64,000 bases of DNA from an uncultured Spirochaetia bacterium (GTDB lineage Bacteria; Oederibacteriota; PGYV01; CAYNMZ01). The notes under the pieces were generated by a model. The model had not been told where the DNA came from, ran no database searches, and was given only the letters and a program-made list of their open reading frames with translations. The stretch covers positions 394 through 64,393 of the forward strand of contig CAYNMZ010000001.1 of NCBI GenBank assembly GCA_964398505.1, written 5' to 3'. The translations under genes and the position numbers were made by a program. Each line of letters begins with the position of its first letter. The stretch's first letter is position 1. Below, piece after piece: positions 1 to 64,000 of the stretch.

Positions 1-502
1 GCTGCGTTGTTAAAATCCCCGCCTGCGCTTGTCCATGGGTTGGTAGAACCGTCATAATAACTCCATGTGGCGTTTACATTGTTTGCGCCGCCACAGTCGC
101 CGTCTCCTTCTGTCCATGACCTTGTTATACCGTGCGCCACAAACAAAACTTCACTTCCGTCAAAATAATAGGAACGCAATGTCAGGTAAGCTTTCTTAAT
201 TACAGCCCCATTCGGGATAAATCCTGAAATTTCAAACCTGATAAGAGCTCTTGCTATTATGGACGTGGCCGTGCGGCCTACTGTAAGATTGAAACATCCT
301 CCGTAATTTGAGTTCGCGCTTGTGTCAAATATCCTTGTGTCTGTTGTCCCGTTATAAGCCGCGTCAGGATACGCGGCCTGCTGAAAACTCACGCATATTA
401 GCCCGGCTCCGTCGGCCCCTGCCGGGCCTGCGGGCCCCTGCTCAGCGCATGAGCCGAAAAGAAGCAAAACAAAAAGCAATACGAAAATTTTTCTTATCAT
501 AG
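1..502 (-). CDS. Secreted protein or lipoprotein, partial (runs off window start); signal peptide then GPAGPAGADGAG collagen-like stretch
   Basis: Minus-strand ATG at 502 preceded by AAGGAGG RBS (revcomp of 503-520); translation MIRKIFVLLFVLLLFGSCAEQGPAGPAGADGAG..., hydrophobic signal with a possible lipobox (LFGSC); open to window edge so absent from the complete-ORF track. Confidence 0.5.
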
Positions 503-671
503 ATAACCTCCTTATTTTACAAAATTATACATATAATCAGGCTTTTGTCAAATAATTTGCCGTTAAAAAATCAGTACTTTTGATCAGTCTTCGGTCGGGC
601 GCGTCACGTTTTTTTTCAACCCTTGAAATTTTAATTTTCAGTATTTATTTTTTAGACGTTAAAAAAACACG

Positions 672-700
672 TTGACATTGTAGTTTTTAAGTGTTATAAA
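672..700 (+). promoter_or_regulatory. Sigma70-like promoter TTGACA-17-TATAAA upstream of the inositol-lipid operon
   Basis: TTGACA at 672-677, 17-nt spacer, TATAAA at 695-700, followed by RBS AAGGAGAGG and ATG at 754. Confidence 0.5.
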
Positions 701-753
701 TATTTAATCCCTGAAATATATCCCATGACAATAAGGTAAAGGAGAGGCTATTA

Positions 754-1377
754 ATGGGTTATAAGCAAATAAGGGACAGGCTGAAAGTTATAAGCGAGTC
801 CGTACTTTCGCCTATAATAGCGTTTTTTGACAGGATTGGCATTACACCCAACATGCTTACGCTTTTCGGACTTACGGTGAATATCGCGGCAGCTTTCCTT
901 ATTACATCAGGATTTCTGCCTTCCGCAGGCCTTATAATACTTTTTGCCGGTGTTTTTGACATGTTGGACGGAGCGCTCGCGAGGAAAACAGGCAAAAAAA
1001 GCAGGTTCGGCGGCTTCCTTGACTCAGTGACTGACAGGATATCCGAAGGCGCTTTTTACCTCGCGATAGTGTTGCTTTACATAAACGAAGGAAAAGGCCC
1101 TATGGCAGGGCTTTCGTACGCTGCCATGTTCCTGTCCTTTCTCATAAGCTACATCAGGGCAAGGGCCGGAGCCATGCAGATAGACTGCGAGGAAGGTTTC
1201 TTCACAAGGACAGAGAGGATAATTACCCTTGTGCTTGGCCTGCTTTTCAGCCCGCTCTTTGACTCGCTGTCAGCCGCAATATGGATAATAACAATATTCT
1301 CGGGCATAACTGTGGCTCAGAGGATTTACATAGTGTACATAAGGGCAAACAAAACCCAAAAGAAAAAAGCAAAATGA
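754..1377 (+). CDS. CDP-alcohol phosphatidyltransferase; probable phosphatidylinositol-phosphate synthase (PgsA1-like, homologous to archaetidylinositol-phosphate synthase)
   Basis: 207 aa polytopic membrane protein with CDP-OH_P_transf signature D-G-x2-A-R...G-x3-D-x3-D ([30 protein letters not shown]); immediately followed by a MIPS gene, the classical PIP-synthase context; ends with TGA. Confidence 0.75.
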
Positions 1378-1390
1378 AGGAGGACTTAAA

Positions 1391-2470
1391 ATGTCAAAAA
1401 AGATAAGGCTCGCGATAGCGGGAATGGGTAACTGCGCCTGGTCGCTCATGCAGGGCCTGGAATACTACAAGGACATACCTGACTCGGAATTCGTGCCCGG
1501 CTTAATGCACGCCAACCTCGGCGGCTACAGGATAAAGGACATAGAGCTTGTGGCAGCATTTGACGTGGACAGGAACAAGGTCGGCAAGGACGCCAAGGAC
1601 GCGCTGGAATCCCCGCCCAACAACACCATTGAGTTCGCCAAAGTCAAAAAAACCGGCATAATAGTCCAGAAGGGGCGTACTCTGGACGGCCTGGGCAAGT
1701 ATTACAAGCAGGTCATAAAAAAATCCCGCAGGGTTCCTGTAAACGTGGCGCAGGTGCTGAAACAGACGCAGGCTGATGTTCTTGTCTCTTACCTTCCCGT
1801 AGGTTCCGAGAAAGCCACACGCTATTACGCGCTTGAGGCCTTAAAGGCAGGCGTGGCTTTCGTGAACGCAATACCGGTTTTTATCGCCTCAACTAAGGAA
1901 TGGTCCGAGAAGTTCAGGCGCGCCCGTGTCCCAATCATAGGCGACGACATAAAATCCCAGGTAGGCGCGACCATAGTGCACAGGGTCCTGACAAAGCTAT
2001 TCGCTGACCGCGGCTGCAAGATTTACAGGACGTACCAGATAAATTTCGGCGGAAACATGGACTTCATGAACATGCTCGAGCGCGAAAGGCTTTACTCAAA
2101 GAAGATATCCAAGACTAACGCGGTATTGAGCATGATGGGCAACCCCATAAACGCCGGCGAGGACGTGCATGTCGGGCCAAGCGACTACATACCATGGCTC
2201 AAGGACAGGAAGTGGTGCTATATAAAGATAGAAGGCTCAAATTTCGGCGAAGTCCCGCTTGATGTTGAGCTAAAGCTTGAAGTATGGGATTCCCCCAATT
2301 CAGCGGGCGTCATAATAGACGCTGTGCGCTGCGCCAAGATCGCGCTGGACCGCGGCATTGGCGGCCTGCTTGAAGGTCCGTGCGCTTATTTCATGAAGAC
2401 CCCGCCAGTACAGCACCCTGACTCGCTCGCGAAAAAAATGGTTGAGGATTTCATTAAAGGAAAAAAATAG
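1391..2470 (+). CDS. ino1: myo-inositol-1-phosphate synthase (archaeal/bacterial short type)
   Basis: 359 aa; N-terminal Rossmann [19 protein letters not shown] typical of MIPS; size and overall sequence match the Ino1 family; 13-nt gap after the upstream gene. Confidence 0.85.
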
Positions 2471-2473
2471 CGC

Positions 2474-3328
2474 ATGTACATGCTCCTGCGCTTTTTACAG
2501 CTTATACTTAAAAATATCCCGCGCAAAGCGGGATATTTTATTTTTGAGTCTTTCTTTAAGCTTGCATGGCTTATACCTTCAGGTCGCAGGAAACAGCTTA
2601 TAAAAAACCTCTCAATTATCCCGTCAGTAAAAAACCCTTTAATCACAAGCCTTGAAGTTTACAAAAACTACGCCAGGTATTATTTTGACCTTTATTATGA
2701 TAAGGATAAAATCCTGCCTTCTGTAATGGAAACCCAGGCTTTCACTGCTTCCTATGAAAAGTCAAAACAACTTCTTGAATCACGCAAAGGTCTTATCATA
2801 ATAAGCATGCATATGGGAAACTGGGATTTTGCCGGAAGCTTTCTGTCACGTATGTTTCCGGGCAGAACAAATGTAGTCGTTGAAAAACTCTCTCCTGCCG
2901 CATACAGGTGGTTTACGGAGACAAGGACGCGCTGGGGAATGAAAGTTATTGAGTCAAGGGATGTAAAATCCATGATGCGCGCCTTAAAAAATGGTGAGGT
3001 GCTTGTTCTGGTCGCTGACAGGGACCTGGAAAAGACAGGTTATAAGCTCACCTTTTTCGGAAAAAAGGCATATATACCGAGCGGACCTGCAAAACTGGCG
3101 CTGGCTCATAAGGTCCCTATAATGCTCGGTGTCATGGTAAGGGACAAAAAGAATCCCATGATATTTATACCTGTCCTGCATTCTGATGCGATAAACGAGC
3201 AGCCAATGGAAAAAAATGAAGAAAATTCCGAAAAACTTTCCGAACAACTTGTTTCTCTCATGGAAAGAACACTTTTTGAATACCCGGAACAGTGGTGTAT
3301 GCTTCAAAAAGTATGGGTGGAGGATTAG
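2474..3328 (+). CDS. Lipid A biosynthesis acyltransferase family protein (LpxL/HtrB/PatA-like); candidate acyltransferase for an inositol glycolipid
   Basis: 284 aa; N-terminal membrane anchor, HtrB/LABLAT-like layout (MHMGNWDFAG region, C-terminal EYPEQW), starts 4 nt after MIPS stop; mycobacterial PatA (Rv2611c) is in the same family. Confidence 0.7.
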   Translation: MYMLLRFLQLILKNIPRKAGYFIFESFFKLAWLIPSGRRKQLIKNLSIIPSVKNPLITSLEVYKNYARYYFDLYYDKDKILPSVMETQAFTASYEKSKQLLESRKGLIIISMHMGNWDFAGSFLSRMFPGRTNVVVEKLSPAAYRWFTETRTRWGMKVIESRDVKSMMRALKNGEVLVLVADRDLEKTGYKLTFFGKKAYIPSGPAKLALAHKVPIMLGVMVRDKKNPMIFIPVLHSDAINEQPMEKNEENSEKLSEQLVSLMERTLFEYPEQWCMLQKVWVED

Positions 3329-3392
3329 CAAACATACACTTATCCAATAACCTTATGCCCAAACGGCCTACATCTATATGTTCAAATGTTTG

Positions 3393-3421
3393 TTGGCTAA
3401 ATGGATATAAAGTATTATAAT
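3393..3421 (+). promoter_or_regulatory. Possible internal promoter TTGGCT-17-TATAAT before the glycosyltransferase gene
   Basis: TTGGCT 3393-3398, 17-nt spacer, TATAAT 3416-3421; in the 123-bp gap between acyltransferase and GT4 genes. Confidence 0.35.
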
Positions 3422-3451
3422 CTTTAAGACTTTTCAAAACAACGGAGAAAC

Positions 3452-4597
3452 ATGAGCAAACATTCTTTTAAGAAAATAGCCATAGTCACTCCATACTATT
3501 ACCCGCTTTTTGGAGGAGTACAGGAATATGTCTATCACCTGAAAAAGGAATACAAGAAAATGGGTTATTTCACCCGTGTTATTACGGCACATTTCGGTCA
3601 CAAGAAAAGCAAGGACGAGGATGAGGTAATACGCTTCGGCAATGGATTTCCTTTTTTAATTAACGGCTCAACAGGAAGGATTATACTGATGTCAGGCAAA
3701 AACAGGATAAAAGAAATGCTGGAAAAATATAACTTTGACATCATACACTTTCAGGAACCTTTTGTGCCTTTCCTTTCTCATAAAATAATGAAATACTCAA
3801 AAGCGTTAAATATTGCCACGTTTCACGCCAACTTTGACTCAAGCATCTACTACAGAATAGGCACAAATTTTTTAACGCCTTTATGGGACAGGCTGCACGG
3901 AAGGATCGCGGTCTCTCCATCAGCGCAAAGCAGCGTAAATAAATATTTCAACGGAGATGTTGAAATAATCCCAAACGGAGTTGACACAGTCAGGTTTAAC
4001 CCCAAAAACCCTAAAATAAAGAAATTTAACGACAATAAGGTCAATATACTTTTTACAGGCCGAGTGGAAAAAAGAAAAGGCCTAATATATCTTTTACAGG
4101 CATACGCTAAATTGAAACCCAAATATCCTGAGACAAGGCTGATAATTGTCGGCAGAGGACCTCTTTTGAAACAACTGAGAAAATTTGTCTCTAAAAACCG
4201 CCTCGCTGATGTCCACTTTGAGGGTTTTGTTCCTGTAAAACAGCTTCCAAACTATTATTCCTCAAGCCATATATACTGCTCTCCGGCTCTTTTTGGCGAG
4301 AGTTTTGGTATAGTACTGCTTGAGGCAATGGCAAATGCAATACCGGTTGTTGCATTCAACATAAGCGGTTACAATGACGTTGTCTCAAATCTTGATGACG
4401 GCCTGCTTGCCATACCGCGCGACGCGCGCGACCTGCAGGAAAAAATTGAGCTCCTCCTAAAAAAACCAGAATTAAGAAAGGAACTGGGAAGCCGCGGACT
4501 AATAAAGGCACGACGTTATACATGGGAAAAAATAGCAAAGAAAAACATAGCATTTTATCATGAAATATGGGATAAAAAACATACAAGGCATGGTTAA
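3452..4597 (+). CDS. GT4 family glycosyltransferase, PimA-like (candidate phosphatidylinositol alpha-mannosyl/glycosyl-transferase)
   Basis: 381 aa; N-terminal IAIVTPYYYPLFGGVQEYVYHL resembles PimA N-terminus (PY..GGVQ.HV..L); C-terminal GT1/GT4 EX7E region (FGESFGIVLLEAMANAIPVVA); embedded in the inositol-lipid operon. Confidence 0.8.
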   Translation: MSKHSFKKIAIVTPYYYPLFGGVQEYVYHLKKEYKKMGYFTRVITAHFGHKKSKDEDEVIRFGNGFPFLINGSTGRIILMSGKNRIKEMLEKYNFDIIHFQEPFVPFLSHKIMKYSKALNIATFHANFDSSIYYRIGTNFLTPLWDRLHGRIAVSPSAQSSVNKYFNGDVEIIPNGVDTVRFNPKNPKIKKFNDNKVNILFTGRVEKRKGLIYLLQAYAKLKPKYPETRLIIVGRGPLLKQLRKFVSKNRLADVHFEGFVPVKQLPNYYSSSHIYCSPALFGESFGIVLLEAMANAIPVVAFNISGYNDVVSNLDDGLLAIPRDARDLQEKIELLLKKPELRKELGSRGLIKARRYTWEKIAKKNIAFYHEIWDKKHTRHG

Positions 4598-4600
4598 ATA

Positions 4601-5476
4601 ATGTACTATGTATTAAAAGCCGTCTCATGGTTCATACAGTTTTTTCCTTTGAAGGCTCTTTATTCTATAGCAGGCTTTATTACAAAAATTGTCTTCCTTC
4701 TGTGGAAGGAGAAAAGTAACAATGTTTACAATAATTTCAGCGTTATACTCGCAGTAAAATACGGCAGGCCGGCCACCGACGCCGAAATAAAAAATATCAT
4801 GCGCAGAAATTTTGAAAATTACGGCAAATTCTCGGTTGAATTCCTTTATATAAATAAACTTATAAAAAAAGGCGCTCTTCCTGAAATGCGCGGCCGTGGA
4901 ATAGCGGAATTTGAAAAGGCTTTTTCTTACGGCAAAGGCATAATAATCGGTACACTGCATTATTCAAACTGGGACATAGCCGGAATAACCATATCCGGCC
5001 ACATGAAGGGCAAAGCCGAAGTGTGGGCCATAGCAGATGACCTCGGCGGCGGTTATAACAGGTTCATACAGGAAACCCGTAAGGCTTACGGAATAAACAT
5101 AGTCCTCCCGAACAGGAATTTAAAAGACGCGTACAGGTGCCTGCAAAATAACGGCATACTGAACGTTCTGGTTGACAGACCTGTGGCCAGGTCAGACAAG
5201 ACAGGTGTGGAAGTTGATTTTTTCGGTAAGAAAATTTTCGTCGCCACAGCCGCGGCACGCATCGCAATAAAAACTGGCGCGAAAATAATAGTCGGAGGCG
5301 CGCCAAGGGAAGGTGACTGGTTTTACGGCGATCCTGGCCCGATTTTACAATATAGCTTAACAGGCGATTACGAAAAAGACATTTTAACAGTAACTCAAGC
5401 CATAATGAAAGAAGCTGAAAGGATAATACTTGAGCATCCTGAAGACTGGTATATGTTCCGCCCGATGTTCAAATGA
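4601..5476 (+). CDS. Second lipid A biosynthesis acyltransferase family protein (LpxL/HtrB/PatA-like)
   Basis: 291 aa; paralogous in layout to 2474..3328 (N-terminal hydrophobic anchor, HYSNWDIAG, C-terminal EHPEDWYMF); starts 4 nt after GT4 stop. Confidence 0.7.
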   Translation: MYYVLKAVSWFIQFFPLKALYSIAGFITKIVFLLWKEKSNNVYNNFSVILAVKYGRPATDAEIKNIMRRNFENYGKFSVEFLYINKLIKKGALPEMRGRGIAEFEKAFSYGKGIIIGTLHYSNWDIAGITISGHMKGKAEVWAIADDLGGGYNRFIQETRKAYGINIVLPNRNLKDAYRCLQNNGILNVLVDRPVARSDKTGVEVDFFGKKIFVATAAARIAIKTGAKIIVGGAPREGDWFYGDPGPILQYSLTGDYEKDILTVTQAIMKEAERIILEHPEDWYMFRPMFK

Positions 5477-5552
5477 CTACGGGCATTATGAGACGGTGAA
5501 AAATTTAGGACTTGAAATTTGATATTTAAGATTATGGGAAAACTGTGTCTTG

Positions 5553-5587
5553 TCCAAATTTCAAATATCAAATCTCAAATTCCAAAT
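5553..5587 (+). repeat. Five tandem heptamers (N)(Y)CAAAT with exact 7-nt period in the 5' leader of the PHP gene
   Basis: TCCAAAT TTCAAAT ATCAAAT CTCAAAT TCCAAAT read directly at 5553-5587, immediately upstream of RBS AAGGAGA and ATG 5605. Confidence 0.6.
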
Positions 5588-5604
5588 TATCTAAGGAGAC
5601 CATT

Positions 5605-6387
5605 ATGGCATCAAAAATCACTTTCCTTGCTGACGCGCCGCCCGACGGTTGTTGCATAGGGTACAAAGACTCGCTCATTAAGGAAAAAGACCTAAAAGGT
5701 TACAGCAAGGCAGACTATCATATACACACTTCTGTCGGCGACGCTGTAATGTCACCCGAAGAAATAGTTGACTACTGCGAAAAAAAGACGGACCTTAAGG
5801 TAATAGCCATAACAGACCACGACCAGGTAAAGGGCGCTTTTCGAGCGCAGGAACATGCGAAAAGAAAAAAATACAGGATACAGGTTATAGCCGGTGAGGA
5901 AGTAAGTACATTAAAAGGCCACCTTATCGGACTTTTTATGAAAAAAAGGATACGCCGCTATACAGGCCTCATAGACACGATAAAGGACATACACGGACAG
6001 GGCGGAATTTGCATAGTGCCGCATCCTTTGTCATGGCTGACAACATCCATAGGCGAGCGCGCTTTCAAGAAAGTCATGCATCATAAGGACGAGGACGTTT
6101 ATTTTGACGCTGTGGAACTCATAAACCCGGCAATTGCCGGCAGGATAACGGATAAACGCGCGTCCGCGATGAACAAGGAATGCTGGAACCTGCCCGTAAC
6201 CGGAGGATCTGACTCGCACTCTTTGGCCGGAATTGGCTCGGCATATACTTGGTTCAAGGGCAGAACAGCCGAGGATTTCAGGGAGTCAATAAGGCAGAGG
6301 ACGACCAAATTCGGCGGCCGCTACTGGGACTTTTCCGAGCACTGGGACGTTTTTGTTCAGAAGGTAAAAAGATTCAAGGTGTTTTAA
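5605..6387 (+). CDS. PHP-domain metal-dependent phosphoesterase
   Basis: PHP motifs ADYHIHTSVGD...IAITDHD...VPHP...GGSDSHS; start moved from ORF-track 5545 to ATG 5605, which has an AAGGAGA RBS 6 nt upstream. Confidence 0.75.
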   Translation: MASKITFLADAPPDGCCIGYKDSLIKEKDLKGYSKADYHIHTSVGDAVMSPEEIVDYCEKKTDLKVIAITDHDQVKGAFRAQEHAKRKKYRIQVIAGEEVSTLKGHLIGLFMKKRIRRYTGLIDTIKDIHGQGGICIVPHPLSWLTTSIGERAFKKVMHHKDEDVYFDAVELINPAIAGRITDKRASAMNKECWNLPVTGGSDSHSLAGIGSAYTWFKGRTAEDFRESIRQRTTKFGGRYWDFSEHWDVFVQKVKRFKVF

Positions 6388-6447
6388 TTAAACAGGGCCG
6401 GGTCCAGTATTAGACAGTATCCAATAGCCTTTTAGCCAATAAAAATT

Positions 6448-6497
6448 GAAAGCGGGCTGATTTCGAATTTTCGAAACCGGCCCGCTTAATTATTTAT
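6448..6497. terminator. Bidirectional rho-independent terminator between convergent PHP and pckG genes
   Basis: Stem AAGCGGGC (6450-6457) / GCCCGCTT (6480-6487) with an internally palindromic loop (TTTCGAATTTTCGAAA), flanked by T-runs on both strands. Confidence 0.5.
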
Positions 6498-6528
6498 TGG
6501 CTGTCAGTTTACAGGTTATTGGTTAAAT

Positions 6529-8379
6529 TTACAGCTTATCCGGCGTTACATAGTCCCCTTTCGCCGATTTCAGCTCCAAAAGGCGCTTCTTCTGCGCATC
6601 AAGGTGATCAAAAACCGCCTGAGGCGTTCCCTTGACTCCCTGATAAACCTTTGTTATCCTGTCCATCTTCGCTATATTCTCATTTACACGTATCATGAAC
6701 TGCTCATTGTACTCGGCGAGCGTGTAGTCTTTTTTCAAAACTTCGGAAAAAAGTCTCTTTAAGTCCTCATATTTCGGTATATATCCAATGGGTGAATTTA
6801 TGGCCTGAACATCCCAGTTCGCGCGCAGTTCCATCCACTTCAGCCATACCCTCTTGTCCTTGACACCGGTCAGCCACTTGCCGTCCTTTGTGCGCTGGAA
6901 ATAGTTCGCGCCGAAAATCGGCGGAGTTTTCTTCAGTTTTTTTCCGAACTCAAGATAATTCTCAATATATTTAGCCATAGATATTGATAAGAACTCAAGA
7001 TTTGACATTATGTTAAATACCCTGTTACCTTCCTGGCCTATAGTGGCTGCGGTTGTCTCTGACTCAAGCGCGGCTCCCATTGTTATTACCCCGTGTTCCC
7101 ATCCAAAAGACTCAAAAACAGGCACCCATGTGTCAGAATCCCTGCCGCCGTAAATTATTCCTTTTAACTCAACTCCCTTTTTGTCGTGCAGTTTTTTATC
7201 ACAATTTTTCAACTTTTCAAGGCTTATTGAATATCTGGCGTTCTTGTGCGCGTAATCAATCTTTTTTCCCTGGCTGTCCAGCTTGTCTGGCGTCCATTCG
7301 CCTGAGAAATTTACGCCCCTTTCAGGTGCGGGCCTGCCGTCTCCAAGCCAGCGCGGAGTACCGTCCACGTTAAGGACGTTACCGAATATCACGTCCCCCG
7401 GTTTATTCAAAAGATCCCAGATTAGAGGGTCTGATTTCTCGCTTATATCCTGGATAATCCCAAATATGCCCTTTTCCACGTTAGCGGCGTGAACTTTACC
7501 GTTTATATTATGAAGATACGCAAGGTCATCTCCGACTATAGTCTCGCCTTCAACCATGGCCGTTGATGTTTTTCCGCACATTGAAGGATATGCCCCTGAA
7601 AAATATGAAACCCTGCCCTTTGGCCCGTGTACTCCCATCACAAACATATGCTCAGCCAGCCAGCCCTCGCGCGATGCCTTTTGTATCGCCAGGCGAAGAG
7701 CGAGTTTCTTAAACCCAACTGACTGCCCTGCATATTGTGTATTACAGGAATATACGGTGTCATTTTTTAAATCCATGTAAACCCTGCGTTCAGCCACGTT
7801 CTTTGAGGCCATCCTTTCGTCAACCTCTCCTGTGCCGTGGACAACCTTGAAAAACGACGTCGGCCTTGCTTTCTTAAACCCTTCATAACCCTTCCTGTAA
7901 AGTATATTTTCCGAATGCACAACATAATATGAGTCTGTAAGCTGGACAGCCGGAATGTAAAATGGTGAGCCTACGGGACCGAGCGCGTAAAAACAAACTA
8001 TCATCTGTCGCCCTTTCATAATATCTCGCATCTTGTGATAAATCTCGTTTAAACCCTCATCACGGTCTATGCCGTTTAGACCTTCAGGCGCTATTCCATG
8101 CTCAAAAAGGAACTTTGTATTTTTGGGATCGCGACCCTGGTCGTTTATGCCGTCAAAATGAATTGTATGCCCCTTGATGTTTAGCGGAATTTCCTCTCCC
8201 TTTTCAATCGCCATTTTCTTTATCAATTCCTCGTCCTCTTTGCTGTCTGTTGACACAAATATGGAATCAGGATTTAGAAGGTCGGCATATTTTGCCACGA
8301 ATTCCATAAGGGTCGGGTTTTTCAGCGCTTCCAGCCTTTTATACGACCCTTTGACGCACTTTTTCTCAAGTATTTCCAT
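6529..8379 (-). CDS. pckG: Phosphoenolpyruvate carboxykinase (GTP)
   Basis: 616 aa; strong overall similarity to GTP-dependent PEPCK (N-terminal FVAKYADLLNPDSIFV..., kinase/P-loop region FSGAYPSMCGKTS). Confidence 0.9.
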   Translation of the reverse strand: MEILEKKCVKGSYKRLEALKNPTLMEFVAKYADLLNPDSIFVSTDSKEDEELIKKMAIEKGEEIPLNIKGHTIHFDGINDQGRDPKNTKFLFEHGIAPEGLNGIDRDEGLNEIYHKMRDIMKGRQMIVCFYALGPVGSPFYIPAVQLTDSYYVVHSENILYRKGYEGFKKARPTSFFKVVHGTGEVDERMASKNVAERRVYMDLKNDTVYSCNTQYAGQSVGFKKLALRLAIQKASREGWLAEHMFVMGVHGPKGRVSYFSGAYPSMCGKTSTAMVEGETIVGDDLAYLHNINGKVHAANVEKGIFGIIQDISEKSDPLIWDLLNKPGDVIFGNVLNVDGTPRWLGDGRPAPERGVNFSGEWTPDKLDSQGKKIDYAHKNARYSISLEKLKNCDKKLHDKKGVELKGIIYGGRDSDTWVPVFESFGWEHGVITMGAALESETTAATIGQEGNRVFNIMSNLEFLSISMAKYIENYLEFGKKLKKTPPIFGANYFQRTKDGKWLTGVKDKRVWLKWMELRANWDVQAINSPIGYIPKYEDLKRLFSEVLKKDYTLAEYNEQFMIRVNENIAKMDRITKVYQGVKGTPQAVFDHLDAQKKRLLELKSAKGDYVTPDKL

Positions 8380-8451
8380 GTCTTTCCTCCTTGGTTATGG
8401 CCTGTGTAAAAGCCTGTAATATTATTCAAAAACATACATAAATGTCAATGC

Positions 8452-8991
8452 CTATTCTTCCTTTATAAAATAAAGCATATTGTCTTCAAGCCTGTAAATC
8501 AGCGGAGCCACTGTTATCTTCGGGAACTTTTCCCTTATCCGTTTTGCTTCGCTGGCAATAAAGGTTTCCTCATCCTCTATCTCAAAAAATGGGGCAAATG
8601 CCATGAAATGCTCCTCTGCTTTTTTAGCGTCCCAGCCCGCGCGCTTGACCATGCCCTTTACAAAAATGTCCTTTTTTCTTGTCACATATGACATGGCGCA
8701 GTCATTGTGGCCCACTACAGCAACAGCCGTTACGCCTCCGACTCCTATGGCGTAAGCTATCTTGAAATCGCTATATCTCATGTTCGCTCCTGCTGTCCTT
8801 ATAATGTACGCGAAATTTTCGGGCAATTTAAGCATTTTTCTGTTGTCCATACACATTCCCACGAGTATCTGCGCGTTTTCGTAAGGTTTCGCCTCAAAAC
8901 CGAGGTTATGGTGGCATATAAGCCTTTCAACAGGCGTATCCCTGTATTTTTCCGGTATATCCGCCGCACTTTCCGCCTTTATTATGGCCAT
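8452..8991 (-). CDS. Beta-class carbonic anhydrase-like protein
   Basis: 179 aa with Zn-ligand motifs C-x-D-x-R (CMDNR) and H-x-x-C (GHNDCAM). Confidence 0.7.
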   Translation of the reverse strand: MAIIKAESAADIPEKYRDTPVERLICHHNLGFEAKPYENAQILVGMCMDNRKMLKLPENFAYIIRTAGANMRYSDFKIAYAIGVGGVTAVAVVGHNDCAMSYVTRKKDIFVKGMVKRAGWDAKKAEEHFMAFAPFFEIEDEETFIASEAKRIREKFPKITVAPLIYRLEDNMLYFIKEE

Positions 8992-9007
8992 TTGATCCTC
9001 CTATGGA

Positions 9008-9058
9008 CAAAAAAAAAATCCGGCTTTATGGCATATAACTTAAGCCACAGCCGGATTA
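9008..9058 (-). terminator. Rho-independent terminator for the DUF2294 gene
   Basis: Minus-strand stem AATCCGGCT / AGCCGGATT (plus 9018-9027 and 9049-9057) followed by T9 run (plus-strand A-run 9008-9018). Confidence 0.6.
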
Positions 9059-9142
9059 TTTTACGGCAAGCCCGCGCTTTTCACGCCTGCTTCCCGCCAA
9101 ATCTTCCTTATTTTAAGTCATTGAAATATACACGCTTAAAAC

Positions 9143-9505
9143 CTAAATGTCAAGCTCTTTGTCCAGGGTGAAAACGATTATCCTTTCCCCTGTTTTCGTG
9201 CTGATGTCAGTGTGCATTGTCGTCACAGCCGCGCCTGTTATGTCCTCTATGCCCTTTTCCAGCAGGGCCCTGGATGACTCAATGAGCCTGACGCGCGTCT
9301 GCTTGACCAGATTTTTGCCTTCTCTGTCCCTTGCCAGCGCTTTTTCAGCTGCTGTCAATACACCCTTTAGCCTTATAAATATGATATCGCCCATTATCTG
9401 CGCTGTAGTATCCTCTGGTCCCCTGCCCATATGCTCTTTTTCAAATTTAATTATCATCTCCCTTATCTTTGCCTCAACCTGACCTTTGCTCATTTTCTTT
9501 GACAT
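9143..9505 (-). CDS. DUF2294 / MpsC-like small protein
   Basis: 120 aa; N-terminal KGQVEAKIREMIIKFEKEHMGRGP pattern characteristic of the DUF2294 family. Confidence 0.55.
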   Translation of the reverse strand: MSKKMSKGQVEAKIREMIIKFEKEHMGRGPEDTTAQIMGDIIFIRLKGVLTAAEKALARDREGKNLVKQTRVRLIESSRALLEKGIEDITGAAVTTMHTDISTKTGERIIVFTLDKELDI

Positions 9506-9732
9506 ATAGCCCTCCTTTTTTTAATTATATTTTAACCCTATTCTACTATGTGTCAATACGGTTTCATTTTTAAACACTTGTCCCGTTTTTTTACAACATA
9601 ACCCTATTATTAATTGGATTTGGAAAATATAATTATTGACTTTTTCCCGGCACAGCTTTTGCATATACATAATATGACGACCGCAAGAGCGGCTGTTATA
9701 AATAAAAATATAAAGGAAAGGAGGTGTCGAAT

Positions 9733-10161
9733 ATGAACATCATAAGGAGGTCGGATACCCCGTCAAGGAGGGACATTTTTGCAGACTTTTTTGACAATTT
9801 TTTTGACTCAGACCTATCTCCCGCTGCAGGAAGGCTTGCTCCGGCTGTGGACATTGTTGAAGGAAAAGACAAATATACTGTAAAGGCTGACCTTCCGGGG
9901 CTGAAGCAGGAAGACATTAAAGTTGAGCTGGACGACGGAGTCCTGAAAATTTACGGCGAGAGAAAGTCTGAGAGGGAAGAAAAAGACGATTCAAAAAAGT
10001 ACCACTATTATGAAAGAAGCTACGGCTCTTTTGAACGGCGTTTTGTCCTGCCAAAGGATACTGACGGTGATAAAATTGACGCCAAATATGAAAACGGCGT
10101 CTTGACAGTTGACATTCCTAAGACAGAGGCAAAGAAGCCGAAAGAAATAAAGGTAAAATAA
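9733..10161 (+). CDS. Hsp20/alpha-crystallin family small heat-shock protein
   Basis: ACD core VDIVEGKDKYTVKADLPGLKQEDIKVELDDGVLKIYGERK...FERRFVLP; ATG 9733 sits 9 nt after AAGGAGG (the track's 9724 start is a GTG directly abutting the RBS). Confidence 0.85.
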   Translation: MNIIRRSDTPSRRDIFADFFDNFFDSDLSPAAGRLAPAVDIVEGKDKYTVKADLPGLKQEDIKVELDDGVLKIYGERKSEREEKDDSKKYHYYERSYGSFERRFVLPKDTDGDKIDAKYENGVLTVDIPKTEAKKPKEIKVK

Positions 10162-10166
10162 CTGTT

Positions 10167-10216
10167 AAGTCCAGGTCCGAGGGCAATTTTCTCCCTGGGA
10201 CCTGGGACTTAATACT
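10167..10216 (+). terminator. Hairpin after hsp20 (possible terminator, weak U-tract)
   Basis: AAGTCCAGGTCC (10167-10178) pairs with GGACCTGGGACTT (10198-10210), then aatacTTTgg. Confidence 0.4.
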
Positions 10217-10228
10217 TTGGACTTGTAT

Positions 10229-10830
10229 TTACGCCGTATCCCTTATGACAAGCTCGTTTTCAAAAACAATATTTTCAGGAAGGGCTTTTGGTTCATTTAT
10301 GGCGCGTACTGCCGCGTTAAAAGCAGACCTGCCCATTTCATCAAGAGGCTGCCTGACCGTAGTCAGACCTGTATCAGACGACATTTCTATGTCGTCAAAA
10401 CCCACAAGTGATATTGTTCCCGGCACATCAACATGCTGTTTACTTGCCTTTTTCAGGAATCCGTGCGCGACATAGCCGCCGGCCGCGCAAAGCACCGCGT
10501 CTATTCCGGGATTTTCCCTTATCAGTGACTCAAAACTTCGCTTCCATTTTCTGTCGTAAAATACGTGGTATGCCTGCACAGCTTTTTATCCTCTTTAAAC
10601 CCGTTGTCCTTTAAAGCCTGTATGTACGCCCTGTGCCTGTCGTCAATCTGGTGGTATTAAAGATCCCGGCGGTTAACATAACGTTTTTATGTTCTTTGTA
10701 ATGCAAAACCATACGCATTCTAAGCATTTTTTTGTCTTTACAATTAATCATCATACGGTAGTATTGTATTGGACACATCGCGGCCTCCTCTACAGGTATT
10801 TGTTCTCGATAAACAAAATATCCCATAGAA
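10229..10830 (-). pseudogene. Frameshifted remnant of a LacI-family transcriptional regulator
   Basis: ORF 10229..10579 encodes only a C-terminal sugar-binding-domain fragment (AVLCAAGGYVAHGFLKKASKQHVDVPGTISLVGFDDI...); upstream pieces (e.g. ...YIQALKDNGFKEDKKL...) are in other frames; no intact HTH-bearing N-terminus. Confidence 0.5.
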
Positions 10831-10967
10831 TGCCCGATGTGTCCACTATTTGTCTCCTTTCTTTATTATGCGTATTAACCTTAAATACCGTTCTTTACCA
10901 AGGATTTTTAGCTTTGCCAAGTGTATACGATGTCTATCCTTATTCTCAAAAAACCGGCTTAAATCAA

Positions 10968-10995
10968 TTGCATTTTTGGCGCGCGCTGATATAAT
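10968..10995 (+). promoter_or_regulatory. Sigma70-like promoter TTGCAT-16-TATAAT for the DUF1844 gene
   Basis: TTGCAT 10968-10973, 16-nt spacer, TATAAT 10990-10995, ATG at 11015. Confidence 0.5.
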
Positions 10996-11014
10996 GTCAT
11001 AAAAGGCGGTAAAA

Positions 11015-11401
11015 ATGGAAAACAAAGAAGACAACATAGATTTTATAAACCTCATACTGATGCTAAACCAGAACGCCATGATATCGCTTGGCGAGGCACC
11101 GAGGTTTGTCGGCGGCATGAAAAACGCCAACCTTCCACACGCGCGTCAGACCATAAACATGATTAAGTCCATACAGGAAAAATCAAAAGGAAATCTTACT
11201 CCCGGCGAGACAAAACTGCTGTTCAAGATACTCGGGGAACTACAGTCAAAATACGTAAAAGCCGCCGGACTTGACAAGCCTGGCCCTGTCAAAAGCTCAA
11301 AGCCTTCCACCGACGGACTGGGCAAGGCCCTTGACAATATGAGCAATGACGACCTTGCAAAACTCTTGTCCGAACTCGAAAAACATGCTGGAAATAAATG
11401 A
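11015..11401 (+). CDS. DUF1844-like hypothetical protein
   Basis: 128 aa hydrophilic protein (NIDFINLILMLNQNAMISLGE...), good promoter and compact coding statistics. Confidence 0.5.
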   Translation: MENKEDNIDFINLILMLNQNAMISLGEAPRFVGGMKNANLPHARQTINMIKSIQEKSKGNLTPGETKLLFKILGELQSKYVKAAGLDKPGPVKSSKPSTDGLGKALDNMSNDDLAKLLSELEKHAGNK

Positions 11402-11885
11402 ACTTAAAAAGATTGCCGTAATATCCGATACACACATACCGACCAGGGCTTCCGGCATCCCAAAAAAGGCTGCTGAACTTATGTGCGGCTCTGGCCTTAT
11501 AATTCATTGCGGTGACATAGTCGCCAACAGCGTTTTAAAACTGCTTTCTTCCCTTTCCCCCGTAGTTGCCGTGAAGGGAAACATGGATTCCGACGAAATA
11601 GACGCTCCAATCGAGCAGGTCATAAAGATAAACGGCCGTTTTACGCTTTGCATTGCTCACGGTTCCGGCTCACCTGTGTCAATACAGCCTAGCTTATATA
11701 AAAAATTCATAGGTTATTCCCCTGATTTAATCATACACGGCCATACTCATGTGCCATATATTTCCGAATACAGGGGAATTGGTTTTTTCAACCCCGGCTC
11801 CTGCACAGCAGGTCTGGATTATAATTCCATGGGATTTATGGAAATTGACGAATCATCAATTAAACCTCGAATTATAAGCCTTTAA
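11385..11885 (+). CDS. Metallophosphoesterase, YfcE/MJ0936 family
   Basis: IAVISDTHIP...IHCGDIV...CIAHGSG...IIHGHTH motifs; start set to ATG 11385 (MLEINELKK) rather than 11346. Confidence 0.75.
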   Translation: MLEINELKKIAVISDTHIPTRASGIPKKAAELMCGSGLIIHCGDIVANSVLKLLSSLSPVVAVKGNMDSDEIDAPIEQVIKINGRFTLCIAHGSGSPVSIQPSLYKKFIGYSPDLIIHGHTHVPYISEYRGIGFFNPGSCTAGLDYNSMGFMEIDESSIKPRIISL

Positions 11886-11995
11886 ATTATGGTTTTTATC
11901 GTAAATTTTAAATCATTTCAATGTGTAATAATTATGTCCATGTTTATAATTATAAAATAACATAATAAAAATAAAGGGGTTTTTTGTGTATTCTA

Positions 11996-12025
11996 TGTGG
12001 ATAATTGTGTATAACTTGTGGAAAT
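11996..12025 (+). promoter_or_regulatory. Head-to-tail triplet of DnaA-box-like 9-mers (ectopic DnaA-box cluster)
   Basis: TGTGGATAA (11996-12004, perfect), TGTGTATAA (12006-12014, 1 mismatch), TGTGGAAAT (12017-12025, 2 mismatches) with about 10-bp phasing, in the AT-rich gap between convergent genes. Confidence 0.4.
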
Positions 12026-12044
12026 CACGAAAGGACGAAAAATG

Positions 12045-13262
12045 CTAAACCTGCTTTTGCCGTAAAATACTGTACTTTACTGCTTCTTTTTCCGATTCAA
12101 GAAAAATGGAATATCTTTTGTCCTGCGCCGCATATACCTGTTCAATGCCTTCGCTGTCCTTGATCGCCGCAATACATGCCTCAAAAACAACACCGTCAGG
12201 ATTTAATACCTCTACTTTTTCGCCGGTCCTAAAGCTGCCCTTTACATACAGCGCAATAGTTTTACCCGCTGCTTCAGAAGCGTATCCTAAAAACCTGTAT
12301 CCGGCAATATATGAGGACGAGGGATAGTGCTGCGCGTTCGCGCCTCCCTCAAAATAGAACCCCCTGAAATACTGCCTGTGCGATATCTTTTCAAGCTCTG
12401 TCATGGAAAACCCGTCAAATCTGTAAGTTTTTGGGGACGCCATATAAAGGTCCCTTTCCCGCCTATAGGCAAGCGCCGTCACAGCTGTATAATGAGGGCC
12501 CTTCATCCTGCCCTCTATCTTGAAACTGTCTATGCCGGCGCCTATTAATTCCGGAATCCTGTCTATGGTGCAAATGTCCTTTGAATTGAATATGTATGTC
12601 CCGCGCCCGTCCTCGGCTATGCCGATATATTCGCCTTTTCTTTTTTCCTCAACAAGCGCATAGCTCCACCTGCACGGCTGAGCGCACTCGCCCGCGTTAG
12701 CGTCCCTGCCCGTGAGATAATTTGACAGCAGGCACCTTCCCGAAAGCGACATGCAAACGCTGCCGTGAACAAAGGCCTCAAGTTCCAGTCCCGGAGTTAT
12801 TTCCCTTATTTCCCTTATTTCATCTATGGAGAGCTCCCTTGCCAGAATGACCCTTTTTGCTCCAAGCTTCTGCCATTCAAGCGCTTCCATGTAATTCATG
12901 TTGTTTGCCTGCACAGATACATGCACCGGCATTTTCGGTGCGCTTTTTTTCGCTATTGCCATGATGCCAAGATCTGAAACTATTATGGCGTCAAAGCCAG
13001 CGTCATAAAGAAAAGCAATATGCCGGGAAATGGGCTCAAGGTCGCTGTTTCTCGCGAAAATATTGACTGCAGCATAAATCTTTTTCTTTTTAACTCGCGC
13101 CAGCTGCGCCGCCTTTGCCAGTTCTTCGTCTGAAAAATTCCCGGCATAGGAGCGCAGGCTGAAATCCCTGCCGGATACATAGGCCGCATCAGCCCCGTAT
13201 TCATAGGCTATTTCAAGTTTTTCAAGATTTCCGGCAGGAGAAAGTATTTCCGGTATTTTCAC
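12045..13262 (-). CDS. Peptidase U32 family (collagenase-like PrtC)
   Basis: 405 aa; conserved U32 Cys motif region FVHGSVCMSLSGRCLLSNYLTGRDANAGECAQPCRWSY. Confidence 0.85.
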   Translation of the reverse strand: MKIPEILSPAGNLEKLEIAYEYGADAAYVSGRDFSLRSYAGNFSDEELAKAAQLARVKKKKIYAAVNIFARNSDLEPISRHIAFLYDAGFDAIIVSDLGIMAIAKKSAPKMPVHVSVQANNMNYMEALEWQKLGAKRVILARELSIDEIREIREITPGLELEAFVHGSVCMSLSGRCLLSNYLTGRDANAGECAQPCRWSYALVEEKRKGEYIGIAEDGRGTYIFNSKDICTIDRIPELIGAGIDSFKIEGRMKGPHYTAVTALAYRRERDLYMASPKTYRFDGFSMTELEKISHRQYFRGFYFEGGANAQHYPSSSYIAGYRFLGYASEAAGKTIALYVKGSFRTGEKVEVLNPDGVVFEACIAAIKDSEGIEQVYAAQDKRYSIFLESEKEAVKYSILRQKQV

Positions 13263-13864
13263 ATCTTTTTCCTTTCAACAATCGCTTGCCCTAGTGTTAT
13301 TTCATCTGTATACTTTATATCAGAGCCCGTTGGCAGACCCTTGGCTAGTCTTGTTATAAGCAAATTCCTTCCGCTGTTTTTTGCCAGCTCGGCAATATAA
13401 AGAGCCGTAGCGTCGCCTTCCACTGTATGGTTTACGGCAAGGAGAATTTCCTTTATACCTTCCTCTTCCTTTATCCTTAACGCAAGCTCGGCAAGTTTCA
13501 AATCAGATGGCAAAATGTTTTCCAAAGGATTTAATAGTCCCTGCAAGACAAGATAATAACCCCGAAACTTTCCTGTCCTTTCCACGTTTATTACATCCTC
13601 CGCAGACTCAACCACGCAAAGTATTGATGTGTCCCTTTTGTCGTCCGCGCATATGGTGCATACTTTTGAATCGCTTACATTAAAACACCTTGAGCATGTA
13701 ATGATTTCACTTGCGGATGAGAGCGCCTGGCAGAGCCTGTCTATTGAAGCAGAGCCTTTTCTAAGAAGACTTAACGCTATGCGTTCGGCCAATTTAGGGC
13801 CTATTCCGGGCAATTTTGATATTTCATTTATTAATACAAGAAGGCTGTGCGGATAATTATACAT
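13259..13864 (-). CDS. recR: Recombination protein RecR
   Basis: 201 aa; C4 zinc finger (CSRCFNVSDSKVCTIC) and Toprim region; in dnaX-ybaB-recR arrangement. Confidence 0.9.
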   Translation of the reverse strand: MYNYPHSLLVLINEISKLPGIGPKLAERIALSLLRKGSASIDRLCQALSSASEIITCSRCFNVSDSKVCTICADDKRDTSILCVVESAEDVINVERTGKFRGYYLVLQGLLNPLENILPSDLKLAELALRIKEEEGIKEILLAVNHTVEGDATALYIAELAKNSGRNLLITRLAKGLPTGSDIKYTDEITLGQAIVERKKM

Positions 13865-13871
13865 TTACATC

Positions 13872-14198
13872 CTAAAACATCCCCGGTATGTTAAGCCCCA
13901 GGCTTCCGGTTATTTTTTTAGCCTCAGCGTCAGCTGACTCCTGCGCTTTTGAAAGCGCCTCGTTCACTGCCGCTGTCACAAGGTCCTGCAACATTTCAAT
14001 ATCTCCTGAGGCGGCCAGTTCCTTCTCTATTTTTACCGAAATTATCTGTTTTGCGGCGTTTGCCGTAACAGTTACGGCCCCGCCGCCCGCGGACGCTTCT
14101 ACGATAATATTCTTAAGTTCATCCTGCATTTTTTGAAGCTTTTCCTGCATTTTCTGAGCCTGCTTCATCATTTCACTTATATTACCCATGCCTCTCAT
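13872..14198 (-). CDS. ybaB: Nucleoid-associated protein YbaB/EbfC
   Basis: 108 aa; MMKQAQKMQEKLQKMQDEL... typical of the family; between dnaX and recR. Confidence 0.9.
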   Translation of the reverse strand: MRGMGNISEMMKQAQKMQEKLQKMQDELKNIIVEASAGGGAVTVTANAAKQIISVKIEKELAASGDIEMLQDLVTAAVNEALSKAQESADAEAKKITGSLGLNIPGMF

Positions 14199-14207
14199 AG
14201 AATCCTC

Positions 14208-15833
14208 CTACTTTTGCGGCTTTTTTACATCAATCTCGGATATCTTGAATATCTTTCCAAGGTCCTTTATTATCGGATGGTTCTTTGCTTCTTCCTCGTC
14301 CACCGCTTTTTTCACCTGGTGCTTGCGCCTGTATTCTTCCCTGTCCATAATTACCAGGACAGGAGCGATACCTAGCTCATCTCCTATTATCTTTCTTAAT
14401 ACTTCCTTTCCTGAGACGAGAATCTTTGTCATAAAAGGATTTTCTCCCACTATGAAAAGGTTCGGTTCGTCATAAGACACTACACCCGCTGTTTCCATGG
14501 CACGGGCCAGGTCTTGCCTGTCAGACGCCCTTTCAATTATATTCTGCCAATGTTTCTCCACTATTTCCTTTGAAAGCTTTTTTATCTGCTCTTTTTCCTC
14601 TATTGATTCTATTATAATATGGCCTTCAGTTGTCGCTGTATCACGTGCCGCTTCAGTTTGTTGCTGGACCGCATCAACGGCCTTTGCAGTTGGTTTTACG
14701 CCTGCAGCAGACGCCATGTCAGCCGCTGCTGCCGCGCCACTCATACACGCGTCTATCACAAAGGCCTCAAGCGCCACCTCGCTTGAGCCTGACCTTTCCA
14801 AATACCGGCCTGTTTCAAGAGCCTTTTGAAGTAAATACAGCGTGCGCTCCCTTTCCATTATTGACGAGGCCTTTTTAAGAAACGTATATTCATCATCGCC
14901 TACTTTTGAAATTTCCCTGCTGTCTACTGCCCTTATGACAGCCATCTCCCGGAGCATGGTTGTCAGGTCAAAAAGAAAGTGTTTCAAGTCATATCCGGCC
15001 TCTATAACCTGTTCCACAACGAGCAACGCGGCCTTTATGTCCCGGCCTGCTATTGCCAGTACAAGGGAATTTATCAGGTCTATGCCCGCCTCTCCAAGCA
15101 TTTCAGATACAGCAGCAGCGGTAAGCTTCCCGCCTTTTACATATGTAAAAGCCTGGTCAAATATCCTCTGAGCGTCCCGCAGCGCGCCGTCAGCCGCCTT
15201 TGCTATCATGAAATACGCGTCATCATCGCAATTAATTTTTTCATTTTTAGCTATCATTTTCAGGTTTTCTATAATTAGATTCACAGGCATTCTCCTGAAC
15301 CTGAAATGCTGGCACCTTGAAAGTATGGTCTGGGGTATCTTGGCCGGGTCTGTCGTCGCAAAAATGAATATTACATGAGCCGGAGGCTCTTCAAGGGTCT
15401 TTAAAAAAGCGTTAAAAGCGGAATTTGAAAGCATGTGCACTTCGTCTATAATATATATCTTGTATTTCCCCCTGGCTGCTGAAAAACCCACATGCTCCCT
15501 TAATTCCCTGATTTCCTCAACACCGTTGTTTGAAGCGCCGTCTATTTCTATCACATCAAGCGCGGAACCTTCTGAAGTCTCAGTGCAGGAGCCGCAAACG
15601 CCGCACGGAGTCGGCGTAGGTCCCTTTTCACAGTTTAATGCTTTGGCAAAAACCCTCGCGGTCGTGGTCTTTCCAACGCCACGCGGCCCGGAAAACAGGT
15701 AAGCATGCATAATGCGCCCCGTCTCTATGGCCCTCGTCAGAGGCAATGTAACCTGTTCCTGACCCACAATTTCTGCAAAAGTTTTTGGCCGCCATTTTCT
15801 GGTAAAAACAAGATACTTATTATCCATTAGCAC
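14208..15833 (-). CDS. dnaX: DNA polymerase III subunit gamma/tau
   Basis: 541 aa; AAA+ Walker A GPRGVGKTT, zinc module CGVCGSC, SRC motif (ILSRCQ). Confidence 0.9.
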   Translation of the reverse strand: MLMDNKYLVFTRKWRPKTFAEIVGQEQVTLPLTRAIETGRIMHAYLFSGPRGVGKTTTARVFAKALNCEKGPTPTPCGVCGSCTETSEGSALDVIEIDGASNNGVEEIRELREHVGFSAARGKYKIYIIDEVHMLSNSAFNAFLKTLEEPPAHVIFIFATTDPAKIPQTILSRCQHFRFRRMPVNLIIENLKMIAKNEKINCDDDAYFMIAKAADGALRDAQRIFDQAFTYVKGGKLTAAAVSEMLGEAGIDLINSLVLAIAGRDIKAALLVVEQVIEAGYDLKHFLFDLTTMLREMAVIRAVDSREISKVGDDEYTFLKKASSIMERERTLYLLQKALETGRYLERSGSSEVALEAFVIDACMSGAAAAADMASAAGVKPTAKAVDAVQQQTEAARDTATTEGHIIIESIEEKEQIKKLSKEIVEKHWQNIIERASDRQDLARAMETAGVVSYDEPNLFIVGENPFMTKILVSGKEVLRKIIGDELGIAPVLVIMDREEYRRKHQVKKAVDEEEAKNHPIIKDLGKIFKISEIDVKKPQK

Positions 15834-15875
15834 TCCTGATTTTAATACTTACTATAGCTTGAAACTAAATTATAA

Positions 15876-16148
15876 GCCATACCGCCGGGCTTCGATAAGA
15901 TTTTCAGGCCCGTTCGTATTTCCCGCTCAGGTCAGGTAAACCCGGCAACACCTCTGATGCAATCCCTTACCGCTGCTTCCTTCCGGACCTGACGGGGTTT
16001 AGGCGCTCAAAGCGCGCCGGACCCGGCCTTCAACACGGGTTTAATACGGACAGGTTCCCTGAAAATAAGACCTCAGGCCCGGCAACTCAGCCCGGCTGAA
16101 GCGGATTGCCGGTACAGGGCACCGCTGGTTCCCCGCCTAGGTATGGCC
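15876..16148 (-). ncRNA. ffs: Signal recognition particle RNA, large (Bacillus-type, with Alu domain), about 270 nt
   Basis: Minus strand carries the universally conserved domain IV motif GUCAGGUCCGGAAGGAAGCAGC (plus 15972-15993); 5' GGCCAUACC pairs with 3' GGUAUGGC; located immediately upstream of dnaX as in B. subtilis (scr-dnaX-ybaB-recR). Confidence 0.75.
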
Positions 16149-16319
16149 TGATAATTGCCGGATTAACCGTGAAATTATAGCATTTATAATACCAAAAATC
16201 CATAGGTGAAAAAATTTTAAAAATTTTAAAGAATTTTTTTAAAGAATTTTATACAGTCCAAAAATTACCTCAATTATGGTATGATATTTTTATATAAACT
16301 TAAATGTAAAGGATGCTGC

Positions 16320-17696
16320 ATGAACGTACTTCTGATAAACCCTTACCAGACAGCAAGAAAAGGTAACATTTGGACAAGCATACAGGGAGCGATGCCGCCC
16401 CTGGGGCTCGCTTATATTTCCTCCTATCTTACAGCCAGGGGTGTGGAAAACTCAATACTTGACATGAATATAGAGCAGGGAGACGCGGCCGAGCAGGTCA
16501 AAAGGATTGAAGGCGATTACGACATCATAGGCATAACCTCCATGACCAGCGCCGTCAAACACGGCTATGAGATAGCTTCAGAATGTAAAAAGAAATTCCC
16601 TAAGTCAAGGATAGTTTTCGGCGGAGTACACGCCACTGTCATGCCCGAGGAAGTGCTTTCAACAGGTTCCGTTGACTATGTTTTCAGGGGCGAAGGCGAG
16701 GAGTCTTTTTACAGGTTCATAAAGGGGGATGATATTTCAGGCATACCCGGGATATCTTACAGGAAAGACGGTAAGATATTCCATAACCCGGACGCGCCTC
16801 TTGTAGCTGACCTTGATACCCTGCCAATACCCGCTTACAACAAGCTTAAAATGGAAAAATATTCTCCGACCCTCGGCTCATACAAGCGGCTTCCGGCGAT
16901 AAGCATGCTCGCCACGAGGGGTTGTCCCGGCATGTGCACGTACTGCTTCGGCGCTTTTCTCGGCGGGAAAACAAGGATGCATTCGGTTGAGTACCTTATA
17001 AAAGAAATAAAAATGCTAATTAAGGAATACGGTATAAAGGAAGTGCTGTTTTACGACGATACATTCACTGTGTACAGGAAAAAAGTAATGGAATTCTGCG
17101 AAAGGATTATATCCGACAAGATTGACATCACCTGGGTGTGTTTTTCAAGGGTCGACACCATAGACGAGGAAACCCTCGCGCTTATGAAAAAAGCCGGCTG
17201 CCACCAGATAATGTACGGAATAGAGTCAGGCAGCCCGGAAATTCTGAGGAACATAAATAAGAAAATCGACCGTGAAAAAGCCATCAAAGCCGTAAGGATG
17301 ACCAAAAAGGCTGGAATTGAATGCAGGGCAACGTTCATGCTTGGAAATCCGGGTGAAACAGAAGAAACCATAATGCAGACTCTTAAATTCGCCATTGAGC
17401 TTGAACCTGACATCGCGCTTTTCAACATAACTACGCCTTTCCCCGGTACAAGGATGTTCGACTGGGCAAGGGAAAACGGCTATCTAATGACCCAGGACTG
17501 GCTCTTATACGATTTGTCAAATATGGTAATGAGGTTGCCAACAATCAGCCATGAAAAAATTGAGCATTATTACAGGCTTGCCTTTAAAAAATTCTTTCTC
17601 AGGCCCTCATACCTTCTAAAAAGGCTGTTTGGCCTTCGCAGCATAACTGAATTAAAGAACGCTGTTAAGGCTTTTTTCGCGATAATCAGGCATTAG
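16320..17696 (+). CDS. B12-binding domain-containing radical SAM protein
   Basis: N-terminal cobalamin-binding Rossmann (ILDMNIEQ...IIGITSMTS) followed by radical SAM CxxxCxxC (CPGMCTYC); start moved to ATG 16320, which has an AAAGGATG RBS (track 16281 ATG lies inside the -10 TGnTATGAT). Confidence 0.8.
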   Translation: MNVLLINPYQTARKGNIWTSIQGAMPPLGLAYISSYLTARGVENSILDMNIEQGDAAEQVKRIEGDYDIIGITSMTSAVKHGYEIASECKKKFPKSRIVFGGVHATVMPEEVLSTGSVDYVFRGEGEESFYRFIKGDDISGIPGISYRKDGKIFHNPDAPLVADLDTLPIPAYNKLKMEKYSPTLGSYKRLPAISMLATRGCPGMCTYCFGAFLGGKTRMHSVEYLIKEIKMLIKEYGIKEVLFYDDTFTVYRKKVMEFCERIISDKIDITWVCFSRVDTIDEETLALMKKAGCHQIMYGIESGSPEILRNINKKIDREKAIKAVRMTKKAGIECRATFMLGNPGETEETIMQTLKFAIELEPDIALFNITTPFPGTRMFDWARENGYLMTQDWLLYDLSNMVMRLPTISHEKIEHYYRLAFKKFFLRPSYLLKRLFGLRSITELKNAVKAFFAIIRH

Positions 17697-17705
17697 GGGG
17701 CTTCT

Positions 17706-19541
17706 TTGGGACGATACTTTCATTTAATCGCCGGTTTTTTATCCGGCTGTACTACCGGCGCTGTTTTTTTCGTGTCCCTGAACAGTGGCGCTGGCCTTGC
17801 CAGCCCGCAGGCCGCGGCCTTTGCGGCCGGTTTCGGCGCAGCAGCCTGTATTTTGTGTTTTTTTATGGACCGCTGCGTCGCTTTTTCAAAAGGAAATACA
17901 TCAACAGGCCTTGGCGGCCTTTCAATGCTCATATACCTTATTCCTGTTATGGGAATTTTCGCGCTTATTACTCGCGGCCTTGTGTTCGGCAAACTGGCTT
18001 TGGTAAAAACTTCGGTGTTCGGCGCGGTTTACCTGCCTTTTTCAGGTTTCATCCGGCCGCAAATGCCTGAATTTTTCCTTATACTTTGCGTTGCCGCGCT
18101 ATGGATAACGCTTTTTTTCATAATAGCCTTAGTTTTCATAAAAAACTATTATATTTCAGGCGCGGACAGGGAAACTGAAAGGACGGTATTTTTGTTTTCC
18201 CTTGTTTTTTCAGTCCTCACGACATCATGGATAACGCTCACATACCCGCCTACCGGTGATGAACCGCATTACCTTGCTGCCGCAAGCTCAATAGCGCATG
18301 ACGCTGACCTTGACCTTGTCAACAATTATGAAGGAGCGCGCGAAAACAGGCTGCTTTTCATAAAACCCGCAGACTATGAAAGGCTTCATACAATAAGAAA
18401 AAACGGAAAAATCCTTCCGGCGCATGACCTTGGCCTGTCAATAATGCTGGCACCAGCGGTAAAACTCGGAGGAAGATACTGGGTTCAATTTTTAATTAAC
18501 ATCTGCGCGGCGCTTTTGTGCCTGTCCGTTTTCTTGTTGCTGATTAAGCTGGGAATACCGCGAAACATAGCCGCCGCCTCAGCCATGCTCTCTTCCGTAT
18601 CCGCCCCGCTTATTACAGGCTCTTCTCTTGCCCTTACCGAGGTGCCTGCGGCCGCAATAACGGCCTTCTGCCTTTATGTGCTTGTATCTCCGCAAAAAAC
18701 CCGCAATACGATCCTCTTTTTCTTGCTCATATCATTCCTTCCGTGGCTGCACGCCAAGCTGGCCCTGCTTTCAGCTGCCTTTTTTATGGCATATTGCGTC
18801 ATGAACAGCCTCAGGAAAAGCCTGTTTACGCCGTCCTTCTTTTCCGGAATCGTAATGGCGGCAGCTTCCCTGGCAGGATATCTTTTTTTATACGGCTCTG
18901 TCTACGGCATGGCTGGCCCTTTTGGAATAAAACAGCTTCACGAGAACATATATTCGGACAATCCCGCTGAACAGCTGAATACCTTTGTAATTACCGCGCC
19001 ACATTTTTTCACTTCGCTTTTCGCTTCCCTGTTTGACAGGGATTATGGCCTTTTTACAAGCTGCCCGGCATTTGTACTTTCATTGTTCGGTTTAGCGCTT
19101 GCTATAAAAAGAAGGGAAATCAGGATTTTCTCCGTATTCTTGCCGCTTATTCCTTATCTTGTTGTTTTTCTTTTCTGGAAAGACTGGACCGGCTCAATGA
19201 CACCTGCAAGACAGCTCATCCCCATCATTCCCTTTTTTATTTTCTCAGCCGCTTATTTTGCCTCGCATACAAATGTCATTCGGGCTTATTTTTTTAAACT
19301 GATAATTGCCGCGTCATTGCTTGCATCATGGATGATGGCCTGCCTTCCGCCGCTCCGGTATTACGCAAGCAAGGAAAAAATATACTTTTTTTCGCATGCA
19401 AAATTAGGGAAGCAGGCGCTGTGGCTTTTGCCGCCTTTTATGGAAAATACCGCTGCCGGGTTTACGGTCTCATTAATTTACTTATTGATTTTATCTGCTG
19501 TTTATCTTAGTCTCACAAAAGACAGGCAACTTACTGATTAG
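17706..19541 (+). CDS. Polytopic membrane protein, probable GT-C fold glycosyltransferase (ArnT/PMT-like)
   Basis: 611 aa, more than 12 predicted TM helices; first periplasmic loop YPPTGDEPHYLAAASSIAHDADL resembles the DE-x-RYAEIA motif of ArnT/PMT (GT83/GT39); directly after the B12-rSAM gene. Confidence 0.45.
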   Translation: MGRYFHLIAGFLSGCTTGAVFFVSLNSGAGLASPQAAAFAAGFGAAACILCFFMDRCVAFSKGNTSTGLGGLSMLIYLIPVMGIFALITRGLVFGKLALVKTSVFGAVYLPFSGFIRPQMPEFFLILCVAALWITLFFIIALVFIKNYYISGADRETERTVFLFSLVFSVLTTSWITLTYPPTGDEPHYLAAASSIAHDADLDLVNNYEGARENRLLFIKPADYERLHTIRKNGKILPAHDLGLSIMLAPAVKLGGRYWVQFLINICAALLCLSVFLLLIKLGIPRNIAAASAMLSSVSAPLITGSSLALTEVPAAAITAFCLYVLVSPQKTRNTILFFLLISFLPWLHAKLALLSAAFFMAYCVMNSLRKSLFTPSFFSGIVMAAASLAGYLFLYGSVYGMAGPFGIKQLHENIYSDNPAEQLNTFVITAPHFFTSLFASLFDRDYGLFTSCPAFVLSLFGLALAIKRREIRIFSVFLPLIPYLVVFLFWKDWTGSMTPARQLIPIIPFFIFSAAYFASHTNVIRAYFFKLIIAASLLASWMMACLPPLRYYASKEKIYFFSHAKLGKQALWLLPPFMENTAAGFTVSLIYLLILSAVYLSLTKDRQLTD

Positions 19542-20220
19542 CAGCCGCCTTCTGTTCATTCTTTTTCCTGTAAAAACTTGCCGGTTTCGTTCCCAGCACA
19601 TATACCCTGGCCTTTCGGCGTCCCCACTTGAAAGCTTCCTGCGTCGTGTTATAGCAAAGGTCTATTTTTTTGCCCTTAATGGCTCCTCCCACGTCTCCGG
19701 TCCAGGCGAACCCGTATCCGTCAACATATATTAGCCTTCTTAAAGGTATTACCCTCGGGTCCACTGCCGCAATGCCGTAGCGCGCTCGCCATCCAAGACT
19801 TGTTATTCCGGCCCATTCTACGCTGTTTGACTCAGGCGACGGGTCATAAGCCGTAGCTTCAACATCATGATAGACATGTACATATGTTTCTCTGGGAACG
19901 TTTATTGGATGCTTTTTATCGGAATTCCCAGTAATTTTCATTGCATTTTTTGGCTTTTTAATTATCCCTGTCCTGTAAACGGTTTCCTCGCCAAACTTTA
20001 TCCCTGCCAAAAAATATGCTTTTTTGACCGCGTTTGCAAACCCGGTCTCGCCTTCATCCAGCCATACGGTCCAGCCACTCTGTATAAAATCGCTTTTTCT
20101 CTCGATTATTTTAAAAGGAATTTCCTCTTTTACAAACACGGCTTTATTGTAATATGTTGAAGCGACAAATACGGCAAAAGTCCATAAAGATATAAACATG
20201 ATTTTTAATACTGTCCCCAA
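19531..20220 (-). CDS. 3D-domain (MltA-like) protein, secreted
   Basis: N-terminal TM/signal, C-terminal 3D domain with conserved Asp residues (GIAAVDPRVIPL...YVDGYGFAWTGDVGGAIKGKKIDLCY). Confidence 0.7.
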   Translation of the reverse strand: MGTVLKIMFISLWTFAVFVASTYYNKAVFVKEEIPFKIIERKSDFIQSGWTVWLDEGETGFANAVKKAYFLAGIKFGEETVYRTGIIKKPKNAMKITGNSDKKHPINVPRETYVHVYHDVEATAYDPSPESNSVEWAGITSLGWRARYGIAAVDPRVIPLRRLIYVDGYGFAWTGDVGGAIKGKKIDLCYNTTQEAFKWGRRKARVYVLGTKPASFYRKKNEQKAAANQ

Positions 20221-20221
20221 A

Positions 20222-21292
20222 TCAGGCCACCATTTTCCTTGTCTTTACGGAATATAGCCTGAATTTTCCCGTCTTTCCCTTAAGCTCAGCCGCCGGAAGT
20301 TCTTCAACAACCACATTTTTTTCCACCAAAGCGTATATATCGTCGCTTATTATCACCTGCCCGGGGCCTGCCTTTGAACAAAGCCTGCTTGCAAGGTTCA
20401 CCGTATCGCCAATTACCGTATATTCCATCCTTTGCTCGGAACCTACGGTTCCTGCTGTCACAATACCGCGCGCAAGCCCGATTCCAAGCCCAATATTGAG
20501 TTCTCCGCCCGCCTTATCTTTCCATTTTTTTAAAAGTATTTGGAAAGCTGTCTGAACGTCAAGTGCCGCTATTATTGCCTGGTCACAGTCAAGGTATCCC
20601 CTGTGCTTTGCGGGCTCGTCAAAAACCGCTAAAATGGCATCGCCTATATATTTGTTTACCCTGCCATAATGCCTGTTTATTATCGTTGTTGCCTCTGTAA
20701 AATATTCATTAAGTATTTTTACAACTTCGTCAGCCCCTCTTGATTCAGTAAAAGAAGTAAACCCCCTCAAGTCCGAGAAAAAAATGGTCGCTGTCTTTTT
20801 CCTGTTTCCCAGGTACACTTCACCCGAACTTCTGCCTTCCAAGTGCTCCTTTACGGCAGGGTCAAGATGCCTCTCCACGGCCTTGCAGAATTTTTCCCTG
20901 TCGTCATTTACGTTATCAAATATACCCAGCAGTGTTGAAAGCACGCGTATATTCTCATTGTATATCCCCTGGATCCGAAAACTTTTTTTTCTCGCGTATC
21001 CTGGAGGCAGCAGCTGCCTTGCGGTCATCTCGTAAAGAATATGGCTCAAAAATTTTTCAAGAGCCGACTTCCCGGAAAATACTGAAATCAGAAAAACAGG
21101 CAAACCGAAAAAAACCGCGCCTAACGCGGCTGCAGAAACATATTCCGACACAGGCTTTACCGCATTGATTGATGAAAAAAAAGACAGAAAAACAGGATAA
21201 ATTGGGTCATAAACAAGGCCCATAACAATTCCGAGAAAGACGCTTAAAACAAATATGCCCTTTAAAGAATATTTTTTTTCAGGTTTTCCCAT
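20222..21292 (-). CDS. Membrane-anchored class III adenylate/guanylate cyclase
   Basis: N-terminal TM helices then CHD domain (FFSDLRGFTSFTE...YIGDAILAVFD...GTVGS); start moved to ATG 21292 (MGKPEKK), which has an AAGGAA RBS. Confidence 0.8.
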   Translation of the reverse strand: MGKPEKKYSLKGIFVLSVFLGIVMGLVYDPIYPVFLSFFSSINAVKPVSEYVSAAALGAVFFGLPVFLISVFSGKSALEKFLSHILYEMTARQLLPPGYARKKSFRIQGIYNENIRVLSTLLGIFDNVNDDREKFCKAVERHLDPAVKEHLEGRSSGEVYLGNRKKTATIFFSDLRGFTSFTESRGADEVVKILNEYFTEATTIINRHYGRVNKYIGDAILAVFDEPAKHRGYLDCDQAIIAALDVQTAFQILLKKWKDKAGGELNIGLGIGLARGIVTAGTVGSEQRMEYTVIGDTVNLASRLCSKAGPGQVIISDDIYALVEKNVVVEELPAAELKGKTGKFRLYSVKTRKMVA

Positions 21293-21947
21293 TTTTTTGT
21301 TCCTTGAACAGCGATTCAATAATGTTGAAATTAGTTTCCTTCAAATCCGATACAATCAAATCCGCTCCATTGATAGGATTTATCTTTTCCCTTCTTATGC
21401 CCACGCATTTCATTCCAGCGGCAATTGCGGCCTGTATTCCTGTCTGAGCATCCTCAAATACCACGCATTCAGAAGGCTTAAGCCCCAGTTTTCTGGCTGC
21501 TTTTATAAAAATATCAGGGTACGGCTTCCCCCTTTTGACATATGCGCCCTCGGCATCAACGTCAAAGAGGCTGTACAAACCTGCCTTTTTCAGACTGTTT
21601 GCTGCGTTGCGTGATGAAGATGCCATGGCTATCCTTATATTCCTTTTCTTCAGTTGTTTTATAAGTCTAACCGTCGAACTGAAAACCTTAATTTTGCCGG
21701 CGCTAAGGTATTTCAAAAAATACTCCTGTTTTTCCGCAAATACCTTATCTATCTGCTTTCTTGAAAAACCCGGAAGTATCCGCTTTGCTCCCTTGGCCCT
21801 TGGCAGCCCATCCACTTTGGACTTAAAATCACGGTATGTGAATTTAATTCCGTATTTTCTCAGCGCTGACTGCCATGACCTGTGATGTATGCGAGCTGTG
21901 TCTATTACTACTCCATCCACATCAAAAACAGCACCTTTAAAAGCCAT
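21279..21947 (-). CDS. HAD-superfamily hydrolase (beta-phosphoglucomutase-like subfamily IA)
   Basis: Motif I FDVDGVVID, motif IV at the C-terminal part; 222 aa. Confidence 0.75.
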   Translation of the reverse strand: MAFKGAVFDVDGVVIDTARIHHRSWQSALRKYGIKFTYRDFKSKVDGLPRAKGAKRILPGFSRKQIDKVFAEKQEYFLKYLSAGKIKVFSSTVRLIKQLKKRNIRIAMASSSRNAANSLKKAGLYSLFDVDAEGAYVKRGKPYPDIFIKAARKLGLKPSECVVFEDAQTGIQAAIAAGMKCVGIRREKINPINGADLIVSDLKETNFNIIESLFKEQKNGKT

Positions 21948-21975
21948 GTATGCTCCCTGTTTTTTTTCGGGTATT

Positions 21976-22638
21976 TCATGAGCAATAGGACTTGAGCCTT
22001 GACATATCTGTTATACTTATTTTCCTGTTGCTTGTGGTTATCGCGCCATCACCCGCCATCTGCTTCAAAGTCCTTGTGATAGTCTCCCTTGTTAAGCCTG
22101 CCATGTCAGCTATTTCCTGGTGGGTAAGCTTAACCTCGCTGTTTTCACATGAAAAATCCACAAGTACACACGCTACCCTTGTCTTAGCGTCGCCGAGTGC
22201 AAGATTCTTTATATCCCTGTCAGCTCTGGCCAGCCTGTGACAGAGTGTCTTTATTATCTGCAGAGATATGGAAGGTTCGCTGTTTATCATATGCTCAAAC
22301 TTTTCCCTGGTAATGCTCAATGTCATGGTTTTTTCCAGAGCCTCCACTGTAGCGCTCCTTGCTTCCTTTGTCAAAAGCGCCATCTCGCCGAAGCTCTCAC
22401 GTTCCTTTAACACAGCCAGGGTCTTTGTCCTGCCTTCCCTGGTATATTTTATTATCTTTACACTGCCCTTTGCTATTATATGCAGGGTGTCGCCATTTTC
22501 GCCCTCGGAAAAGATTATTCCGCCTTTTTCATAGAAATTCTCCTTTATATTCTCTGCGATTGTCTCAAGGCCTTTTTCCGCCACTTCACCGAAAAGATGC
22601 GACTGCTTAAGAATCGCGATTACCTGTTTTTTATTCAT
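21976..22638 (-). CDS. Crp/Fnr-family transcriptional regulator
   Basis: cNMP-binding domain (IFSEGENGDTLHIIAKGSVKI...RESFGEMALL) plus C-terminal HTH (HQEIADMAGLTRETITRTLK). Confidence 0.85.
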   Translation of the reverse strand: MNKKQVIAILKQSHLFGEVAEKGLETIAENIKENFYEKGGIIFSEGENGDTLHIIAKGSVKIIKYTREGRTKTLAVLKERESFGEMALLTKEARSATVEALEKTMTLSITREKFEHMINSEPSISLQIIKTLCHRLARADRDIKNLALGDAKTRVACVLVDFSCENSEVKLTHQEIADMAGLTRETITRTLKQMAGDGAITTSNRKISITDMSRLKSYCS

Positions 22639-22661
22639 GCATTATTTCTCCGTTTCACGAA

Positions 22662-25550
<2,889 letters not shown>

Positions 25551-25554
<4 letters not shown>

Positions 25555-25832
25555 TGTTTCAGCCTGAGCACTACATCACCTACGGCTTCCCTTCCCAGCA
25601 TCCTGTTTACCGAAATCTTTATCTGCTTTTTCCTGTAAGAAAGCTCGTTTAAAACAGCGCTGTTGTCGGCTTCTATAAAGAGCTTTTTTTTGTCCAGTTT
25701 AAATGGCACCGCACCTTTCGCGTAATCACCCGCAATTTCCGGCCATTTTTCAACAAGCGTTCCAAGCTCATGCCTTTGATTCAACCCTGACTTTTTTAAA
25801 AAAGCGCTTACATACTGACTGATATGCTTCAT
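25551..25832 (-). CDS. dciA: DUF721 / DciA-like protein (putative replicative helicase operator)
   Basis: 93 aa; WPEIAGDYAKGAVPFKLDKKKLFIEADNSAVLNELSY fits the DUF721 consensus; classical position upstream of gyrB. Confidence 0.55.
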
Positions 25833-27211
25833 TTTTCATTCACAAAAAGAGGCGTGTCAAAATATACGCACGAGGATACTGCCGCCATTGGGTACATAAC
25901 CGCGCCCCTTTTATCCACCGTGCAGTTATAAACGGCCTCAGCCTTTATTGAAATATTTTTTGTGGCAAAGAACTCAAAACCCAGCCCTCCAAGCCCCGCG
26001 AAATTTATTGAATTGTACTTTTCCGAGGGGCTGTTGTCAAAATACTTTCGTTCATAAGACAAAAGCCCGACTCCGGCCCCTGCTTTAGCGAACGGAACAA
26101 AAAATACGTTCTTTTTATATCCCATGTACGCGTAAAAGGTCGCAAGGAACTGCGACATCTTGAAATTAAACTCATACAGCCCTTCTTTCATGCCGTTTGC
26201 CGAAGCCAGCTCCGCCTCCACCCCTCCCTTAAAAGCGCCTGTTATGTTAAAAGTGAATTCAGCCCTGGTGCCCCAGCCCATTTGCGACTCATTTGCCACA
26301 GCAGCAGGCGCAATTATATATATGAAACTTCCTCCAAAGCCTCCTGACACCCTCGCAGGCTCCTCATCCGGCCTTTTTAAGTTAAGGTATATCCTCAAAA
26401 GCGAGGAAAATGCGTCAGGATGAGCATAAAGGTCCAGTTTTCTTTTTTCATAGGGCCTGAAAACCGCCTCACCAACCTTTGAGTTATTCTTCCTGTCAAA
26501 TATCTGTTTTGCAACCGACGCGTCGTCGTCAGTACCCCAGTAATTGTCTTTTGCTTCAACAGAATCAGGCGTAAAATTCGTAAGCGAAATCCTGTTTTCA
26601 ATGAAATTATTTTTCCTTATTATACTGCCATGCTTTTCCGCTTCGTTCAGGTATACTGCGAACCTGTTCCTTATAAAATTGTTGCCTTCGGCAATAAACT
26701 TAGCGTGCTTTCCTCCGGCGTATATTCCGTAAGTGCACCCGTAAAACACATTGTCCCTCACAGAGGCTTCAGCGAAATTACCCAGAAGCACGCCTGTGGC
26801 GTTGGCGAAATAGTTGTTCGCCAGTATTATAGGAGAACCTTCCGAGGCAACAGCCCCACGTATAACAATACAAAATTCCAGGGTATTCTTGTACTTTCCC
26901 TTGAACACCAGTCCCTCATAAAAACTCTCACCGTCAAAAGGTATGAACCTCACCGGGTTCGCGGGTTCCCCCCTGGCGTAAAGCGCGCCTTTCACCTCTA
27001 TTTTCCCGGCTTCCTTAAATTTCACGACAGTACCGGGATGTATTGTCAAAAAACCCCTCGGCCCGATTGTAACCGTATTTTCAATTATGTACGGAGACCT
27101 GGATGCTGTCCAGTTCTCGCTCCTGTCAATGCTCCCTGACACATGAGTCTCAACCGCTGCAAACAGCCAGGCAGGCCATAAAAAAAGGAGTAGAGCCGCG
27201 CTTTTTCTCAA
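25829..27211 (-). CDS. Secreted right-handed parallel beta-helix protein fused to a C-terminal outer-membrane beta-barrel domain
   Basis: Signal peptide, then beta-helix repeats (NNYFANATGVLLGN...NNFIRNRFAVYLN...NNFIENRI), then about 190 aa with alternating amphipathic strands typical of small OMP barrels. Confidence 0.55.
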   Translation of the reverse strand: MRKSAALLLFLWPAWLFAAVETHVSGSIDRSENWTASRSPYIIENTVTIGPRGFLTIHPGTVVKFKEAGKIEVKGALYARGEPANPVRFIPFDGESFYEGLVFKGKYKNTLEFCIVIRGAVASEGSPIILANNYFANATGVLLGNFAEASVRDNVFYGCTYGIYAGGKHAKFIAEGNNFIRNRFAVYLNEAEKHGSIIRKNNFIENRISLTNFTPDSVEAKDNYWGTDDDASVAKQIFDRKNNSKVGEAVFRPYEKRKLDLYAHPDAFSSLLRIYLNLKRPDEEPARVSGGFGGSFIYIIAPAAVANESQMGWGTRAEFTFNITGAFKGGVEAELASANGMKEGLYEFNFKMSQFLATFYAYMGYKKNVFFVPFAKAGAGVGLLSYERKYFDNSPSEKYNSINFAGLGGLGFEFFATKNISIKAEAVYNCTVDKRGAVMYPMAAVSSCVYFDTPLFVNEK

Positions 27212-27227
27212 TGTTTCACCGGCCTTT

Positions 27228-29723
27228 CTACTTTATAATGTCCGACCCCTTGTCATCCTCAAGGTCCGGAAGCGGCGGCAGTTCGTCCGGAAGCGGCGGC
27301 AGCGGTTGCTCTTTTTTCGGCTGCGTCTGCGTCTTTAAAAGTTCTTCCGGAACCTTCACTGAGCTTCCCGGCATTTCCCTCTTCTTCTCAACAACGGGAA
27401 CATCAAGGTTTAATATGTCCGTCACTGTAGGCACGGCCTTTTCAGGCTGTTTTTCTGCAGGCTTGATCTGAGCAGGAGCCGCCGGTGCCGCGGCGGAAAA
27501 ATCCGGCTTTACCGTTTCTGCCGCCGGCTTTATCTGAATCTCCGGTTTTGACTCAAGGCCGGGCCTTGACTCCTGTTTTGATGCCCTGCTACCCTGTTTT
27601 TTCGGCAGGGATATTACAAATGTTTTTCCTTTTCCTATCTCGGATTCAACCCATATTTCCCCGGCCATACTGTTCACAACAGCCTTTAATATTGGGAATC
27701 TCAGGCCTGTATTTACAAATTCCGGGCCAGCCACCGATTCCGGGCCATGAAAATTTATGAATAGTGCCGCAGCTTTTGCCTGCGGCATGCTCATTCCAAA
27801 ATCGCTTATTCTCACCTGGACATCATCGCCCGCTTCCCTCGTCTCAACAATGACCTGCCCTCCCCTTGGCGAGACTTTTATTGACTGGTTTAAAATCTGG
27901 TTTATGACATTTGACAGCCTGGCAGGGTCACCGAAAGCCGTCGGAAGCGAAGGTGAAAAATTAACTTTCAGTTCAACTTTCTTTATATCAGCCTGCGGCT
28001 GTATCGCGAAAACAATATCCTGTATTATGTTGTTTATTTCCACTGGCTGGCTTACGGCCTTTATGTCACCTTTTTCCAGTTTTGCAAGTTCTGTCAGGTC
28101 GTTTATAAGCCTTTCAAGCCTTGCTGACTTGTTAATTACCACGCCAAGAAACTGCTGCTGTGCGTCTGTAATCTTGCCTTCACCGCCCAGTACCGAAGAT
28201 ATATAAGTTTTTATGACCGAAAGTACGCCTTTAAGTTCGGTATTCATCATAAGCACCGAATCCATCCTCATATTTTCCTTTTCAAACGGTACTTTTACGT
28301 CCGATGACTTCTTTGCTTCCTGCCTTAACTGCTCTGTCTCTTTCTGAAGAACAGATATCTTCTGCTCAAGAACCGCTTTCTCCGTCTCGGCCCTTTTTTG
28401 CAGGGCTTTTTTCTCAGACTCTGTTTGCTCCGTTATTTTCTGAAGTTTTTCCTCAAGAGAAGCTTTAGTGTTCTCAGCGATTTTCAACGCGTCCCTTACT
28501 TGTGATATTTCCGCGTCAGCCCTGGAAGCCTCCCTTGAAAGCTCCTCCTCAAGTTCCTTTGACATCTGCGAAAGCTTATACGACTTTTCCTCGGCAGCTT
28601 TTATCCTGCCTTTTAATATAATAAGTGAGTCTATCAACTTCCTATAATCGCCTGAACGTTCCTTAGGCAGCATGTCCTGGAAACTTTCCTCGTCTATCCT
28701 GGTGAGCGCCTTGACTATTCTATTAAGTGGTGTAAAAGGCAACGATACAGAATAAAGCAACAGCGCAAGACCTATTATAAAAGCAAACGCGATTATTCCG
28801 TAAACCGGTATTATAAATTTGATGTCCATGAAGCTTGACTCAATCTGTTTTGTCTTTTTCTTCATGAAAGCGTAATCATCATAAGGAGTAAAAACGCAGG
28901 CAATTAAACCTGTAGAAGACGATTTTTTGTAGCCAAAAAGTCCCTTTTTCCCGGCATAATTGCCTTCTTTTATACCTTCACTGGTTCCGTCATCCTCAAG
29001 AACGGGTTTTATGTCAGCCAGGCCTGCTACACTTTCAACGCCTTCCTTTGCCTTTTCAGTACTTAAAAGCACGCTTCCGGAAGTATCTATTATCATATTA
29101 ACACCGCCGGCAGACTGCCTGTCAGCGCGGACCTTTTTTGTGGCTTGATCAATATTTTTCCTTACATAAAGCACCGATACAAGCCTGTCCTTAGTGTCAA
29201 TGATAGGCACGAAAAATTCCGCTGTTCCTCCGGAAAAATCTATATCCCTTGTCATCTTTTGTGAAGGAATCGCCTGAAGAAATTTTGTGTTTCCCCTGAA
29301 CGAAAGCTTAAGTAATTCTGGCTTGTTCGCGGAAAGGACATTGCCATTCTTAAATAGAAGGGCAAGGCCGTCCTCTGACTGCTTTGCGTTCTTCTGAAAT
29401 TGTTCCCTTATTTTTTCTATGGCTTCCTGCTTTGAATAGCTGTAATTCTTTATTATGCGGTCTTCAATGATAGGTGAATACTTCTGCTTTATATTTTTCT
29501 CAGACAGAGTCTCAATGAACTGCGCAATTTGTTCAAGCTTTCCTGAAACCTGAGCCTTTATAACCTCAACTTCCTTCTGATTTTCAGCCCACATAATTTT
29601 TGCGTTAATGGCGTTAAGCTGCGCCATCCTGGCGTTGTCATAATAATAAAACAGCCCTGCCGGAACTCCCGTAAGTATCAGGGCCGCTATTATCAGTAAG
29701 AATGTAAGCTCTCCTTTTTTCAT
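27228..29723 (-). CDS. Membrane-bound histidine-kinase-like protein with extracytoplasmic sensor, long coiled coil, degenerate HisKA/HATPase and proline-rich tail
   Basis: Two TM helices flanking a roughly 280-aa outside domain; about 100-aa coiled coil; H-box position reads MNTELKGVL (no His); HATPase N-box present but G1 reads DFGMSM; C-terminal PLPPLPDELPPLPDL. Confidence 0.6.
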   Translation of the reverse strand: MKKGELTFLLIIAALILTGVPAGLFYYYDNARMAQLNAINAKIMWAENQKEVEVIKAQVSGKLEQIAQFIETLSEKNIKQKYSPIIEDRIIKNYSYSKQEAIEKIREQFQKNAKQSEDGLALLFKNGNVLSANKPELLKLSFRGNTKFLQAIPSQKMTRDIDFSGGTAEFFVPIIDTKDRLVSVLYVRKNIDQATKKVRADRQSAGGVNMIIDTSGSVLLSTEKAKEGVESVAGLADIKPVLEDDGTSEGIKEGNYAGKKGLFGYKKSSSTGLIACVFTPYDDYAFMKKKTKQIESSFMDIKFIIPVYGIIAFAFIIGLALLLYSVSLPFTPLNRIVKALTRIDEESFQDMLPKERSGDYRKLIDSLIILKGRIKAAEEKSYKLSQMSKELEEELSREASRADAEISQVRDALKIAENTKASLEEKLQKITEQTESEKKALQKRAETEKAVLEQKISVLQKETEQLRQEAKKSSDVKVPFEKENMRMDSVLMMNTELKGVLSVIKTYISSVLGGEGKITDAQQQFLGVVINKSARLERLINDLTELAKLEKGDIKAVSQPVEINNIIQDIVFAIQPQADIKKVELKVNFSPSLPTAFGDPARLSNVINQILNQSIKVSPRGGQVIVETREAGDDVQVRISDFGMSMPQAKAAALFINFHGPESVAGPEFVNTGLRFPILKAVVNSMAGEIWVESEIGKGKTFVISLPKKQGSRASKQESRPGLESKPEIQIKPAAETVKPDFSAAAPAAPAQIKPAEKQPEKAVPTVTDILNLDVPVVEKKREMPGSSVKVPEELLKTQTQPKKEQPLPPLPDELPPLPDLEDDKGSDIIK

Positions 29724-29752
29724 ATAAGTCCTCCCCGGGCGGCTTGGCCCGA

Positions 29753-32230
29753 TTATTCCTCTTCCTTTTCTTCTTCTTCCTCTGCTATCCTGGCCACAGC
29801 ACTCACCTTTTCCGCATCCTTAAGCTTGATGAGCCTTACGCCCTGGGTATTACGTCCTATAGTCTTTATATCAGCGACTTTTGTCCTGATAAGCGTTCCC
29901 TTCGTCGTTATTATCATAAGCTCATTAGTATCATCAACCAGCTTGATCGAAACAACCTGCCCGGTTTTTTCCGTTGCTTTTATATTTATTAATCCTTTGC
30001 CGCCCCTGCTCTGCATCCTGTACTCGGAAACCTTGGTCCTTTTGCCAAAACCGTTTTCTGTCACTGTAAGAAGTGTTCTATTCTTTTCATCCGCAGGTAA
30101 AACTGTCATGCTGACAACCTTGTCCTTTTTGGAAAGAGTAATCCCCTTAACGCCCATGCCTGTCCTTCCTATTTCCCTGAAGTCCTTCACCTTTGTCCTT
30201 ATTGCCATGCCTTCCCGGGTGGCGATGAAAAGCTCGTCCTTTTCGCCGGCTATCTTGGTCTCAATCAGGGAATCGCCGTCGTTGAGCCCTATCGCTATTA
30301 TGCCGCCTGACCTGGGATTGGAAAAAAGCTCAAGGTTTGACCTTTTTACAAGCCCGCTTTCTGTCACCATCATCAGGTACCTGTCGTTCTTGAATTCCTT
30401 TACAGAGACGTAGGCCGCTATCTTTTCGCCTTCCTCAAGCTTTAAAAGGTTTACTATTGCTTTCCCCCTTGTGTTACGCGCGCCTTCTGGTATTTCGTAA
30501 ACTTTCAGCCAATGGCAACGCCCTTTGGAAGTGAAAAACATAAGGTATTCATGGGTATTTGAAACAAAAAGGTCCTCCACGAAATCCTCATCCTTGGTGT
30601 CCATGGCAATTATTCCCCTTCCGCCCCTTTTCTGCGCCTTATACATGGAAACCGGTGTCCTTTTGATGTATCCGGCGTGGGTTATGGTCACAACCATATC
30701 CTCTTCCTGTATCAGGTCCTCGACGGAAAGTTCCTTTTCCCTCTGTATTATCTCCGTGCGCCTCGCGTCGCCGTACTTTTTCTTTATTTCTTCAAGCTCG
30801 CCGGCCATAAGCGCGAATATTTTTTTCTCGCTTGCGAGAAGCTCCTTTAAACTCTTTATCAGCTTCTGCAGTTCGTCATACTCCGCGTTTATCTTTTCAA
30901 TTTCAAGTGCCGTAAGCTGCTGCAGTCTCATGTCCAGTATTGCCTGCGCCTGAATCTCGGTAAGCTCAAAACTCTCAATTAACCCTTTTTTCGCGTCCTC
31001 AACGCTTTTTGATGCGCGTATAAGCTTTATAACCCTGTCAAGATATTTTAACGCAATTTTTAGGCCTTCAAGTATGTGAGCCCTTTTTTCAGCCTTGTCA
31101 AGCTCGAATTTTGCCCTGCGTATTATTATTTCCTTCCTGTACTCTATAAAATTATCTACAAACTCCTGTATATTTAATATCTTAGGCCTATTATTCACAA
31201 GGGCAAGAAATATTATTCCAAAAGTGGTCCTTAAGCTTGTATGTTTGTAAAGCTGGTTTAGAACTATCTCAGGATTTTCGTTTCTGCCTATCTCTATTAC
31301 CGCCCTCATGCCGTCCTTATCAGATTCATCCCTCAATCCCGTTATACCTTCTATCTTCTTGTCCCTGACAAGATCGGCAATACTTTCAATAAGCGCGGCT
31401 TTGTTTACCATGTAAGGCAGCTCGGTTATCACTATCTGCTGCCTGCCGTTCTTTTTTTCCTCGATTTTCGCCTTTGCCTGCATAGTAACGGAGCCTCTGC
31501 CCGTTTTATAAGCGGATTTTATTCCTTCCATGCCGATTATATAAGCGCCTGTCGGAAAATCCGGGCCCTTTATTATCTTTAATATGTCATCTATAACATT
31601 TTTCTTTTCCAAATTTTCAAGCCTGAAAATAACCGCGTCAATTACCTCGGTCAGGTTGTGGGGGGGTATGTTTGTGGCCATGCCTACAGCGATGCCGGAA
31701 GAGCCGTTCACAAGAAGATGCGGAAACCCTACAGGAAAAATTACAGGTTCTGTGTTTGATTCGTCATAAGTTGGGATGAATTCAACCGTATTCTTGTCTA
31801 TATCCGTTATTAACTCCTCTGATATTTTTGCCAGCCTTGCCTCTGTATAACGCATTGCCGCGGGCGGGTCTCCGTCAATTGAGCCGAAGTTTCCCTGGCC
31901 CTGCACAAGCGGCATCCTGTACGTGAAATCCTGCGCCATCCTGACCATAGTGTCGTAAATGGCCTTATCGCCGTGCGGGTGGTAATTACCCATGACTTCG
32001 CCGACAATCTTTGCTGATTTCCTGTAGGGCTTGTTGTAATGGAGCCCCATTGTATACATGGTGTAAATTATCCTTCTTTGCACGGGCTTTAGACCGTCCC
32101 TGATATCCGGCAGCGCCCTTCCCACAATGACGCTCATTGAATAATCAAGGTATGAAACTTTCATCTGCTCCTCTATCGGGGCTGGCACAACTTTTACGGC
32201 CGTCGGAGGCTGTAGGGGTTTTTCGTCCAT
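29753..32230 (-). CDS. gyrA: DNA gyrase subunit A
   Basis: [27 protein letters not shown], active-site Tyr region, C-terminal beta-pinwheel repeats and acidic tail EEEEEKEEE; AGGAGAA RBS before ATG 32230. Confidence 0.95.
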
Positions 32231-32310
32231 GTTTTTATAATTCTCCTGTATTTTTTAATTCCTGCCGTTCAAAAACGGCGCTTTATGGCGCTCGCCGCGT
32301 TTTGCCACCG

Positions 32311-33417
32311 TCATTTCCTTATCGGCATAACCACATAAATAAAGCTTTCATCGCCCGCGGGTTTTATAACGCCGGGGTTCATGGAGCTTATCAGCTTGAT
32401 CTCAACTTCCGGCGTTTCCGTCACTTTCAAGACGTCCATGAGATACGAGGCGTTATAGGACACCTCAATGGGCTCGCCGTCGTACTTGGCGTCAATTTCC
32501 TCATAAGCTTCGCCCTCGTCCTGTGCCTGCGCGTTTATGAACATCTTGTCCTTTTCAAATTTCAGAATCACTATCCTCGCCTTGTCGCTGGATATTGTCG
32601 AGGCCCTGCGTATGCAGCTTTCCATCTCAGCCTTTGAAACAACGGCTGTCATCCCGAATTCCTTTGGTATCACCTGGCTGTAATTCGGGTAATTCTCGTC
32701 AGTTATCCTTGATATTATGTCTATATTATCCAGCTTAAATTCAACAACCTTGCCGTAGAAATTAATCTCTATATCCTTGTCGTCCTTCCCTTCTATTATC
32801 CTGGCCACTTCATTGATGGTTTTTAAGGGTATTATGTAGCTGAACTTGGCCTTTACCGATTTTTTCATTTCCTTTTTATAGAAAGCCAGCCTGTGCGCGT
32901 CAGTGGCAACAGCCTCCACTGTATTTCCCTCAAACTTGAAAAACACACCGTTTAAATTCCTTTTTGAAGTGTCCTTAAGCGCGGCGTATGATATGTTTTT
33001 AAGTATTTCCTTCAGCTGTTTTTGCGGCATGGTGATTGACTCAAGTTTTTTGTCTTCAGCCTGTAAAAGAGGGAAATCCTCTGCCGGAAGGCCGGGTATC
33101 CTGTATGAGGATTTCTTGCACTGAAGCTTTATATTGTCGTTTTTATCCGACTCTATTTTTATTTCATCATCCGTAAATTCCTTGATAAGCGACACAATCT
33201 TCCTGGGTATGGTTGTCCTTCCTGGTTCCTCAACCTTGCTTACCCTGCATTTTATCTTTACCGACATGTCCATATCAGTGGCTGAAAAATTCAGGGTATC
33301 CCCTTCTGCCTCAAAAAGTATGTTTGAAAGCAACGGCAGGGTGGATGTCGCTGGTATAAAACACTGGGCGATCTGCAGGGAGTCAAGGATTTCCTTTTTA
33401 TTTGTCTTTATCTTCAT
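32311..33417 (-). CDS. dnaN: DNA polymerase III beta sliding clamp
   Basis: 368 aa; three-domain beta-clamp, directly downstream of dnaA. Confidence 0.95.
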   Translation of the reverse strand: MKIKTNKKEILDSLQIAQCFIPATSTLPLLSNILFEAEGDTLNFSATDMDMSVKIKCRVSKVEEPGRTTIPRKIVSLIKEFTDDEIKIESDKNDNIKLQCKKSSYRIPGLPAEDFPLLQAEDKKLESITMPQKQLKEILKNISYAALKDTSKRNLNGVFFKFEGNTVEAVATDAHRLAFYKKEMKKSVKAKFSYIIPLKTINEVARIIEGKDDKDIEINFYGKVVEFKLDNIDIISRITDENYPNYSQVIPKEFGMTAVVSKAEMESCIRRASTISSDKARIVILKFEKDKMFINAQAQDEGEAYEEIDAKYDGEPIEVSYNASYLMDVLKVTETPEVEIKLISSMNPGVIKPAGDESFIYVVMPIRK

Positions 33418-33707
33418 AATGCCTCCTTTTTTAATGTGTTCTCCACATTATTTTATATACAATAAAAACAATTGATATATTAATATACATTGCTGCTGCT
33501 GTTCTTGTACTGTTAATAACCTTGATAATACATTTAACCCTTTTTAAATAAAGGGTTACTTATGATACTTAAATGTTAATATAAGCCGGAATCCGCGGTT
33601 CTTGTCAACATTTTAGCCGTCTTTTGCACAATTAAAGCTTAGAAACTGAATGCGCCTTGTTTTTCAACATATTGCGCACATGGTTGCCTACATGTTGCTG
33701 ACAATGC
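33418..33707. promoter_or_regulatory. dnaA-dnaN intergenic region: AT-rich candidate DNA-unwinding element with DnaA-box-like 9-mers (part of a bipartite oriC)
   Basis: Very AT-rich (ttttatatacaataaaaacaattgatatattaatatacat); TTGTCAACA at 33602-33610 and TTTTCAACA at 33661-33669. Confidence 0.4.
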
Positions 33708-35057
33708 CTATTTTTTTACCCTTGCAATGAGCTCATCCACGGTATTTTTGAACTTATCGTCGGATTTTATAAGTTTTTCTATTTTCTCATTGGCGTGCAT
33801 TACCGTGGTGTGGTCCTTGCCGCCAAAATACTGCCCGATCTGCACCAGGGAGTAATCCGTAAGCTGCCTTGTTATGTACATTGCTATCTGGCGCGCGGTA
33901 GCTATGTTCTCCGGGCGCTTTTTTGAGGAGAGGTCCTGTATTTTTATGTTGAAGTAATCAGCCACGATCTGCTGTATCAGGTCTATGCCGATCTTTTTTA
34001 CGGCCTCAAATGACGGGTTCGTGGTCTTGATAGCCTGCTTGGCAAGGTCCAGGGTTATTTCCCCGCTGTTCTGGGCGGCAATGGCCGTCAGGGTAAGCAG
34101 CGTGCTGCTTAAGTACCTGACATTGTTGTCCACATGCTCAGCTATGTAACCTATGACATTTTCGGGAACATGCTTGTTAAGCTCGGCCGCTTTCTGCTTT
34201 AATATCGCGACCCTAGTCTCAAAATTAGGCGGCTGTATGTCAACTATGATACCGGCTGATAGGCGGGATTTTATCCTGTCCTCTATGTTAAGCTCCTGCG
34301 GAGGTGAATCGGACGTGGCCACTATCTGCTTGTTGAGGTTGTAAAGGTCGTTGAAGGTGTGAAAAAACTCCTCCCTGGCCTGAACGCCTTTCTGCAGGTA
34401 CTCAATGTCGTCCACAAGCAGGAGGTCGACGCTCCGGTATTTTTCCTTGAACTCGTCAGTTTTGTTCTCGCGTATTTTCTGGACGAGCTCAAACAGGAAC
34501 TTTTCCGCTGTTGTGATAAGTATCCTGGAAGAAGGAGACCGCTCGTACAGGTAATTCCCTATCGCGTGCAGAAGATGCGTTTTGCCAAGGCCGACGCCCC
34601 CATAAATGAAGAGCGGGTTGTATGTCTGGCCCGGAGCCTCGGCAACAGCCCTGCAGGCAGCGTGCGCGAACCTGTTGGCATCCCCGACAATGAAGTTATC
34701 AAACTTGTACTTTGTATTAAGGTAGGGGATGGACTCGGCTTTGGAGTCAAGCGGCAGCTGTATCTGCTGTTCCTTTATTGTGATTTTCGGGGAGTAATCT
34801 TTTTTGGCCAGTTCCTTCTTAACTTCTATTGAAAGCGTCACGGCAGGGTCCAGGTATTTACGCAGAAAGACAAGAATGTCGTCAGTATACTTGGCTGTGA
34901 TTGTTTTTTTGTGAAGAGGGTCCGGAACTTCAAGAGTGAAGACTTTGTCATTCTCGCTGTAATTGGCTTCTGACTTGTCCAGCCAGAGCTGCAAGTTGTT
35001 GTTTTCAGTCTTTATTTTTTCAAGAATGCTGTTTATCCTGTCGTTTTCAGCTGACAT
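33708..35057 (-). CDS. dnaA: Chromosomal replication initiator DnaA
   Basis: 449 aa; Walker A GGVGLGKTHLL, C-terminal DNA-binding GGKDHTTVMHA; AGGAGGG RBS. Confidence 0.95.
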   Translation of the reverse strand: MSAENDRINSILEKIKTENNNLQLWLDKSEANYSENDKVFTLEVPDPLHKKTITAKYTDDILVFLRKYLDPAVTLSIEVKKELAKKDYSPKITIKEQQIQLPLDSKAESIPYLNTKYKFDNFIVGDANRFAHAACRAVAEAPGQTYNPLFIYGGVGLGKTHLLHAIGNYLYERSPSSRILITTAEKFLFELVQKIRENKTDEFKEKYRSVDLLLVDDIEYLQKGVQAREEFFHTFNDLYNLNKQIVATSDSPPQELNIEDRIKSRLSAGIIVDIQPPNFETRVAILKQKAAELNKHVPENVIGYIAEHVDNNVRYLSSTLLTLTAIAAQNSGEITLDLAKQAIKTTNPSFEAVKKIGIDLIQQIVADYFNIKIQDLSSKKRPENIATARQIAMYITRQLTDYSLVQIGQYFGGKDHTTVMHANEKIEKLIKSDDKFKNTVDELIARVKK

Positions 35058-35400
35058 TTATACTGCCAACCCTCCTGATGATATAAAAACGCAGTTTTAA
35101 GACGTTTTCCACAATACTCACCGATATTTTACACATAAACTATACACAATTAAAAGCCTTATTTAAAAGGCAAAAAAGCAATTTTCAACATATAAATAAC
35201 ATAATTATCAACATGTTAGGCACAATGCTTTAAAAAATCAAAAAAACACATAAATATACTGTGGATATTATATCATAAATACATTTATTTGCAACAGCAA
35301 AAATGGGTAATGGTAATAATGGGTAATGGTGGGTAATGGGGTAATTCTTGGGTAATTCTGGGAATACTGGTTAATTCAGGATTTTTGAACAAATCGTATT
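35058..35400. promoter_or_regulatory. Candidate oriC, dnaA-upstream part: degenerate DnaA boxes plus phased GGTAAT repeats
   Basis: TTTTCCACA 35105-35113, TTTTACACA 35127-35135, TTATCAACA 35205-35213, TGTGGATAT 35260-35268 (reverse orientation); six GGTAAT copies between 35306 and 35356. Confidence 0.5.
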
Positions 35401-35507
35401 GGAAGAACTCGGGGTGATAATGGTAAATTGAAAAACAAATTGATGGCAACGAATATAACAATAAAATACCGCTCGCGATAAGCTCAATGATAATCGCTCG
35501 GGTATAA

Positions 35508-35546
35508 GTTTCCGTAATATCCGATACTACCGGATATTACGGAAAC
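35508..35546. repeat. Perfect 16-bp inverted repeat GTTTCCGTAATATCCG-N7-CGGATATTACGGAAAC
   Basis: Read directly at 35508-35523 and 35531-35546; lies between the OMP-gene terminator and the oriC repeats. Confidence 0.6.
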
Positions 35547-35550
35547 TAAA

Positions 35551-35590
35551 CAAAAAAACCCGGCCGCGAATATGCGGCCGGGTTTTAAAG
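35551..35590 (-). terminator. Rho-independent terminator (bidirectional) after the outer-membrane protein gene
   Basis: CCCGGCCGC-gaatat-GCGGCCGGG stem (35559-35582) with T7 on the minus strand (plus A-run 35552-35558) and TTTT on the plus strand. Confidence 0.7.
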
Positions 35591-35608
35591 CCTTTACTTA
35601 TATCTTGT

Positions 35609-36910
35609 TTATTTCCAGGCGTAGTTGAAGTCAAGCGCGGCAGTCGGCTCAAGTGAACCGTTGAGATATTTCGCTCCTGCTGATGCGCAAACCTTTGATT
35701 CGCCGAGTTCCCACACGATGCCGACAGCGCCGACAACCGGTGAATTGTTCCAAGTGCTGCTGCCCTGTGAAAGGTCTGTCGGGTCAGCTGTGTACGGATC
35801 ATCCTCGGTCAGGTCAAGAGTCTTGTTCGTGTAGTTATTTACAACGATGACTTCCTTGGTTATGCCGACCGTGGCCGAGAGATTGTCATTTGAGATTGTC
35901 CAGATCTTGCCGAGGTCAACAGCGACAGCAAGCGTGAAAGGTATTGCAATTTCCATTTCCGAGCTGCCGTCAGCATTGGTGTATGTCTTTGTATCAGCAA
36001 TCTTGTCTTCTGTCACTGCCTTGTAGGCGCCGTTTGTCTTGATGTTAAGCCCTGAACTTAAGAGCACATTCAGCGTCTTTGAAGCTTCAATTTTCTTGCC
36101 TGCGATTAAGCTGATGTCCATGGAGCTGTCATCGCTTGTGGAAATGACATGTGTTTCAGGGTCATCATCAGCGTCAGTGTTTAACCACGTGATTGACTGG
36201 TACTGAAGCGAAGAAAGAGTCAGGTTTAAAGCAAGCATAAGGCCTGCAAGCTCTGTCTTTGCGTCAAGCGCGAAGTCAAGGCCGTTAAACGTTGTCTTGG
36301 GGTTTGAGCCCAGGTCTTCTGTTGTGCCTACATAGTCTTTGGTTTCGGTGTAATATCCCGGAAGAGCCACTGAAAGGGACGCGTCAAGAGGGATTCCTAC
36401 ATCAAGCGACGCGCCTGCTGCTATCCTAAAAATTGTTCTGTTTGTGCTTGTTTCATCGCCGCCGTCAAGCTCAACTCCGCCCGCGCGCAGGGCCTTTTCT
36501 GTATCGTTGTCAACGCCGTATCCTACTGAAAGGCCGACGCTGATGTTCTTGTCAAGGCCGAGAGCATAGCCCAGGTTGAATGTTGTGGAAGGAACGTTGT
36601 AGCTTGTGCCGACTGAGAGAAAATCAACTGATCCGAAAGCCCTGTTGCCGGCTCCAACGAGCAGTGTTCCGGGCCCTATGTTCGTGATGATCATGCCCGA
36701 CGCGGCGGTTCCGGCAGGTACCGGGATTTCAATTCCGATGACAACCTTGTTCGCGAATCCGCCGAGAAGAGCCGGGTTGATGAGAGCGTTTTCCTCAAGG
36801 TTTGTGAGCTGGACAGGCGTACCGCCGAGCCCAATGAGACCTGCTGGAGACGCAACAACCGCGGATGACAGCATTAATACAACTGCGATTAAAGCTAATG
36901 CCTTTTTCAT
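35609..36910 (-). CDS. Putative outer-membrane beta-barrel / surface protein
   Basis: Signal peptide MKKALALIAVVLMLSSAVVAS; Gly/Ser/Thr/Asp-rich with alternating strands; C-terminal ...FNYAWK. Confidence 0.55.
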   Translation of the reverse strand: MKKALALIAVVLMLSSAVVASPAGLIGLGGTPVQLTNLEENALINPALLGGFANKVVIGIEIPVPAGTAASGMIITNIGPGTLLVGAGNRAFGSVDFLSVGTSYNVPSTTFNLGYALGLDKNISVGLSVGYGVDNDTEKALRAGGVELDGGDETSTNRTIFRIAAGASLDVGIPLDASLSVALPGYYTETKDYVGTTEDLGSNPKTTFNGLDFALDAKTELAGLMLALNLTLSSLQYQSITWLNTDADDDPETHVISTSDDSSMDISLIAGKKIEASKTLNVLLSSGLNIKTNGAYKAVTEDKIADTKTYTNADGSSEMEIAIPFTLAVAVDLGKIWTISNDNLSATVGITKEVIVVNNYTNKTLDLTEDDPYTADPTDLSQGSSTWNNSPVVGAVGIVWELGESKVCASAGAKYLNGSLEPTAALDFNYAWK

Positions 36911-37177
36911 GCGAATTTCCTCCTTAAGATTTTGTGTTTCGGAAATCTTAAAACAGTTTTTTGGCCCTTAATCACCGCCCTTTCTGTTTTTTAGAAAGAA
37001 TTATTCCATATGTTATGTAAATAGCTTCTTTATCTGCAGTTATTTTGTGGAGAACCCTAATAAACCCTTTATATTAATTGGCATATTATAGATTAAATTA
37101 TGGTTAAAAGTCAAGAGAAAAAAGAGAGAAAAAAAAAGAGAGAAAAAAGACAGTATGCAACCAAAATTCCGCGCTTT

Positions 37178-37213
37178 AAAACAGTTAAAACAGTTAAAAC
37201 AGTTAAAACAGTT
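37178..37213 (+). repeat. Tandem repeat (AAAACAGTT)x4 abutting a TTGACT -35-like hexamer, preceded by AG-rich AAGAGAGAAAAAA x3
   Basis: Four exact 9-mers at 37178-37213; TTGACT 37213-37218; purine tract 37113-37152. Confidence 0.6.
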
Positions 37214-37275
37214 TGACTTTTTCTTTGGCATTGTGATACCATAAATTAACTGAAAATTAATTTTAGGGGTGAAAA

Positions 37276-37689
37276 ATGGACAAGACATTAAGGATGCTGA
37301 TGGCGGGAATTGTGGCCGGATTTATTCTTTTCCTTGTTGTAAGCCTTGTTTACCATTATACAGGCTCTATATCAGACCCTTCAATTTCAAAACTTTTCAA
37401 GGAAACAATATCAATGAAATGGTTTTACAAGTTACTTTTGCTTAACATAGGCTCAGGCATTATAATGGCCTTTTTTTACGCAATGATCGCGAACGGCCTG
37501 CCGGGAAGCGGGATTTTCAAGGGCGTTTTTTGGGGGTTCATAGTATGGCTCATAATGGTGCATCAGCCCATGATACTACACATAGTCGCGGGCAAGTTCA
37601 ATACAAACCTTCTTTTGACCTGGGTTCTGCAGGGACTTACAAGCTATGTGGCTGCAGGCGTCAGCATTTCAATAATATACAAGCAGTAG
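37276..37689 (+). CDS. Small integral membrane protein, hypothetical
   Basis: 137 aa with 4 predicted TM helices; GGGG-rich RBS region before ATG. Confidence 0.45.
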   Translation: MDKTLRMLMAGIVAGFILFLVVSLVYHYTGSISDPSISKLFKETISMKWFYKLLLLNIGSGIIMAFFYAMIANGLPGSGIFKGVFWGFIVWLIMVHQPMILHIVAGKFNTNLLLTWVLQGLTSYVAAGVSISIIYKQ

Positions 37690-37690
37690 G

Positions 37691-38977
37691 TTAAAGGTTG
37701 CTTACGGCGTTTTTAAGTTCCCTTATGGCGCAAAGCTCGCCGCACATGGTGCAAACCTCGCTGTCATTGGGCATGCAGCTTTCCCTCATTTTCCTGGCTT
37801 TTTCAGGGTCTATGGCGAGCTTAAGCTGGCTGTCCCAGTCAAGGTTTTTCCTCGCTTTTGCCATCTCATTGTCACGCGCTATGGCGCCCGGATAGCCCTT
37901 GGCAATGTCAGCTGCATGCGCCGCTATCCTGGACACAATGACGCCTTCCCTGACATCATTAACATCAGGCAGTTTCAGGTGTTCAGCGGGAGTGACATAG
38001 CAGAGAAAATCAGCGCCGTGATAGCCGGCAAGCGCGCCGCCTATGGCAGAGGTAATGTGGTCATAGCCGGGAGCGATGTCTGTCACAAGCGGGCCAAGCA
38101 CATAAAAAGGCGCGTTATTGCAGAGTTTCTTCTGGATTTTCATGTTTGTCTCTATTTCGTTCAGGGGCACATGGCCCGGGCCCTCTATCATAACCTGCAC
38201 GTTTTTCTCATAGGCGCGCCTGGCAAGGCTGCCCAAGGTTATCAGCTCCTGTATCTGCGCCCTGTCTGTCGCGTCAGCAAGACAGCCGGGCCTCATGCCG
38301 TCGCCGAGGGACAGGGTCAGGTCGTATTTGTAAGCTATGTCAAGCAGCCTGTCGTAGTCCGAAAAAAGCGGGTTTTCCTTGTTGTTTTTTATTATCCATA
38401 CAGCCAGCATGGAGCCGCCGCGGCTCACTATGTCAAGCAGCCTGCCCTGAGAACGGAGCGCGTCTACAGAATGCCTTGTTATTCCGCAATGCACTGTCAC
38501 AAAATCCACGCCTTCCATTGCCTGCTGCTCAATGGCTGAAAAAAGGTCGTCAGCGGTCATTTTATGCATCATTTTCCTGTCCTTTATTACCTCAACCATT
38601 ACCTGGTAAATCGGGACAGTGCCTATGGGCACAGGGGAATTTTTTATTATCTCGCGGCGTATCGAGCTTATGTCTCCTCCTGTGGAAAGGTCCATGACCG
38701 CGTCAGCGCCGGCTTCCACGGCGGTCTTTAACTTCAACAGTTCGGTGTTTAGGTCGCACACGTCAGCAGAGCTTCCTATGTTCGCGTTGACCTTTACGCG
38801 CATTTTTCTTCCTATCGCAACGCTTCTGGTGTTTTTATGGTTTTTGTTGAAAGGTAAGACTACTTCACCGGAGGCAATAAGCGACAAGAGCTCCTTTTCA
38901 GGAATGTTTTCCGCTGCCGCCGCTTCCTTCATCTCGTCCGTTATTACGCCTTTTTTGGCTGCTTCAAGCTGGGTCAT
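37691..38977 (-). CDS. thiC: Phosphomethylpyrimidine synthase ThiC
   Basis: 428 aa; strong ThiC similarity including C-terminal CX2CX4C (CTMCGELC). Confidence 0.95.
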
Positions 38978-39599
38978 TTATGAGCTCCTTGAGTTTTTTT
39001 ACCTTTGTGAAAACATCGCGGCTGCCGCATATTTCTGAAATGAAACAGAAATTTTTAACGCCGCATTTTTTTAATTTTAAAATATTATACTCCTTTATAC
39101 CGCCTATTGCAACCACGGGGGTTTTCAGTTTTTTTAGGAGCCTGCGCAGCGCCGCCAATGACAGGGGTTTTTTATCCTTGTTTTCGGTCTTAAAGACAGG
39201 GCCGAGCCCTATATAGTCTGCCTTAAGGCTGTCAGCTGACATGGCTTCTGCATATGTTGAGGCGGAAACCCCGAGCAAGCGATTTTTTCCGATTATTTTC
39301 CTTGCTTCGTGGACAGGCGTGTCATCAAGCCCCACGTGAGCGCCGTCAGCACGGCATTTTGCCGCTATGTCGGGCCTGTCATTTATGATAAGAGGGACGC
39401 CCGCGCGCCTGGTAAACTTTAAAGTTTTTCCTGCCAGTTTTAAAAATTGCGCTGTATCAAGGTTCTTGCAGCGTAACTGGACGGCTGTTACTCCAGCTTT
39501 TAAGGCAGGCAGCAGCACTGATAAAATACTTCTTTTTGTCAGGCGCAGGTAATCATAGTCCAGTATGAGATAAAGAGAAAGGTCAATTTTTTTTGTCAT
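38964..39599 (-). CDS. thiE: Thiamine-phosphate synthase ThiE
   Basis: 211 aa; TIM-barrel ThiE motifs (YLILD..., [15 protein letters not shown]). Confidence 0.9.
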
Positions 39600-40014
39600 A
39601 AAAGGACATTACGGTTTTTTCGGCGGTATATGACTTATAGCGCAGTTCCTTGAAGAGGCCGGCGCTTTTTGGGGAATACAGTTTTATTATTTCCTCAAGC
39701 ACCCGGAGGGATTCCTGGCTGCGCTTGAAATTAGAGGCGAGCACTTCACGCAGGGAATGTCTTTTAAATTCAGCCGCGCATTTTATCCTCCGGCCTGCGT
39801 CCTTTTCACTGTCCCTTCCGTCAAGGAGCTTGGCGTAGCTTAAGGGAAGCGAGGCGTCAATGCCGTGGCGCAGGTTTTTCAGGACAGATGAAAGTCTTTT
39901 GTTTTTAAGAATAAAACGGGCTATGTCCTCGCAGACGCGCAGGCCTTCCTTTGCACGGTTTGTGTTCGCGTCAATTAACGCGGACAATTCCCTACTGGCG
40001 CCATTTGTTTTCAC
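39583..40014 (-). CDS. Hypothetical protein translationally coupled to thiE (possibly a ThiD2-like/ThiE-associated domain protein)
   Basis: 143 aa basic protein overlapping the thiE start by 17 nt; no recognisable motif; the family assignment is a guess from context only. Confidence 0.35.
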   Translation of the reverse strand: MKTNGASRELSALIDANTNRAKEGLRVCEDIARFILKNKRLSSVLKNLRHGIDASLPLSYAKLLDGRDSEKDAGRRIKCAAEFKRHSLREVLASNFKRSQESLRVLEEIIKLYSPKSAGLFKELRYKSYTAEKTVMSFYDKKN

Positions 40015-40228
40015 TTATTGAGTCCAGCAGGTTTTTAAGGAATTTTTTTATAGAGACTCCCTCGTCAATCCACTTGCCAACTATGAACCCGAGGACGACA
40101 AGACATATGATAAGGAGGGTGTTTAAGGGCTTTAAAAATATCAGGGATATGGCCAGCAAAAAGCCGAGTATGACACCGGCTGTCTTGCCAAAATGCATGA
40201 ACAGCAGTTTCAGGAAATCATTACCCAT
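39992..40228 (-). CDS. DUF2273-like small membrane protein (Asp23 operon partner)
   Basis: 78 aa, two TM helices; sits with AmaP-like and Asp23 genes as in Firmicutes. Confidence 0.5.
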   Translation of the reverse strand: MGNDFLKLLFMHFGKTAGVILGFLLAISLIFLKPLNTLLIICLVVLGFIVGKWIDEGVSIKKFLKNLLDSISENKWRQ

Positions 40229-40790
40229 TTTTTGCCTCTTCCCCGGACGACCTGTACGCTATCTTGCTTACTATTACGGTTGGCTTAACAGGCGCCTCAA
40301 TTCCGAGAGTATATTGTATGTAACGGATTATGGATTCCTGTATGGCCTGCGTGGTTTCGGCCACTGCCTTATCGGAATACAGCGTCACCTTGGCTATGAC
40401 AGTCAGGCCCTTCCTCTTGGAAAGGACCCTTCCCTTAATTTCTTTTACTGCATCTATTTCATTTTTTACCACCTTTGAAAAATCTTCTATTGCTGAAAGG
40501 GACACAAGGATTTCACCGTGGGGAGACTGCAGGACCACGGTCCTTTCGCTGCGCTTGCTTTCTATATTGGCTATAACGGTCAAAATTGCGATAGCCAGAA
40601 GAAATATGCCGAAGGAAAGAAGCGAAATCCTGGCAGGCATGGACTGGTTCAGGTAATTAGCAAGTGTCTGCACCCACTGCAGCCAAAGCTTGTTGGCTGT
40701 GCTACTTATTGATATGGAGGCAGTAAATATGCCGAAAAAGGCGAAAAGGAAAACCGTGATGCCCAGAAGTATGCGGTTGAATATTTTCAT
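40221..40790 (-). CDS. Alkaline-shock-response membrane anchor protein AmaP-like
   Basis: 189 aa; N-terminal TM pair, soluble C-terminus; directly downstream of the Asp23 gene. Confidence 0.5.
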   Translation of the reverse strand: MKIFNRILLGITVFLFAFFGIFTASISISSTANKLWLQWVQTLANYLNQSMPARISLLSFGIFLLAIAILTVIANIESKRSERTVVLQSPHGEILVSLSAIEDFSKVVKNEIDAVKEIKGRVLSKRKGLTVIAKVTLYSDKAVAETTQAIQESIIRYIQYTLGIEAPVKPTVIVSKIAYRSSGEEAKNG

Positions 40791-40818
40791 TAAAAAAATC
40801 CTCCTTGGTTTTGCGGGG

Positions 40819-41184
40819 TTATTCCCCTGCCATAACGTTATTTATGCTGACACTGTTTATATTTACATTGACCTGTTCAACGTTAAGCCCTGTCATTTTT
40901 TCTATGTTTTCTTTTATAGCATCCTGGACATTGGCAGCTACATCCGCAATTTCCGCCCCGAATTTAACTATAATATTTATCTCTATTGAAACAGACTCGG
41001 GACCCATCTCGGCTTTTACTCCCTTTCCTGCTTTTTTTACGCCTATCATTTCAGATATGTTGGCCATAGTTCCGCCGTCAAGGCCGGCTACTCCGTCAAC
41101 CGACTTGGCGGCTATGGCCGCTATCGTGCATATGGCCTCGTCAGATATTTTAATGTTGCCTGTCTCGTTTTTATCAACGGGCAT
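40819..41184 (-). CDS. Asp23/Gls24 family envelope stress protein
   Basis: 121 aa; ISDEAICTIAAIAAKSVDGVAGL... typical Asp23 N-terminus. Confidence 0.75.
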   Translation of the reverse strand: MPVDKNETGNIKISDEAICTIAAIAAKSVDGVAGLDGGTMANISEMIGVKKAGKGVKAEMGPESVSIEINIIVKFGAEIADVAANVQDAIKENIEKMTGLNVEQVNVNINSVSINNVMAGE

Positions 41185-41199
41185 TTTCCACCTCTGGCA

Positions 41200-42552
41200 C
41201 TATTGTTTTTCCTTTTCCATTTTTTCAATAAATGCTGTTGAATAATTATTGGATATGAAGTTTTCGTTTTCCAGTATTTTCCTGTGAAGAGGTATTGTGG
41301 TCTTTATCCCTTCTATCACAAATTCGTCAAGCGCCCTTTTCATCCTTGAGATGGCCTCTGCCCTGTCCTTGCCGCGCGCAAGTATTTTTGCCACCATTGA
41401 GTCATAGTAAGGAGGAATCCTGTAACCTTTATAAACGTGCGTGTCCACCCTGATACCGGGTCCGCCGGGAACATTGTACTCGGTAATTGTGCCTGGCGAC
41501 GGGCAGAAATTATTGTCAGGATCCTCAGCGTTTATTCTGCACTCTATGCAATGGCCTCGAAGCTTTATGTCCTTGTGTCCGGGGATAGTCATCCTCTGTC
41601 CGGCCGCGACTTTTATTTGCTCTTTAATAAGATCAAAGCCCGTGACTTCCTCGGTGACAGTATGCTCAACCTGTATCCTTGTGTTCATTTCCATGAAATA
41701 ATAATGGCCGTACTTGTCCATTATGAACTCTATTGTGCCTGCGCCCTCGTATTTTACGGCTTTGGCCAGTCTTATTGCCATGGCGCACATTTCATGCCTG
41801 GTTTTTTCGTTTATCATAGGCGAGGGAGATTCTTCCACAAGTTTCTGATGTCTTCTCTGCACGGAACAATCCCTCTCCCCAAGGGCTACGCAGTTGCCGT
41901 GAACATCGGCCATTATCTGTACTTCTATGTGCCGAGGTTCCTCTATATATTTTTCAAGGTATATTGCGGGGTTTCCGAAGGCTGTCTGAGCCTCCTGGCT
42001 CGCTGTCTTGAAAGCTGTCCTTAATGAAAGTTCGGTATGCGCAATCCTCATACCGCGTCCGCCGCCGCCGGCAGTTGCTTTCAGCATTACAGGAAGGCCT
42101 ATTTTTTTTGAAATTTCAACGGCATCGTTTTCATCGCGCAGTATCCTACCTGAGCCGGGAACCGTTGAGACTTTGTGTGCGACAGCGGTTGCTATGGCTT
42201 GGGCTTTGTCTCCCATGGCCCGTATGGCTTCAGGCGAAGGCCCGATGAATTTAATATTGCATTGCCCGCAGAGCTCGGCGAAATGAGCGTTTTCCGCCAA
42301 AAATCCGTATCCCGGATGTATGGCTTCTGAATCGGTTATTTCTGCCGCTGAAATTATGGACGGTATGTTAAGGTAGCTTTCTTTTGAAGGGGCGGGGCCT
42401 ATGCATACTGCATGGTCAGCGTACCTTACGTGCAGTGAATGCTCATCAGCCTCGGAGAAAACAGCCACAGTCTCAATGCCAAGCTCTTTGCAGGCCCGTA
42501 TTACCCTTAACGCTATTTCTCCTCTGTTTGCTATAAGTATGCGTTTGAACAA
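41200..42552 (-). CDS. accC: Acetyl-CoA carboxylase biotin carboxylase subunit
   Basis: 450 aa; [22 protein letters not shown]..., ATP-grasp. Confidence 0.95.
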
Positions 42553-42565
42553 ATTTGCACCGGTT

Positions 42566-43078
42566 TTATATTTTTTCGATAATGATTATCGGCTGATTAA
42601 ACTCAACTGCTTGAGCGTTTTCCACAAGGATCTCTTTTACCTTACCTTTTACCTCGCACTTTATTTCATTCATTATTTTCATTGCTTCTATAATGCACAG
42701 GGTTTTGCCAGGTTCCACATTGTCTCCTATGTTTATAAAAGGCGGAGCTTCAGGCGAAGGAGCCCTGTAAAAAGTGCCGACCATGGGGGATTTAACAGAT
42801 ACTTCGTTCGGATTTTCCTGGGGTTTTGCTGCAGCTGCGGGAGCTGCTGATTGCGGCAAAGCCGCCGGAGCCGCAACAGCAGGCATCTGCGCCTGATATA
42901 AAGGTTGAACCGGATTTTGAGTAAATGATACTGAGCCGGCTTTTTTAAGCTGGATTTTTATTGAGCCGTCCTCATACAGGAGCTCGCAAAGGTCGCCTTT
43001 TTCCATTATCTTAACAGCCTGGTTCAAAGCCTCGGAATCTATCTTTGATTTTACAGGTTTTGACTCTTTTTTGGGCAT
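42566..43078 (-). CDS. accB: Acetyl-CoA carboxylase biotin carboxyl carrier protein
   Basis: 170 aa; Ala/Pro-rich linker, biotinyl-Lys motif EAMKIMNEI. Confidence 0.9.
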
Positions 43079-43092
43079 TTTACCCTCCTTGA

Positions 43093-43659
43093 TTATGCGG
43101 TTTTAACCCGTTCGACATATTCTCCTGTTCTTGTATCAATCCTAATAATGTCCCCTTCTTTTATAAACATCGGGACTGAGACTTCGGCCCCTGTTTCCAC
43201 CACAGCAATTTTGTTCGCGTTTGATACGGTGTCGCCCTTGACAGCCGGGGGCGAGGAAGTGACTTTAAGATCCACTTTTGTGGGAAGGCTTATTCCGAGC
43301 ACTTCACCTTCTGCTATGAGCATAGAAATCATCATTTCTTCCTTGAGAAATTTCTTCTGTTCACCAACCTGTTTTTCGTTGAACTCATACTGGTCATAGG
43401 TTGTGGTGTCCATGAAATGATAGGTGTCTCCCTGCGAATACTGGAATTGCAGTTTTTTCTCCTCCACCGGCGCTTCCTCAAACCTGTCGTCCGGGGAAAA
43501 GGTCTTTTCCACGTTTGTGCCAAGCTTGAAATTCTTCATCTTGATGCGCACAAGCGGCGCGAGCCTGGGCCTTTGTACGTGGTGGAAATGAACGCATTCG
43601 TAAATGATGCCCTCGTGCTTGAAAAGCGACCCGGGCCTTAATTCCATTGCTGACGGCAT
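43093..43659 (-). CDS. efp: Elongation factor P
   Basis: Start set at ATG 43659 ([10 protein letters not shown]...), 6 nt after AAGGAGG; the track's 237-aa ORF adds 49 unsupported residues. Confidence 0.9.
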
Positions 43660-43682
43660 GCCAAAATCCTCCTTGAAAATTT

Positions 43683-44741
43683 TTAACCTGCGATTATAAG
43701 TCCGTCCGGGAGTTTTCCCAGTTTTTCCGGCCCTTTCGGGGTTATCAGGTAATCGTCCTCTATCCTGATGCCAAGCCTTCCTTCCATATATATGCCCGGC
43801 TCGCATGTGAATATCATGCCTTCCCGGAATTTCTTTTTCTGCCTTGAGTTCACATATGGCGGCTCATGGACCTCAATTCCCATGCCGTGGCCGAGCGAAT
43901 GGGTAAAGAGCCTGTCAAAACCGCCCTTCTTTTTAAGGCAAATCCTGGCAGCCAGGTCAGCTTCCCTGATAAAACAGCCGTTTTTATAGGCTTTTACAGC
44001 TTCGGATTTGGCTTCCTGCACGGTTTTATAATGTTTTTGCACTTCCTTAAAGCGAGCTCCTATTATACCGAAGCTGACACACCTTGTCAAGTCAGAACAG
44101 TAGCCTTTGTGTCTGACTCCCGCGTCAATCAATATGAAGCCCGGTTTTGCCAGTTTTATACCGGAAGTTTTATGGTGCGGAACAGCCGAACCTGAGTCAA
44201 AAGCGACGATCGGGCTGAAGGAAACGCTGTCTGCCCCGTGCTTGCGCGCGAAATACTCAAATTCAAGGCTTAAGTCCTTTTCTGAAATGCCGGGCCTTAA
44301 AACAGAAACCGCGTGCATCAGGGACAGTTCATTGATTTCAACAGCCTTCCTGATAAGGCTTATTTCATCGCTGTCCTTTATGGCGCGCATTTCAGCAAGT
44401 TCGGAGCTTATGGAAATTCCCGCGAATTCCCTTATTGAAAGGTATTCCTTCAGCGATGTTGAAGCGGGTAAAAGCGCCTTGCGCCGCGCTGAAGTGATTT
44501 TTTTGAGGTCTTTCATCAGGTTTTTTGTTATGACAACGCAAAAAGACGAAGGTATTGGGGATTTTTCAACTTCCTCCCTGTATCTTGAGTCTGTTATGAA
44601 GAAGCTCTCCTTTTGCGTGACCGCTATCCTGGCGAAAGTCCCGGAAAATCCGGAAAGATAGAAAATATCCGCAGGATTTGAAACGAAAAAGAACTCAGCC
44701 GGATTGACGCGCGCGCTGAGACGCGATATCCTGTCCTTCAT
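43683..44741 (-). CDS. Xaa-Pro aminopeptidase / M24 family peptidase (YqhT-like)
   Basis: 352 aa; metal-ligand motifs HSLGHGMGIEVHE, EPGIY..., IRIEDD; precedes efp as in B. subtilis. Confidence 0.85.
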   Translation of the reverse strand: MKDRISRLSARVNPAEFFFVSNPADIFYLSGFSGTFARIAVTQKESFFITDSRYREEVEKSPIPSSFCVVITKNLMKDLKKITSARRKALLPASTSLKEYLSIREFAGISISSELAEMRAIKDSDEISLIRKAVEINELSLMHAVSVLRPGISEKDLSLEFEYFARKHGADSVSFSPIVAFDSGSAVPHHKTSGIKLAKPGFILIDAGVRHKGYCSDLTRCVSFGIIGARFKEVQKHYKTVQEAKSEAVKAYKNGCFIREADLAARICLKKKGGFDRLFTHSLGHGMGIEVHEPPYVNSRQKKKFREGMIFTCEPGIYMEGRLGIRIEDDYLITPKGPEKLGKLPDGLIIAG

Positions 44742-45352
44742 TTTGTGATTATGGCCAGGTTGTATTCAAGGAAAGGCCGGTAAAGTGGGATTTTTTCCGC
44801 CATGTTCATGATTGTTTCGCCAAAGTCCGTGACTGCCTTGCTCTTGAAAGGAAGGCAGCGCGCTGAGAAATGTTTTATCTCAAAACTTGCGCCAGCCGAC
44901 TCAATAAGCTTCTTGAAACGTTTCTGGCTGAAATGCTGGTGGTTCTGTATGAGCACCATGTTCAGGTACATGGGCGGGTTGTACCTGTTGCATTCAAGGG
45001 CGATCACCCTTTTTTTTGACACGCGCACCATTTCAGAGAGGGCCTTTTCAGGGTTCTGCACATGGTGGAGCATGTTTTGCTCAATCACAGTGTCAAAGGA
45101 ATTGTCGGGAAATTTCAGGTCCTCGGCGCCGCAGACCGAAAATACAAGTTTTTCCGAGGCGCGCTCCTTCCACAGAGGGTCCTCGCAAATGTCGCAGGCG
45201 TGAATTTTCTTGAAGTACGCGGACAGCAGGACATCGTCCTCGCCGTGGCCGCATCCGGAGTCAAGCAGCGTCTCTCCGTGCAGGTAGGGTATGACCCTGC
45301 TGAAAACGCGCTCCTTAAAGCGCAGGACATTGTAAGGCAGGTTAAGCGTCAT
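44738..45352 (-). CDS. Class I SAM-dependent methyltransferase
   Basis: 204 aa; motif I LDSGCGHGED, acidic D after beta-2 (ACDI). Confidence 0.7.
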   Translation of the reverse strand: MTLNLPYNVLRFKERVFSRVIPYLHGETLLDSGCGHGEDDVLLSAYFKKIHACDICEDPLWKERASEKLVFSVCGAEDLKFPDNSFDTVIEQNMLHHVQNPEKALSEMVRVSKKRVIALECNRYNPPMYLNMVLIQNHQHFSQKRFKKLIESAGASFEIKHFSARCLPFKSKAVTDFGETIMNMAEKIPLYRPFLEYNLAIITK

Positions 45353-46370
45353 ATTTTTTCAGGCCCGCTATAACTTCTTTTAACTCGGGGACATCAAAGA
45401 ATTTCCTGCCGGTTATGCCGTTTGTGACTGCCAAATACATGTCAGACAGCAGTTTTTTCATTTCAGGAGGAAGGTTTGGCGGCTGGTTTTTGACTGATTT
45501 TTTCCAGTCGCTGCCGTTTTCTTTCTTTGCCTTTTCTATTTCTTCGTACCAGGCGGTTTTCCTGTACCAGCGCCGCGCGAATTCCTTGCTTATATGAAAA
45601 TCTCCGTACATGAACCTGCACTCGTCAGGAGTGCCCAGCACGTCTATCACGATTATTTCGCCGGATGTGTCTATGCCGAACTCAAACTTTCCGTCCACGT
45701 TTGTTATCCCCGCGGATTCGCACACGCCGGTTATTATACTGTTTATCCTGAGTATCAAGTCTTTAACCTTTGATATATCGCTGTCAGAAAGACCGGATAT
45801 TTCCTGGGCTTCTTTCCAGTCTATGTACCTGTCGGTATGTTCAAGCTTTGTTGAGACATCAAGCACCGGGATTTTAAGTTTTTCCCCGGGAACGGGCATA
45901 TGGTCAAGGCCGAGGGACTGATAAGTCGCAGAGCCGCTGCTTATCCTCTTGAAAACGCTGGACCCTTCGGGCAGGCTGTTCCTGTAAATTACTTCCAGAG
46001 GGATAAGGTAGTTTTTCTGCTTTTTTTTGTATTCCGAATAGTCGTATTTGTTTGATGACTTGTCATAAGGCGGTTTTATTACACGCAGGACCTTTACGCG
46101 CATCTTATTTGAATAAGATTTTAGGTCATGGAATTTTTTGGGAACGCCATTTTCCATAAGGCCCAAAAAGTGCGTTTTAATACCGTTTTTTTCAAGAAGA
46201 TGGAAGAAATATGAGGAAAGTGTGCACAGGGCAGCGCCCTTTTTGTCTATATGGTCCGGCATTTCACCCCAGTCAAACACGGAATAGCGGTCTGAAAAAA
46301 TAAATTCACCCTCGCCTTCCCTGTCATCGGCGGCCGGCCTTAGGATCTCAACTTCCTTTACGCTTCCCAT
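45342..46370 (-). CDS. purC: Phosphoribosylaminoimidazole-succinocarboxamide synthase (long form)
   Basis: Conserved SAICAR synthetase blocks (FSDRYSVFDW; IPLEVIYRN; NVDGKFEFG) with a roughly 100-aa C-terminal extension. Confidence 0.8.
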   Translation of the reverse strand: MGSVKEVEILRPAADDREGEGEFIFSDRYSVFDWGEMPDHIDKKGAALCTLSSYFFHLLEKNGIKTHFLGLMENGVPKKFHDLKSYSNKMRVKVLRVIKPPYDKSSNKYDYSEYKKKQKNYLIPLEVIYRNSLPEGSSVFKRISSGSATYQSLGLDHMPVPGEKLKIPVLDVSTKLEHTDRYIDWKEAQEISGLSDSDISKVKDLILRINSIITGVCESAGITNVDGKFEFGIDTSGEIIVIDVLGTPDECRFMYGDFHISKEFARRWYRKTAWYEEIEKAKKENGSDWKKSVKNQPPNLPPEMKKLLSDMYLAVTNGITGRKFFDVPELKEVIAGLKKYDA

Positions 46371-46443
46371 CTTTACACGCTCCTTGTTTGGCGGTTTAAG
46401 ACCGTGTTATTTTAACAAAAGGGCGTGATTTCGACAAGCCCGA

Positions 46444-47013
46444 CTATTTGGACTTTTTTTGAGTCTTTTTCGCAGGCAAAAGGGAGTCAACCGCGCTTAA
46501 AACGCTTTCAACCTGTTTTTTTTCGGCAGTTTTCCCAGAAAGAGAAAGCCTGATTGCGCCTTTTTGGTCCAGGACATAGGCGTATATAAGGGAATCGTCA
46601 TGCGCAGAAAGTTCCTTTTTATAAAGGTCCTTGTTCCCGAAAAAAACAAGCAGATGTTCCTTCATTTCCGGCACTGCGCTGCCTTTCATGCCGTTGAATA
46701 TTATACCGTTTAAAAAGCCTATGTCGCCCACAAGGGCCACTGAATAATGCGCGGTAAGGGTGTTTGAGCCGTATTTTTCCTTGAAAGGCCTCACCCAGGT
46801 TTCCATGTCGCTGTCAGGGGGCCTTTTATACGTGAGTATAATATAGGAGACACGCGAGGTTTTTGTGACATCATATGGCAAAATGACCAGGCTGTCGTCA
46901 AGCTTTTGAGCCGTAAGCTGTGGGAAAAACATGCTTCCGGCTGCTGCGTCGCTGCCGGCTGAAACGCAGAATGGAAAAAGCAGGGCAAACGCGGCAATGT
47001 GCAGTATTTTCAT
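46444..47013 (-). CDS. Secreted hypothetical protein
   Basis: 189 aa; signal peptide MKILHIAAFALLFPFCVSAGS. Confidence 0.4.
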   Translation of the reverse strand: MKILHIAAFALLFPFCVSAGSDAAAGSMFFPQLTAQKLDDSLVILPYDVTKTSRVSYIILTYKRPPDSDMETWVRPFKEKYGSNTLTAHYSVALVGDIGFLNGIIFNGMKGSAVPEMKEHLLVFFGNKDLYKKELSAHDDSLIYAYVLDQKGAIRLSLSGKTAEKKQVESVLSAVDSLLPAKKTQKKSK

Positions 47014-47798
47014 TCGCCGAACATGCCTTTCATCATGTCTTTCATTATTTTTTGGCCTGCTTCCCCGTCAGAACCGTCATCGGATCCTTCAGCTTCGTCT
47101 TCATCTTCAGGCTGCTTTTGCGTCTTTTTTACCGTGTTTTTTGGGGAAGCTGCCTTCGTGTCCTTCATCATTTTCATCACATTTCCGGTCATTTTGTCCA
47201 TGTCCATGAATTTTACGCCATTTTCAGGCGAGAATTTTGAGGAAGGTATGGAAGCGTTTATTTTAAGGCCGCTTGTTTCAACAGTGGTGGTTATATTATC
47301 CATTTTTGACACAGTCTTGATTACAAAACCGGACTTGTCCCTGAATTCGGTGATTTTTACGTTGCTGTTGCCGATTTTACAGCTGTATTCATATTTGTCG
47401 CAGACTACGCCGCCGACTTTTTCCGAACCTGTTTTCTTGGCGCTTTCCCTGCACTTTGCCTGCTCGCTTTCCACAGCAGCCGGGTTTCCAGCGGACTTCA
47501 GCGAGTATTTCATTCCCTGCTTTTTTACGGGATTGTAGGAATACATGTATTCTGAGTCTATTATGGTTACCTGAGGCTCCTTTTCGCCTGTGGCGCGGTT
47601 CACGAAATCGCCTTCAGTGCGCATTTTTTTGTTGCTGTAAAAGACAGACTGCTCAAAAGTGAACTTTTCATCAGGCCCGTCGACAGTGGTTTTTGACTTC
47701 CATTGCGCGCTTTTGTAGGGTATGTGGCCGAACATATCGGCGCCAAAAGCCGGCAGGCACAGACAAAGGGCAAAAAACAAAGCAAACAGTTTTTTCAT
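47010..47798 (-). CDS. Secreted hypothetical protein with acidic Gly/Asp-rich C-terminus
   Basis: 262 aa; signal peptide MKKLFALFFALCLCLPAFG; overlaps the downstream gene by 4 nt. Confidence 0.45.
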   Translation of the reverse strand: MKKLFALFFALCLCLPAFGADMFGHIPYKSAQWKSKTTVDGPDEKFTFEQSVFYSNKKMRTEGDFVNRATGEKEPQVTIIDSEYMYSYNPVKKQGMKYSLKSAGNPAAVESEQAKCRESAKKTGSEKVGGVVCDKYEYSCKIGNSNVKITEFRDKSGFVIKTVSKMDNITTTVETSGLKINASIPSSKFSPENGVKFMDMDKMTGNVMKMMKDTKAASPKNTVKKTQKQPEDEDEAEGSDDGSDGEAGQKIMKDMMKGMFGE

Positions 47799-47883
47799 GA
47801 AAACCTCCCCGGATAATATTTTATTTATTTTAACGCTTCAAAGCATGCGGTGTCAACCGTGGAATTTATGATATAATCGGGCC

Positions 47884-48912
47884 ATGAAAAAAATTTATGA
47901 CCTTTCATATTATGATTACGAGGTTCCTGAAGCGCTTATAGCGCAGCGTCCGCTTTCTGAGCGGGACGCATGCAGGCTTTTGGTGCTTGAAAGGAAAACA
48001 GGAAGGATGACCCACGATTTCTTTTATAACATAGGCGGATATATGGCGGCCGGCGACTGCCTTGTGCTAAATGACACCAGGGTAATACCTGCCAGGCTTT
48101 ATGGAAAAACAGAAACAGGGGCAAAAATTGAGATACTGATACTCGGAAGAAAAGAAGGAAGCATATGGGAAGTCATGATGAAGAACTCGAGAAGGGCCGC
48201 TGAAAACTGCGAGGTGTTTTTTGACAATGACATAAGGATGACAGTGTTGTCCAAGAAAGGAAAGACAGCGGAAGTGTCATTTAACATGGATGAAAGCTTG
48301 CTCCTGAAAACCCTGAGGCAAAACGGCATAATTCCGCTGCCTCCCTATATAAAAGAGAACGCTCTTGACGCAAGCCACCGTGATTCATACCAGACGGTTT
48401 ACGCGTCAAATGAAGGAGCGAAAGCAGCGCCTACAGCCGGACTTCATTTTACGGCCAGGCTTCTGCGTTCGCTTGAAAACGCCGGCGTGAGAAAGGCTTT
48501 TGTGACGCTTCACGTGGGAATGGGCACTTTTGAGCCGGTGGTTGAGGCTGACATAAGGAAACACAATATGCATACCGAGGAATACACAGTAACCCAGGAA
48601 GCTGCAGGTATCATAAATTCCTGCAAAGGCAGGAAAATTGCCTGCGGCACAACCTCGCTGCGTGTCCTGGAATCATCTGTAAAGGCCGGCAAGATCGTTC
48701 CGGGTTCAGGCAGGACAGGTATTTATATTTACCCGGGATACAGTTTCGCGGCAACAGACGGCCTTATAACAAACTTTCATCTGCCAAAAACAACCCTGCT
48801 CGCGCTTGTTTACGCTTTTGCCGGAGAAAAAAACGCGAAAAAGGCTTATGATGAGGCGATAAGGAAAAAATACAGGCTTTTCTCATACGGCGATGCGATG
48901 CTGATAATATAG
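47884..48912 (+). CDS. queA: S-adenosylmethionine:tRNA ribosyltransferase-isomerase
   Basis: 342 aa; YDYEVPEALIAQRPL...RLLVL... canonical QueA. Confidence 0.9.
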   Translation: MKKIYDLSYYDYEVPEALIAQRPLSERDACRLLVLERKTGRMTHDFFYNIGGYMAAGDCLVLNDTRVIPARLYGKTETGAKIEILILGRKEGSIWEVMMKNSRRAAENCEVFFDNDIRMTVLSKKGKTAEVSFNMDESLLLKTLRQNGIIPLPPYIKENALDASHRDSYQTVYASNEGAKAAPTAGLHFTARLLRSLENAGVRKAFVTLHVGMGTFEPVVEADIRKHNMHTEEYTVTQEAAGIINSCKGRKIACGTTSLRVLESSVKAGKIVPGSGRTGIYIYPGYSFAATDGLITNFHLPKTTLLALVYAFAGEKNAKKAYDEAIRKKYRLFSYGDAMLII

Positions 48913-49018
48913 AAAAAAGCGGAATAAACAGCAGGGATAATGACTGTAAGCCAATAATATATTGACTTTAACAAAAAAAACCCTTAAAATTAAACAAATA
49001 TCATAAAATGAGGTAAAA

Positions 49019-50098
49019 ATGGGAGCAAAGCGCCTTAAAGCGGTTACGCTTTCCTTATTATTAATGCTTGTGTTATTGCCCTGCCTTTTCAGCCAGGAGG
49101 AAACCCAGGAAGCTGTTTATAAAAAGGCCATATACTATGTAATGATGGACAGCAAATCAGGCTATCAGATAGGAATAATGGACGATAATGGCAGGAACAA
49201 GAGAATTTTAACAGGAGAAGGAAACAACTGGTGCCCGTCTGTTTCGCCCCAGGGCGACAGGGTGGCTTTTTATTCTGACCGCAGCGGGTATGCCAACCTT
49301 TACATAATGTACGCGAACGGGGCGGGACAAAAACCGCTCACGCATGACTCTGAAAACATAACCGACATGGACCTTTTTAACCGCGGCCAGATTGCCTGGG
49401 AAAAGGAAGGCGAAGAGATATATTTCCTTAAAAAAGGCGATGTCTGGAAGGTATACCCGAACGGTGACAACCCTACGGCGCTCACAACAACTCACGGTAT
49501 AAACATGTTCCGCCTGAGCCCTGACGGTAACAGGATAGTGTTCTCAAGGGAATACACAAAAAAGCACTGCGGAATGTGGTCAATGCAGGCAAAAGGGACT
49601 TCCCTCCGCCAGATAGTTGCGAGCGAGATTATAAGCCCGGCTTTTGACTGGGGCGATGACAATGTATTCGCCTATTTCCACAACCGCGGCATTTTTTCAA
49701 TGACTTATGTTGGCGTGGAAAAGAAATTCATAACGGACAATTATTACCCTGACAATGACATAGCATGGGCAAAAAGCTCACCTGACAGGCGTTCAAACCT
49801 TATCGCCTTTATTTCTGCCGAGAACAACGGACCCAATATATGGCTCATGAAACATGACGGCACAGAAAAAAGGCAGCTTACTGACAGGGGCGGATTCTCG
49901 CCTTATTGGCTTCCTGACGGAACATCGCTCTTATATGTCGAGCAAAACGACATTTACAGGATAAACAGCGCTTCAGGCGAAAAGGCGCGTCTTACATACT
50001 TTTTCAAATCGTATTACCCTGTTTACGCGGAGATAAAACTCGCAGCGCAGCAGCAGACTGCGCAAAAGGACGGAGAAAAAGATGCGGCTAAAAAATAG
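49019..50098 (+). CDS. Periplasmic TolB-like beta-propeller protein
   Basis: Signal peptide; repeated WD40-like 'PSVSPQGDRVAFYSDRSGYANLYIM', 'RLSPDGNRIVFS' blades. Confidence 0.65.
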   Translation: MGAKRLKAVTLSLLLMLVLLPCLFSQEETQEAVYKKAIYYVMMDSKSGYQIGIMDDNGRNKRILTGEGNNWCPSVSPQGDRVAFYSDRSGYANLYIMYANGAGQKPLTHDSENITDMDLFNRGQIAWEKEGEEIYFLKKGDVWKVYPNGDNPTALTTTHGINMFRLSPDGNRIVFSREYTKKHCGMWSMQAKGTSLRQIVASEIISPAFDWGDDNVFAYFHNRGIFSMTYVGVEKKFITDNYYPDNDIAWAKSSPDRRSNLIAFISAENNGPNIWLMKHDGTEKRQLTDRGGFSPYWLPDGTSLLYVEQNDIYRINSASGEKARLTYFFKSYYPVYAEIKLAAQQQTAQKDGEKDAAKK

Positions 50099-51716
50099 CC
50101 TGATAGCGATAATAGCCGTATTTATTGTGTTTTTCTCGCTTTTTTACTCCACGGGCTGCAGGAAAAAAAGAGTTGTCGCTGTTCCGACCCCGACCCCGAC
50201 AAATACTCCTGTTCCAAGCATGGAAAAGATAGTGTATACATATAACGGCGTAATGTTCTGGATGAATACCGACGGCAGCGGAAAGGAAATGCTTTTTGGC
50301 AGCGCGAACAGCAAATGGTACCCGAAAGCCGCTCCTGACGGGTGGCGGATAATTTTTTGGGCGCAATCAGGAGGGTATTACAACTTATGGCACGCTGATT
50401 TAAAAACCAGAAAGGCCTCACAGATAACTTTTGACGAGGATTTGCTTGAGGGTGACATACAGAACTTCAGGATCAGCAACGCGGTTTCGTGGTCACAGGA
50501 CTCGTCCTTTGTGGTTTATTCCAGGAACAGGGACATATGGAAGGTCACAAAGGAAGGCTTGAATCCCGAAGCCTTGACGGACACACATGACTGCATATCT
50601 CCCACCCTGTCAAAAAACAACAGGATACTTTACGCCAGGATTAACTCTGCTTTGGCGCATAACCTTTACGAAAAAGACATGTACACGATGAACGAGACAA
50701 AGCTTACGTCATACACTGACAGGATGGCAGGCTCCCCTGTTTATTCGCCGGACGGCAATTTTGTCCTTTACACGCTGTCGGACGCGGAGAACGTGGATAT
50801 ATACATCCTTGACGTAAGGAACAAAAAGGAAGAACAGCTTACTTTTGACGGAAAAAGCCATTCGCCGGAATTTTCAAAGGACGGCTCAAAAATAATCTAT
50901 TCAAGCAACATATCGGACAAATACCAGCCGGATATATGGATAATGAACAGGGACAAGAGCGAAAAGACAAAGCTCACAAAGGACGGCGGAGTATCTCCAT
51001 CATGGCTTTTCAGGATACTCTCAGAGCCGATGCCCACATTTACGCCCGTATTTGAACAGCCGGCCCGGCAGGAACAGGCTTTCATAGAAAAACCCCTTGA
51101 CGGCCAGGTTGCTGAAGAACAGCCTGTCCAGGAAGCTTTCACGCCGCCGGCGTCTACTCCTGAGGAGCTTTCGGTAAAACTGGTAAAGCAGGGCAACAAG
51201 CTTATGTTCTATCCGGTCATATATTTTGACGTGGGTGTGGCAAATATAAAACAGGAATTCTTCGGCGTACTTGACGATATGACTGTCATCATACAAAAAT
51301 ACAGCTCGCCTGTTGTGATAGAGGGGCATACGGACAATTCCCCGATAAACACAAAAAGATTCCCCAATAACAAGGTTTTGTCAGTAGCCAGGGGAAATGC
51401 GGTAAAAAAATACTTGATATCAAAGGGCGTGGCTGCTTCAAGGCTGAGCGTCTCGGGATTCGGCGAGGAGAGGCCTATAGCTCCAAACGACACGGCTGAA
51501 AATAAATACAGGAACAGGCGCGCCGAGATACACATAGCAATAATAGCGGCCGAGGAACAAATGGCAGAGGCCCAGGTCGCGGTACCCACGGTTGAGCCAA
51601 CACCCACCGCGGAGCCTGCTCCTGAGCCGACGGCTACACCGGTTCCTAAAAAGAAGAATTTTATTGAAAAACTTTTTGCGCCAAAAAAGAAAAAAACAAA
51701 GGCAGCTGCCTGGTAA
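50082..51716 (+). CDS. Lipoprotein: TolB-like beta-propeller fused to a Pal/OmpA-like peptidoglycan-binding domain, with PT-rich tail
   Basis: Lipobox YSTGC; propeller blades (PKAAPDGWRIIFW..., YSPDGNFVLYT...); OmpA_C motif VIEGHTDNSPI...NKVLSVARGNAVKKYL...NRRAEI; PTPTAEPAPEPTATP tail; overlaps upstream gene by 17 nt. Confidence 0.7.
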   Translation: MRLKNSLIAIIAVFIVFFSLFYSTGCRKKRVVAVPTPTPTNTPVPSMEKIVYTYNGVMFWMNTDGSGKEMLFGSANSKWYPKAAPDGWRIIFWAQSGGYYNLWHADLKTRKASQITFDEDLLEGDIQNFRISNAVSWSQDSSFVVYSRNRDIWKVTKEGLNPEALTDTHDCISPTLSKNNRILYARINSALAHNLYEKDMYTMNETKLTSYTDRMAGSPVYSPDGNFVLYTLSDAENVDIYILDVRNKKEEQLTFDGKSHSPEFSKDGSKIIYSSNISDKYQPDIWIMNRDKSEKTKLTKDGGVSPSWLFRILSEPMPTFTPVFEQPARQEQAFIEKPLDGQVAEEQPVQEAFTPPASTPEELSVKLVKQGNKLMFYPVIYFDVGVANIKQEFFGVLDDMTVIIQKYSSPVVIEGHTDNSPINTKRFPNNKVLSVARGNAVKKYLISKGVAASRLSVSGFGEERPIAPNDTAENKYRNRRAEIHIAIIAAEEQMAEAQVAVPTVEPTPTAEPAPEPTATPVPKKKNFIEKLFAPKKKKTKAAAW

Positions 51717-51782
51717 ATTGCGCACAGGCCTTTAAACAGCATAATCAGGCATTCTCAAACCGTCCATATTCCGGATAAACCG

Positions 51783-52862
51783 ATGGAAAAAACCAGGAAA
51801 ATAATACATATAGACATGGACGCGTTTTACGCGTCAGTCGAGCAAAGGGACGACCCTTCCCTGCGCGGAAAGCCTGTAATAGTGGGAGGAACGCCCGCGC
51901 AAAGGGGCGTTGTAGCCGCCTGTTCATATGAAGCGAGAAAATTCGGCATAAGGTCCGCAATGCCGTCAGCCACGGCTTTGAGACTTTGCCCGCAGGCGAT
52001 ATTGAAGGCACCGCGTTTTTCAGCTTATGAGCATGTGTCAAGGCAGATAAACAGGATATTCAGGCAATATACGGCGCTTGTTGAGCCTCTTTCACTTGAT
52101 GAGGCGTATCTTGACGTGACAGAAAACAATAAGAAGGAGACATCGGCAACACGGATAGCCGTAGAAATAAAAAAAAGGATATTTGAAAGGACTTCCCTTA
52201 CCGCCTCAGCCGGGGTTTCATACAACAAGTTTCTGGCCAAGACCGCATCAGGTTATAAAAAGCCGGATGGATTGACGGTTATTACGCCTGAGAAAGCGCA
52301 GGAGTTCATAGACAGGCTTGATATATCATCGTTTTACGGTGTGGGCCCGGCAACCGAAAAGAAGATGCGGCAGCTTGGCATAAACAGCGGCTCGGACTTA
52401 AGGCAGAAAAAAAGGATTTTTTTGCAGGAGCATTTCGGCAAGTCAGGAGATTTCTTCTATTTTTTGAGCAGGGGCATTGATGAAAGACCGGTTGAACCCG
52501 GTCAGGAAAGAAAGTCATACGGCAGGGAAAACACCTTTCCTTCGGACATAAGGGACAGGGGCGAAATTGTTAGACAACTCAAACTTATTTCAGATGAGCT
52601 TTCTGACTGGCAGCTCGCCAACAGGATATCCGCAAGGACAGTGACGCTGAAAGTCAAATACCACGATTTTGTTTCAATTACACGTTCATGCACACCCGGG
52701 TTCCCGGTTTCAGGAAAAGACGCTGTATATGAGCAAGTCTTAAAGCTACTGAAAAAAACACAAGCAGGCATAAAGCCAATAAGACTGCTCGGCATCAGTC
52801 TGTCAGGATTAAATGAAAATCAAAATTCCCCACATAAGGGGCAGATGAAACTTAATTTTTGA
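51783..52862 (+). CDS. dinB: DNA polymerase IV
   Basis: IIHIDMDAFYASVEQRDDP...GKPVIVGG canonical Y-family N-terminus; 359 aa. Confidence 0.9.
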   Translation: MEKTRKIIHIDMDAFYASVEQRDDPSLRGKPVIVGGTPAQRGVVAACSYEARKFGIRSAMPSATALRLCPQAILKAPRFSAYEHVSRQINRIFRQYTALVEPLSLDEAYLDVTENNKKETSATRIAVEIKKRIFERTSLTASAGVSYNKFLAKTASGYKKPDGLTVITPEKAQEFIDRLDISSFYGVGPATEKKMRQLGINSGSDLRQKKRIFLQEHFGKSGDFFYFLSRGIDERPVEPGQERKSYGRENTFPSDIRDRGEIVRQLKLISDELSDWQLANRISARTVTLKVKYHDFVSITRSCTPGFPVSGKDAVYEQVLKLLKKTQAGIKPIRLLGISLSGLNENQNSPHKGQMKLNF

Positions 52863-53141
52863 AAAGTTTCTACAGCCATCGGAAAAATCATGATTCAAAA
52901 ACAGTCAAAAACCCATAAGACGTTATGACATATCAGCTAGGGCTGCTGAAAAATTTTGCCGTGTATTTTGCGCACGCTTTTCATATCCGGAAAATAGAAT
53001 TTAACAGCATCCGGATTTTCCGCCAGCTGAACACGAGGGCAATTTTTGGAACATGCAGATAAGATTAAATAACCATAAAATTTTCGCAATCGTTTTTCAG
53101 ATATGTGTTGAATTTTTTTTTAAACCTGTGATAATTAAAGC

Positions 53142-53858
53142 ATGGAAAATGAAAACACTCTCATATCAGAAATAAAACAGCTGACTCAAATCAAGGAAGA
53201 AAATAAAATAAACAGAATTTTTCTTTTCATAAGCGAACTCAAGGAATGGAACAATAAATTTAACCTTACATCAATAACTGAAAACAGGCAAATAATAATA
53301 AGGCACATTATTGATTCCCTTGAAATATTAAAATGCGGTATTTTGCAGCAAGGAAATGAGATTATTGACCTTGGGACAGGCGCAGGATTGCCGGGAATAC
53401 CTTTGTCCATAATGGAGCCGGAAATAAAAGTATCGCTTGTAGAATCAAATAATAAAAAAGTTTTATTCCTGAATCACATAAAGGAAAAACTTGATCTAAA
53501 AAATATAAGCATAGTAAACGCAAGGGCTGAAATAATTTCTGCTGATAAAAAATACAGGGAAAGGTTTTACTCAGCATGCGCCAGAGCCTTAGCCCCATTC
53601 CCTGTAGCCCTGGAATCAGGCATAGCGCTCGTAAAAAGTGATGGATACATGTTTTTTTACATGAGCAAAAAGCAGAAGGATGAAATGAAGGAGAACATGA
53701 ATACAATGGAAGCATTGGGCTGCCAAATACATCAAATTCATGACTATTCCCTTCCATTATCCATGGGAGACTATTCAATAGTAATTGTTAAAAAGATGTG
53801 GAAAACAGACAAAAAATATCCAAGGCAGTATTCAAAAATAAGAAAAAACCCGTTATAA
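53142..53858 (+). CDS. rsmG: 16S rRNA (guanine527-N7)-methyltransferase RsmG/GidB
   Basis: 238 aa; IIDLGTGAGLPGIPL motif I, GidB-like overall. Confidence 0.85.
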   Translation: MENENTLISEIKQLTQIKEENKINRIFLFISELKEWNNKFNLTSITENRQIIIRHIIDSLEILKCGILQQGNEIIDLGTGAGLPGIPLSIMEPEIKVSLVESNNKKVLFLNHIKEKLDLKNISIVNARAEIISADKKYRERFYSACARALAPFPVALESGIALVKSDGYMFFYMSKKQKDEMKENMNTMEALGCQIHQIHDYSLPLSMGDYSIVIVKKMWKTDKKYPRQYSKIRKNPL

Positions 53859-53927
53859 TAAAAAAGGAAAGGCAATTTTACGCAGTAATAGCAGCAGGTT
53901 GACATGGAATATTGTTTGTGGATGCTG

Positions 53928-53997
53928 ATTGTTCCACGTGGAACAATCATAGGTTGGAATGAATATATCAATGGGTCATTGTTCCACGTGGAACAAT
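53928..53997. promoter_or_regulatory. Two copies of a perfect 20-bp palindrome ATTGTTCCACGTGGAACAAT (candidate operator pair) upstream of recF
   Basis: Exact copies at 53928-53947 and 53978-53997 (centres 50 bp apart); first abuts a TTGACA -35 (53899-53904) region, second overlaps the recF RBS region; motif found nowhere else in the window. Confidence 0.6.
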
Positions 53998-54016
53998 GCC
54001 TTGCTATGGAGACAAA

Positions 54017-55111
54017 ATGTATGTGAAGAACCTGTCTTTAAACAGTTTTAGAAGCTACAATAGCCTGTATATTGATTTTTTGCCGGGAGTAAATGTATTC
54101 CTTGGCAATAATGGCACAGGCAAAACCAATGTTTTAGAGGCATTGTACTGCCTGTCTGCAGGCAGGTCATTCAGGACATCAGAAGACGCTCTTCTTGTGA
54201 AGCACAACCTGAAAGCATATAAAATACATGCTGAGGTTTCTGATAATGGATTGGACAAGGAGTACAGCATTGAATACAATGCGGAAACTAAAAGGAAAAG
54301 CATAAAAGAAAACAACACAAAGCTCTCAAAAATGGCAGAACTCATTGGCAGGATACCTGTAGTGCTGTTTTCGCCGGAAAATATAATGACTATTAAGGCA
54401 GAACCGCAGCTAAGGAGAAAATTTATCGATGAATATATATACCAGATCAATAAGGAACACTATATAACCTCCACGAAATACGCAAAGGAAGTTGCGCATA
54501 GAAATTATCTTCTTAAACTTATACGGGAAAAAAAATCAACACAGGATAACCTGTCAATATGGAATGAGCAATTAGCTGAAAACGGCTCACGTATAATTGT
54601 TGAGAGGCTTAAAGCTGTTAAGGAATTAAACAGGATACTGGAAGAAAAATTATCCGACAATATGCCGGAAATCAAGCTAAACTATATTTCTAAGAAAGAA
54701 TGCGTAAGCGATGGCTCACAGATGAAAAAAATCCTTCTTGATTCATTAAACCAAAATATTGACGAAGAAATCGCGAGGGCTACTACCCTTTTTGGGCCTC
54801 ACAGGGATGATATTGAGATATTGTTCAACGGTGTCTCTGCAAAAAATTTCGCCTCAGAAGGACAGCAAAGGATAGCGGCGATAATGATGAAACTTGGTGA
54901 AGGCCTGGCAATAGTGGAAAAACGCGGCTCCTACCCTATAGTTCTTCTGGATGATTTTTCATCAGAACTTGATGATATAAACAGGGGCATAGTGGGTAAA
55001 ACATTTCTTAAGTTTAAACAGATAATAATTACAACAGCTGGCAGGGATAAACTGAAAGGCTTTGACGCTGTAAGGGAATTTAAGGTAACTGAGAACGGGA
55101 TAATAAGTTAG
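54017..55111 (+). CDS. recF: DNA replication and repair protein RecF
   Basis: MYVKNLSLNSFRSY...GNNGTGKTNVLEA Walker A; C-terminal ABC signature/Walker B (LLDDFSSELD); start set to ATG 54017, which has a GGAGA RBS (track start 53996 lies inside the palindrome). Confidence 0.9.
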   Translation: MYVKNLSLNSFRSYNSLYIDFLPGVNVFLGNNGTGKTNVLEALYCLSAGRSFRTSEDALLVKHNLKAYKIHAEVSDNGLDKEYSIEYNAETKRKSIKENNTKLSKMAELIGRIPVVLFSPENIMTIKAEPQLRRKFIDEYIYQINKEHYITSTKYAKEVAHRNYLLKLIREKKSTQDNLSIWNEQLAENGSRIIVERLKAVKELNRILEEKLSDNMPEIKLNYISKKECVSDGSQMKKILLDSLNQNIDEEIARATTLFGPHRDDIEILFNGVSAKNFASEGQQRIAAIMMKLGEGLAIVEKRGSYPIVLLDDFSSELDDINRGIVGKTFLKFKQIIITTAGRDKLKGFDAVREFKVTENGIIS

Positions 55112-55262
55112 ATACTAATATTATTGTTAGAGTTGTATAACATAAACAACCTTCAAAGAGGTCGTTAAAGCGCGGATTGATCAGGACACAAAAGCGCTTA
55201 ATTCCCCGCTGCCTTCCCGTCCTGGAGCGATAGCAAAAAACCGCGGCATATACGGCTCCGTA

Positions 55263-56642
55263 TTGTTGACCCGCAGGGCGGTTTGTGTTAAAATTTTATC
55301 AAGCGCTGAACAAAAAATTGGTTTTGCGGCGGAGGGAGTTTTGAGGATAAAAGCCCAGTTTATAACAGGAATAGTGACGATAATACTTGTTTCCGTCGCG
55401 GCGATAACTTTTGTGCTTGCCAGGGACGCTGAAAGCATTCTCATGCAGTCGGTTGAAAACAGGGCCGGCCTCGTTATCAATTACCTCTCGGGCGTCGTTG
55501 TGGACCCCATGCTGAAAAAGGACGAACTTCAGCTGAATTATTTCATTAAAAAAGTTTCTGACACACCGGGCCTTTCTTTCATCATAATCAGCGACAATTC
55601 CGGCAATATAATAGGCGCCAGCAGCGTGTCGGACATAGGTAAAAACATAAAAAAGGATTTTCCCGAGCTTGCTTCCCTTCCGGAAAGCGGCTCAGATACG
55701 GCGGAGCTTGATTACAGGGGCAGGCGCATAAGGGCAAAAGTTTTTTACAGCCCTATTGAGGTTAAGTCAGGGACCCAGAGCGCAGCCGCAGGCAGGATAG
55801 ACGCGGGTTTTGACCTGTCGGTGATTGAAAGCGCGGTCTACGGCGTATACATAAAAAGCGGGGTGATAGCGGCGATAGTGATAATTTTTTCCATAATAAT
55901 CACCTTCCTTTTTGCCAATACAATAACAAGGCCGCTTGAGAAGCTGATTGAAGGCACTGAAACCGTTGCCGCGGGAAATTTAAGGCACAAGATCAAGCTG
56001 AATGTAAACAACGAATTCAGGTCGCTGGCCAACAGTTTTAATTCCATGACAGAAAAGCTGAATGACTATTATGACGGAGTCTTAAACGCCTTTGCTTTCG
56101 CGCTTGACTCAAAGGACAAGTACACTCCTGGACATTCCAAGCGCGTGGCGATGTTCGCCATGGAACTGGCAAAGAGCGCCGGTATGGGCGCCAGGCAGGT
56201 TGAGAACCTCAGGATAGCGGCGCTCCTGAAGGATGTCGGGAACATAAGCGTTGACAGCAACATTTTTGTTAAAAAGGAGGCGCTTACCCCTGATGATATA
56301 ATAAAAATACAAAAACATCCTGAAATAAGCGCAAGAATATTGAAAAATATACCACAGCTAAAGGATGTTGTTCCAATAATACTGCAGCACCATGAAAGAT
56401 ACGACGGCTTGGGTTATCCCGCAGGCCTTAAAGGGGATGAGATATTAAAAGAGGCTAAAATTCTGGCGATAGCTGACGCTTATGACGCAATGATAACCCC
56501 AAGGGAACACAGGGCTGCTCTCTCCAAGGAAGAATGTATTTATGAATTGCGTGAAAACAAAGGCAAGCAGTTTGATCCCCTGCTGACGGAAAAGTTTATT
56601 GAGCTGATATTAATTAAAGAAGGTGTTGATGTACAAAGGTAA
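55263..56642 (+). CDS. Membrane-bound HAMP-domain HD-GYP phosphodiesterase
   Basis: TM helix, periplasmic-like segment, second TM, HAMP, then HD-GYP (HSKRVA...HHERYDGLGYP); the track start (TTG 55263) lies inside the predicted promoter, so the true start is more likely TTG 55341 (GGAGG RBS). Confidence 0.75.
   Translation: MLTRRAVCVKILSSAEQKIGFAAEGVLRIKAQFITGIVTIILVSVAAITFVLARDAESILMQSVENRAGLVINYLSGVVVDPMLKKDELQLNYFIKKVSDTPGLSFIIISDNSGNIIGASSVSDIGKNIKKDFPELASLPESGSDTAELDYRGRRIRAKVFYSPIEVKSGTQSAAAGRIDAGFDLSVIESAVYGVYIKSGVIAAIVIIFSIIITFLFANTITRPLEKLIEGTETVAAGNLRHKIKLNVNNEFRSLANSFNSMTEKLNDYYDGVLNAFAFALDSKDKYTPGHSKRVAMFAMELAKSAGMGARQVENLRIAALLKDVGNISVDSNIFVKKEALTPDDIIKIQKHPEISARILKNIPQLKDVVPIILQHHERYDGLGYPAGLKGDEILKEAKILAIADAYDAMITPREHRAALSKEECIYELRENKGKQFDPLLTEKFIELILIKEGVDVQR
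55266..55294 (+). promoter_or_regulatory. Sigma70-like promoter TTGACC-17-TAAAAT for the HD-GYP/cyclase operon
   Basis: TTGACC 55266-55271, 17-nt spacer, TAAAAT 55289-55294. Confidence 0.45.
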
Positions 56643-58152
56643 GAAGTTACGTTTAGGACTTGGATTTAAATTCGGTTTTTTTGTGGGATTGCTGCTTATA
56701 ACCATACTTTCAGGTATTAGCGTGTTCATTTACAACCAGCAGAGAGAAGCCATTGCCCGGGAAGTCACACAAAGGGGCGCGGCTATTGCCGAAAACCTCG
56801 CCAACAATGCGTCAGAGGCGCTCACCGCAAACGAGGAACTGACACTTTTTGTGCTTGCAAAACAGGCAGTTCAGGAACCATTAGGGCAAAATGACGAAGA
56901 TAAAAATTTGGCTGAAAAGATTATCGCCATATTACGTGATGACCTGATACAGAAAAAACAAAGAAGATTAATAAAAAATGATGGTATATTGGAAGCGGTT
57001 ATAGTCAGGAAAAAGGACGGAAAAATAGTTTCAGCAAGCGATGTCGCAAAAAAAGATACGATTTATAAGCCGGTTGAAGGAATAATAAAACTAAATTTTG
57101 GGCCAGGTGATGACACTGTCATACAGGAATTCACTGAAAAAAACAGGCATTATTATGATATAGGAACTCCTATTCTGGCGCTTGGCAGAGAAATTGGTGA
57201 AGTTCATTTAAAGGTGTCACAGGAAGTGATTTCAAGGGTTGTCCTTGCAAATGCGGTCAAGGTTAGCCTGATAGCTTTGGCGGCCCTTATAGCAGGAATA
57301 TTGTTTACTGTTTTGCCTGTAAATTATATAATAAATCCTATAAAGGAACTGGAAAAAGGCGTTAAAGCATTAGGCGAAGGCAATTATGACATAGTCATAA
57401 CGAGTTATTCAAATGATGAAATAGGTGATTTGACATCCGCTTTTAACGCTACAGCCAAAAGCCTGAAGGAAAAGGATCTTTTAAAGGGAGCGTTTTCAGC
57501 GTATATGCCTTCCAGCGTAATGGATGAGATACTTAAGGATCCCTCTAAGCCTTCGCTTCACGGCAATAGGTTAAAGGCGACAATGTTATTTACAGATATA
57601 AGGGGTTTTACCTCAATGTCGGATGAACTTGAACCAGAGCAGCTGGTGAATGTTATAAACGCGTATTTTACAGTACAAACGGATAAAGTTTTCAAGTGGA
57701 AAGGGCTCTTTGACAAGTTCGTAGGCAACTGTATCATGGCAGTTTTTGGCATTCCTTTTCCCCAGCCTGACGATTCATACAGGGCCGTAAGGACGGCGCT
57801 TGACATAAAAGAAGGCGTGGATGCACTTAATGAGATAAGGCAAAAAAGTGGGCACAGGACAGTACATATTGGGATAGGCATAAATACAGGAGAGGTTTTT
57901 GCGGGGAATATGGGAACCACACAAAAAATGGGTTATACCGTCATAGGCGACAATGTTAACCTTGCCGCCAGTCTTGAGTTAAATGCGCCAGGCGGGCATA
58001 TATATGTCAGTGAAAGTACGTACATTGAAACCAAAGACAGGATAGAATATGCTAAGCTTGAGCCCATTATGGTTAAGGGCAAAAAGGATCCTGTGAAGGT
58101 TTTTGAACCAACGGGATTGAAATTACAAAAGGTGATTAATGCCGGAAAATGA
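56623..58152 (+). CDS. Membrane-bound HAMP-domain class III adenylate/guanylate cyclase
   Basis: TM, extracytoplasmic segment, TM, HAMP, CHD (LFTDIRGFTSMSDE...FVGNCIMAVFG...GNMGT); overlaps HD-GYP gene end by 20 nt. Confidence 0.8.
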   Translation: MLMYKGKKLRLGLGFKFGFFVGLLLITILSGISVFIYNQQREAIAREVTQRGAAIAENLANNASEALTANEELTLFVLAKQAVQEPLGQNDEDKNLAEKIIAILRDDLIQKKQRRLIKNDGILEAVIVRKKDGKIVSASDVAKKDTIYKPVEGIIKLNFGPGDDTVIQEFTEKNRHYYDIGTPILALGREIGEVHLKVSQEVISRVVLANAVKVSLIALAALIAGILFTVLPVNYIINPIKELEKGVKALGEGNYDIVITSYSNDEIGDLTSAFNATAKSLKEKDLLKGAFSAYMPSSVMDEILKDPSKPSLHGNRLKATMLFTDIRGFTSMSDELEPEQLVNVINAYFTVQTDKVFKWKGLFDKFVGNCIMAVFGIPFPQPDDSYRAVRTALDIKEGVDALNEIRQKSGHRTVHIGIGINTGEVFAGNMGTTQKMGYTVIGDNVNLAASLELNAPGGHIYVSESTYIETKDRIEYAKLEPIMVKGKKDPVKVFEPTGLKLQKVINAGK

Positions 58153-59392
58153 AAGCAAAAAGGATATCCTAAAGACAGTCACAAGGCTGGCCCAGGCAGG
58201 TGAGTGGGTAAAGGTAATAAAAGAATACGAAAAACTGCTTGCTTTGGAGCCGGATGATATAAGCGTGCTTAATTCTATGGGGGATGCCTTGTCCAAGCTG
58301 GATGAGGACAGGAAGGCATTTGAATGCTATATCAAGGTTCTTGAGGATTATAAAAAGAAGGGGACGATTACAAAGATACCCTTTCTGTACAGAAAAATAG
58401 CCAAGCTTAATCCGAGGAAATTTGACCTTGAAGGCAAGGCGTTGCACGCCAAGCTCTCAAAGATAGTGGAAGCGCAGGATTTTTTTGACAAGGGAGACTA
58501 TACCAGAGCCATACCTGCGCTGAAGGAAGCCCATAAATTGGATCCAGGCAGCGTAGAAGTTCTGGCGAAGCTTGGCGAAGCCTGCGAAAAGCAGCTGCTG
58601 ATAGGTGATGCCGTTGAAGCGTATGTGAAAGCAATAAAAATATACTCATCCTCAAACAGGCAGTCAGAGGCCATAGAAATTGCAAGGAAAGTCTTAAACA
58701 TAGATAAGACAAACATCGACGCTTCGGCAATGATGGCTGAGGACCTTATAAGGCAGGGTAAAAATGACGAGGCTGCTGAGATGTTCAAGGATGTATTAAT
58801 AAATGTGGCCGAGAGAAATGACGTGAAACTTGGCGCGGAAATAGCAAGAAGGGCAATGGAATTGCAGATAGAATACGGTAAGCAGTTTTACGCTTATTTC
58901 CTTTTCAAGGACAACAGGATTGAAGAAGCAAAGAGAATGCTTGAATCCGAGTATGCCCTGACACAGGAGGAAAAGGTTTTACTTGGAAAGATATATTACA
59001 AGACACACGAATATCCGAAGGCAAAGGCCGTACTTCTTTCGCTGGACCCGGAAGTGATAAACCAGAATGTGGAGATAATGGAGCAGATAGGAGACGTGCT
59101 TCTCAAACTTACTGAACATAAAGCAGCCGGCGAATATTATTTCAGGGCTTTCCGGCTGTTGAAGCAAGAAGCAAAGCTTGACGCCGCGATTTCAATGGGA
59201 AATAAGGTTCAGAACGTGGACAGCGAGAATCCTGCGCTTCATGAAGCGCTTGCCGAGATATATACAGCCAAGAATATGAAGAACCAGATACTGGACGAGT
59301 ACATAAAGCTGGTCCGTATATACGAGAAAACCGGAAAAAAGGAAGAACTGTCACGCGCCCAGCAGATGCTCTCCAGGCTTAAAATGCTGTGA
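58139..59392 (+). CDS. TPR-repeat protein
   Basis: 417 aa of successive TPR-like helices; translationally coupled to the cyclase (overlap 14 nt). Confidence 0.6.
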   Translation: MPENESKKDILKTVTRLAQAGEWVKVIKEYEKLLALEPDDISVLNSMGDALSKLDEDRKAFECYIKVLEDYKKKGTITKIPFLYRKIAKLNPRKFDLEGKALHAKLSKIVEAQDFFDKGDYTRAIPALKEAHKLDPGSVEVLAKLGEACEKQLLIGDAVEAYVKAIKIYSSSNRQSEAIEIARKVLNIDKTNIDASAMMAEDLIRQGKNDEAAEMFKDVLINVAERNDVKLGAEIARRAMELQIEYGKQFYAYFLFKDNRIEEAKRMLESEYALTQEEKVLLGKIYYKTHEYPKAKAVLLSLDPEVINQNVEIMEQIGDVLLKLTEHKAAGEYYFRAFRLLKQEAKLDAAISMGNKVQNVDSENPALHEALAEIYTAKNMKNQILDEYIKLVRIYEKTGKKEELSRAQQMLSRLKML

Positions 59393-59754
59393 AACCTTTT
59401 GAATGTTCTGTTTGCGGCAAAAAAGCCGCAATTACCGAAGCTGACGTAAGATGGCACTATGAGCCGTCAAGCGGCCGCGCCGCTTTCCTTCATATCAGCC
59501 ATAACAATTACCCGTGCAATGAAAAAGGCGAAGGCTGCTTCTTTAACAGGGCGCTTCCAATGGAATACGTATGGAAACATATGCCAGAGTTTATCGCGTA
59601 TATAAAACGCCTTGAAGTGAAAGAAAAGGAACTGAAAGAATTTGTGAAGCTTGTGGAAAAGGACCGCTCGTATATAAGGCGCCACACAGTTGACAAAAAA
59701 GAGGTAAAAAAGCTCATTATAAGGCTTGAGGGCTCTGGCCGGTGCGCTTTATAA
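59389..59754 (+). CDS. Small Cys-containing (zinc-ribbon-like) hypothetical protein
   Basis: 121 aa; CxxC (CSVCGKK) near N-terminus plus additional Cys/His; ATGA overlap with upstream gene. Confidence 0.4.
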   Translation: MKPFECSVCGKKAAITEADVRWHYEPSSGRAAFLHISHNNYPCNEKGEGCFFNRALPMEYVWKHMPEFIAYIKRLEVKEKELKEFVKLVEKDRSYIRRHTVDKKEVKKLIIRLEGSGRCAL

Positions 59755-59766
59755 AGGAGGAAAATA

Positions 59767-60222
59767 TTGGATTGCGCTGAGTGCAGGAAAAAGCTTAAAG
59801 AGTACGCCGAAGGCGTCATTGAACCAAAACTCGCTGCAGGCATTGAGGAGCATGTTGAAAAATGCCCCATATGCAAAAAGGAGCTTCTGCTGTGGCAGGA
59901 TGTAATGGACAAGCAGGCGGCGATCAGGGGCCTTCAGAGGACGCTTCCATCAGAATTAAGGGAGAGGCTGAAATACAGGGCAAAGCTCCTTGAAAAGGAA
60001 ATGACAGGACCGCCGGTTGCGGGAAGGCTCAAGGCGTTTTCAACCGCATGGGGGTCGCCGAAAGTAAGGCTGATTTTGCATATTTTTTTCCTGATGGCCG
60101 TGATGCTTTTTTCCCTGTGGGTTTTAAGGGGAGGCAAAAACATATTGGCGACTGTTCTGGTAATTTTCGGGTTCGCTGTTGTTTTTATAGTCATGATATT
60201 CAAAAGGGTAAAAAAGAAATGA
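59767..60222 (+). CDS. Putative zinc-finger (zf-HC2-like) anti-sigma-factor-type membrane protein
   Basis: N-terminal CAECRKKL...HVEKCPICKKE Cys pairs, C-terminal TM helices; TTG start 6 nt after AAGGAGGAAAATA. Confidence 0.4.
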   Translation: MDCAECRKKLKEYAEGVIEPKLAAGIEEHVEKCPICKKELLLWQDVMDKQAAIRGLQRTLPSELRERLKYRAKLLEKEMTGPPVAGRLKAFSTAWGSPKVRLILHIFFLMAVMLFSLWVLRGGKNILATVLVIFGFAVVFIVMIFKRVKKK

Positions 60223-60665
60223 CTAAAAAAACAATCATATGCCTTGCCGCCGCGCTATTTTTTTGCAGCGGCTGCGGCTTCCACCGGCGCGTAGTCAAAA
60301 AAGCCCCAGAAAAAAAGGCGCAGCCTTCAGGGGCTGAGAAATCGCCTGAAAGAGCCGATAAACTGAGGTCAAAAGGAGACTATACCGCGGCTGCCTCAAA
60401 GTATAATGAGGCCATTAAAATTAAAAAAGACATGTGGCAGGTCTGGCTGGGGCTCGGAATATGAATGCAGGAGACAGGCAGGGAAAACAACGCGTTTTTG
60501 CTCTTTAAAAAAAAGTTTGAGCTGAATCCGGGCCAGGAAGAGGCGAAAAGGCGGGTTGAAATAATAAACAGGGTTGAAAATTTTGACAAAAGGAAAAGGG
60601 CAGAAAAACCCAAGGAAAAATTTGACATGATGCGGAGGTCATTTCTTCTTCCCGTCCTCGGATAG
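60219..60665 (+). pseudogene. TPR lipoprotein interrupted by an in-frame TGA (60462-60464)
   Basis: Lipobox LFFCSGC; TPR consensus W4-L7-G8-(Y11)-G15-A20-F24-P32 is satisfied across the stop (WLGLGI-*-MQETGRENNAFLLFKKKFELNP); both halves are in the same frame. Confidence 0.4.
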
Positions 60666-61038
60666 TTTTACAACAAATAGTCTGCCAAGAAATACCTTTA
60701 CACATCTGCATATCTGTCCGGAATAGGCCTGTAAATAAAATTTACACTTGAACAGCAGGCTGCTGTAAACACGTATCAAAACACCACTTGCGATTTTGAC
60801 ACTAAATATACAGATGCTCAGAACGCCTCAATTTACGCCATAGCATCGCTGGCAGCAACAGGCGCTGTAATTGTCGTGTCTGTAATGGAGTATTTTTTCA
60901 GGAAGCGAAGTCAGCGGCGGTGTTTCGGTCATAAGGCTGAAGCCGGGGCCGTGCCTTGCGTTTGAAGCTTCCAGGGAGTTTTAGCATGAGGCAGGCGGCA
61001 GCCTTTACATTGCCGGCAAAAGGGAAGGCGATGAATAC

Positions 61039-61470
61039 GTGATAAGGCGTGACGGTTCAAATACTCCATTTTCAGTCTCTGAAACAGCTGAAGGCGCTTT
61101 TACCAAAATATCGGCAATGGCTTCTGCTGAAAACGGAAGAGTTTACAAGAGCGGTTACGTGCATTTGGTTGACGCAGTGGGCAACTTTTCCGCGTTTCCG
61201 CTTTCTGACATGCAGCAGCATGAGGCCCTTGGTATGGAGACTATGGACACATGTATGTATATTACCAATCCACTTGAAGACAGGATATACAAATATTCAA
61301 GTTCGGGAATTCCTGACATGTCAGGGCCTCTGTATGTCAGTTTTACCGCGAACGGCGTTTTTAAGCCGGTAAGGATTTTTGCACATTTTGGAAATTTCTA
61401 TATAGTGAATTTGTTGAATAAAAAAGAACTGCTTTGCCTGAATGCGGATCTTTCGTTGTCCGGAACGTAA
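61039..61470 (+). pseudogene. Fragment of a degraded paralogue of the downstream lipoprotein (62452..63381)
   Basis: 143-aa ORF similar in pattern to the downstream protein (RIYKYSSSGIPDMSGPLYVSF versus EIHKFMMDGTPTLTIANG); flanking 60700-61696 carries further related pieces (…KLLYVLDSGSIKIFGE) in other frames. Confidence 0.3.
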
Positions 61471-61696
61471 TTTTTGAATGTGAGGTGAATGACGGATGCG
61501 TGCCGATGGCATGGCCGCAATAGCAGTTAAAAGCGCTATTTTTAAGGTTGACGCGGCGCTGAATGTGGTATTAAAATAGTGCGATTACGGCTTTGGGCCC
61601 GCAAGGATGATTGACGCTAAGATGGCCGAGTTTGACAGCGGGGAAAAGCTGCTGTATGTCCTGGACAGCGGCTCAATTAAAATATTCGGAGAATAA

Positions 61697-62458
61697 ATGA
61701 ACAGGCTTTTTTTCGGGGTATGTTTAATCGTTTCATTGTCAGGCACGGTTATGGCCACTGATACAGCGCGGCCTGATTCCGGCGTATCCGTGCCCGGACA
61801 GAAGCCGGGTCCAACGCAGTATTATGCTGCAGGCGAAAAATTCTATTCAGCTTTCAGGTATGAGCAGGCGCTAAAATACTATTTGCAGGCGATCAAGCTT
61901 GACAAGACATACCTGGATGCCTGGAAAAAAGTGTCATTTTGTTATTATAAATTGAACAATCACAGGATGGCTTACGCGGCTTTTAAAAAAGTCTTGCAGC
62001 TTGACCCAAATGACAAGGAAGCGCTTGATTTTATGAATTATTACTCCTCAATTACCGAAAAAAACAGGAAAAAGAACGAAAAAAGGGAGCCTTTTGACTC
62101 TATATGGAGGTCAGCGGTGCTGCCCGGATGGGGACAATTTCACAATAACCAGCATATAAAGGGAATTATGGCTGCCGCAGGTGTCATTATCGGCGGCGGG
62201 TTGACCGCATATTCGGTTATTGAACAGCACCAGAAATATGACAAGTACCTGACCATCAACGAGAACCAGGACCTTGCCTACAGGGACGCGGAGGCCGCGT
62301 GGAATACAGCTCTTATATGGACAATAGTTACCGCTGTTTTTTACGCAGGAGGAATAATAGACGCGGCTATAAATTATGACTGCATTGAGGCCAGGGTTGC
62401 TTTTAATTCTGGCGTCGTCGGTGACGGGCCCGCTGTTATGGCCTGCATTAGGTGGTGA
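61697..62458 (+). CDS. Secreted/membrane-anchored TPR protein
   Basis: Signal peptide MNRLFFGVCLIVSLSGTVMA, TPR repeats, then a TM segment. Confidence 0.5.
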   Translation: MNRLFFGVCLIVSLSGTVMATDTARPDSGVSVPGQKPGPTQYYAAGEKFYSAFRYEQALKYYLQAIKLDKTYLDAWKKVSFCYYKLNNHRMAYAAFKKVLQLDPNDKEALDFMNYYSSITEKNRKKNEKREPFDSIWRSAVLPGWGQFHNNQHIKGIMAAAGVIIGGGLTAYSVIEQHQKYDKYLTINENQDLAYRDAEAAWNTALIWTIVTAVFYAGGIIDAAINYDCIEARVAFNSGVVGDGPAVMACIRW

Positions 62459-63381
62459 AAATGAGAAAAATCATGACAGTGATTATTGCCTTTATTGCGG
62501 TTTTTTCCTGTAAGCCAATGGACAGGTTAAATCCTACTGACAAGGAAGCTTCAAATTTCATAGGATGGACATTTGAAGGCAGCATAGGATACTTTACTGA
62601 GCTTTCTGATTTTGTTATCGCCACAGATCCGTCAGACAGCAGGGACTACATTTTTGCCATTGACAGCGCCACTGAGGAAATTCATAAGTTTATGATGGAC
62701 GGCACTCCAACGCTTACAATAGCCAACGGCACTCCGAAAATGCTTGTAAACCCTTCCGGCATATGTTCAATGCAGGGCATATGTTTCATAGTTGACAGGG
62801 ATCCGTCCTATGACCTTGACGCTTTCCAGATAGACAATCCTCTGAACAACAAGTGGTGGTATGATATCGCGGGAGGAGAGAAGATAGAAACGTACAATAA
62901 CATGCTTTACACGGCGCAGAAAGACCCGCCCGCGGTTTATGTTTACGCTTATACTCCGCCGACATCCTATTCCTCGGCCGGCCAGTGGACTATCACGAAG
63001 GGTGACGCCTCATGCGATACCTGCATGGCCGCTGTTTCTGATATAACAGCTAGTACGACGCCGGGCGAATTCATGCTGACCGACCCTGTCCTGATGCGTA
63101 TTTCCATATTTGACTCTTCGGGAAACCACACGGGCAGGAACATAAATGTCGGCATGCCGGTTGTAAGCGCGGCCGGTTACGGAGACAGGGTATATGTGCC
63201 GACAACGGACGGGATAAGAATTTATAATTATAGTTCAGGCGAGTTCTTAAGAACGATAGCCAATTACGGGGTGGGTAACGGCCGCGTAGGGGCGCCCGGC
63301 AGGATAAGGCTTTACGCCGGAAAGAATATACTCGTAGGCAGCGGTACACATATAAAATTTTTCTCCACACAGGGTCTGTAA
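62452..63381 (+). CDS. Lipoprotein, beta-propeller (NHL-like) fold predicted
   Basis: Lipobox AVFSC; repeated strand-turn patterns (YIFAIDSATEEIHKF; GDRVYVPTTDGIRIYN); overlaps upstream gene by 7 nt. Confidence 0.45.
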   Translation: MVKMRKIMTVIIAFIAVFSCKPMDRLNPTDKEASNFIGWTFEGSIGYFTELSDFVIATDPSDSRDYIFAIDSATEEIHKFMMDGTPTLTIANGTPKMLVNPSGICSMQGICFIVDRDPSYDLDAFQIDNPLNNKWWYDIAGGEKIETYNNMLYTAQKDPPAVYVYAYTPPTSYSSAGQWTITKGDASCDTCMAAVSDITASTTPGEFMLTDPVLMRISIFDSSGNHTGRNINVGMPVVSAAGYGDRVYVPTTDGIRIYNYSSGEFLRTIANYGVGNGRVGAPGRIRLYAGKNILVGSGTHIKFFSTQGL

Positions 63382-63387
63382 AAAAGT

Positions 63388-64000
63388 ATGCAGATAAGGC
63401 GTTTTTTTACGAATAAAATTGCGGAAAATAAGGCTGTCATACGCGGCAATGACTATAACCATATAATCAATGTTTTAAGGCTGAAACAAGGCGATACTGT
63501 CAACGTGTTCAATTATGAGCACGGCGAATTCAGCGGAACAATAAGCGCTGTTGACGCTTTATCAAGGGAAGTCACTGTGACAGTAAGCGGCCTTGTAAGG
63601 GCTGTTGAGAAAAACACGGTAAAAATTTCCGCCGCCGTTGCCGTGATAAAAAACGAGAATATGGACCTTATAATGGAAAAGTTAACCGAAATAGGCGTGG
63701 ACAGAATTATTCCGGTTATTACAAGGCGCTGCGTTGTAAAGGCTGATGAGCCCGAAAAAAAGGCCGCAAGGTGGCAAAAGATAATATATTCAGCGGTAAA
63801 ACAGTGCGGCAGGCTGACTATGCCTGAACTTATGCCTCTTGTGCGTGGCGCAGAAGCGCTCGGAAAGTCGGAAACCAGGGGTACCCGATTGCTTTTATGG
63901 GAGAAAGAACAGGAAGTTTTCCTGATAGATGAGGCTGTTAAAGGCGCCGCTGAAAACAGCATTCTTTTTTTTGCCGGGCCGGAAGGCGGATTTGAGGACG
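63388..64000 (+). CDS. rsmE: 16S rRNA (uracil1498-N3)-methyltransferase RsmE, partial (runs off window end)
   Basis: MQIRRFFTNKIAENKAVIRGNDYNHIINVLRLKQGDTVNVFN...; PUA-like N-terminus and SPOUT core (LFFAGPEGGF at the end); not in the ORF track because it is open-ended. Confidence 0.8.
   Translation, partial: MQIRRFFTNKIAENKAVIRGNDYNHIINVLRLKQGDTVNVFNYEHGEFSGTISAVDALSREVTVTVSGLVRAVEKNTVKISAAVAVIKNENMDLIMEKLTEIGVDRIIPVITRRCVVKADEPEKKAARWQKIIYSAVKQCGRLTMPELMPLVRGAEALGKSETRGTRLLLWEKEQEVFLIDEAVKGAAENSILFFAGPEGGFED

Follow-up and report, generated by a model that had tools for sequence, protein, structure and literature searches.

Introduction

The 64,000-nucleotide stretch of Candidatus Goldbacteria DNA analyzed here (the window) carries, beside gyrA and within a cluster of replication genes, a gene for a membrane protein that resembles a sensor histidine kinase (HK). 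The question raised by this locus is whether such a protein can still work as a kinase and, if it cannot, what it does next to a DNA gyrase gene. The original prediction, made from the sequence, described a kinase-like protein lacking the phospho-acceptor histidine, located between gyrA and gyrB, and proposed that it is a pseudokinase or scaffold with a PxxP tail for protein docking. The known histidine pseudokinases come from a few single lineages, with DivL and PsmA as examples, and our literature search found no description of a gyrA-adjoining pseudokinase family.

Results

Domain architecture and structure model

The reading frame is real, and hydropathy, the AF2 model and Pfam bear out the order of segments that had been proposed for this protein, to which a HAMP-like linker between the second TM segment and the coiled coil can be added:

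27228..29723, minus strand: pseudokinase ORF, 831 aa, ATG start with a GGAGG Shine-Dalgarno
29640..29708, minus strand: TM1, aa 6-28 (hydropathy scan; helical in the AF2 model)
28818..29639, minus strand: extracytoplasmic dCache-like sensor domain, aa 29-302 (AF2 pLDDT ~90; dCache_1 matches in orthologues)
28746..28817, minus strand: TM2, aa 303-326 (hydropathy scan)
28584..28745, minus strand: HAMP-like linker, aa 327-380 (helix-loop-helix in the AF2 model)
28278..28583, minus strand: coiled coil of ~100 aa, strictly fixed in length, aa 381-482 (AF2 single helix 359-473)
28068..28277, minus strand: DHp-like helical hairpin without His, aa 483-552 (95% column identity)
27597..28067, minus strand: CA (HATPase_c) domain with altered nucleotide-binding motifs, aa 553-709
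27231..27596, minus strand: disordered Pro/Lys/Glu-rich tail, aa 710-831 (pLDDT 29-44; composition)

The sensor segment (~275 aa) is modeled as a long helix with alpha/beta modules (pLDDT ~90), a topology compatible with dCache_1, which has an N-terminal long helix and two such modules between the TM helices. The dCache_1 family (PF02743) is matched by 13 of 30 orthologues (E < 0.01; best E = 1.7e-5), while the window protein itself has no PF02743 match and gives only Cache_3-Cache_2 at E = 0.08. The linker, with AF2 helices at 331-341, 348-351 and from 359 onward, has no match to Pfam HAMP (PF00672) at E <= 0.1 in the window protein, and two relatives carry the NCBI name “HAMP domain-containing”.

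On the cytoplasmic side, Pfam places HATPase_c at 598-709 (E = 4e-15) and HisKA only partially, at 501-552, with the H-box outside the match and a score that falls short of the gathering threshold (22.4 bits against 26.9). In sequence, phmmer matches HK853 (2c2a) over aa 483-718 at E = 3e-26, and the Foldseek hits include HK853, WalK and DivL, with E-values from 1e-13 to 1e-18 and a cytoplasmic AF2 model that is of moderate confidence only (pLDDT 50-85, pTM 0.38). Judging from these sequence and model matches, the predicted fold is that of HisKA-type sensor kinases, with both the DHp hairpin and the HATPase_c domain present. Membership of a curated HK family was rejected, given that every NCBIfam HK score falls far under its cut-off (PnpS, 137 bits against 400).

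Loss of the catalytic residues

The motif register was taken from the phmmer alignment of the window protein to HK853:

28227..28241, minus strand: degenerate H-box T495-E-L-K-G499 (in MMNTELKGVL), His replaced by Thr and the phosphatase T/N by Gly
27864..27908, minus strand: N-box VINQILNQSIKVSPR, Mg-binding Asn replaced by an invariant Gln613
27789..27803, minus strand: G1 box DFGMS (DxGxS), S645 in place of Gly
27693..27761, minus strand: lid and G2, FINFHGPESVAGPEFVNTGLRFP, with Asn671 and Arg675 at the canonical glycines; segment almost invariant

In this register T495 is aligned to the phospho-acceptor H260 of HK853, which confirms the replacement that had been read from MMNTELKGVL. Residues D411/G413/G415 of the HK853 G1 box correspond to D641/G643/S645, so that the box is indeed DFGMS and not DxGxG. 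The original prediction had not listed three further changes: Gln613 is found at the N-box Asn380 of HK853, the G2 motif reads NTGLRF in place of GTGLGL (N671 and R675 at HK853 G441 and G445), and the HisKA phosphatase residue (the T/N at His+4 in the motif H-E/D-x-x-T/N; PMC12963549) is Gly499.

These replacements are fixed in the family. Position 495 is T (24) or N (6) in the 30 Candidatus Goldbacteria orthologues, all of which share Q613, S645, N671, R675 and F676. A check of the alignment for a His elsewhere in the dimerization helix, suggested along with the original prediction, found none in aa 483-552 of any of these orthologues, nor in 103 family rows; the sole conserved cytoplasmic His in the 30 orthologues is H659, in the lid. 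Across groups A to C of the family the H-position is occupied by T/N, by S/A/M/G/N or by D/E, and never by His, and the acceptor is absent too from the more distant groups D and E. The N-box Asn position is a His in group C, and the His+4 position is an invariant Gly499 in group A and Ala, Ser or Asp in groups B and C. By comparison, of 194 ordinary HK matches used as controls, the His is retained in 163, the Asn in 175, and each of the two glycines in 172. At the sequence level the claim of a pseudokinase or scaffold is thus well founded, and we consider it very likely that the protein is a pseudokinase. Since D641, G643, K616 and G673 are kept and the CA lid is almost invariant, some binding of nucleotide or of another ligand may remain.

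Conservation and extent of the family

About 52 full-length orthologues were found, with identities of 45-69% (for GyrA from the same genomes, identity with the window protein is 72-79%). Over 30 orthologues, the DHp is the most conserved part, with a column identity of 0.95; the sensor domain, at 0.59, ranks lowest among the structured parts, and only one column in the 386 from the HAMP-like linker to the end of the CA domain is gapped. The altered core is therefore under strong purifying selection. An exhaustive profile search retrieved more distant His-less relatives from Firestonebacteria and from at least three further lineages.

The gyrA neighborhood

The genes around the pseudokinase gene are arranged as follows:

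22662-~25307, minus strand: gyrB, at the end of a tightly packed same-strand cluster
25288-25554, minus strand: remB-like ORF, in the same cluster
25551-25832, minus strand: dciA, in the same cluster
25829..27211, minus strand: NosD-like beta-helix protein carrying a signal peptide; its linkage to the pseudokinase is confined to Goldbacteria
29724..29752, minus strand: 29-nt spacer between gyrA and the pseudokinase gene, with a GGAGG Shine-Dalgarno and a GC-rich hairpin, and no T-run terminator
29753..32230, minus strand: gyrA (Pfam DNA_topoisoIV and DNA_gyraseA_C), the one neighbor conserved family-wide
32311-33417, minus strand: dnaN, upstream of gyrA
33708-35057, minus strand: dnaA, upstream of gyrA

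The cluster lies on one strand, with gaps of 29 and 16 nt followed by overlaps, and in the window no intergenic terminator-like site was found between dnaN and gyrB. The description “between gyrA and gyrB” is correct as a position, but the gene adjoins gyrA only; gyrB lies three genes downstream, after the NosD-like gene, dciA and the remB-like ORF.

Adjacency was judged on loci whose sequence extends upstream of the pseudokinase gene. In all of the ~40 Goldbacteria loci gyrA is immediately upstream, and the same is true for 20 of 21 distant contexts, the exception (L072/L073) having a four-gene opposite-strand cassette between the two genes. An in-frame start overlapping the gyrA stop by 4 nt is present in 14 loci and in further gene calls. 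The Goldbacteria flanks are collinear over more than 15 genes and, therefore, synteny within Goldbacteria alone proves little. Beyond gyrA, the neighbors vary (dnaA-dnaN-gyrA in groups A to C; recF-dciA-gyrB-gyrA in group E), and the ordinary HKs retrieved in the same scans have no gyrA nearby. The genomic position had been called unusual, and its most informative aspect is that the adjacency to gyrA holds across lineages in which all other neighbors have changed.

This near-universal adjacency suggests a non-enzymatic link of the cell envelope with DNA topology or replication, and we lean slightly towards a functional link to gyrA or gyrase. The adjacency could also be operon structure inherited among related phyla; Goldbacteria and Firestonebacteria are neighbors in a marker-gene tree (PMC7031533).

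The disordered tail

The tail (710-831) contains 16% Pro and ends in PLPPLPDELPPLPDLEDDKGSDIIK. Three motifs were delimited in the window protein:

27396..27431, minus strand: tail motif 1, PTVTDILNLDVP, family consensus hydrophobic-D-x-hydrophobic-hydrophobic
27336..27374, minus strand: tail motif 2, MPGSSVKVPEELL
27231..27299, minus strand: tail motif 3, PPLPDELPPLPDLEDDKGSDIIK, the C-terminal acidic-hydrophobic tip (76% column identity)

At least one hydrophobic-D-x-hydrophobic-hydrophobic motif occurs in 78 of the 109 tails from the family but in only 19 of the 170 controls, and the motifs are conserved inside each group. What is common to the whole family is a Pro-rich disordered tail with short acidic-hydrophobic motifs, while the PPLP motif is restricted to Goldbacteria; the proposed docking tail is thus supported only in this modified form, and from its sequence pattern it may serve for docking. 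Binding to the beta-clamp was considered (DLLSF, FDxIFG and DL[ST]xFM against QL[SD]LF), but the register is inconsistent and we keep it as a minor possibility.

Discussion

A possible mechanism

The architecture, the loss of catalytic residues, the purifying selection on the core, the gyrA adjacency and the shared tail pattern are all observed, and from them we propose a signal-controlled pseudokinase scaffold tied to GyrA, a reading, with its partner and mechanism, to which we give about an even chance. In this mechanism, the periplasmic dCache-like domain would detect a ligand and the signal would pass through the HAMP-like linker and the fixed-length coiled coil (presumably the route of signaling) to the DHp-CA module. 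Having no acceptor His, Mg-binding Asn or phosphatase residue, and with incomplete G1/G2 glycines, this module is probably enzymatically inactive and would serve as a platform for binding or as a switch between conformations, in the manner of DivL, acting jointly with the disordered tail and its conserved acidic-hydrophobic short motifs. The invariant DHp surface and the tail motifs are what points to action by partner binding. The gene would be co-expressed with gyrA, often through translational coupling, and the most likely role would be to make DNA gyrase, or the origin-proximal replication machinery, respond via protein-protein binding to a cue from the envelope or from outside the cell.

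A more specific version, in which the receptor binds GyrA or the gyrase holoenzyme via its short-linear-motif (SLiM) tail and/or dead DHp-CA, and responds to an extracytoplasmic ligand by tethering or sequestering gyrase or by tuning it allosterically, seems unlikely to us; direct binding of GyrA by the tail or the DHp, taken by itself, is doubtful. The GyrA C-termini show nothing beyond a short acidic tail of the ordinary kind, and no docking element specific to the family was seen there. Direct gyrase binding, if true, would provide a one-protein route from environment to DNA supercoiling, with neither phosphorylation nor a transcription factor. More generally, if the gyrA link is functional, this would be the first receptor-type regulator of gyrase and would open a direct way to study how conditions outside the cell act on DNA topology or replication. 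Even without a functional link to gyrA, the family is a clean natural case of a kinase chassis turned into a signaling scaffold.

Alternative explanations

The alternative that survives best, although we judge it less likely than not, is that the protein serves, like DivL, as an adaptor in a two-component pathway whose genes lie elsewhere. Its dead DHp-CA would bind a response regulator or a different kinase, and the place beside gyrA would be inherited gene order without functional significance. The residues that determine response-regulator specificity in HK853 (A268, A271, T275, V294 and D297) correspond to V503, T506, S510, V528 and N531, which are invariant or nearly so family-wide; both DivL and RetS give significant sequence and fold matches, and the collinear gene order in Goldbacteria fits inheritance. 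This explanation has more difficulty with the gyrA adjacency, which outlasts the rearrangement of all other neighbors in lineages with a DnaN just 30-34% identical to that of the window, and with the 4-nt start/stop overlap recurring in many loci. It also lacks a candidate partner nearby: a CheY query run with phmmer on every ORF of 80 aa or more found no receiver domain in the 64-kb window, no second HK is present there, and no receiver gene is consistently near the family loci.

An atypical enzyme that is still active appears improbable. Such an enzyme would have a nucleotide-binding CA domain and act as a Ser/Thr/Tyr kinase whose substrate is the protein itself or a partner (in the manner of SpoIIAB/RsbW or of PDK-type GHKL kinases), or use ATP hydrolysis as a switch. 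The almost invariant lid and remaining pocket (D641, G643, K616, G673 and FHG) would fit this idea, as would the invariance of Y507 and of several Ser/Thr in the DHp, but the Mg-coordinating Asn has become Gln (or His in group C), and to our knowledge the known GHKL kinases keep Asn at this position. In addition, only two of the five G1/G2 glycines are left, Arg or Lys having taken the place of one of those lost, and the residue at the acceptor position varies freely, with Ala, Gly and Met included.

A protein of the envelope, in which the periplasmic domain would cooperate with the secreted NosD-like neighbor (for example in polysaccharide or cell-surface sensing) and the cytoplasmic part would be a mere anchor, is a quite remote prospect. 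In all full-length Goldbacteria loci the NosD-like gene is immediately downstream, and it is missing exactly where the DHp-CA and the PPLP tip are missing too, namely in L006/L007. In this one Goldbacteria-related lineage, a deletion has removed the DHp-CA, and what is kept in the same slot is the sensor with the HAMP-like linker and two of the tail motifs; thus the pseudokinase core is dispensable there. Groups B to E, however, have no NosD-like gene, and a mere anchor is hard to reconcile with a cytoplasmic DHp that is far better conserved than the sensor. For the scaffold reading, this natural deletion variant and the short linear motifs can guide experiments.

Finally, a decaying, functionless HK relic, compatible as it is with the missing catalytic residues, has a negligible probability and is refuted by conservation: more than 100 sequences have an intact ORF, a DHp at 95% column identity means that the family is not decaying, the 386 residues of the core are practically free of indels, and the altered residues are themselves invariant.

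Comparison with known systems

With the HK fold retained, the His absent and the sequence under purifying selection, the family belongs to the histidine pseudokinases. Its best sequence and fold matches are the kinases HK853, WalK (YycG), PhoR and PnpS, which have the same succession of TM, sensor, TM, HAMP-like linker, DHp and CA; what distinguishes the present family from them is the lack of the His, the Mg-binding Asn, the full G1/G2 boxes, the phosphatase T/N and a nearby response regulator. RetS from Pseudomonas (PDB 6dk7/6dk8, 7n0e), with a detectable sequence and fold match to the window protein, is likewise HK-like and binds the DHp of another kinase instead of carrying out its own phosphotransfer, but it keeps the His, has a 7TMR-DISMED2 sensor and two receiver domains, and is not known to have such a tail or a linkage to gyrA.

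DivL from Caulobacter crescentus (PDB 4q20) is a membrane-anchored protein with a HisKA-type DHp-CA fold and a replaced acceptor His (sequence match E = 1e-16; fold TM 0.68), and it is described as acting through binding of DivK~P and CckA, not by phosphotransfer (PMC4211667). Unlike the present family, the alphaproteobacterial DivL has a Tyr in place of the His, contains PAS domains on its cytoplasmic side, and lacks a periplasmic Cache domain, a long SLiM tail and linkage to gyrA; here the H-position is variable, and the changes at the Mg-binding Asn, G1 and G2 form a different, family-specific set. HK853 is also closer in sequence to the window protein than DivL is. A DivL orthologue was rejected: the residue is Thr/Asn and not Tyr, the sensor is Cache-like and periplasmic with no PAS, and the host is Candidatus Goldbacteria, not the setting of the CckA/DivK circuit.

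PsmA, a hybrid histidine pseudokinase of Streptomyces which binds DivIVA and acts as a protein-binding modulator, shares with our family the replacement of the His by variable residues, the degenerate ATP motifs, the absent phosphatase motif and a conserved gene neighborhood not far from the origin; it differs in being a cytoplasmic hybrid with a receiver domain, confined to Streptomycetaceae (PMC12963549). In the gyrA-linked family, by contrast, the lid is kept and nearly invariant. Set against these single-lineage cases, the gyrA-linked family extends over several deeply diverged uncultured lineages and combines a complete transmembrane sensing apparatus with a fixed set of non-canonical residues.

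Architecture and altered catalytic core of the pseudokinase

The pseudokinase ORF, whose ATG is preceded by a GGAGG Shine-Dalgarno and lies 29 nt downstream of the gyrA stop, is located as follows:

27228-29723, minus strand, pseudokinase ORF, 831 aa

Hydropathy places two membrane segments in the protein (aa 6-28 and 303-326), and an AlphaFold2 model with 30 orthologues as input (mean pLDDT 70) contains a confident periplasmic domain (pLDDT ~90; a long helix, then alpha/beta modules), a helix-loop-helix after the second membrane segment, a single unbroken helix (aa 359-473), a helical hairpin (aa 480-551), an alpha/beta domain (aa 559-707) and a disordered tail (aa 714-831). In Pfam, HATPase_c is matched at aa 598-709 (E = 4e-15), HisKA is matched partially and below threshold (profile positions 17-66, the H-box not being reached) and dCache_1 is matched by 13 of the 30 orthologues; none of the curated Pfam or NCBIfam models claims the protein. 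The domain order of the original prediction is borne out, and so are the elements it had pointed to, namely the H-box MMNTELKGVL, the G1 box DFGMSM and the tail PLPPLPDELPPLPDL.

Residues 483-718 align unambiguously to the reference kinase HK853 (phmmer against PDB sequences, E = 3e-26), with weaker matches to DivL (E = 1e-16) and RetS (E = 4e-13), and the cores returned by Foldseek for the AlphaFold2 model were those of WalK, HK853, DivL, ZraS and RetS.

Table. Catalytic residues of HK853 and their pseudokinase counterparts (phmmer alignment)
Acceptor His: H260; T495
Phosphatase residue (His+4): T264; G499
Mg-binding Asn: N380; Q613
G1: D411 / G413 / G415; D641 / G643 / S645
G2: G441 / G443 / G445; N671 / G673 / R675

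By this mapping, no signature of kinase activity, phosphatase activity or canonical Mg-ATP binding is left unaltered, and the protein lacks four of the features that define a canonical HisKA kinase in sequence. As a control, HK-like proteins were aligned to one profile: the 194 ordinary hits mostly retain the His (163/194), the Asn (175/194), G415 (172/194) and G445 (172/194), whereas the His occurs in 0 of the 103 family rows, all 103 having Gln or His at the Asn position.

Conservation within Goldbacteria

A word-index search recovered ~52 full-length orthologues (45-69% identity), those that bear names being Candidatus Goldbacteria or Goldiibacteriota MAGs; scores then fall sharply from 659 to 369 bits (two N-terminal-only relatives) and to ~100 bits (generic kinases). 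In the 30-sequence alignment, position 495 is Thr in 24 and Asn in 6, no His is found in the dimerisation/phosphoacceptor hairpin (DHp, aa 483-552) of any of the 30 orthologues, and the substitutes Q613, S645, N671, R675 and F676 are invariant.

Table. Column identity by region (30-sequence alignment)
DHp: 0.95
HATPase_c domain (CA): 0.78
C-terminal motif: 0.76
HAMP-like linker: 0.72
Coiled coil: 0.67
Periplasmic domain: 0.59
Rest of tail: 0.37

Judged from these sequences, the pseudokinase is under strong selection and not decaying, and the lid, being almost invariant (FHG...AGPEF.NTGLRFP), speaks for a gained function (a new ligand or protein interface) rather than simple loss. Across the 386 residues that run from the HAMP-like linker through CA, only one alignment column is gapped, so the length of the ~100-aa coiled coil is fixed, as would be expected if the dead core still relies on register-dependent signals from the sensor.

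gyrA is the constant neighbour across the family

On the minus strand of the window, the gene order is dnaA, dnaN, gyrA, the pseudokinase gene, a gene for a secreted NosD-like beta-helix protein, dciA, a remB-like small ORF and gyrB, followed by genes for a Crp-family regulator, a HAD hydrolase, a class III cyclase and a 3D-domain protein. The cluster is tight (gaps of 29 nt and 16 nt, then 4-nt overlaps), and no terminator-like sites were found in the window's intergenic spacers from dnaN to gyrB. The same order was observed in every Goldbacteria locus examined (20 GTDB species representatives, three divergent orthologues and ~20 metagenome contigs); nevertheless, because the whole region is collinear within the phylum, gene order alone is weak evidence of a functional link.

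An exhaustive HMMER search with the orthologue profile against 1.84 billion representatives brought up further, more distant proteins that share the architecture and the His-less core (groups B to E, group A being the Goldbacteria orthologues), and all family members come from uncultured organisms.

Table. Groups of the family: members; acidic-hydrophobic tail motif; acidic-hydrophobic C-terminal tip
A: Goldbacteria orthologues; PTVxDLLSFD; DDKGSDIIK
B: 900-1200 aa, high-GC, peat and soil MAGs; [NKD]FDx[IL]FG, one to five copies; MDDLNxMLG
C: 750-840 aa, one member annotated Candidatus Firestonebacteria; [FY][FY]DL[ST]xFMG; EDLDxLLxDIExID
D: ~560-1070 aa; G[GL]LD[SA]L[IL]SK, repeated; GDLIE
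E: proteins P0154, P0188 and P0219; TLDLNALFA; SDEIIQE

Proteins of groups B and C are 21-26% identical overall to the one in the window; for D and E, local matches over 255-398 aa gave 29-33%. In every group a variable H-position (S/A/M/G/N in B, D/E in C, E in D) is followed by ELK/DLK, then by VIK.YIS and, in helix 2, by QQEFLG.VIN(K/R)SARLE; the Mg-binding Asn is replaced throughout by Gln or His, and the third glycine of G2 by Arg or Lys.

The surrounding genes were read for a sample of these distant members. In groups B and C the pseudokinase gene directly follows dnaA-dnaN-gyrA in all 18 contexts with upstream sequence, and the downstream genes are unrelated to the Goldbacteria ones. 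In group D, gyrA lies 43 nt upstream (locus L071); in group E, the order recF-dciA-gyrB-gyrA leads into the pseudokinase gene with a 4-nt overlap (L074), or a four-gene opposite-strand cassette separates it from gyrB-gyrA (L072/L073). At 14 loci, and in several further gene calls, there is a 4-nt overlap between the gyrA stop and an in-frame start codon. Divergence is deep (identity to the window of 52-64% for GyrA, 42-48% for DnaA and 30-34% for DnaN), and no gyrA was found near the ordinary kinases from the same pattern scans (L028-L031, L070).

Our main new result is that gyrA, whatever the flanks, is the sole constant neighbour of the pseudokinase gene across the family. Goldbacteria and Firestonebacteria are neighbouring phyla (PMC7031533), so shared ancestry accounts for part of this synteny; still, since gyrA is the one constant neighbour, these comparisons tip the balance towards a functional tie to gyrase. 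In the literature on pseudokinases with gyrase or gyrA, kinases downstream of gyrA, Goldbacteria and Firestonebacteria, we found no description of this family.

Some loci carry local variations. The L072/L073 cassette is an ECF sigma factor cassette, and an archease gene lies directly 3' of the pseudokinase gene in both group E genome types. Between dnaN and gyrA, one group B contig (L033) has a tautomerase gene (3500-3874); in a long-read MAG (L001/L021, 7527-9978) a DJ-1/PfpI gene occupies that place and gyrA is called as two ORFs. At L024 (8001-8818) the pseudokinase N-terminus is absent, perhaps because of a frameshift or faulty assembly. The 29-nt spacer of the window holds a GC-rich hairpin (29736-29751; 5-bp stem, CGGGC...GCCCG) just upstream of the Shine-Dalgarno, which is not a terminator, as no T-run follows, and might modulate translation.

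The tail and a deletion variant

Family tails (median 150 aa, 18% Pro) share a pattern whose letters differ between groups. At least one acidic-hydrophobic motif of the non-tip type is present in 78 of 109 family tails versus 19 of 170 control kinases, scored over the last 150 residues. Such a pattern fits the recruitment of a conserved partner, possibly through several simultaneous contacts. The PPLP element noticed in the original prediction is present, although it is specific to Goldbacteria and not family-wide.

Two related MAGs (L006/L007) encode, between gyrA and dciA, a 490-aa protein that matches the window protein at aa 1-437 and 763-799; the sensor, TM2, the HAMP-like linker, one half of the coiled coil and motifs 1 and 2 of the tail are therefore kept, while DHp-CA and the PPLP tip are missing. 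Thus, sensor and tail hold a selectable function without the pseudokinase core. The NosD-like gene is also absent there, core, tip and NosD-like gene occurring together in Goldbacteria.

The NosD-like gene (25829-27211, minus strand, secreted product) directly follows the pseudokinase gene in all full-length Goldbacteria loci and is missing in exactly the L006/L007 lineage; read by eye, the C-terminal ~180 aa of its product resemble an outer-membrane beta-barrel.

A possible mechanism

Computation provides the architecture, an altered catalytic set under purifying selection, a fixed linker length, adjacency to gyrA and a shared tail pattern. In the mechanism we propose, ligand binding at the Cache-like domain would change the DHp-CA conformation via the HAMP-like linker and coiled coil and, as the core cannot use canonical phosphotransfer chemistry, the output would be altered binding. 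The tail and the invariant DHp face could be the binding sites. The HK853 response-regulator specificity positions correspond to V503, T506, S510, V528 and N531 (invariant or nearly so). No receiver domains or other kinases were found in the 64-kb window. The predicted co-expression with GyrA suggests that the system acted on is gyrase, or else the replication proteins encoded near the origin.

In DivL (PMC4211667) and PsmA (PMC12963549), a kinase chassis has been put to new use as a binding module. The pseudokinase, as read from its sequence, resembles them in combining such a chassis with a proposed binding output, but is orthologous to neither and differs in sensor type, substitution set, tail, taxon and gyrA linkage.

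Downstream genes and the GyrB extension

In Goldbacteria GyrB, a Lys-rich N-terminal extension of 50-60 aa precedes the point at which the ATPase domain normally begins (GyrB N-termini of L001-L054):

25131-25307, minus strand, GyrB N-terminal extension in the window (motif at 25200-25214)

In most, not all, species it has a short motif like the beta-clamp-binding consensus QL[SD]LF (NLSLF, NLDLF, SLDLF, MDLF, PELF; PGLFDE in the window); we know of no clamp-binding motif described on gyrase.

Directly upstream of gyrB lie dciA (DUF721) and the small remB-like ORF (25288-25832, minus strand), the latter scoring 24.6 bits against NCBIfam MtxRegRemB (cut-off 40) and lacking in several species. 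This layout resembles recF-remB-gyrB of Bacillus and recF-DUF721-gyrB of Actinobacteria, except that recF is missing from the cluster.

After gyrB, on the same strand (19531-22638, minus), the Crp-family cNMP-binding regulator, HAD hydrolase, membrane class III nucleotidyl cyclase and 3D-domain protein genes recur, wholly or in part, in most Goldbacteria loci, several lacking the Crp gene or the cyclase. Several MAGs among L009-L026 whose loci are clearly of the Goldbacteria type bear the record label 'Spirochaetia', 'Candidatus Methylomirabilis' or 'candidate division FCPU426', probably through inconsistent labelling or binning.

Follow-up and report, generated by a model that had tools for sequence, protein, structure and literature searches.

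A probable replication origin of the ordinary dnaA-flanking type in Candidatus Goldbacteria, with lineage-private repeats and possibly a variant unwinding module nearby

Positions 35058-35608 of the 64,000-nt stretch of DNA analysed here (the window) are the intergenic region 5' of dnaA in a Candidatus Goldbacteria genome, bounded on its far side by the gene for an uncharacterised protein (Table 1). The nearest homologues of the window DnaA in protein searches are proteins from Goldbacteria MAGs, and the gene order dnaA-dnaN-gyrA-histidine kinase-...-DciA-gyrB is common to the window and its Goldbacteria relatives. Loci of relatives were gathered by protein search and exact-protein look-ups; a search of genome contigs with DnaA was unusable for judging conservation, since the relatives among the matches listed had at most 52% identity and the matches were dominated by universal DnaA motifs. 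Our close comparison set comprises five distinct relatives with DnaA identities of 85-87%, together with more distant relatives, and the dnaA-dnaN spacer was compared across 12 Goldbacteria loci with DnaA identities of 56-87%. A metagenome contig of the same population (L091) is 99.9% identical. A literature search found no publication on Goldbacteria and dnaA together, and Rfam 15, searched over 33000-37500, returned no family at or above its gathering score and only sub-threshold, hairpin-driven matches.

Table 1. Genes and sequence features on either side of dnaA in the window
Feature	Position	Strand	Remark
dnaN	32311-33417	-	
Reverse-oriented DnaA box TTCTCCACA	33439-33447	+	just upstream of dnaN ribosome-binding site
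Candidate DNA unwinding element, 42-bp A+T-rich gap	33448-33489	.	between array and reverse box
Period-3 array GTA CAA GAA CAG CAG CAG CAA	33490-33510	-	
Tandem forward box-like pair, TTATCAAGG (33520-33528) and TTATTAACA (33511-33519)	33511-33528	-	12 of 12 Goldbacteria loci
Three weak DnaA boxes, dnaA-proximal spacer	33602-33669	+	box scan
Spacer box TTGTCAACA	33602-33610	+	
Spacer box TTTTGCACA	33622-33630	+	
Spacer box TTTTCAACA	33661-33669	+	
dnaA, 449 aa	33708-35057	-	
Upstream DnaA-box cluster, seven 9-mers	35105-35268	both	box scan and conservation
DnaA-box-like TTTTCCACA	35105-35113	+	
DnaA-box-like TTTTACACA	35127-35135	+	
DnaA-box-like CTATACACA	35140-35148	+	
Short conserved inverted repeat GCCTT-N6-AAGGC	35156-35171	-	inside dnaA leader
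DnaA-box-like TTTTCAACA	35182-35190	+	
DnaA-box-like TTATCAACA	35205-35213	+	
DnaA-box-like TTAGGCACA	35216-35224	+	
DnaA-box-like ATATCCACA	35260-35268	-	reads TGTGGATAT on +
Predicted dnaA promoter TTGCAA-N16-TATAAT, extended TG	35267-35294	-	-10 overlaps DnaA box
Degenerate tandem repeat, unit ~10 bp; six exact GGTAAT at 35306-35356	35296-35377	+	private to lineage
Perfect 16-bp inverted repeat, arms 35508-35523 and 35531-35546	35507-35547	.	private to lineage
Intrinsic terminator of 433-aa gene; 13-bp G+C-rich stem, then T-run	35555-35586	-	relatives have equivalents
Gene for 433-aa uncharacterised protein	35609-36910		dnaA-upstream neighbour

Alignments and box scans divide the interval into a conserved proximal part of ~270 bp and a distal part that is unalignable. 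The segment 35105-35294 is conserved position for position in the five close relatives and as an architecture throughout the clade, and the predicted dnaA promoter within it is kept in L081, L083, L084, L093 and L094. With up to two mismatches allowed, the proximal 243 bp (35058-35300) contain seven DnaA boxes where the window-wide density predicts 0.8, confirming the degenerate boxes that the first-pass annotation had reported upstream of dnaA, and the distal 308 bp contain one against an expectation of 1.0; at no more than one mismatch, three boxes fall within 164 bp upstream of dnaA. All boxes of the window genome are imperfect. Six of the seven upstream boxes lie in one orientation, with start-to-start spacings of 11, 23, 42, 13 and 22 bp, and the box positions at -212, -168, -157, -134, -90 and -57 are also filled in close relatives, often by perfect boxes. 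As judged from its sequence, the proximal half of the interval is a genuine conserved DnaA-box cluster to which DnaA would bind. Autoregulated dnaA promoters, such as those of E. coli and B. subtilis, have a DnaA box on the -10 element or shortly after it, and the predicted -10 element here is likewise overlapped by a box, although the leader is long (~210 nt) and holds six further boxes. The predicted promoter, the overlapping box and the six same-orientation leader boxes would together form one upstream cluster on which DnaA represses its own promoter, and which may also serve as a platform for loading DnaA, in the manner of bipartite dnaA-flanking origins.

The distal part carries the repeats that drew attention to this locus. 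Next to the 433-aa gene, 35555-35586 has the stem and T-run that define an intrinsic (rho-independent) terminator. The perfect 16-bp inverted repeat begins 6 nt past that T-run; it is nearly palindromic to its centre, can be extended to 20 nt at 95%, and as RNA has a folding energy of -27.2 kcal/mol (z-score -7.5). Although this is a strong hairpin, a T-run follows it on neither strand, so it is not an intrinsic terminator by definition, and position alone suggests, with low confidence, that this second hairpin acts on the transcript of the 433-aa gene as a 3'-end or read-through-blocking structure. The GGTAAT copies start at 35306, 35312, 35322, 35332, 35340 and 35351 (spacings 6, 10, 10, 8 and 11); against these six copies in 60 bp, 200 Markov simulations gave 1-2 at most, making this the strongest non-homopolymer hexamer cluster of the window. 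TRF describes 35312-35377 as a repeat of period 10 with 6.8 copies and 73% matches. Read in the sense direction of dnaA, the array is ATTACC(C), and 12 bp separate its end from the dnaA -35 hexamer downstream. Reading by eye found only stop-ridden frames for small ORFs in the array, and blastn of 35296-35608 against plasmids and phages gave no match and thus no sign of a mobile element.

Every element listed by the first-pass annotation is present where it was placed and exceeds chance, including the six GGTAAT copies at 6-11-bp spacing and the perfect inverted repeat. That annotation had read both repeats as candidate oriC architecture, a reading it would have given up if no relative conserved them, and neither is conserved in any of the relatives checked. 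The array occurs in none of the five relatives at 85-87% identity nor in more distant ones: L081 has an unrelated 7-bp tandem repeat, (ACAGCTA)x4, in its place, and in L084 and L094 the terminator almost abuts the dnaA promoter. The same-population contig stops just before the array and is therefore uninformative on its variation; it carries the inverted repeat in identical form, whereas L081-L084, L093 and L094 do not carry it. On this comparison of loci, the array and the inverted repeat are private to the lineage and are not conserved oriC elements. The spacer between terminator and promoter would be a fast-evolving stretch that gained a degenerate ~10-bp tandem repeat in the window lineage, most likely by replication slippage, and the array would be dispensable for origin function.

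It is conceivable, though unlikely, that the array is instead a functional, helically phased protein-binding site, serving either a lineage-specific regulator of the dnaA promoter or DnaA itself at low affinity. The latter option arises because the units read TTAcCCAnn on the dnaA-sense strand, a DnaA box with 2-3 mismatches, and all are oriented like the promoter box; one of them, TTACCCACC, scores as a 2-mismatch box. The clustering is non-random with a period of about 10 bp, it occupies roughly -47 to -118 from the predicted start, which is the zone of upstream activators, and the GTAAT core recurs in both arms of the palindrome. These points are outweighed for us by the absence of the array from all relatives, including the five at 85-87% DnaA identity whose promoter is otherwise conserved, by the unrelated repeat unit of L081 at the same site, and by the lack of further GGTAAT clusters within the 64 kb; moreover, units copied from one another make their likeness to a weak box a single event. 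Most unlikely of the alternatives is that the 16-bp repeat is not an RNA hairpin and works as DNA, either as the operator of a dimeric regulator or as a cruciform-forming origin element. The palindrome is long and perfect, and a metagenome scan for it matched, besides the same-population contig, an unrelated high-G+C contig (L092) with the same 12+12 core CCGTAATATCCG..CGGATATTACGG between divergent transporter genes, an operator-like placement. Arms of 16 to 20 bp nevertheless far exceed usual operator half-sites, no regulator gene adjoins, and relatives are without the palindrome; the match in L092 is probably a coincidence, as by our estimate a lone unrelated match in a very large collection fits chance, perfect hairpins being common. 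Nor are the GTTTC...GAAAC ends of the palindrome taken for a parS site, since true parS-like sites are found at other places in the window.

On the other side of dnaA, the dnaA-dnaN spacer holds six boxes in 290 bp against 0.96 expected at up to two mismatches. Two of its weak dnaA-proximal boxes, TTGTCAACA and TTTTCAACA, had been noticed before and are borne out by the scan. The lineage-specific box consensus TTATCAACA proposed earlier does not stand: relatives carry perfect TTATCCACA at homologous positions (TTATCAACA and perfect TTATCCACA at the equivalents of 33602-33669), and TTATCAACA and TTTTCAACA also lie beside trio arrays in several bacteria unrelated to the clade, Bacillota among them. 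Towards dnaN, all 12 Goldbacteria loci show tandem forward boxes, a period-3 array, an A+T-rich run and a reverse box. The box pair has the form found in the basal unwinding system (BUS), where a box with up to 2 mismatches, usually one of a tandem pair, points toward the array: TTATCAAGG then TTATTAACA (2 mismatches), forward and abutting the array, and is kept in the 12 loci. The array, with a clade consensus of RTA and then about six YAR triplets whose central A is on the dnaA-sense strand, is the spacer's densest block of invariant columns. A 40-bp scoring window adjoining it reaches 92% A+T, the A+T-rich run has 78-92% A+T across the 12 loci, and no 45-bp duplex in the 64 kb is less stable than 33447-33491. 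A candidate A+T-rich unwinding element lies in this spacer and not in the flagged interval 35058-35608, with box pair and array on one side and, on the other, the reverse box, at whose site most relatives carry TGTGGAAAA (dnaA-sense strand). This order of box, box, trios and A+T-rich sequence matches canonical modules recovered in the dnaA-dnaN spacers of many other phyla. Strand opening would most likely occur here, across the box pair, the array, the weakest duplex and the reverse box.

The position of the replichore switch is consistent with this placement. When per-gene GC and GC3 skew were regressed on coding strand and a step, the best step fell at 33.0-34.0 kb, between the centres of dnaN and dnaA, and a strand-only model fitted far worse. 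Strand-corrected skew turns from negative to positive at dnaA/dnaN with a resolution of about one gene, the + strand GC3 skew being -0.118 for dnaN and +0.086 for dnaA. In relatives with nearly all genes on a single strand, a negative GC3 skew upstream gives way to a positive one starting at dnaN; in three relatives that of dnaA is near 0. Raw cumulative skew shows a plateau between 33.5 and 48 kb, and its global minimum falls at 44431. The change of gene orientation at 47.8 kb was rejected as an origin, since the genes from 33.7 to 47.8 kb show the GC3 skew of the leading strand of a rightward fork, and the intergenic region there is only 85 bp; an active origin at a box cluster at 11.9 kb was rejected because no skew switch occurs there.

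The first-pass annotation had proposed the flagged interval as a candidate oriC, and part of this stands: the interval adjoins the skew switch and its proximal box cluster is conserved, but it is the dnaA-dnaN spacer that holds the weakest duplex and the best-conserved module of unwinding type. That the interval is nonetheless a complete oriC, with DnaA spreading from the box at 35260-35268 onto the A-rich 35233-35247 and opening 35229-35290, we hold to be very unlikely. A formal argument for it exists, since under the published permissive BUS rule (a box, then at least three NAN triplets within 16 bp) this box and A-run match with correct polarity, reading 5'-AAA AAT CAA AAA AAC, N12, TGTGGATAT-3' on the + strand, whereas the spacer array itself does not follow the rule on the expected strand. 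The stretch 35229-35290 is also 84% A+T, ranks fourth among the least stable 60-bp windows, and sits within the box cluster. Against this, the A-run is of low complexity and relatives do not retain it as a periodic array (L081 has GGGTGTTTGACAG), the dnaA of the window bears the far-side skew sign, as it does in 4 of 7 relatives, and both the weakest 45-bp duplex and the sole period-3 array with deep conservation belong to the spacer. The spacer array could in turn be an element of the dnaN-leader RNA, (ARN)n or CAA-rich and unstructured, that binds Hfq/S1 or enhances translation. Read one base out of frame it gives AAG AAC AGC AGC AGC AAT, six ARN triplets, and in 9 of 10 loci it keeps a fairly constant 81-102 nt from the dnaN start codon. 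We nevertheless find such a role unlikely: the array invariably adjoins the tandem box pair at zero offset and has the A+T-rich block after it, the order of parts is exactly that of canonical unwinding modules in other phyla, L081 retains this order though its dnaN distance rises to 141 nt, and a promoter scan detected no promoter transcribing the array, which a hairpin precedes. Taken jointly, we consider it likely that the interval comprises a terminator/hairpin end, a private spacer repeat and a conserved promoter and box cluster, with opening taking place in the dnaA-dnaN spacer.

Such an arrangement has well-known counterparts. The oriC of B. subtilis is bipartite, with the incA and incB box clusters upstream of dnaA and incC in the dnaA-dnaN spacer, and in the window, too, two DnaA-box clusters flank dnaA, the dnaA promoter lying inside the upstream one. 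A bipartite layout also characterises the Helicobacter pylori origin. There, oriC1 lies upstream and oriC2 downstream of dnaA (PMC8235120). The window resembles it in having two box clusters parted by dnaA with the unwinding element, here a candidate, downstream; it differs in its trio-type array, and the likeness does not so far extend to supercoiling-dependent boxes or to interaction between the two halves. The B. subtilis BUS consists of DnaA-boxes #6/#7, DnaA-trios and an AT-rich region (PMC8287927, PMC6669920, PMC10721633). The Goldbacteria spacer parallels it in its tandem forward pair, period-3 array of ~18-21 nt and A+T-rich block, followed by dnaN. Unlike B. subtilis, however, Goldbacteria have no G+C cluster between box and array, and the box-sense strand of the array carries YAR triplets (CAA/CAG/TAA) rather than YTA (CTA/TTA), so that the strand expected to be bound reads 3'-GTT-5' (TTG/CTG) rather than 3'-GAT-5' and contains almost no A or C. 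By the definition of the BUS, at least three DnaA-trios (3'-NAN-5', consensus 3'-GAT-5') no more than 16 bp from the box on the strand opposite 5'-TTATCCACA-3', no run of three or more trios was found beside the spacer box pair on the expected strand. That strand has T, not A, centrally, and the central A lies on the opposite strand in 9-12 of the 12 loci at each of the six triplets.

The initiator differs from that of B. subtilis as well. The ssDNA-reading ISM of the window DnaA is divergent, and the residues compared, which in B. subtilis capture the trio bases, depart from the BUS set: Phe stands at the position of B. subtilis Asn187, which hydrogen-bonds the central adenine, Val replaces Ile190 and Lys replaces Arg202, while Glu228 and the box-reading motif DHTTV are retained. 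At the Asn187 position none of the 62 clade members has Asn; all have Phe, Tyr, Ile or, in the deepest branch, Asp. Asn is found there in all of the 59 other hits and in 76 of 80 genomes from diverse other bacteria. The degeneracy of all boxes in the window genome is a further difference from B. subtilis. In a structural model of origin opening, B. subtilis Asn187 captures the central adenine of the trio (PMC10721633), and the authors of the BUS survey foresaw deviant trios without a central adenine (PMC8287927). Goldbacteria may, we suggest tentatively and at somewhat less than even confidence, possess a re-specified unwinding module, in which initiator and origin co-evolved to another ssDNA code or DnaA engages the opposite strand. 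A comparison of covariation with four non-Goldbacteria DnaAs lacking Asn187 was uninformative or mildly negative: in L038 and L052 no dnaN or A+T-rich spacer follows dnaA, L050 is of high G+C with no clear array, and the array of L062 (Ile187) is short and, with CTA/TTA, largely canonical. A candidate phylum without Asn187 and without adenine on the expected strand, yet with the module layout retained, would make Goldbacteria a natural test case for the flexibility of the single-strand recognition code of DnaA.

The flagged repeats invite comparison of another kind. Direct repeats in one orientation at roughly helical-turn spacing are known as plasmid-type iterons and, in E. coli oriC, as arrays of low-affinity DnaA sites, and the GGTAAT repeats share that orientation and approximate spacing. 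Plasmid-type iterons are near-identical 17-22-bp repeats, regularly spaced, beside their cognate rep gene; the array falls outside this definition, with a core of 6-7 bp, irregular spacing of 6-11 bp, 73% matches, dnaA and the 433-aa gene rather than a Rep gene as neighbours, and no conservation in relatives. Hallmarks of origin regions also lie close by, namely two parS-like sites, rsmG and recF. Striking repeats beside dnaA are not automatically origin elements; those seen here are lineage-private, and conservation falls on the less striking degenerate boxes.

The interval 35058-35608, put forward in the first-pass annotation as a candidate oriC with degenerate DnaA boxes, GGTAAT repeats and a perfect 16-bp inverted repeat, matches precisely the non-coding gap separating dnaA from an uncharacterised 433-aa gene. 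The locus is a dnaA-flanking origin, probably bipartite like those of B. subtilis or H. pylori, and it combines three features of an oriC: clustered boxes, a switch in skew and a neighbouring A+T-rich element, the last within the dnaA-dnaN spacer. The flagged interval corresponds to the upstream box cluster and putatively autoregulated dnaA promoter of such bipartite origins, and to this extent the proposal stands; the GGTAAT array and the palindrome, which are not conserved, fall away from it. The features originally flagged are thus ordinary or lineage-private, and it is the adjoining spacer that plausibly holds a new variant of the basal unwinding system (BUS), the published arrangement of DnaA boxes, DnaA-trios and an A+T-rich block.

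Features of the dnaA region and of the parS-like sites, in window coordinates
Feature	Position	Strand	Description
dnaA	33708-35057	minus	Pfam Bac_DnaA + Bac_DnaA_C
433-aa gene	35609-36910	minus	uncharacterised
Upstream box variants	35105, 35127, 35205, 35260		four DnaA-box variants
Predicted dnaA promoter	35267-35294		TTGCAA-N16-TATAAT, extended TG
GGTAAT copies (starts)	35306, 35312, 35322, 35332, 35340, 35351		six exact copies
Palindrome arms	35508-35523, 35531-35546		perfect 16-bp arms
Spacer box variants	33602, 33661		two DnaA-box variants
Spacer part 1			reverse-oriented boxes right after dnaA
Spacer part 2	33511-33528		forward tandem box pair, TTATCAAGG + TTATTAACA
Spacer part 3	33490-33510		period-3 array abutting the pair, GTA CAA GAA CAG CAG CAG CAA
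Spacer part 4			A+T block, 78-92%
Spacer part 5			reverse box, TGTGGAAAA-type, shortly before dnaN ribosome-binding site
rsmG/gidB	53142-53858
parS-like sites	53930-53945, 53980-53995		identical, perfectly palindromic, TGTTCCACGTGGAACA; between rsmG/gidB and recF
recF	53996-55111

A protein search placed the nearest DnaA proteins, all metagenome-derived, at 83-87% identity and a second tier at 56-74%, including NCBI MAG proteins labelled Candidatus Goldbacteria or Goldiibacteriota; after a gap, identity drops to ~46% (Bacillota and others). Our comparison covered 12 distinct syntenic loci (L081/L082, L083, L084, L093 and L094 at 85-87%; L085-L090 at 56-73%), which have in common the order dnaA-dnaN-gyrA-histidine kinase-...-DciA-gyrB. 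Here, as in L085-L088, gyrA (29753-32230) directly follows dnaN, rather than gyrB or recF, and in the relatives gyrB lies several genes downstream, behind the histidine kinase, a NosD-like protein and a DciA-family helicase-loader gene. The searchable literature yielded nothing on Goldbacteria and dnaA together.

The position of the origin emerges once coding bias is separated from replication bias. The uncorrected cumulative G-C plot shows a plateau across 33.5-48 kb because the genes of 33.7-47.8 kb all lie on the minus strand, so that the two biases cancel. A regression of per-gene skew (total GC and GC3) on a coding-strand term and a step term placed the optimal step at 33.0-34.0 kb in both measures, between the dnaN and dnaA midpoints, with a residual sum of squares 2.2-2.7 times lower than that of the strand-only model; the change from negative to positive is what an origin, rather than a terminus, produces. 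Among relatives with nearly all flanking genes on one strand, GC3 skew is negative upstream of dnaA, negative or near zero in dnaA itself, and positive from dnaN or gyrA on. The dnaA-dnaN spacer also contains the 45-bp duplex (33447-33491) that is the least stable of that length anywhere in the 64-kb window. The pair of parS-like sites 20 kb away is compatible with an origin-proximal region. On the right side of the inferred origin, some 14 kb of genes (33708-47798, dnaA included) are transcribed head-on to the rightward fork and nonetheless carry leading-strand GC3 skew, an arrangement repeated in relatives.

Within the flagged interval, conservation is confined to the ~270 bp adjoining dnaA (alignments A1 and A3). 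The box variants quoted in the first-pass annotation were all located, and in the proximal 243 bp there are 7 boxes (≤2 mismatches allowed) where 0.8 would be expected. Box ATATCCACA overlaps the -10 element of the predicted dnaA promoter, and further boxes in a single shared orientation stand at -168, -157, -134, -90 and -57 from the start codon. The same positions are filled in L081, L083, L084, L093 and L094, frequently with a perfect TTATCCACA as against 1-2 mismatches in the window genome, and more distant relatives have 2-5 boxes in ~220 bp and a box at or just past the -10 element. A lineage-specific box consensus, as had been proposed, is disfavoured by the intact domain IV box-reading motif DHTTV, itself consistent with the perfect boxes of relatives; TTATCAACA and TTTTCAACA also adjoin trio arrays of unrelated bacteria. 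Between the boxes, the dnaA leader contains an inverted repeat (GCCTT-N6-AAGGC, 35156-35171) that most relatives retain, with seemingly compensatory variants (CCCT..AGGG in L090, CTTAT..ATAAG in L087), and which could form a hairpin in the leader or be bound by a protein. DnaA-box-like motifs also occur as tandem arrays of 11-bp period in two of the more distant relatives, upstream of dnaA in L088 (TATGTTAATAA x4, 9881-9936) and in the spacer of L089 (ATATCTTGTTG x4.3, 7351-7397).

The distal 308 bp, comprising the GGTAAT array and the palindrome, contains 1 box against 1.0 expected and has no counterpart in any relative locus compared: the upstream terminator nearly touches the dnaA promoter in L084 and L094, unrelated sequence takes its place in L083 and L093, and a different tandem repeat, (ACAGCTA)x4, stands directly upstream of the promoter in L081. 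Non-conservation had been named at the outset as refuting, and by that measure neither repeat is a conserved origin element. The array itself is real: homopolymers aside, no hexamer of the window clusters more strongly, and its six copies within 60 bp compare with a maximum of 2 in 200 Markov simulations; TRF describes it as a degenerate 10-bp repeat (6.8 copies, 73% matches). An iteron reading is ruled out by unit length, irregularity, and the lack of a rep gene and of conservation, and the distal region matched no plasmid, no phage and no Rfam family above threshold. Seen from the dnaA-sense strand, a unit is TTAcCCAnn, 2-3 mismatches away from a DnaA box; the resemblance counts as a single weak observation because the units are mutual copies and are not conserved. 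The most economical reading is a lineage-private repeat made by slippage: the array ends 12 bp ahead of the -35 hexamer, within the sole intergenic portion whose length varies freely (terminator to -35, ~10-45 bp in L094 and L084, ~255 bp here), and short tandem repeats of other units occur at the same place in L081 and in neighbouring intergenic regions. One of these, at 36911-37275, carries, at 37176-37213, a perfect 9-bp repeat (TTAAAACAG x4.2) and, at 37114-37150, an A/G-rich one of 12-14 bp.

The palindrome, whose perfect arms were likewise found as described, is nearly palindromic up to its centre and would fold as RNA at -27 kcal/mol (z-score -7.5). It lies 6 nt past the upstream gene's terminator on the transcribed strand, without a U-tract, and might, with low confidence, be an extra 3'-end or read-through-blocking hairpin. 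It is unchanged in metagenome contig L091, which, being 99.9% identical to 35483-38157, stems from the same population. In L092, an unrelated metagenome contig of high G+C content, a 12+12 core (CCGTAATATCCG..CGGATATTACGG, 605-639, 18-nt arms) sits in an operator-like position between divergent ORFs that by sequence resemble a transporter and a secreted binding protein. Part of arm and loop (35511-35526) is also identical over 16 consecutive bases, CCGTAATATCCGATAC, to 11415-11430 in the 5' part of a metallophosphoesterase gene, encoding its KIAVISDTH motif; about 0.02-0.05 such identities are expected by our estimate, and no mechanism is apparent.

The most conserved non-coding block of the clade is the spacer module, whose elements follow the same order on the dnaA-sense strand in all 12 loci. 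The six triplets past the first in its period-3 array conform to Y-A-R, each with central A in 9-12 of the 12. The same scan repeatedly found a canonical module in dnaA-dnaN spacers of other phyla (Bacillota, Omnitrophota, Sumerlaeota, Firestonebacteria, Acidobacteriota and one cyanobacterial MAG), typically TTATCCACA-tatccacag-ccc-CTA CTA CTA TTA CTA CTA followed by A+T-rich sequence. This is the published BUS, with DnaA-trios reading 3'-GAT-5' on the strand opposite the boxes (PMC8287927). Goldbacteria keep its layout, but the central base is exchanged between strands. The expected trio strand there reads TTG/CTG, essentially without A or C, and the published search rule therefore finds no trio run adjoining the box pair. 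Structurally, DnaA captures the first two trio bases, Asn187 hydrogen-bonds the central adenine, and that position tolerates A or C only (PMC10721633). Aligned with the B. subtilis DnaA in PDB 8BTG, the window protein has Phe in place of Asn187, Val for Ile190 and Lys for Arg202, and retains Glu183 and Glu228. Asn187 occurs in 0 of 62 clade members (Phe 32, Ile 12, Tyr 11, Asp 3, otherwise another residue), compared with 59/59 non-clade matches and 76/80 DnaAs from diverse GTDB genomes; Firestonebacteria, the nearest outgroup examined, combine Asn187 with a canonical CTA array. These paired sequence changes suggest, without proving, a re-specified single-strand recognition, and L062, a non-clade DnaA with Ile187 and a short, mostly canonical array, counts against a simple pairing of array and residue. 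The array could instead be an (ARN)n-type RNA element of the dnaN leader. With both the central trio-strand adenine and Asn187 lacking, we do not file the module as a canonical BUS, although it very probably works like one. Just ahead of the tandem box pair, a 9-bp-stem hairpin (TAACCCTTTATTTAAAAAGGGTTA, 33535-33558), with an equivalent hairpin or terminator-like element in several relatives, may mark where the dnaA transcript ends.

A second box cluster occupies the intergenic region 11886-12044 between convergent metallophosphoesterase and peptidase U32 genes. Its four boxes, in one orientation at 10-11-bp spacing (TGTGTATTC, TGTGGATAA, TGTGTATAA and TGTGGAAAT, of which TGTGGATAA is the sole perfect DnaA box of the window), are preceded by GGGG, TAA TAA AAA TAA and a segment, 11915-11974, that holds the window's least stable 30-bp and 60-bp duplexes. 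The arrangement resembles a canonical BUS, but no skew switch occurs at that place, and the cluster may represent either a relic origin or a group of DnaA boxes of the datA type.
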